Part shown: piece after piece, positions 1 to 24,000 of the stretch
Layout: each line of letters opens with the position of its first letter
Position numbering within the stretch: the stretch's first letter is position 1
DNA from: Erysipelotrichaceae bacterium
GTDB lineage: Bacteria > Bacillota_I > Bacilli_A > Erysipelotrichales > Erysipelotrichaceae
Assembly: GCA_012513225.1 (NCBI GenBank)
Contig: JAAZCQ010000037.1
Location: forward strand, 190,699-214,698
Reading direction: 5' to 3'
DNA length: 24,000 nt
Made by a program: the position numbers and the translations under genes
The notes under the pieces: generated by a model
Told to the model about the DNA's origin: nothing
What the model saw: only the letters and a program-made list of their open reading frames with translations
The model's database searches: none

Positions 1-871
1 AACTGGTATAATTTTCTTACTACAAAAATATGCTAGCAATAGATTCTCATTTACAATGAACGCATTACATCCTATTGAAGAAAAACAACTTAAAGGCTTT
101 AAAAATATTATTGTACATGTGTTTTCTTATTTAGTAGTAGGTATAGCAATACTTCCTCAAGTATATGTAATTTATACATCATTTATTAATACAAAAGGAT
201 TATTATTTGTTGAGGGTTATTCTTTAAATAGCTATAAACAGGCATTTTCTAGAATGTCCAATACTATTGTAAATACATTTTTAATTCCAGGAGTTTCATT
301 AGTTATTATTGTCCTTGTAGCGGTATTAATTGCATATTTAGTTGTAAGAAGAAAAAATACACTAACAAATTCTGTGGATGTATTGTCAATGGTTCCATAT
401 ATTATCCCAGGATCTGTTATGGGTATTGCATTTAAGATTGCATTTAATTCAAATACAATTGCAATAGGAGGATTTGCTTTAATGGTAATCGCATTAGTGC
501 TTAGAAGAATTCCATATACCATTAGATCAAGTGTTGCAATTTTACAACAAATACCAATGTCAATTGAAGAAGCAAGTATTTCTTTAGGTGCATCAAAGAT
601 GAAAACCTTCTTTAAAGTAACAATGCCAATGATGGCAAGCGGTATTATATCTGGAGCTATATTAAGTTGGATTACATTAATTAGTGAATTATCTACAGCT
701 ATTATTTTATATACAGGTAAAACAAGAACTTTAACTGTCGCAATTTATACTGAGGTATTAAGAGGTAATTATGGTATTGCTGCTGCACTTAGTACAATTC
801 TTACAGTTATGACAGTAATATCATTACTTATATTTATGAAAGTCTCTAAAGGGGATGGTTTAAGTTTATAG
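1..871 (+). CDS. ABC transporter permease, C-terminal part (5' end lies outside the window)
   Basis: The frame of the listed ORF is open from nt 2 (TGIIFLLQKYASNRFSFT precedes the Met at 56 with no stop), so the gene enters from upstream. Multi-pass hydrophobic protein with a MalFG-type EAA loop (IEEASISLGASKMKTFFKVTMP). Resembles the second module of two-module FbpB/ThiP-like permeases. Confidence 0.8.
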   Translation, partial: TGIIFLLQKYASNRFSFTMNALHPIEEKQLKGFKNIIVHVFSYLVVGIAILPQVYVIYTSFINTKGLLFVEGYSLNSYKQAFSRMSNTIVNTFLIPGVSLVIIVLVAVLIAYLVVRRKNTLTNSVDVLSMVPYIIPGSVMGIAFKIAFNSNTIAIGGFALMVIALVLRRIPYTIRSSVAILQQIPMSIEEASISLGASKMKTFFKVTMPMMASGIISGAILSWITLISELSTAIILYTGKTRTLTVAIYTEVLRGNYGIAAALSTILTVMTVISLLIFMKVSKGDGLSL

Positions 872-896
872 AATTAACGATTTTAAACAATAATTA

Positions 897-926
897 AACA
901 ATGAAAAATTAATTCATTGTTTTTTT
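897..926 (+). terminator. rho-independent terminator after the ABC permease
   Basis: 9-bp perfect stem AACAATGAA (897-905) / TTCATTGTT (913-921), 7-nt loop, T-run 920-926. Confidence 0.6.
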
Positions 927-952
927 CTGTAAATATTATAAATTAAAGAATA

Positions 953-961
953 TGATATAAT
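953..961 (+). promoter_or_regulatory. extended -10 promoter element (TGATATAAT) for the RpiR-family gene
   Basis: TGnTATAAT match at 953-961, about 18-24 nt upstream of the candidate starts at 979 and 985. No convincing -35. Confidence 0.4.
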
Positions 962-978
962 TAATCTTGTTAGAATAG

Positions 979-1794
979 GTGTTTATGCATAACTTTTTAA
1001 GAATTTTGCAAAATATCATAAATAATTCAATTGAAGGTAAAGATTATGACATTAATACAATTATTGCACGCTTTTTACTTGCAAATATTAATCCACCACT
1101 TTTTGACTTAGATATTGAGACTTTAGCATTTGAATGCTTTACTTCTACTTCAACAGTTTCTCGTTTTTGTCGTCGTTATGGGTTTTCTTCATTTTCTGAA
1201 ATGAAGAAAGCTTATCTTGATATTTATAATATTGGCCAAGAACTTTTTTTGGATAATGAGAGTAATCTTGTATTTGATTCAAAGAATGACAAGCAAACAT
1301 TGAATAATTATATTGATCTTATTAACGATGCCTTACTTGATTTTGGTGACCAAGTAAATTTTGAAATAATTGAAGATTTATGTCGTGATATTCATGATTT
1401 TGATGAAGTAATAATTTATGGTATTATGCTACCAGGTGCATTTATTCATCATTTTCAATATATGTTATTAAGTATTGGTAAAAAAGTTTTGTTTTATCCT
1501 ACAAATAATTTGCAGTATGAAAGTATAACCTATGTGAGTGAGGAGTCATTGATTATTGTTGTTTCTACAGATGGGAATCTTATTCTTAAGCATGATAAAT
1601 TGATTAGAAAGATTCATAATTTAAAAGCTAAAAAGATATTGATTACACAAAATACTACACTAAAACGATCAACATCATTTAATCAAGTAATTCAACTTGG
1701 AAATTATAAACATCCTAAGGTTGGTCGTTATAAACTTCAGCTATTCTTTGAAGTATTAGTAAATAAATATTATCAACTTTATGTACAAGATTAA
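979..1794 (+). CDS. RpiR/MurR-family transcriptional regulator (N-terminal HTH + C-terminal SIS domain)
   Basis: HTH_6-type segment LAFECFTSTSTVSRFCRRYGFSSFSEMKKAY, followed by a ~150-aa region of SIS-like length and pattern (VIIYGIMLPG...IIVVSTDGN). GTG at 979 lies inside an AGGTG, so ATG at 985 is an alternative start. Confidence 0.8.
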   Translation: MFMHNFLRILQNIINNSIEGKDYDINTIIARFLLANINPPLFDLDIETLAFECFTSTSTVSRFCRRYGFSSFSEMKKAYLDIYNIGQELFLDNESNLVFDSKNDKQTLNNYIDLINDALLDFGDQVNFEIIEDLCRDIHDFDEVIIYGIMLPGAFIHHFQYMLLSIGKKVLFYPTNNLQYESITYVSEESLIIVVSTDGNLILKHDKLIRKIHNLKAKKILITQNTTLKRSTSFNQVIQLGNYKHPKVGRYKLQLFFEVLVNKYYQLYVQD

Positions 1795-1828
1795 GTATTT
1801 TCAAAAAATGAAAATACTTTTATTTTTT
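1794..1828 (+). terminator. rho-independent terminator after the RpiR-family gene
   Basis: 10-bp perfect stem AGTATTTTCA (1794-1803) / TGAAAATACT (1809-1818), 5-nt loop, then TTTATTTTTT. Confidence 0.65.
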
Positions 1829-1871
1829 GAATTTCTTTACATTTATAGGTAAATAAAAGTATATTTTCTGA

Positions 1872-1880
1872 TGATATAAT
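1872..1880 (+). promoter_or_regulatory. extended -10 promoter element (TGATATAAT) for the EIIC/6-P-beta-glucosidase operon
   Basis: TGnTATAAT at 1872-1880, 27 nt upstream of the ATG at 1908. AAGGAG SD lies in between. Confidence 0.45.
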
Positions 1881-1907
1881 TTCACCTATAAAAGGAGTGA
1901 AATTTAT

Positions 1908-4633
<2,726 letters not shown>

Positions 4634-4638
4634 AATTT

Positions 4639-4666
4639 AAACCACGTTGTAATAGACGTGGTTTTT
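4639..4666 (+). terminator. rho-independent terminator after the 6-P-beta-glucosidase gene
   Basis: 8-bp stem AAACCACG (4639-4646) / CGTGGTTT (4657-4664) with 4 GC pairs, 10-nt loop, T-run to 4666. Confidence 0.7.
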
Positions 4667-4787
4667 AATTTAAATATTAAAGTAACTAGATATTTTATAT
4701 TTTCATATATAATTGTTGTATTTCATTTTTTACATTAAAGACAACTGCATGGTGGATAGAAAAAGACTCAAAATTATTTACTCTCCA

Positions 4788-4796
4788 TGATATAAT
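4788..4796 (+). promoter_or_regulatory. extended -10 promoter element (TGATATAAT) for the HAD/YhcH pair
   Basis: TGnTATAAT at 4788-4796, 23 nt upstream of the ATG at 4820. SD GGAGGG at 4808-4813. Confidence 0.45.
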
Positions 4797-4819
4797 ACAA
4801 ACTATACGGAGGGCATAAA

Positions 4820-5482
4820 ATGATTAAAGCAATACTTTTTGATTACGATGGTACATTATCTAACAGAATAGAGTCAGGATATAAAAAATATCAAGCAGAC
4901 TGTAGAGAAATATTTCCAGATTTAGATCCAAATGGTATTGAACTAGAAGCAATAATACAAAGATGTATGACATGGGATGAATATGGAACTATTAATAAAA
5001 GACATGTTTATACACAATTAAAGGAAGCATATAATTTAGACATTGACGTTGAAAAATGGGTAGAAAACTGGTATAACACTTTTCATTTATATCAAGTACT
5101 TCAAAGAGATTGTAAAGAAATACTAAAAAAATTATCTCAACATTATAAATTGGGCTGTGTTACTAATGGCAATTCATACACACAACATATAAAGCTTGAT
5201 TATACAAATTTAAAAGAATGTTTTGATGTAGTATTTGTATCTGGAGATTATGGGATACATAAACCAGATAAAAAATTATTTTTGATGGCTGCAGATGAAT
5301 TAGGCATAAAACCAGAAGAAATTGCATTTGTAGGTGATACATTTGCGACTGATATATTAGGAGCTCATCGTGCTGGTATGCATCCTATTTGGTTTTTTAA
5401 TGATCCTTTAAGATACAGTGATACACAAGTTACAAGAATTTATTCATTTTATGAATTATTAGAAACATTTGGTATTGAATAA
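4820..5482 (+). CDS. HAD-superfamily hydrolase/phosphatase (subfamily IA-like)
   Basis: Motif I DxDxT (FDYDGTL, aa 7-13). C-terminal GDTFATDILGA motif IV. 220 aa. Confidence 0.8.
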   Translation: MIKAILFDYDGTLSNRIESGYKKYQADCREIFPDLDPNGIELEAIIQRCMTWDEYGTINKRHVYTQLKEAYNLDIDVEKWVENWYNTFHLYQVLQRDCKEILKKLSQHYKLGCVTNGNSYTQHIKLDYTNLKECFDVVFVSGDYGIHKPDKKLFLMAADELGIKPEEIAFVGDTFATDILGAHRAGMHPIWFFNDPLRYSDTQVTRIYSFYELLETFGIE

Positions 5483-5925
5483 TGATTTTTGATAATGGGG
5501 AGAATATTGATCGATATTTTGGTATCAATAAGAATATTGATGAGAGTTTAAATTTTATAAAGTCTCATAGATTTGATAATAATTTAAAAGATGGTAAATA
5601 TATAATTATTGAAAATGAAGTATTTGTGAGTGTAATGAGTGTTAATACAAAAGAAAAAGAATCAGGAAAACCTGAAGTTCATTTTAAATATATGGATATA
5701 CAATATGTTATTAATGGTGAAGAGAAGTGTTACATAGGAAAAACAAATAAAAATATAACTTCAAATGATCAAGATATAGATTTTATAGATACTGATATTA
5801 ATTGTGAAATATTAGTTAAGCCTGATGAGTTTTATATGGTTTATCCATATGAACCACATCTTCCAACTTGTAATATTGAATATAATAAACCAATAAGAAA
5901 AATGGTTGTAAAAGTAAAAATTTAA
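5482..5925 (+). CDS. YhcH/YjgK/YiaL (EbgC-like, DUF386) family protein
   Basis: 147 aa. The segments HFKYMDIQYVINGEE and YPYEPHLP resemble the conserved core of the YhcH family. Start overlaps the HAD stop (TAATG at 5480-5484), implying translational coupling. Confidence 0.6.
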   Translation: MIFDNGENIDRYFGINKNIDESLNFIKSHRFDNNLKDGKYIIIENEVFVSVMSVNTKEKESGKPEVHFKYMDIQYVINGEEKCYIGKTNKNITSNDQDIDFIDTDINCEILVKPDEFYMVYPYEPHLPTCNIEYNKPIRKMVVKVKI

Positions 5926-5940
5926 TATGAAATATAAATT

Positions 5941-6009
5941 AATGACTTGATATACACTCTAAATCCGACAATGGATAATGAATGGGCAAATCAAGGCATT
6001 AGTTTTTTT
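5941..6009. terminator. possible long-loop terminator between convergent genes
   Basis: Arms AATGACTTGAT (5941-5951) and ATCAAGGCATT (5990-6000) pair at 10 of 11 positions, followed by T7 (6003-6009). The 38-nt loop makes this weak. Confidence 0.25.
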
Positions 6010-6010
6010 A

Positions 6011-6682
6011 TTATTTTAGAAATTTATCTTCAATAAAGCTAATTATATTATTAATTGCAATAGGTCCAGCAATATTATCATCTAATATTCTATGTTGACC
6101 TCTACTTATTGTGATTAGAGCTTTTGAATCAATAGGGATTTTTTTAATATTTTTATTGCTTGATGATAAAGGAATCACATTATCATCTTCACAGTGAATA
6201 ATTAAGGTTGGTATTTTAATATCGTTTATTGAATTTTTACAATTATAAACTAATTCAATAAAGGTATTTGTAAAATTAGTTGGGATTTGAGATTTAACTT
6301 CATTTTTTGCAAAAGGGTTTGGGATATGATCTATAAGCGTTGTTAAGTTAAGATACTCAAATGCAGGTGCTAAAAGAATTAACTTTTTTACTCGATATTC
6401 ATTTGCAAGATAACTTGCAATGACACCACCCATAGAAAAACCAACTAAAATTACATCATTTTCAAAGGATGCTTGTGTTATTAAAAGTCTTGCTTTAGCT
6501 ACCCAAGATGTCCAATCAGTATCATTTTCATCTTCTAAGTTATAAAGTCTTATAGTTTTGAATTGATATCCTTTTTCTTCTAAAGCAATTTTTAAGTTAT
6601 AAAATTCTTGTTCTTGTCTTAATCCAAACCCATGTATTGCAACTATAGTAGGTTTCTTTACTTTCTTTTTAAAAAATATCAT
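6011..6682 (-). CDS. alpha/beta-fold hydrolase (esterase/lipase-like)
   Basis: Nucleophile elbow GFSMGG, HGFG oxyanion-type motif near the N-terminus, and candidate acid/His residues (CEDDNVIP, GQHRIL). Start placed at the ATG at 6682 (GGTGA 4 nt upstream). The listed ORF extends to 6718 with an implausible MIIFCYNFIGDK leader. Confidence 0.75.
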   Translation of the reverse strand: MIFFKKKVKKPTIVAIHGFGLRQEQEFYNLKIALEEKGYQFKTIRLYNLEDENDTDWTSWVAKARLLITQASFENDVILVGFSMGGVIASYLANEYRVKKLILLAPAFEYLNLTTLIDHIPNPFAKNEVKSQIPTNFTNTFIELVYNCKNSINDIKIPTLIIHCEDDNVIPLSSSNKNIKKIPIDSKALITISRGQHRILDDNIAGPIAINNIISFIEDKFLK

Positions 6683-6955
6683 TTTATCACCAATAAAATT
6701 ATAACAAAATATAATCAATATTTACATTTTAATTTATTTAAGGTTATTCTTTATATAATATTTTGTAAATAAGTATATATTTAATTTTTGACAAAGGAAT
6801 ATCTCTGATTTATATTTAGTATAGTTCCTTATTGTATTAATAACACAATAATAATTTAATTTTATTTTTAGAATTTATATATACTTTCATTTTTTAATCA
6901 TGTATATTTAATATTTTAATTTTGAAATATTAAAAGGGGAAAGGAGCATAAAAAT

Positions 6956-8914
6956 ATGATTGAACCAATTATAGAGCAAATAATAAATCTTTTACTTAAA
7001 AAAGAAAATCCTGTATCATCTAAGCAAATTGCTTCAGATTTAAATGTATCAAAAAGTACTATAAAGAATAATATGAGTAATGTTAAAGAAGTTGTTAACT
7101 CTGCAAAAATTGAACTTAAAGCTTTACAAGGAACTGGATATTGGCTAGAAGGTACTGAATTACAAAAAAAATTTTTAAAAAAAATAATTCTAAATAATGA
7201 AGATAAGTCTTATTCATATAATTATAGAAGACATTATATTTTAAGTGTTTTAACAGAACCAAAATCAAACTATACAATCCAATTGTTTGCTGATGACTTA
7301 CTAGTAAGTAGGAATATTATAAGTACAGATTTAGTGAGTATTGAAGATTGGCTTAACAATTTTGATATAAAATTAATTAAAACTCCAAATATAGGTGTTA
7401 AGATTGAAGGAAATGAATTTAATATTCGTCAAGCACTTATTTATAGTAATACTGCATTAATGGAGAAAATGGTTATTGATATGGAGTTACCATCTAACTT
7501 AGATATTAGAATATCCAATACATTTTATAATTATTATTCTAAGGTATTTCCAGAAAGTGACATTTATTATTTTCAAAATATTTTACTTGAAGCAGAAAAA
7601 ATAATGGATTATAGATACGAAGATATTTCTTTTATTCAATTATTAGAATATATTACATTAACTTTTCAAAGAGTAAAAAAACATTGTATTATTCAAGGTG
7701 AAAATATTTTAAGTAAATGTAGATTTTTAAATTTCCATCTAGAAGCAGCAAGTAAGTTGTTGAATTATATTATAGATTATTCAGATACTTATGAAACAGA
7801 AGTTAAATCATTGGCTTCTCAATTTTCTTTATATGGAGCCTACGAAGATGCCTCCTATTCATTAATTAAAGATGAATATTATTCATATTTAGCTAGACAG
7901 TTTGTTGATAATCTTCAAGAAATAATAGTGAATAAAAAAATACTTATAAATGAAAACCTTATTGAAGATATAAGTACTTTATTCATTAAAAAAAAGATGC
8001 AAAAAAATTTTCAAGTTATTAATAGTAATTTTTTAAAGTTAGATGTTAAAGAACAGCTTCCAAGTTTATATGGAATTGTACTTGCAAATATATATCCTTT
8101 CGAAAAAATTTTAGGAGTGAAATTTACAGATAATGATATTGCTTATTTTGTTATACTTATAGATAATGCTTTTGATGATACAAGCGATATACTGCAGGTA
8201 TTATTGATTACCACATATGATTATAATACTGCTAAATACCTACAAAATAAAATTAAAAAAAGCATAAGTAATATACAAATATGCGAAGTGATACATCCAG
8301 AAGAATTAGATAAAGTAGATACCTCTAAATATGATGTTGTATTAACAACAGCAATAATAGATGATTTATCTGCTTTAAAAATATCTCGAAGAGTTGATAA
8401 TTATGACTTAGAATTAATATATAGGCTTTGTGAAACAAAAAGAAATAATAAGAAAAAAATTATAGTAAAAGGTGAAACATGGTTTAGCGAAAAATTAATA
8501 ATTAATGATTTATTAGTGAAGAAAAAGGAAGATGTTTTAAAAGAAGGGGTAAATATTCTTGTTAAAAATGGATATGTAACGGATAAGTTCTATGATGTAT
8601 TAGTTTCTCAAGACAGTAGTGTTAATACATCAATTGGTAATGGAGTTGCAATTCCTCATGGATATCTTACGGAAATTATTAAAAGTGGTGTAGCACTAAT
8701 TAAGTTAAAAAACCCTATAGAGTGGACAGAAACTGAAAAAGTGAATTTAATATTTATTATAGCAATTTCATCTAAAAATAAAGAAGAGATTCAAGCATTT
8801 TTTGCTAATCTTTATGAATTATTAAGTGATAAAAGAAATGTTGAAAGAATAAAAAATACAGATAATAAAAAAGAGATATTGACAATTATTCAAGAAAAGA
8901 ATAATATTAGTTGA
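6956..8914 (+). CDS. PRD-domain transcriptional regulator of the MtlR/LicR/ManR type (HTH - PRD region - EIIB-like - EIIA(Fru/Mtl)-like)
   Basis: 652 aa. N-terminal winged-HTH-like segment (VSSKQIASDLNVSKSTIKNNM). The C-terminal ~145 aa carry the PTS EIIA type-2 active-site motif GNGVAIPHGY (His568, codon 8657-8659). Length and domain order match BglG-family activators that sit beside PTS operons. Confidence 0.75.
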   Translation: MIEPIIEQIINLLLKKENPVSSKQIASDLNVSKSTIKNNMSNVKEVVNSAKIELKALQGTGYWLEGTELQKKFLKKIILNNEDKSYSYNYRRHYILSVLTEPKSNYTIQLFADDLLVSRNIISTDLVSIEDWLNNFDIKLIKTPNIGVKIEGNEFNIRQALIYSNTALMEKMVIDMELPSNLDIRISNTFYNYYSKVFPESDIYYFQNILLEAEKIMDYRYEDISFIQLLEYITLTFQRVKKHCIIQGENILSKCRFLNFHLEAASKLLNYIIDYSDTYETEVKSLASQFSLYGAYEDASYSLIKDEYYSYLARQFVDNLQEIIVNKKILINENLIEDISTLFIKKKMQKNFQVINSNFLKLDVKEQLPSLYGIVLANIYPFEKILGVKFTDNDIAYFVILIDNAFDDTSDILQVLLITTYDYNTAKYLQNKIKKSISNIQICEVIHPEELDKVDTSKYDVVLTTAIIDDLSALKISRRVDNYDLELIYRLCETKRNNKKKIIVKGETWFSEKLIINDLLVKKKEDVLKEGVNILVKNGYVTDKFYDVLVSQDSSVNTSIGNGVAIPHGYLTEIIKSGVALIKLKNPIEWTETEKVNLIFIIAISSKNKEEIQAFFANLYELLSDKRNVERIKNTDNKKEILTIIQEKNNIS

Positions 8915-8931
8915 CAAGGAAAGAAAAATTG

Positions 8932-8959
8932 AGAGCAATTATTGATTGCTCTTTTTTTT
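8932..8959 (+). terminator. rho-independent terminator after the regulator gene
   Basis: 8-bp stem AGAGCAAT (8932-8939) / ATTGCTCT (8945-8952), 5-nt loop, T-run 8952-8959. Confidence 0.65.
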
Positions 8960-8986
8960 GACCTATTAATAGTATAAAAATAAAAT
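8958..8986 (+). promoter_or_regulatory. sigma-A-type promoter of the PTS/ketose operon
   Basis: TTGACC (8958-8963), 17-nt spacer, TAAAAT (8981-8986). About 97 nt upstream of the first ATG (9084). Confidence 0.45.
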
Positions 8987-9083
8987 TAATGAAATTTGCA
9001 ATCAACTTCTTTAATAAAATAAACTAAGTATATAGACGTGATGTTGTGCACACATTCAGACTATAAATTGAAAGGAGTTTTAA

Positions 9084-9944
9084 ATGAAAATTAAATTTGG
9101 AGTTGATTCTTTTATTTGGACTGAAGTTTTTTCTGAGAAAGATCTCTGGATAATTAAAAAAGCGGAAGAATTAGGATTTGAAACTATTGATTTAGCTATT
9201 GCTCATCCAGAAAATTTCCCTTTAGAAAAAGTAAAGAATGAGTTAGCAAAAACAAATTTAGAAGTTGTTACGACAACGACATTAAATTCTGAGACAAATC
9301 TAATATCAGTGGATGAAAATATCAGAAAAAATGGAATTAAGACTTTAAAGAATTTAGTAGATATTAATAAAGCATTAAACTCTAAAATTTTAGGTGGAGT
9401 AAATTATGCTGGGTGGGGATGTTTGACGGGAAAGCCAAGAACTGAAGAAGAATGGAAGAACTCAGTTGAATCAATGAGAGAGGTAGCAGAGTACGCTCTT
9501 AAAGTACATCCTGAATTAAATATTTGTGTAGAACCTGTTAATAGATTTGAGACACATTTTATAAATACAGCAGAAGATGGTGTAAAATACTGCAAAGATA
9601 TTGGTACTGGAAATATGAAGGTGCATTTAGATAGCTTCCATATGATACGGGAAGAAACTAGCTTTACAAATGCAGTAAAAACTTGTGGAAAGAATTATTT
9701 GGGATATGTTCATGTTTGTGAAAATAATCGTGGAATCCCAGGAACAGGGTTAGTTCCGTTTAAAGAATTTTTTACAGCACTTGGTTCAATTGGTTATAGT
9801 GGACCTTGCGTTATAGAATCTTTTGATCCTAGTTTTGAAGAATTAAATTCAAATTGCGCAATTTGGAGAAAATTCGCTGATACTGGAGAAGAATTAGCAG
9901 TTAAGGGGCTTGAAAATTTAAAAAAGATAGCAGAAGAAATATAA
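9084..9944 (+). CDS. ketose 3-epimerase-like enzyme (xylose-isomerase-like TIM barrel; D-tagatose/D-psicose 3-epimerase family)
   Basis: Aligns by eye to A. tumefaciens and C. cellulolyticum D-psicose 3-epimerases: ICVEPVNRFE (E150, E156), HLDSFH (D183, H186), YVHVCENNRGIPG (H210, R216), VIESF (E245). These are the same residues at nearly the same numbering as the Mn ligands and catalytic Glu pair of that family. SD AAAGGAG is 7 nt upstream. Confidence 0.75.
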   Translation: MKIKFGVDSFIWTEVFSEKDLWIIKKAEELGFETIDLAIAHPENFPLEKVKNELAKTNLEVVTTTTLNSETNLISVDENIRKNGIKTLKNLVDINKALNSKILGGVNYAGWGCLTGKPRTEEEWKNSVESMREVAEYALKVHPELNICVEPVNRFETHFINTAEDGVKYCKDIGTGNMKVHLDSFHMIREETSFTNAVKTCGKNYLGYVHVCENNRGIPGTGLVPFKEFFTALGSIGYSGPCVIESFDPSFEELNSNCAIWRKFADTGEELAVKGLENLKKIAEEI

Positions 9945-9957
9945 TTGGAGGTTATTT

Positions 9958-10830
9958 ATGCTTGTAAATATGAAAGAAATTTTAGAAAATGCTGAAAAAG
10001 AAGGATATGGAATTGGGTGCATAAATACGCCTAATGTTGAAACATTACGTGCAGTAATAGGTGCTGCTGAAGAACTAAATGTTCCTGTTATAATTGACCA
10101 TGCACAAGTACATGATTCTTTGATACCTATTGAAGAAATTGGGCCTAAAATGGTTGAATATGCAAAAAAATCAACTGTTCCTGTATGTGTCCATTTAGAT
10201 CATGGGTCTGACTATAATTTTGTTATGAGAGCAATTAGATGTGGTTTCACATCAATTATGTATGATTTAAGTGAGTCACCATTTGAAGAAAACATGGAAA
10301 AACTAAAAGAGTTTACTAAAATTGCGCATGATCTAGATATTACTGTTGAGGCAGAATTAGGAATAATGACTTCTACAGAGGATGATACTCACGGAGGAGA
10401 AGTTGGATGGACTCATGAATCTATAAAAAAGACATTCACGGATCCAGAGCAAGCTGCAACTTTTGCTAGAGAAACAGGAGTTGATGCTTTAGCGGTTTGT
10501 TTCGGAACAGCACATGGGATTTATGCAGAACCTCCTTTATTAGATATCGATAGAGTTAAAGCAATTAGGAAAGCTATGCCTGAGTCAACTAGGGTTGTAA
10601 TGCATGGTGGTAGTGGTGTAGATGAAGATCAAATCCAAGCAGCAATCTCTGCAGGATGTTCAAAAATAAATTATTATTCATATATGGCAAAGGCATGTAG
10701 TAAGCATATTAATAATTATTTGGCTGAAAGAGAAGGAAATGCTTATTGGCATGAGGTTCAAGAAGAAGCATATACCTTTATGAAAGAATATATTAAAGGT
10801 GTATTAAATACATTTAAGAATGGAAAATAA
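9958..10830 (+). CDS. class II (Zn-dependent) ketose-bisphosphate aldolase, FbaA/GatY/KbaY family
   Basis: VHLDHG (aa 78-83), GTAHG and MHGGSG motifs correspond to the three Zn-ligand His and the catalytic Asp of class II aldolases. 290 aa. SD GGAGG upstream. Confidence 0.88.
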   Translation: MLVNMKEILENAEKEGYGIGCINTPNVETLRAVIGAAEELNVPVIIDHAQVHDSLIPIEEIGPKMVEYAKKSTVPVCVHLDHGSDYNFVMRAIRCGFTSIMYDLSESPFEENMEKLKEFTKIAHDLDITVEAELGIMTSTEDDTHGGEVGWTHESIKKTFTDPEQAATFARETGVDALAVCFGTAHGIYAEPPLLDIDRVKAIRKAMPESTRVVMHGGSGVDEDQIQAAISAGCSKINYYSYMAKACSKHINNYLAEREGNAYWHEVQEEAYTFMKEYIKGVLNTFKNGK

Positions 10831-11311
10831 CATTTTGGAAAAAGTAAATTTAGCAAACGTTCTTGTAAAAGAAGCCGTAATAATTGATTGTAATCCTTTT
10901 GAATCAAAAGATGAAATGTTTAAATTTATGGTAAGTAAATTTGAAGAAGCTAAAATTGTTTCAGATTCGAAGAGCTACTTAAAATCTTTATATGAAAGAG
11001 AAGAATTAGGCTCTACTTATATGGGCAATTATATTGGACTTCCTCACGGAAGAAGTGAAGGTGTCGTACGTCCAGGAATTGGCTTTTGTAAATGCAAAGT
11101 ACCATTTGAGTATGAATCATTTGGAGAAAAAGGAAAAGTAAAGTATGTATTTATGCTTGCAATTGCTTCTTATCAAAATAGTGAAGAATATATGAGGGTG
11201 CTAGCCACTTTAGCAGGGTATTTAGTTCATGATGAATTCATTTCTGGTTTAGATAAATGTAGAAGCTATGAGGAATTAATAGAATTAATTAAAAATTTTG
11301 ATAATAAATAG
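10820..11311 (+). CDS. PTS EIIA component, fructose/mannitol type (EIIA-2)
   Basis: 163 aa with the active-site motif YIGLPHGRS. ATG overlaps the aldolase stop by 11 nt. Confidence 0.85.
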   Translation: MENNILEKVNLANVLVKEAVIIDCNPFESKDEMFKFMVSKFEEAKIVSDSKSYLKSLYEREELGSTYMGNYIGLPHGRSEGVVRPGIGFCKCKVPFEYESFGEKGKVKYVFMLAIASYQNSEEYMRVLATLAGYLVHDEFISGLDKCRSYEELIELIKNFDNK

Positions 11312-11325
11312 AAGAAGGAGAAAGT

Positions 11326-11637
11326 ATGAAAATAGTAGCTATAACTTCTTGTGCTACAGGAATAGCGCATACTTATATGGCAGCAGAAGCAATAAAAAAA
11401 ATATGTAAAAAAAAGGGGTTTGAATGTAAAGTTGAAATGCAAGGAGCTTTGGGAATTGAAAACATGTTAAAACCAAATGAAATTAAAGAAGCGGACTTAA
11501 TTATATTTGCTAATGATGTTGGAATTACCAAAGAAGAAAGATTTAAAGAATATAAAGATAAAATAATAAAAGTTACTCCACATTCAGTAATTAAAGATCC
11601 AAGTATAATTTTTAATAAAAAAGAGGAGAATAAATAA
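11326..11637 (+). CDS. PTS EIIB component, fructose family
   Basis: 103 aa. The N-terminal MKIVAITSCATGIAHTYMAAEAI contains the phospho-Cys signature of Fru-type EIIB. SD GGAGAA upstream. Confidence 0.88.
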   Translation: MKIVAITSCATGIAHTYMAAEAIKKICKKKGFECKVEMQGALGIENMLKPNEIKEADLIIFANDVGITKEERFKEYKDKIIKVTPHSVIKDPSIIFNKKEENK

Positions 11638-12704
11638 TGAAAGATATAAAGAATCAGATACAAGAAGCACTTTTAACGGGCGTTTCTTATATGTTACCTT
11701 TTGTAATTTCTGGTGGAATATTAATAGCGTTAGGGTTTTTATTAGGAGGATATAATATTCCAAATGATGTTGCACAAGGAGCTAATTTTGCATCAACAAT
11801 ATTTTGGCTAGGGAAAGTAGCATTTGGATTAATGGTACCTGTATTAGGGGCATATGTTTCTTATTCAATTGCTGACAAACCTGGTATTGCTCCAGGAATG
11901 GTAGGCGGTTTTATGGCTATGGATCCTTGGGGATTGGATATGGCATCTGGATTTTTAGGCGGCTTAATAGCAGGAATCGTTGCTGGTTACATTGTAAATT
12001 TATTGAAAAAAATACCAGTACCAAGTTCTTTAAGGTCACTTTTACCTACATTAATAATACCTGTACTTGGTGTAACATCTGTAGGACTATTGATGCATTA
12101 TGTAATTGGGGGACCAATTGCAGCCGTAACAGGAGCACTAACTAACTTTTTAAATAATATGGGAACAGGGAATTTAGTAATTCTAGGCATTATACAAGGA
12201 TGTATGCTTGCATTTGATATGGGAGGACCATTTAACAAAGTAGCATATGCATTTGCTTTAGCAGCAATGGATACAGGTAATTTTATGCCAATGGCAGCTA
12301 ATTTTGTTGGAAGTATGGCTCCACCTTTGGGTATTGCAATTGCAATTTTATTAGATAGAAACAAAGAAAAATTTACAGATACTGATCGTAATTCATTACC
12401 AGGACTATTCGCAGGTGCGGCTGCAATGATAACTGAATTTGCTATTCCATTTGCTGCAGCTCATCCATTACAAGTTATTCCTTCACTAATGGTTGGATCA
12501 GCAGTTGGGTGTGCATTATCATATATATTTGGGCTTACAATGCAAGCTCCGCATGGAGGTATATTTGTATTATTTGCTTTAAATAACGCTTTATTATTTT
12601 TAGTCGCATTACTTGTGGGTGGATTTGTTACTGGGGCTATATTATTCTTTATTAAAAAACCTGTTTCTGAAACAGAACAATCACTTGAAGAAATAGTGGA
12701 TTAA
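11637..12704 (+). CDS. PTS EIIC component, fructose family
   Basis: 355-aa polytopic protein with the Fru-type EIIC motifs DMGGPFNKVAYAF and ITEFAIPFAA. Start overlaps the EIIB stop (TAATG). Confidence 0.88.
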   Translation: MKDIKNQIQEALLTGVSYMLPFVISGGILIALGFLLGGYNIPNDVAQGANFASTIFWLGKVAFGLMVPVLGAYVSYSIADKPGIAPGMVGGFMAMDPWGLDMASGFLGGLIAGIVAGYIVNLLKKIPVPSSLRSLLPTLIIPVLGVTSVGLLMHYVIGGPIAAVTGALTNFLNNMGTGNLVILGIIQGCMLAFDMGGPFNKVAYAFALAAMDTGNFMPMAANFVGSMAPPLGIAIAILLDRNKEKFTDTDRNSLPGLFAGAAAMITEFAIPFAAAHPLQVIPSLMVGSAVGCALSYIFGLTMQAPHGGIFVLFALNNALLFLVALLVGGFVTGAILFFIKKPVSETEQSLEEIVD

Positions 12705-12715
12705 GAGGAAATAAA

Positions 12716-13630
12716 ATGGCTAAATTAATTGATATTCAGGGAAAATTTCCTTTTGAACCAGATAATAAAAAACCAATGCTTATTAGAAAGAATGATTATT
12801 CTACAGCATTATATCCACCTAACAACGCATTTACTTCTGATAATACATTTACAATTATAACAACGGATACATTTATGCTAGGTATTTATGAATTAGGTCC
12901 TGGAGGTGTATTTCTTCCATTAGATATACATCCTGGGGATGAATCTTACTATATTCTTAATGGTCCAGTAGTTCAAAGGAGTGGAAATGGTCAATTTGCA
13001 TACCTAGAATCTGGAGAAGGACTTTATATGCCTGAAGGTGCTTGGCACTGTGCACATAATTTTTCATCAAATAAAGCTAGAATATTGTATTTTATAACTC
13101 CAGAAGCTTGGAATGAAGAAATTCCACCTGCTGTAATACCTTCTGACGAGGAAACAAAATTTTATAAAGGTCCAAATAATCATAAATTACCTAATATGAA
13201 AAGCAAAATAAAAAATATAGCAAGACAAGGATGTACTGATGATATTGGAAGCTGGCCAACTGATGCAAAAGAAGCTAGAGAATCAGGGGCAGTATATGCA
13301 GTAAGAGAGCATGAAAAACTTAATAATATTCACGGGACAAAGCATCCAATGCTAATTAGATTTATAACAAGTAATGATTATGGTCATTTTGGTGAATTTA
13401 TTTTACCTGCAGGTGGATATGGTCCAAGATGTTCTGATCCTGATACACATGCAGGAGATGCTGCACTATATTGTATAGAAGGACCTGTTACTGTCAATTT
13501 GGTAGATTTAGAGGAAAGCTTTGTTCTAGATCCAGAAGACACATTTTTCTTACCAGCAAATACAAAATATCAGTTAGTTAATTTTGAGAATAAACCAATA
13601 AAGGTTGTATTTGCTATAACTAATTTATAA
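12716..13630 (+). CDS. bicupin protein of unknown function (candidate sugar or sugar-phosphate isomerase)
   Basis: Two cupin modules. The N-module fits both classic cupin motifs with exact spacing: G-x5-D-x-H-x3-E-x6-G (GVFLPLDIHPGDESYYILNG) and G-x5-P-x-G-x2-H-x3-N (GEGLYMPEGAWHCAHN). The C-module keeps the spacing but has Ala for the Glu and Tyr for the motif-2 His. Confidence 0.7.
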   Translation: MAKLIDIQGKFPFEPDNKKPMLIRKNDYSTALYPPNNAFTSDNTFTIITTDTFMLGIYELGPGGVFLPLDIHPGDESYYILNGPVVQRSGNGQFAYLESGEGLYMPEGAWHCAHNFSSNKARILYFITPEAWNEEIPPAVIPSDEETKFYKGPNNHKLPNMKSKIKNIARQGCTDDIGSWPTDAKEARESGAVYAVREHEKLNNIHGTKHPMLIRFITSNDYGHFGEFILPAGGYGPRCSDPDTHAGDAALYCIEGPVTVNLVDLEESFVLDPEDTFFLPANTKYQLVNFENKPIKVVFAITNL

Positions 13631-13636
13631 GTAAGC

Positions 13637-13664
13637 ATAGAAACCTAATTCATTAGGTTTCTAT
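13637..13664 (+). other. intra-operon RNA hairpin (perfect 13-nt inverted repeat)
   Basis: ATAGAAACCTAAT (13637-13649), TC, ATTAGGTTTCTAT (13652-13664). Sits in the only sizeable gap of the operon (57 nt). Followed by only a short T tract (TTTAAT). Confidence 0.6.
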
Positions 13665-13687
13665 TTAATAGATAGGAGGTTTTATAA

Positions 13688-14143
13688 TTGAGAATAGCAA
13701 TTGGCTGTGATGAAGCGGCATATGATTTAAAAGAAGCGATAAAACAATACTTAAATACAAAAGATTGTACTTTAGTAGATGTTGGTACATATGATAAAAA
13801 TCCTGTATTATATCCAGATATTGCAGAAAAAGTATGTAATGAAATATTAAATAATAACTGTGAAAGAGGTATCTTATTTTGTGGGACAGGGATAGGTATG
13901 TCTATAACTGCGAATAAAATTCCAGGAATTAGAGCTGCAGTTGTACATGATATATTTTCATTAGAAAGAATGATAAAAAGTAATGATTGTCAAATTATAT
14001 GTATGGGCTCTAGAATAATTGCTCAACAAACTGCAGAATTTTTACTTGATAGATGGCTAAAAATTAAATTCATAGATAGTCCTAGCACTGAAAAAATAAA
14101 TAGAATAAAACAAATTGAAAATAAATATAATAATGTGAGGTGA
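13688..14143 (+). CDS. rpiB: RpiB/LacA/LacB-family sugar-phosphate isomerase (divergent; LacB-like C-terminus)
   Basis: MRIAIGCDEAA... and GILFCGTGIGMSITANKIPGIRAA carry the family's Asp8, Cys65 and Thr67. TTG start at 13688 sits 8 nt after AGGAGG and gives the canonical MxIAIGxD N-terminus. The symbol reflects the family only; the substrate is uncertain (see findings). Confidence 0.8.
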   Translation: MRIAIGCDEAAYDLKEAIKQYLNTKDCTLVDVGTYDKNPVLYPDIAEKVCNEILNNNCERGILFCGTGIGMSITANKIPGIRAAVVHDIFSLERMIKSNDCQIICMGSRIIAQQTAEFLLDRWLKIKFIDSPSTEKINRIKQIENKYNNVR

Positions 14144-14146
14144 AAA

Positions 14147-15142
14147 ATGCAAAGAATAATTAATAATCCAAATTTAGTTGTCGAAGATATGTTAAAAGGA
14201 TATGAAAAAAGTCATTCAGATATAATACATTCAGATGAAAACAATCCGAGAGTAATAATTTCAAATAGTGTTAAAGAAAAAAAGAAAGTTGGGATTATAA
14301 CTGGAGGAGGAAGTGGACATGAGCCAGCATTTTTAGGATATTGTGGAAGAAATATGGTAGATGCAGTAGCTGTAGGAGAAATTTTCTCTTCACCAACTGC
14401 AAAGTCATTTTATGATTGTATAAGAGCAGTAGACCAAGGTATGGGTGTAGCATGCTTATATGGTAATTATGCTGGAGATAATATGAATGTTAAAATGGCT
14501 ATAGAATTAGCAGAGGATGATGAAATCGAAGTTAAGACTGTAGTTGCAAATGATGATGTAGCAAGCGCTCCAAAAAATGAAATTGATAAAAGAAGAGGAG
14601 TGGCTGGAGAAATATTTATGTGGAAAGTTGGTGGTGCTAAATCTAATATGGGGGCAACTTTAGATGAAGTAATAAAAACAACTCAAAAAGCAATAAATAA
14701 TACTAGGAGTATAGGAGTTGGGCTTAGTCCATGTACTATTCCAGCAAATGGTAAACCAAATTTTATGATTGAACCAGGAACTATGGAATTTGGTATTGGT
14801 CATCATGGAGAACCTGGAATTTCCGTAAAAAAATTATCAACAGCTAAAGATATAGCTTCTAATATGGTAGAGATTATTTATAATGATTCACTATTTGAAA
14901 ATGGTGATGAAGTATCAGTTTTAATATCAGGGTTAGGGTCAACTCCTCTTATGGAGCAATATATTTTATTTGATGAAGTTGCCAAAATTTTAGAAGAAAA
15001 GAATATTACTATTTATAAAGCGTATATTGGAAATTATTTCACATCCTTAGAAATGAATGGTCTTACACTAACAATTATGAAGCTTGATGAGGAGCTAAAA
15101 GAATGTTTAGATATGCCTGTAGACACAGTAGGATTTAAATAG
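14147..15142 (+). CDS. dhaK: dihydroxyacetone kinase, substrate-binding subunit DhaK (Dak1 domain)
   Basis: GGGSGHEP motif and FGIGHHGEPG (the His that forms the hemiaminal with the substrate in E. coli DhaK). 331 aa. Confidence 0.9.
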   Translation: MQRIINNPNLVVEDMLKGYEKSHSDIIHSDENNPRVIISNSVKEKKKVGIITGGGSGHEPAFLGYCGRNMVDAVAVGEIFSSPTAKSFYDCIRAVDQGMGVACLYGNYAGDNMNVKMAIELAEDDEIEVKTVVANDDVASAPKNEIDKRRGVAGEIFMWKVGGAKSNMGATLDEVIKTTQKAINNTRSIGVGLSPCTIPANGKPNFMIEPGTMEFGIGHHGEPGISVKKLSTAKDIASNMVEIIYNDSLFENGDEVSVLISGLGSTPLMEQYILFDEVAKILEEKNITIYKAYIGNYFTSLEMNGLTLTIMKLDEELKECLDMPVDTVGFK

Positions 15143-15153
15143 AGGTGAACAAT

Positions 15154-15798
15154 ATGAAAGATTATATATATGATAATAATAATAGTTGGATTGTTTTAGA
15201 CATTATAGAACAAATTCATCTAAACTCTTCTTACTTAAGTGAAATAGATGGAGCTACTGGTGATGGCGATCACGGTGTAAATATGGATAAAGGCTTTATG
15301 CTTGCTAAGGAGAAAATACCTTTAGATTCAAATTTTACAGAAGCTTTAAAAATATTAGGTAGAACATTGGTGATGGATATTGGCGGAAGTATGGGACCAA
15401 TTTATGGTACTTTTTTCTCAAAATTAAGTAGAACTTTAAAAAGTAAAGAAGAAATTGATAAGTATTTATTTTTAGATGCTTTAAAAAATGCAAATCAAGG
15501 CTTATTAGACTTAGCTGGAGCAAAAGTTGGGGATAAAACACTAATTGACACACTATATCCCGCCATTTTATCTTATGAGAATGCGATAAATAATAATTTG
15601 ACATTTTATCAATGCTTATATGAAATGAAACAAGGTGCCAAAAGTGGAATGGAAAGTACAAAAGATATGGTAGCTAAAATAGGAAGAGCTTCTAGGTTGG
15701 GAGAAAGAAGTAAAGGATACCTTGATGCTGGAGCAACTTCATGTTTCATAATCCTAGATACTATGGCTAATTCAATACAAAAAGAGCTAGCTAAGTAA
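15154..15798 (+). CDS. dhaL: dihydroxyacetone kinase, nucleotide-binding subunit DhaL (Dak2 domain)
   Basis: DGATGDGDHGVNM motif (Mg/ADP-binding Asp cluster of DhaL). ATG at 15154 is 6 nt after GAGGTG. The listed ORF begins at GTG 15145, which lies inside that SD. Confidence 0.88.
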   Translation: MKDYIYDNNNSWIVLDIIEQIHLNSSYLSEIDGATGDGDHGVNMDKGFMLAKEKIPLDSNFTEALKILGRTLVMDIGGSMGPIYGTFFSKLSRTLKSKEEIDKYLFLDALKNANQGLLDLAGAKVGDKTLIDTLYPAILSYENAINNNLTFYQCLYEMKQGAKSGMESTKDMVAKIGRASRLGERSKGYLDAGATSCFIILDTMANSIQKELAK

Positions 15799-16580
15799 TG
15801 AATGCACACTCAAAAAAATATTTTTTCTTTGATATAGATGGGACTTTAACTGACAATGCAACCGGAGAAATCATCCCATCAGCAAAAAAAGCTATAGATT
15901 TGCTTTTAAAGCGTGGACACTTTGTTTCTTTAGCAACTGGAAGAGCTCATTATAAAGCAAGAAAATTTATGAATGAAATAGGGCTTCATAACATGGTATG
16001 TGGAGGAGGTGGCTCTATAGTAATTAATGATAAACTTATATATAATATTCCTTTAGAATTTAATAAAGCACAAAAAATTATAGATGAAGCTGAAAAATTA
16101 GGTATTGGTATTTTGTTGATGTTGGATGATTCAACTAAGCTATATTCTAAAAATGATAATTTTAGAATACAAGTTGGTAATCGAAAAGAGCCAACAGAAT
16201 ATATTATTGATAGTAATTTAGATTATAAACATTTAATAGAAATATTTAAAATTTATTTATCTATATCGAAAGAAGATGAACATTTATTAACTACAAAAAC
16301 AATTCTTGGAAATTTAAGATTTGTTCCAGAGTACTTAATGTTTCAGTATGACGAAAAAGATAAAGGAATAAAGGAAATGATAAAGTTAATTAATGGTTCT
16401 CTTACGGATGTTGTTGTCTTTGGTGATGATTACAATGATCTGGTAATGTTTGATTCGATTTGGACAAACATTGCAATGGGAAATGCGTGCAAAGAATTAA
16501 AGGACAAAGCTACTTTTGTCACCAAATCAAATATTGAGGATGGAATATTATATGCATGTGAAAAAATGGATTGGATTTAA
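15798..16580 (+). CDS. Cof-type HAD-IIB sugar phosphatase
   Basis: Motif I FFDIDGTLT, motif IV GDDYNDLVMF, and a cap-domain-sized insert between them. Start overlaps the dhaL stop (TAATG). Confidence 0.85.
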   Translation: MNAHSKKYFFFDIDGTLTDNATGEIIPSAKKAIDLLLKRGHFVSLATGRAHYKARKFMNEIGLHNMVCGGGGSIVINDKLIYNIPLEFNKAQKIIDEAEKLGIGILLMLDDSTKLYSKNDNFRIQVGNRKEPTEYIIDSNLDYKHLIEIFKIYLSISKEDEHLLTTKTILGNLRFVPEYLMFQYDEKDKGIKEMIKLINGSLTDVVVFGDDYNDLVMFDSIWTNIAMGNACKELKDKATFVTKSNIEDGILYACEKMDWI

Positions 16581-16663
16581 TATTATCCAATTAATAAAAA
16601 GCGAAAAAATAATCTTAAATGGATATAATAAAACCTTTGTATATACTAATAGATAAACAATAT

Positions 16664-16700
16664 AAAAGAAATGAACATCATAGTTTCATTTCTTTTATTT
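16664..16700 (+). terminator. rho-independent terminator closing the PTS/ketose operon
   Basis: 12-bp perfect stem AAAAGAAATGAA (16664-16675) / TTCATTTCTTTT (16685-16696), 9-nt loop, T-rich tail. Confidence 0.65.
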
Positions 16701-16798
16701 AGATGATATAAAAAATGATAAATTATGATTCTTATGATTGTATAAAGAAGTATATAATTAATGATATGTAATAAAAATTATAAGAAAGTGAGTTTAAT

Positions 16799-17536
16799 AT
16801 GACTAAGATTTTAGAAGTTTGTTGTGGTAGTTATGAAGATGTTCTTGCTGCTTATAGAGGTGGTGCAAAAAGAGTTGAATTAAATAGTGCTTTATTTATG
16901 GGAGGTCTTACACCATCTTTATCCACATTAAAATTGTCAAAAGAAAATACTGATATAAAAATTATTTCAATGGTAAGGCCAAGAGGAGCAGGTTTTTGCT
17001 ATAGTGAAAAAGAATTTGAAGTTATTAAAATGGATACAATATTATTATTAGAAAATGGCAGTGATGGAATTGCATTTGGATTTTTAACAGATGATAATGA
17101 AATAGATGTTAAAAGAACAAAAGTTTTAGTTGACATTATACATGGATATAATAAAGAAGCAGTTTTTCATCGTGCTTTTGATTGTGTGGAAAATCCGTTT
17201 TCATCTATTGAAAAGTTAATTGATTTAAAAATAGACAGAGTACTAACTAGTGGTTTGTATGAAAAAGCTTTTGAAGGCAAAGAAATCTTAAAGCAATTAA
17301 ATCAAAAATATGGTGATAAAATTGAGATACTTGCTGGGAGTGGTATAAATGCATCTAATGCGATTAGTTTGATGAATTATACTGGATTGTCTCAAATACA
17401 CTCTTCTTGTAAAAGTTGGAATATGGATCCTACTACAACGAATGAACAAGTAAGTTTTGAATATAATGGATTAAAATATGATGTGGTAGATGAAAAATTA
17501 GTAAAAGAATTAGAAGATTTATTAAAAGAAAAGTAA
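16799..17536 (+). CDS. cutC: CutC-family protein (copper homeostasis protein CutC homologue)
   Basis: The N-terminus ILEVCCGSYEDVLAAYRGGAKRVELNSALFMGGLTPS matches the CutC signature (E. coli: LEICCYS...GADRVELC...GGLTPS). 245 aa TIM-barrel-sized protein. Confidence 0.8.
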   Translation: MTKILEVCCGSYEDVLAAYRGGAKRVELNSALFMGGLTPSLSTLKLSKENTDIKIISMVRPRGAGFCYSEKEFEVIKMDTILLLENGSDGIAFGFLTDDNEIDVKRTKVLVDIIHGYNKEAVFHRAFDCVENPFSSIEKLIDLKIDRVLTSGLYEKAFEGKEILKQLNQKYGDKIEILAGSGINASNAISLMNYTGLSQIHSSCKSWNMDPTTTNEQVSFEYNGLKYDVVDEKLVKELEDLLKEK

Positions 17537-17566
17537 GATTTTAAAAATATGAAAATTGTAAATGAA

Positions 17567-17594
17567 AAGCCCGTTAAATTAATATAACGGGCTT
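17567..17594. terminator. terminator hairpin shared by convergent cutC and the permease gene
   Basis: 10-bp perfect stem AAGCCCGTTA (17567-17576) / TAACGGGCTT (17585-17594) with 5 GC pairs. The U-tract is good on the minus strand (TTTTCATTT) and weaker on the plus strand. Confidence 0.7.
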
Positions 17595-17613
17595 AAATAT
17601 TTACTATTTTATA

Positions 17614-18909
17614 TTAAGCGTATATAAACCAAATTAGTACATAACCTATAAATACAGCAACTAATGTAAATGGAATTGAAATTTTCATAAATTCACTATT
17701 TTTTACAGAATATCCTTCTTTTCTAAGTAATCCTAAAGCAGTAATATTAGCTGATGCACCAATTGGAGTTAAATTTCCACCTAATGTAGCACCTGATAAT
17801 AAGCCAAACATTAATAAGGTTTGATCGACTCCTAGTGATAATGCAATACCAGAAACAACAGGTAACATAGTTAATACATATGGTATGTTATCAATAAAAG
17901 CACTTAAAAGAACAGAGGCCCAAACAATAATTGTATAAAGCATAAATATATTGCCTTCACCTGCATTTGCAATTAAAGAAGCTAACCAATCTATAACACC
18001 AGCTTCATTAATTCCTGCAATAACAATAAATAAACCAAGAAGTAACCCTAAAGTAAAAAAGTCAATTTCTTTTAAAGTATTTTTAAAAATATTAATATCT
18101 TTTTGTACAATTATTTCATATATAATTCCTATAATCATTAATGCAACACATATTAAGCCATTAATATTATCCTTAATCCAAACTGGAAAAACACCATTAG
18201 GAACAAATGATGCAATGATTAGTAAAACTACTAATCCTACTAGTAATACTGTGGGGACATAGTCTTTTACAACAGTTGAATCATTAAATTCAAATTTTTC
18301 ATTATCATTTCTAAATATATAAAGAAGAACTAATGTTGCACCAATACTAGAAATTTGAACAACCCAAAATAGTCCCATTTTTCCATTAAAGACAAAGAAA
18401 TCTAAGAAATTCATATTGTTATAGCCACCAAGTAAAATAGATGTAGTATCACCTACTAAGGTAGCCGCACCTTGTAAATTTGAAGATATTGCGATAGCAA
18501 TAATTGATTTTACAGGTGATATATTAAGTTTTTTACATAAGGTCATTGCTACTGGAGCTACCATTAATACTGTAGCTACATTATCTACAAATGCACTAAT
18601 AAAGCTAGCAAATATAGCTAAAGCAACAGTCATCCATTTAATATTCGGCATTTTGTCAATAATAAATTCAGCCATCTTTTCTGGCATTTTTGATTCTATA
18701 AATAATGAAACAATACCCATTGTACCAGCTATCATCATAAGTACATTAAAATCAATTGAACCAAGTATCTTGTTAATGGGTAAAAATCCCATTAATATAA
18801 ATATTAATCCGCTGCCTAATGCTATATACGGCCTGTAATTTTGAAATATAATAAGTCCTATATAAGTTATAGCGAATAATAGTAAAGCGATAATTGTGCT
18901 AGATTCCAT
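17614..18909 (-). CDS. ArsB/NhaD-superfamily (CitMHS/YbiR-like) anion permease
   Basis: 431-aa protein with about 10-12 TM segments. The segment SAFVDNVATVLMVAPVA resembles the conserved (F/L)DNDATV motif of ArsB/NhaD permeases, repeated in degenerate form in the C-terminal half (SAFIDNIPYVLTMLPV). Confidence 0.65.
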   Translation of the reverse strand: MESSTIIALLLFAITYIGLIIFQNYRPYIALGSGLIFILMGFLPINKILGSIDFNVLMMIAGTMGIVSLFIESKMPEKMAEFIIDKMPNIKWMTVALAIFASFISAFVDNVATVLMVAPVAMTLCKKLNISPVKSIIAIAISSNLQGAATLVGDTTSILLGGYNNMNFLDFFVFNGKMGLFWVVQISSIGATLVLLYIFRNDNEKFEFNDSTVVKDYVPTVLLVGLVVLLIIASFVPNGVFPVWIKDNINGLICVALMIIGIIYEIIVQKDINIFKNTLKEIDFFTLGLLLGLFIVIAGINEAGVIDWLASLIANAGEGNIFMLYTIIVWASVLLSAFIDNIPYVLTMLPVVSGIALSLGVDQTLLMFGLLSGATLGGNLTPIGASANITALGLLRKEGYSVKNSEFMKISIPFTLVAVFIGYVLIWFIYA

Positions 18910-19017
18910 ATTTGTAACCCTTTAATCTTTCATTTTTATTTATAGGCATATATTTGCCATACGGTTACTATTTTAACAAATTTTTATAAATATAAAAGTA
19001 AAAAAAGAGAAAGTTAC

Positions 19018-19395
19018 TTAATTAGTAGCATCTTTCTCTTTTGCTTTACATTTTTCACAAACATAATCAATTGTAATATTATAAGATATTAATGAATCAA
19101 TTTCTTTTTTTAATATATTATCTATTTCACTTATATAGATATCATTTATACTTGAGCATCTTGAACAAATAATATGAGAATGTTTTGAAAGATTCCAATC
19201 AAATTTATCAGGAGAATTAGGTAATGATACTCTTTTTATTTGATTTTCTTCTACTAGTTTATTTAGATTACGATATACAGTTCCTAAAGCAATTGATGGA
19301 ATCTCTTGTTTTGCGTACATAAAAATTTCATCTGCAGTTAAATGCATTTTCTTGCTTTGTATAATCTTTAATATAACTTGTTTTTGTTTACTCAT
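19018..19395 (-). CDS. perR: Fur-family metalloregulator, PerR-like peroxide-stress repressor
   Basis: H18, D66, H72, H74, D85 and C77/C80 have exactly the spacing of B. subtilis PerR H37, D85, H91, H93, D104 and C96/C99 (constant offset of 19). A second CxxC (CEKC) follows. DNA-recognition helix ALGTVYRNL. Lies next to the catalase gene. Confidence 0.7.
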   Translation of the reverse strand: MSKQKQVILKIIQSKKMHLTADEIFMYAKQEIPSIALGTVYRNLNKLVEENQIKRVSLPNSPDKFDWNLSKHSHIICSRCSSINDIYISEIDNILKKEIDSLISYNITIDYVCEKCKAKEKDATN

Positions 19396-19519
19396 TATTA
19401 TTCTTCCTTAATAGGTTATCTAATTCTTAATTTAACCTATGAATATAAGTATGATTCTAGCAAATTTATATTTTATAACAAGTATAAAGCTTAATATTAT
19501 AAAGTATTATGATTTATAT

Positions 19520-21037
19520 TTAGCTTACGATATCTAGTGTTGCAGCTATTAAGCTTTTATGATCTCCAGCAGAAAGTTCAATAACTCTATTTAAATCTAA
19601 TCCTAAAGCTTTACACATTCTTTCTCCATAGTCTTTATCAGCCCAATAGCAATGTACTGAGTGTCTGTATTTAATATTATCATGTGCATCGCCCATATTA
19701 CGTACTGTATTTTCGATTAATAATTCTTTTTTATCTTCAGCCATAAGTCTGTATAAATCTCCACCAGCTCTAAAATTATCATCGGTAGGATCATCATTTG
19801 GATCAAATCTATACATTGCACCTTCTAAATCAAGTGGCGGTTCACTTACATCAGGCTGAGCTGCCCAATAACCATAGCTATTAGGTGTATATGCGCTAAT
19901 GCCACCAAAGTTTCCATCAACTCTCATTGCACCATCTCTATGATATTCATTAGCTTGAACTTTTGGTTTATTTACTGGGATATGGTTATGATTAACTCCT
20001 AAACGATATCTTTGAGCATCACCATAAGAGAATAATCTTCCTTGTAAGAATTTATCTGGAGAGAAACCTATTCCATTTACAACATGTGCAGGTGAGAATG
20101 CTGCTTGTTCAACCTCAGCATAGTAATTTTCTGGATTTCTATTTAATTCTAGTACACCTACTTCAATTAAAGGGAATTCTTTATGTCTCCAAATCTTAGT
20201 GATATCAAATGGATTTTCATAATGATTTTTTGCTTGTTCTTCACTCATTATTTGAACATACATAGTCCATTTTGGATAATCTTTTCTTTCTATTGCATCA
20301 TATAGGTCTTTACCGTGATATTCTCTATCCATTCCAGCAATTTTTTCAGCTTCTTCATCAGTTAAGTTTTTAATTCCTTGTTGAGTAAGCAAGTGAAATT
20401 TACACCAAACTCTTTCATTTTCTTCATTATAAAATGAGAATGTGTGTTCTCCATAAACATGCATATTTCTAAAAGATGCTGGTATTCCTCTATCACTCAT
20501 TGTGATTGTTCTTTGATGGAAAGTTTCAGGTAACAGTGTCCAATAATCCCAGTTGTTTTGTGCACTTCTTCTGCCTGTTCTAGGATCTCTTTTAACAGCT
20601 CTGTTTAAATCAGAGAAATTATGAACATCTCTAATAAAGAATGTTGGTGTATTATTTCCAACTAAATCCCAGTTTCCTTCTTCAGTATAAAACTTGCATG
20701 CAAATCCTCTAATATCTCGTTCAGTGTCTGCAGCTCCTCTTTCTCCAGCTACAGTTGAAAATCTTACAAAAGTATTTGTAACAGTGTTTGGTTGTAGGAC
20801 TTTAGCTCTAGTATATTTAGAAATATCGTTTGTAACAGTGAAAGTTCCATATGCACCCCAACCTTTTGCGTGCATTCTTCTTTCAGGGATAACTTCTCTG
20901 TTAAAGTGAGCCATTTTTTCCATTAGCCAAACATCTTGCATTACTACAGGTCCTCTAGGACCAGCTGTAATAGAGTTTTCGTTGTCAGGGACTTGTGCGC
21001 CGACTTCATTTGTTAATTTTTTATAATCTTCAGCCAT
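19520..21037 (-). CDS. katA: monofunctional haem catalase (small-subunit type)
   Basis: Distal His motif [28 protein letters not shown], and the proximal Tyr motif [16 protein letters not shown]. 505 aa. SD AGAGGA upstream. Confidence 0.93.
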
Positions 21038-21059
21038 ATTTTCCTCTTTCTATAAATGA

Positions 21060-21074
21060 GAATAGTTCCTATTC
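21060..21074. promoter_or_regulatory. candidate operator in the catalase leader (GAATAG-TTC-CTATTC)
   Basis: Perfect 6-3-6 palindrome 23-37 nt upstream of the katA ATG, immediately downstream of the predicted -10. A match this short is expected by chance several times in 24 kb, so support comes from position only. Confidence 0.3.
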
Positions 21075-21082
21075 CTAATTTA

Positions 21083-21111
21083 ATTAAAACATTTATTTAT
21101 AGTAAAGGCAA
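21083..21111 (-). promoter_or_regulatory. candidate sigma-A promoter of the catalase gene
   Basis: Minus strand: TTGCCT (21111-21106), 17-nt spacer, TTTAAT (21088-21083). Confidence 0.3.
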
Positions 21112-21116
21112 GACAT

Positions 21117-21758
21117 TTAAATATTAAATCCAATAATTATTATCCAAACATAAGCAAGTGTTTTTGGTAGCATTAAAGATCCAATAAATTTGTATTTATC
21201 CGCAAATAATACTACTGGCATGTAAAATAAAAAACTTAGAATTATTGCATATGGAATATTTTTAAATTTAGTATCCATAGGATATTTAAATTGTAGAAAA
21301 ACAATTATAATTGCCATTAAAACAAAAGGAATATTTCTATAAAGTCCCATTTTAGTGTTAGCTGTATTTTTTAGCCAATTATTTTGAGGTAATAAACAAA
21401 GTAATATTCTTATAATTGCTAAAGTGTAAATAATAATTTGATAATATGTAATTCCAGTATCTATTTTATATATTTCATAAAGTAAAAGATAAAAAATAGT
21501 CATTGAGATAGATGTTATAAATTTTCCAAATCCTAAAAATTTATTTAAATCTTTTTTTGTAATATAATTAAAAATTCTTGGTATTAAATGGAAAGAATCT
21601 CCTAATCCCAATATTAAGACCATAAGTCCATACAATTCTTTTATATTTGTCCCATTTGATGTTATAAGCATGTAGATTCCAGAGAATATTGCAAAAGTTA
21701 AATAAGTTATATCGAATATAATTTCTATTAATTCATGTTTTTTCATAGTTTCACCCAT
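21117..21758 (-). CDS. hypothetical integral membrane protein (~7 TM)
   Basis: 213-aa ORF with about seven hydrophobic segments and loop-like polar stretches (GDSFHLIPRIFNYITKKD, QNNWLKNTANTK). No family recognised. Alternative start at ATG 21746 (GGGTGA 4 nt upstream). Confidence 0.6.
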   Translation of the reverse strand: MGETMKKHELIEIIFDITYLTFAIFSGIYMLITSNGTNIKELYGLMVLILGLGDSFHLIPRIFNYITKKDLNKFLGFGKFITSISMTIFYLLLYEIYKIDTGITYYQIIIYTLAIIRILLCLLPQNNWLKNTANTKMGLYRNIPFVLMAIIIVFLQFKYPMDTKFKNIPYAIILSFLFYMPVVLFADKYKFIGSLMLPKTLAYVWIIIIGFNI

Positions 21759-21908
21759 TTTTATTTACCATCACACATTTATAGTTAATTAGTCAACTAT
21801 TATGATAGAATGTTTACTAAAACTTTTATTTTTATTAAAATATTTTACGGTAAAATCTTGAAAAAGTATTATAATTACTATGTAAATATATTAACAAATG
21901 GAGGAAAT

Positions 21909-23066
21909 ATGAGTAAAAGAATTATATTAAATGAAACAAGTTATCATGGTAAAGGTGCACTTGAAAATTTACCAAATGAAGTAATTAGTAGAGGATTTAA
22001 GAAAGGTTTTGTTGTAACTGATAAAGGATTAGTGGAGCATAAAATTATTGATAAAGTAACTGATTTATTAAAAGCTAATAACCTTGATTATGAGTTATTT
22101 TACGATATCGATCCAAATCCATCTATTGAAAATGTATTAAATGGATTAAAAGCTCTTAAAGAGTCTAATGCGGATTATATAGTTGCTGTTGGTGGAGGAT
22201 CTCCACAAGATGCAGCTAAAGCTATGGGTATTATTTATACAAATCCAGAATTTGAGGATGTAGTATCTCTAGAAGGTACTGCAGCTACAAAAAATCCTGC
22301 GTTACCTATTATTGCAGTAGCTACTACAGCAGGTACTGCTTCAGAAACAACTATTAATTATGTAATAACTGATTTAGAGAAGAAAAGAAAATTTGTTTGT
22401 GTAGACCCTCATAGTTTACCTGTAGTAGCAATTATTGATTCAGATATGATGTCAAGCTTGCCAAAGGGATTAATTGCTTCTACTGGAATGGATGCTTTAA
22501 CACATGCAATTGAAGGTTATATAACTTTAGGAGCTTGGGAGTTAACTGACACTTTCAATTTAAAATCTATTGAGATTATAGCTAGATCTTTAAGAGATTC
22601 ATATGCAGGTGATGAAAAAGGTAGAGAAGATATGGCTCTAGCTCAATATATGACAGGTATGGGATTTTCAAATGTTGGATTGGGTGTTGTTCATGGCATG
22701 GCACATCCACTTAGCTCATTTTATGGAATAGCTCATGGTGTTGCAAATGCTGTATTATTACCTTATGTAATGGAATTTAATGCAGATTATACTGGTGAAA
22801 AATATCGTGATATTGCAAAAGTTATGGGAGTTACTGAAACAGAGACAATGGAAATAGAAGAAGCAAGAAAGAGTGCTATAGATGCTGTTAAGAAGTTGTC
22901 TAAAGATGTAAACATTCCATTAACTTTAAAAGATATTGGTGTGAAAGAAGAAGATATTGAAGCTTTAGCTGACTTAGCTATGGCAGATGCATGTACACCA
23001 GGAAATCCAAGACCTTGTAGTAAAGCAGAAGTAATAGAAGTATTTAAAAAAGCTTACTTTGGATAA
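21909..23066 (+). CDS. fucO: iron-containing group III alcohol dehydrogenase, lactaldehyde reductase (1,2-propanediol oxidoreductase) type
   Basis: Collinear with E. coli FucO along the whole length (RIILNETSYHGKGA / RMILNETAWFGRGA; GGGSPQDAAKA; INYVITDLEKKRKFVCVDPH; THAIEGYIT; VHGMAHPL; GEKYRDIAKVMGV). True start is ATG 21909, 4 nt after GGAGGA. The upstream 33 codons of the listed ORF are AT-rich leader. Confidence 0.88.
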   Translation: MSKRIILNETSYHGKGALENLPNEVISRGFKKGFVVTDKGLVEHKIIDKVTDLLKANNLDYELFYDIDPNPSIENVLNGLKALKESNADYIVAVGGGSPQDAAKAMGIIYTNPEFEDVVSLEGTAATKNPALPIIAVATTAGTASETTINYVITDLEKKRKFVCVDPHSLPVVAIIDSDMMSSLPKGLIASTGMDALTHAIEGYITLGAWELTDTFNLKSIEIIARSLRDSYAGDEKGREDMALAQYMTGMGFSNVGLGVVHGMAHPLSSFYGIAHGVANAVLLPYVMEFNADYTGEKYRDIAKVMGVTETETMEIEEARKSAIDAVKKLSKDVNIPLTLKDIGVKEEDIEALADLAMADACTPGNPRPCSKAEVIEVFKKAYFG

Positions 23067-23070
23067 AAAT

Positions 23071-23117
23071 AAAACTTCCTATTAAATAGAAATACTATTT
23101 AAATAGGGAGTTTTTTT
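23071..23117 (+). terminator. rho-independent terminator after fucO
   Basis: Two-part stem: outer 23075-23081 / 23104-23110 (includes one G-U pair), inner TAAATAG (23083-23089) / CTATTTA (23095-23101). T7 run at 23111-23117. Confidence 0.75.
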
Positions 23118-24000
23118 AGTATATTTAGCTATAATATAAATGAAGGAGACCAACTATGATAAATCAAGAAGAAAATGAAAAATAAATAAACATTATTAAA
23201 CTCAATATGAAAAAACCTTAAAAAAGGCTTGTTTAAAAAAAATGTTAAAGAAAATAATTCTAAAGTAAATACTTTATTTGGATTGTTAAGAATAAAGAAA
23301 ATGTAATTCACAAGTTTAGTAGCACAATGACCAAGTGCATTATAGTGTGATTTACCTTGAGAACGCTTCTTGTTGTAGTACTCTTTCATAGTCTTGGAAT
23401 TTTTTCTAACATTGTTGGCAGACCAAATAAGAGAGTATCTAAGAAGTTTACTGCCACGCTTAGACATTCTATTTTAGAAGCAGTGAATTGACCAGACTGA
23501 CGAATCTTTGGGTCAATACCAGCGAAAGCAACCACTTTACAAGGACTATCAAATCGTTGTATATTTTGAATAATAGATAAGATGTATGCAGCTTGGATAT
23601 ACCCCATACCAGGGATTTGAATAATTGGTGTATCCAACAACTCCATATGTTTGACAATTAAGTGATTAGCATCATCTATCTGTGATTCAATAAGTTCGAT
23701 TTGATTAATGAAATTCTTAATTCGTTTAGATAAGCTGTCGGAGTGGAAACCAAAGCTTGATTGAGCGAGTTTCTTGAGACTTTCAGCTCTAGCTTTAGAG
23801 AATTGTCTAGTGTTATGCGAGATGACATTATACAATTTATCAACTCGAACTTTTTCAATTTCTGAAGCAGTAGAATAATTCTTAAGAAGATTATGAGCTA
23901 TATTAGTTTTAAGATTTTTCTTAAGAAAAGGCTTTAATTCAGGGAATACACGATCTAAAGCAGCTGTTAGTTGAATGTAAAGCTTAGTTTTACTCTTCAT
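23118..24000 (-). mobile_element. IS110-family insertion sequence, right (3') portion; element continues beyond the window
   Basis: Transposase homology as above. The boundary is not defined (this family lacks classical inverted repeats). It must lie between the fucO terminator (ends 23117) and the end of transposase homology (~23290). Confidence 0.6.
23129..24000 (-). pseudogene. IS110-family transposase, C-terminal part, interrupted by a 1-nt frameshift (N-terminal DEDD domain lies outside the window)
   Basis: ORF 24000-23386 carries the Transposase_20/HhH-type core (IPGMGYIQAAYILSIIQNIQRFDSPCKVVAFAGIDPKIRQSGQF). The conserved continuation MSKRGSKLLRYSLIWSANNV...YYNKKRSQGKSHYNALGHCATKL is in the -1 frame (ORF 23467-23129). 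The frames meet at 23467-23475. Confidence 0.8.

Follow-up and report, generated by a model that had tools for sequence, protein, structure and literature searches.

A cluster of 11 genes containing an unusual class II aldolase was identified in the window (the whole 24-kb stretch of DNA that was analysed), and this aldolase points to a predicted route in which a sugar 1-phosphate is split and the unphosphorylated half is then salvaged. In the best reading, which is given a probability of about 0.35, the fructose-family EIIABC would import a ketose with phosphorylation at C1, and the aldolase would split the resulting ketose-1-P to DHAP and an unphosphorylated aldose. The free aldose would be isomerized to a ketose by the bicupin, epimerized at C3 by the DPE-like enzyme, phosphorylated by DhaK/DhaL and converted by the RpiB-type enzyme to an aldose phosphate, a central sugar phosphate. 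The first-pass annotation had treated three models as inseparable from sequence, namely cleavage of a bisphosphate, cleavage of a ketose-1-P with DhaKL acting on the free product, and a tetrulose kinase/isomerase module. These models are not equally open: the first is disfavoured, and the other two appear to be complementary parts of a single pathway. Full-text searches of the available library on the operon and its candidate substrates yielded no experimental assignment of a homologous operon, in agreement with its earlier description as a candidate undescribed pathway.

The cluster is composed of a regulator gene and ten co-directional, close-packed genes (6956-16580, + strand), with open reading frames exactly where they had been annotated. 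Gene junctions are overlaps (-11, -1 and -1 nt) or gaps of 2-14 nt. The 57-nt gap at 13631-13687 had been described as the only larger one; a further gap of 169 nt follows the regulator. All family assignments were confirmed by Pfam and NCBIfam (Table 1), and the earlier view of a catabolic PTS unit, read in one direction, whose enzymes form a non-canonical set holds. No PfkB/PFK kinase is encoded in the whole 24-kb window according to these profiles, and DhaK/DhaL is the sole kinase of the operon, as proposed. The promoter of the ten-gene unit and the terminator after the regulator (-12.4 kcal/mol, z = -4.5) were both recovered by scan, the former among promoter-like matches that are not enriched overall relative to shuffled sequence (82 vs 77). 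The previously proposed 3' terminator folds (-12.4 kcal/mol, z = -4.2), although the consensus terminator scan made no call there because its stem is A+T-rich. The hairpin in the 57-nt gap has no proper U-tract and does not qualify as a canonical terminator. Its possible roles are stabilisation or processing of the mRNA, or partial termination between two sub-modules. The ten-gene unit is presumably co-transcribed.

Table 1. Genes and signals of the cluster and the matches on which they are based.
Feature	Position	Strand	Evidence or remark
Promoter-like site TTGACA-17-TATATT	6788..6816	+	5' of regulator gene; 11/12 consensus matches only
Transcriptional regulator, HTH_11 + Mga-HTH + weak PRD + C-terminal EIIA(Mtl/Fru)	6956..8914	+	Pfam
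Intrinsic terminator	8931..8953	+	3' of regulator; 10-bp stem then T run
Sigma-70-like promoter TTGACC-17-TAAAAT	8958..8986	+	Ten-gene unit; 10/12 matches in consensus scan
Ketose 3-epimerase-like TIM-barrel enzyme (AP_endonuc_2)	9084..9944	+	Pfam
Divergent class II (Zn) DHAP-type aldolase without distal-phosphate ligands	9958..10830	+	Pfam, NCBIfam
PTS EIIA, fructose/mannitol type	10820..11311	+	PTS_EIIA_2 114 bits; TIGR00848 90.8, below cut-off 103.5
PTS EIIB, fructose type	11326..11637	+	TIGR00829 95.6 vs cut-off 76.85
PTS EIIC, fructose family	11637..12704	+	TIGR01427 326 vs cut-off 157.55
Bicupin, candidate metal-dependent isomerase	12716..13630	+	Two Cupin_2 stretches (Pfam)
12-bp hairpin	13637..13664	+	In 57-nt intergenic gap; -13.6 kcal/mol, z = -2.8
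RpiB/LacAB-family sugar-phosphate aldose-ketose isomerase	13688..14143	+	RpiB subfamily 163.8 vs 135
DhaK (Dak1), substrate-binding kinase subunit	14147..15142	+	Pfam, NCBIfam
DhaL (Dak2), nucleotide-binding kinase subunit	15145..15798	+	TIGR02365 166.9 vs 138.3; GTG start at 15145, public gene call uses ATG at 15154
Cof-type HAD-IIB sugar-phosphate phosphatase	15798..16580	+	TIGR00099 128.6, just below cut-off 137
A+T-rich hairpin, U-rich 3' side	16662..16698	+	Probable terminator of unit

The regulator contains solid HTH_11 (55 bits), Mga-HTH (45 bits) and C-terminal EIIA(Mtl/Fru) (PTS_EIIA_2, 111 bits) domains, whereas the PRD from which it had been named falls below the Pfam cut-off (21.2 bits vs 23). 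Only its EIIA domain matches solved structures. The regulator may be a PTS-controlled activator that makes the operon substrate-inducible, and a homologous gene lies 5' of the cluster in 44 related loci. The fructose-family PTS phosphorylates C1 of fructose and tagatose.

The only NCBIfam cut-off passed by the aldolase is that of the cbbA subfamily, the ketose-bisphosphate aldolase model TIGR00167. Its closest solved structures are the class II sulfofructose-1-P aldolases 8q57 and 8q58, the substrate of which is a ketose 1-monophosphate. Conserved motifs include IIDHA(Q/E)VH(D/N), K(I/V)NYY(S/T)Y and (Y/W)HE. Residue roles were taken from PMC10665668, in which Ser49, Arg259 and Arg280' are the 6-phosphate ligands of FBP aldolase. 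In all 58 aldolase orthologs these residues are replaced by Ala, Ala/Ser/Gly and His, respectively, and the distal pocket is conserved and Tyr/His-rich. Arg259 is not universal among true FBP aldolases, since S. aureus FBA has Gln at this position. Residues that serve catalysis and binding of the 1-phosphate are retained, namely the His triad of the Zn site, Asp of LDHG, Asn of KIN, the EDD loop and Ser of HG(G/A/S)SG; Thr233 is conservatively Ser/Thr, and Asp232, a C5-OH ligand the backbone amide of which lines the 1-phosphate pocket, is replaced by Tyr.

Loss of the distal-phosphate residues with retention of the catalytic and 1-phosphate residues disfavours the model in which RpiB, the bicupin and the epimerase act on hexose-6-phosphates, DhaKL phosphorylates C1 of a ketose-6-P and the aldolase cleaves the 1,6-bisphosphate. 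This model is very unlikely, although the aldolase passes TIGR00167, RpiB-type enzymes act on hexose-6-phosphates in the allose and galactose-6-P precedents, and two kinases occur in some ABC-type variants of the cluster. Minimal ABC variants carry a single kinase only, the epimerase resembles free-ketose enzymes, and we know of no DAK- or FGGY-family kinase that acts on an already phosphorylated sugar.

The neighbourhood comparison called for in the first-pass annotation indicated that the gene set is not a one-off. The aldolase, fructose-type EIIABC, bicupin, DhaK/DhaL, RpiB and ketose 3-epimerase recur, in shuffled order, in about 45 of 65 related loci from distinct species, and such co-localisation in varying order makes a cluster far beyond chance. 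Carriers include many Bacillota and Actinomycetota, with dozens of gut and fermentation bacteria, e.g., the very common Anaerostipes hadrus; Longicatena caecimuris and Breznakia pachnodae are further cultured carriers. The aldolase and bicupin form an invariant core (59/65 loci), RpiB is present in 39 and the epimerase in 36. In PTS-less variants this pair is kept, and an ABC transporter with FGGY or PfkB kinases replaces the PTS and DAK; one such variant (FGGY-aldolase-bicupin-FGGY-RpiB) has a kinase on either side of cleavage. In Oceanobacillus, a class I DhnA-type aldolase adjoins the bicupin in place of the class II enzyme. A split transketolase lies directly 3' of the Cof gene in Longicatena caecimuris. 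The PTS-less variants, the Oceanobacillus locus and this transketolase are counted in favour of the best reading.

Against the D-psicose 3-epimerase model the epimerase-like protein scores 186.5 bits, under the cut-off of 300, and its matches to structures of DPE, DTE and L-ribulose 3-epimerase range from about 1e-38 to 1e-41. Its motifs VEPVNRFE, HLDSFH, HVCENNR and VIESF align with their counterparts in 3vni. In 3vni, E150, E156, D183, H186, H209, R215 and E244 provide the catalytic, metal and O1-O3 contacts, and the alignment is identical at all seven. The residues that grip the free C1-OH in DPE structures are thereby kept. An intact site together with likeness to free-ketose 3-epimerases fits a free small ketose and not a 1-phosphate.

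The RpiB-type protein falls below the equivalog cut-offs of DerI (142 vs 240) and rpiB (129.9 vs 138.65). DhaK contains the motifs GSGHEP, YAGD and GIGHHGEPG, and its nearest match is 3ct4, the PTS-dependent DhaK of L. lactis (6e-78). No DhaM is linked to the operon, although DhaK most resembles PTS-dependent enzymes, and the best reading presumes a phosphoryl donor for DhaKL. The proposed salvage arm follows the scheme by which LerK/DerK, LerI/EryC and DerI/EryI act in the breakdown of tetritols. Among these enzymes, EryC is a tetrulose-P 3-epimerase and LerK an L-erythrulose 1-kinase; the Brucella L-erythrulose-1-P isomerase (256 aa) has triosephosphate isomerases as closest matches, and the D-erythrulose-4-P isomerase is a 151-aa protein. 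The latter belongs to the RpiB family, and LerK/DerK to the DAK family. Since C4 is the sole chain length with precedent for all four salvage enzymes (tetrose to erythrulose, erythrulose-4-P and erythrose-4-P), the imported sugar would be a heptulose (C7); this ketose, like all substrates in the best reading, is putative. The epimerase would be required only with an L-configured tetrose, and L-configured heptuloses are uncommon sugars, which counts against a heptulose.

Another possibility, judged rather doubtful, is that a ketohexose 1-phosphate (of L-sorbose, D-psicose or D-tagatose) is cleaved to DHAP and D- or L-glyceraldehyde, with the bicupin converting L-glyceraldehyde to dihydroxyacetone, DhaKL acting as DHA kinase/triokinase, and the epimerase and RpiB serving side substrates. 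The missing distal phosphate site would suit this scheme, as would the canonical motifs of DhaK and its closeness to genuine DHA kinases; minimal variants lacking RpiB or the epimerase also occur. Those of Propionibacterium, Dorea/Mordavella and Lientehia, with neither DAK nor RpiB linked, count against the best reading. In nine loci, a TIM paralog beside a different, usually fused DAK takes the place of the epimerase; this second DAK, about 42% identical, goes with the TIM paralog in 8 loci. The pair suits a pathway giving two DHAP and could simply be a DHA to DHAP to GAP module. All nine TIM-type loci are Lachnospiraceae-type (Clostridia) records by title and therefore represent few independent events. 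The ketohexose scheme leaves RpiB and the epimerase, both conserved inside the operon, without a role, and the mutual replacement of epimerase and TIM paralog is not explained by it. This replacement is counted in favour of the best reading: window-type DhaK occurs with the epimerase in 34 of the 65 loci and without it in 3, and epimerase and TIM paralog never share a locus among the 65. RpiB is common beside window-type DhaK and epimerase and is also found in three TIM-type loci (L005, L014 and L041); in Propionibacterium loci, RpiB-like and TIM-like matches lie about 0.5 kb apart, 5' of the aldolase. To our knowledge, there is no cupin-type glyceraldehyde/DHA isomerase.

The bulky Tyr residues in the distal pocket could equally indicate an aldehyde of far smaller size (C1-C3). 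It is quite improbable that the substrate is a C4 or branched-C5 sugar (erythrulose, a tetrose or an apiose-like sugar); the aldolase would then be a ketotetrose-phosphate aldolase (EC 4.1.2.2) cleaving erythrulose-1-P to DHAP and formaldehyde, or would connect erythrose-4-P with sedoheptulose bisphosphate in a step that a HAD phosphatase finishes. This proposal draws on the Tyr-filled pocket, the tetrulose-type module, the frequent phosphatases (Cof or HAD_2 inside the cluster in about 30 loci) and one ABC-variant locus in which aldolase-bicupin adjoins HxlA and HxlB, bona fide genes of formaldehyde fixation by the RuMP route, each scoring over its NCBIfam cut-off. Cleavage of erythrulose-1-P has been reported in Propionibacterium pentosaceum, as cited in PMC10733421, and Propionibacterium relatives have aldolase-PTS-bicupin. 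However, formaldehyde-handling genes are absent from the window and the other 60-odd loci, an E4P-forming module would be redundant with a formaldehyde-releasing lyase in one operon, and the bisphosphate-forming version would require the missing distal phosphate site. In the cleave-and-salvage reading, the Cof phosphatase may be an overflow valve for sugar phosphates.

The bicupin, left unexplained earlier, is the best-conserved protein of the cluster (70-87% identity across families) and is always accompanied by the aldolase or EIIC. Residues D70/H72/E76/H111 and H245/D248/Q286 are invariant, and it is proposed to be a metal-dependent isomerase, its reaction being a predicted one. The AF2 model (pLDDT 90) matches generic bicupin folds only (identity up to 18%), with no close solved relative in the structure search. 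Since the protein is alike in ABC-type and PTS-type loci (74% identity), it must act after phosphorylation or after cleavage. The invariant basic residues R238, K18, R188 and K201 could mean an anionic phosphorylated substrate, in which case the bicupin would act upstream of the aldolase as epimerase or isomerase of the PTS product, and salvage would comprise epimerase/TIM, DhaKL and RpiB only. This arrangement, which is unlikely, fits the constant pairing with aldolase or EIIC, and the ABC variants begin with a gene of their own that faintly resembles PMI (not significant). It leaves no enzyme for the conversion of free aldose to the ketose needed by DhaKL and the epimerase, and no likeness between the bicupin and cupin-type sugar-phosphate isomerases was detected. 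Distant homologues of the bicupin adjoin a kinase of phosphorylated acid-sugar pathways, in line with an upstream role. The clusters of these distant bicupins (about 41% identity) are also counted in favour of the best reading: they contain SDR, PdxA-family, class II aldolase-like and cyclase genes and a DUF1537 kinase, for which D-threonate kinase is the best match, and thus represent four-carbon acid-sugar chemistry.

The operon comprises eleven co-directional open reading frames, the coordinates of which are exactly those of the first-pass annotation. In order, these encode a regulator, an epimerase, a class II aldolase (PF01116), the PTS components EIIA, EIIB and EIIC, a two-domain cupin (bicupin), an RpiB-type isomerase, DhaK, DhaL and a Cof-type HAD phosphatase. 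Pfam and NCBIfam agreed with the family originally assigned to each product, except for a weak PRD label. The regulator had been described as PRD-containing; its HTH_11, Mga-HTH and C-terminal EIIA(Mtl/Fru) matches are solid, whereas the PRD match reaches 21.2 bits against a cut-off of 23. The regulator may belong to the PRD-containing PTS-controlled activators of the MtlR/LicR/ManR type, and its homologue in Anaerostipes hadrus has no PRD match on record. By coordinates, adjacent genes overlap by 11, 1 and 1 nt or are separated by 2-14 nt, and two longer gaps lie after the regulator gene (169 nt) and before the RpiB gene (57 nt). The start of the DhaL gene is ambiguous. The G+C content of the 24-kb window is about 28%.

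Coordinates of features in the window and in homologous loci (L-numbers) gathered around bicupin relatives
Feature	Sequence	Coordinates	Description
Upstream operon	Window	979-5925	RpiR-type regulator, PTS EIIC, GH1 6-phospho-beta-glucosidase, HAD_2 phosphatase, DUF386 (YhcH/YjgK/YiaL) protein
Operon	Window	6956-16580	Eleven co-directional open reading frames
Repeat pair	Window	8879-8929	Two TTGACAA copies 34 nt apart, each followed by an A-rich CAAG(A/G)AAAGAA motif
Terminator	Window	8931-8953	Detected by signal scan
Promoter	Window	8958-8986	TTGACC-17-TAAAAT, detected by signal scan
Internal hairpin	Window	13637-13664	Perfect 12-bp hairpin in the 57-nt gap, z = -2.8, without U-tract
DhaL start	Window	15145 or 15154	GTG 2 nt past the DhaK stop (15145), or ATG of the public gene call (15154)
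3' hairpin	Window	16662-16698	Significantly stable (-12.4 kcal/mol, z = -4.2); A+T too rich for the terminator scan
Fur-family regulator and haem catalase	Window	19018-21037	Adjoining genes
IS110-family transposase fragment	Window	23386-24000	At window edge
Distant bicupin cluster	L076	5613-10894	Bicupin about 41% identical
Distant bicupin cluster	L077	88-5261	Bicupin about 41% identical
Distant bicupin cluster	L083	8-4380	Bicupin about 41% identical
Distant bicupin cluster	L082		Partial
Class I DhnA-type aldolase gene	L035	9200-9982	Oceanobacillus sojae
399-aa open reading frame	L013	4932-6131	Erysipelotrichaceae bacterium MTC7
ABC-variant cluster	L088	9776-18594	Lachnospiraceae MAG

Promoter-like matches as a class were not enriched in the promoter region, and a repeat search at the operon promoter returned a weak direct repeat and nothing else. 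The TTGACAA repeat pair runs from the final codons of the regulator gene into the first part of the spacer, a short way 5' of the terminator and of the operon promoter, and may be a regulator-binding site. The internal hairpin divides the unit into an epimerase-aldolase-PTS-bicupin half and an RpiB-DhaKL-Cof half and may have a processing, stabilizing or attenuating role. An Rfam scan of the window found no family, and a search for cre sites gave chance-level matches (24 versus 23 expected), none of them convincing. The flanks contain a beta-glucoside-type PTS/GH1 operon, which is separate from and unrelated to the operon, together with genes for an esterase, CutC, a CitMHS transporter, Fur, catalase and Fe-ADH and the IS110 transposase fragment. 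The Fur-family regulator adjoins the haem catalase in a genome of 28% G+C whose relatives are gut anaerobes.

The aldolase fails the NCBIfam equivalogs FBA, GatY and KbaY (204-232 bits versus cut-offs of 343-443) and passes only the broad cbbA subfamily (231.8 versus 215.6). PMC10665668 assigns binding of the 1-phosphate to Ser211, Thr233 and the backbone amides of Gly181, Gly210 and Asp232, of the C3-hydroxyl to Asp82 and Asn230, and of the C5-hydroxyl to Asp232; for FBP aldolases it gives Ser49, Arg259 and, from the partner subunit, Arg280' as ligands of the 6-phosphate. These roles were mapped via alignments, with T. aquaticus Ser49, the 'DTDLR' Arg259 and the S. aureus 'DPR' Arg280 as anchors. 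The window aldolase retains the Zn histidines, the Asp of LDHG, the Asn of KIN, the EDD loop and the serine of HGGSG, and alignment of its orthologs shows LDHG, GT(M/A)HG, HG(G/A/S)SG, KIN and the EDD loop to be conserved, which covers the Zn-binding His triad, the catalytic Asp/Asn/Glu and the 1-phosphate loop. The ligands of the distal phosphate are replaced, Ser49 by Ala (DHAQ), Arg259 by Ala (YSYMA) and Arg280' by His (WHE); Asp232 is replaced by Tyr and Thr233, conservatively, by Ser. All 58 orthologs carry Ala at the Ser49 site, Ala, Ser or Gly at the Arg259 site, a marker to be read with the caveat that S. aureus FBA itself has Gln at 259, and His at the Arg280' site. The corresponding motifs are IIDHA(Q/E)VH(D/N), K(I/V)N(Y/F)Y(S/T)Y and (Y/W)HE.

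This is the sequence signature of a DHAP-forming aldolase, the substrate of which would carry a 1-phosphate and no distal anion; a short aldehyde could also be accommodated by the Tyr-filled pocket. The first-pass annotation had included a model in which DhaKL generates a 1,6-bisphosphate for cleavage by the aldolase. An enzyme with a 1-phosphate site but with replaced distal-phosphate ligands argues against this model, which is considered very improbable. The same signature disfavours FSA-like cleavage of a ketose 6-phosphate to free DHA with DhaKL as a true DHA kinase, a candidate that was shelved because the 1-phosphate loop and the Ser/Thr ligands are retained. Action of the aldolase on a monophosphate, with DhaKL serving the unphosphorylated product, is judged slightly more probable than not.

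The closest solved relative of the aldolase (1e-43 to 1e-46) is SqiA, the class II sulfofructose-1-phosphate aldolase of the sulfo-EMP2 pathway (PDB 8q57-8q5a). SqiA is likewise a PF01116 enzyme that has lost Arg280', and it converts a ketose 1-monophosphate to DHAP and a non-phosphorylated aldehyde, as is proposed for the window enzyme. SqiA keeps the Arg and Asp of N-V-D-T-E-L-R, whereas the window aldolase has N-Y-Y-S-Y-M-A and a DHAxVHD stretch. A sulfoquinovose reading, raised by the SFP aldolases being the closest solved structures, was rejected because this motif differs and the window, unlike sulfo-EMP2, encodes no sulfoquinovose isomerase, SF kinase or sulfolactaldehyde enzyme.

The EIIC component passes the fructose subfamily model TIGR01427 (326.4 bits versus a cut-off of 157.55) and EIIB the fructose-type model TIGR00829 (95.6 versus 76.85), and EIIA scores 90.8 against the 103.5 required by TIGR00848 and 114 bits with Pfam PTS_EIIA_2. 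Pfam and NCBIfam scans detected no PfkB or PFK kinase anywhere in the 24-kb window, in line with the earlier remark on the operon, and neither the PfkB kinase LacC nor the class I aldolase LacD. The operon thus shares PTS entry, an RpiB/LacAB isomerase and a ketose-phosphate aldolase with the FruK, LacABCD and B. licheniformis tagatose-1-P kinase/GatY routes but differs from them in having no PfkB or PFK kinase and an aldolase that is without distal-phosphate ligands and is not of the class I LacD type.

DhaK contains the canonical His/Asp/His motifs and is nearest to the PTS-dependent DhaK of L. lactis (6e-78), with the ATP-dependent C. freundii enzyme farther away (9e-42). It falls just short of the equivalog TIGR02363 (361 versus 406), and DhaL passes TIGR02365. 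DhaM, the EIIA-Man-like phosphoryl donor, was found neither in the window nor in the annotated homologous loci. The isomerase passes the RpiB subfamily model and fails the rpiB equivalog. The epimerase is an AP_endonuc_2 TIM barrel whose top model, D-psicose 3-epimerase, scores below its cut-off (186.5 versus 300 bits), and its structural matches are free-ketose 3-epimerases, including L-ribulose 3-epimerase. Alignment with the ketose 3-epimerase structure 3vni showed identity at all of the E, E, D, H, H, R and E positions, which we take to be the metal, catalytic and O1-O3 contact residues. Such residues fit a ketose with a free C1-OH rather than a ketose-1-P.

A scheme in which the sugar is cleaved first and its free half is then salvaged is proposed with an overall probability of roughly 0.35. 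The PTS would yield a ketose-1-P, which the aldolase would cleave to DHAP and a free aldose. The bicupin would convert the aldose to a ketose, the epimerase would act on this freed ketose, DhaKL would phosphorylate it, and RpiB would convert the ketose phosphate to an aldose phosphate. In variant loci, a TIM-like isomerase would act after a DAK-family kinase of different regiospecificity. DAK enzymes phosphorylate the alpha-CH2OH, or a position two carbons off the carbonyl (D-glyceraldehyde, D-erythrulose), and the succession of a DAK kinase and an RpiB-type isomerase is chemically sensible only with a tetrulose. A tetrose product implies a heptulose substrate. Because an epimerase or a LerI-like step is required, L-erythrulose is the suggested common intermediate; an L-configured tetrose, which would follow from this intermediate, is speculative. 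A hexulose route, in which ketohexose-1-P would give DHAP and glyceraldehyde, the bicupin would make DHA and DhaKL would serve as DHA kinase or triokinase, has the merit of simplicity but leaves RpiB and the epimerase idle, and is regarded as somewhat unlikely.

The salvage scheme can be narrowed to a proposal that the aldolase-bicupin pair defines an undescribed catabolic pathway for seven-carbon ketoses. Candidate sugars are sedoheptulose or mannoheptulose from plants, or L-galacto-heptulose formed from L-glycero-D-manno-heptose. The PTS would form heptulose-1-P, a new monophosphate-specific class II aldolase would release DHAP and a free tetrose, the bicupin would be the first dedicated tetrose/tetrulose isomerase, and DhaKL would be an erythrulose kinase feeding erythrose-4-P. 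Many gut Bacillota, A. hadrus among them, would have this pathway. Taken jointly, these specifications are unlikely to hold.

Cleavage of a ketose-1-P to DHAP and a free aldehyde occurs in the L-fucose (FucIKA) and L-rhamnose (RhaABD) pathways and in mammalian fructose metabolism, where aldolase B is followed by a DAK-family triokinase. A DAK enzyme as aldehyde-salvage kinase thus has precedent, as does the pairing of a cupin isomerase with a PF01116 aldolase in myo-inositol catabolism (IolB-IolC-IolJ). The proposed route shares with these pathways the cleavage of a ketose-1-P and the separate fate of the free aldehyde, whereas phosphorylation by the PTS and a four-enzyme salvage arm set it apart, and the bicupin has no sequence relation to IolB or KduI.

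The first-pass annotation had also considered a tetrulose kinase/isomerase module, and the three families concerned, a DAK kinase, an AP_endonuc_2 or TIM-like enzyme and an RpiB isomerase, are indeed co-localized. The same enzyme types, leading from erythrulose to erythrose-4-P, occur in the tetritol/tetrulose pathways of M. smegmatis (LerK/DerK-LerI-DerI) and Brucella (EryC-EryH(TpiA2)-EryI(RpiB)), the families of LerK and of the DerI/EryI isomerases being presumed here. Substitution between epimerase and TIM-like enzyme is also common to these pathways and the window-type loci. Tetritol operons contain a polyol dehydrogenase or an erythritol kinase, whereas Pfam and NCBIfam identified neither in the window operon, which instead has a Fru-family PTS, an aldolase and a bicupin at its entry. 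In further contrast to the tetritol routes, no phosphosugar epimerase model comes as near to the epimerase as the free-ketose 3-epimerases do, and RpiB scores below the DerI equivalog cut-off (142 versus 240).

The bicupin is the most conserved protein of the operon, with 70-87% identity across the groups compared (Erysipelotrichaceae, Lachnospiraceae, Oceanobacillus, Enterococcus hirae, Tetragenococcus, Propionispora, Pectinatus and Coriobacteriia). Its AF2 model (pLDDT 90) matches just generic bicupins at no more than 18% identity. The N-terminal domain carries an invariant D-x-H-x3-E...H metal-type motif, and the C-terminal domain contains H245, D248 and Q286 together with an invariant Arg238. 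Placing the bicupin upstream, where it would act on a phosphorylated sugar, overlaps the other alternatives and is considered quite unlikely. Bicupins of about 41% identity, from Ruminiclostridium, Actinomycetota and partly one Acidobacteriota locus, end clusters of SDR, DUF1537 kinase, PdxA-family, class II aldolase-like and cyclase genes. The best match of the DUF1537 kinase is D-threonate kinase, and the clusters adjoin an ABC transporter and a mutarotase. They look like an uncharacterized pathway of C4-type acid-sugar chemistry.

A scan of one genome per species yielded 80 loci. Linkage was scored by running tblastn with the window proteins and by clustering all neighbouring open reading frames; among the 65 loci with a bicupin at least 60% identical, it was found for the aldolase in 59, EIIC in 50, a DAK-family kinase in 48, RpiB in 39 and the epimerase in 36. 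Gene order varies by lineage, which points to selection for the association and not to inheritance of an intact block. Erysipelotrichaceae have the most similar operons; in A. hadrus the order is regulator, aldolase, IIA, IIB, IIC, bicupin, HAD_2, Cof, RpiB, epimerase, DhaK and DhaL. This A. hadrus version, the nearest cluster of the bicupin in that species, is listed in more than 35,000 assembly blocks, and carriers come from gut, insect gut, food fermentation and digester habitats. The operon is thus prevalent and recurs in gut bacteria rather than being a one-genome curiosity. Further recurrent members are a HAD_2 phosphatase (22 loci), putative operon-specific copies of HPr and EI, identified by size and sequence only, and, in some loci, a Gfo/Idh/MocA oxidoreductase. 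A split transketolase directly follows the Cof gene in Longicatena caecimuris, a linkage seen in one locus only. A mannitol operon, CTP synthase and a metal ATPase beside the Anaerostipes loci were judged unrelated neighbours.

In the literature searched, coverage of which was incomplete so that absence of evidence is all it provides, full-text searches on the operon, Anaerostipes sugar use, heptulose or erythrulose PTS routes and EC 4.1.2.2 found no characterization of the operon, its bicupin or its aldolase subfamily, in line with the earlier view of the operon as a candidate undescribed pathway. The individual enzyme families and kinds of step are known, unlike their combination, the monophosphate-type PF01116 subfamily and the bicupin. 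If correct, the proposal would give functions to a bicupin family that has no annotation and to a distinct aldolase subfamily now annotated only as generic ketose-bisphosphate aldolase, extend the role of DhaK/DhaL beyond dihydroxyacetone, and reveal a dietary or microbial sugar harvested by a major butyrate producer. It would also supply rare-sugar synthesis and synthetic C1 pathways with DHAP aldolases specific for monophosphates and with tetrose isomerases, and it is directly testable.

Several variant loci were identified. Nine Lachnospiraceae-type loci have no epimerase; eight of these pair a TIM paralog (PF00121) with a fused DAK of about 42% identity, and in the ninth (L045) no DAK is linked to the TIM paralog. 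Window-type DhaK occurs with the epimerase in 34 loci and without it in three, two of which are truncated, and no locus contains both epimerase and TIM. The TIM loci are related, and the swap therefore represents few independent events. In Propionibacterium loci, matches resembling RpiB and TIM lie about 0.5 kb from each other on the upstream side of aldolase-EIIABC-bicupin. In Oceanobacillus sojae (L035), the neighbour of the bicupin is not the class II enzyme but a class I DhnA-type aldolase (ADH-synthase/FbaB/LsrF-like), a non-orthologous replacement that preserves the aldolase-bicupin pairing.

Loci without a PTS keep the aldolase and bicupin and contain a ribose-type ABC transporter and FGGY kinases, with a PfkB kinase in one and the order FGGY-aldolase-bicupin-XylB-like kinase-RpiB in another. 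In the Lachnospiraceae MAG locus L088, aldolase and bicupin are followed by an XylB-type kinase, RpiB, HxlA, Rpe and a second XylB, and a further FGGY kinase, HxlB and AraD lie beyond a LysR gene. HxlA (3-hexulose-6-P synthase) and HxlB (6-phospho-3-hexuloisomerase), the products of RuMP formaldehyde-fixing genes, both score above the NCBIfam cut-off. Their presence beside aldolase-bicupin in this one locus is the sole real hint of a C4 or branched substrate, for which the aldolase would be an erythrulose-1-P formaldehyde-lyase or an SBP-forming link; such a substrate is distinctly improbable. Routes from apiose were weighed as well but yielded no scheme that holds together chemically. The first gene of the ABC variant (L050, L054/L088 and, by representative sequences, L051 and L053) encodes a conserved protein of about 406 aa that has no Pfam or NCBIfam match and a non-significant likeness to type I mannose-6-P isomerase (E = 0.2-2). 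This protein may be the upstream isomerase of the ABC variant. The 399-aa open reading frame of L013, located between the regulator and epimerase genes, is reverse-transcriptase/maturase-like and of the group II intron type, as judged by eye from a YADD-containing sequence.
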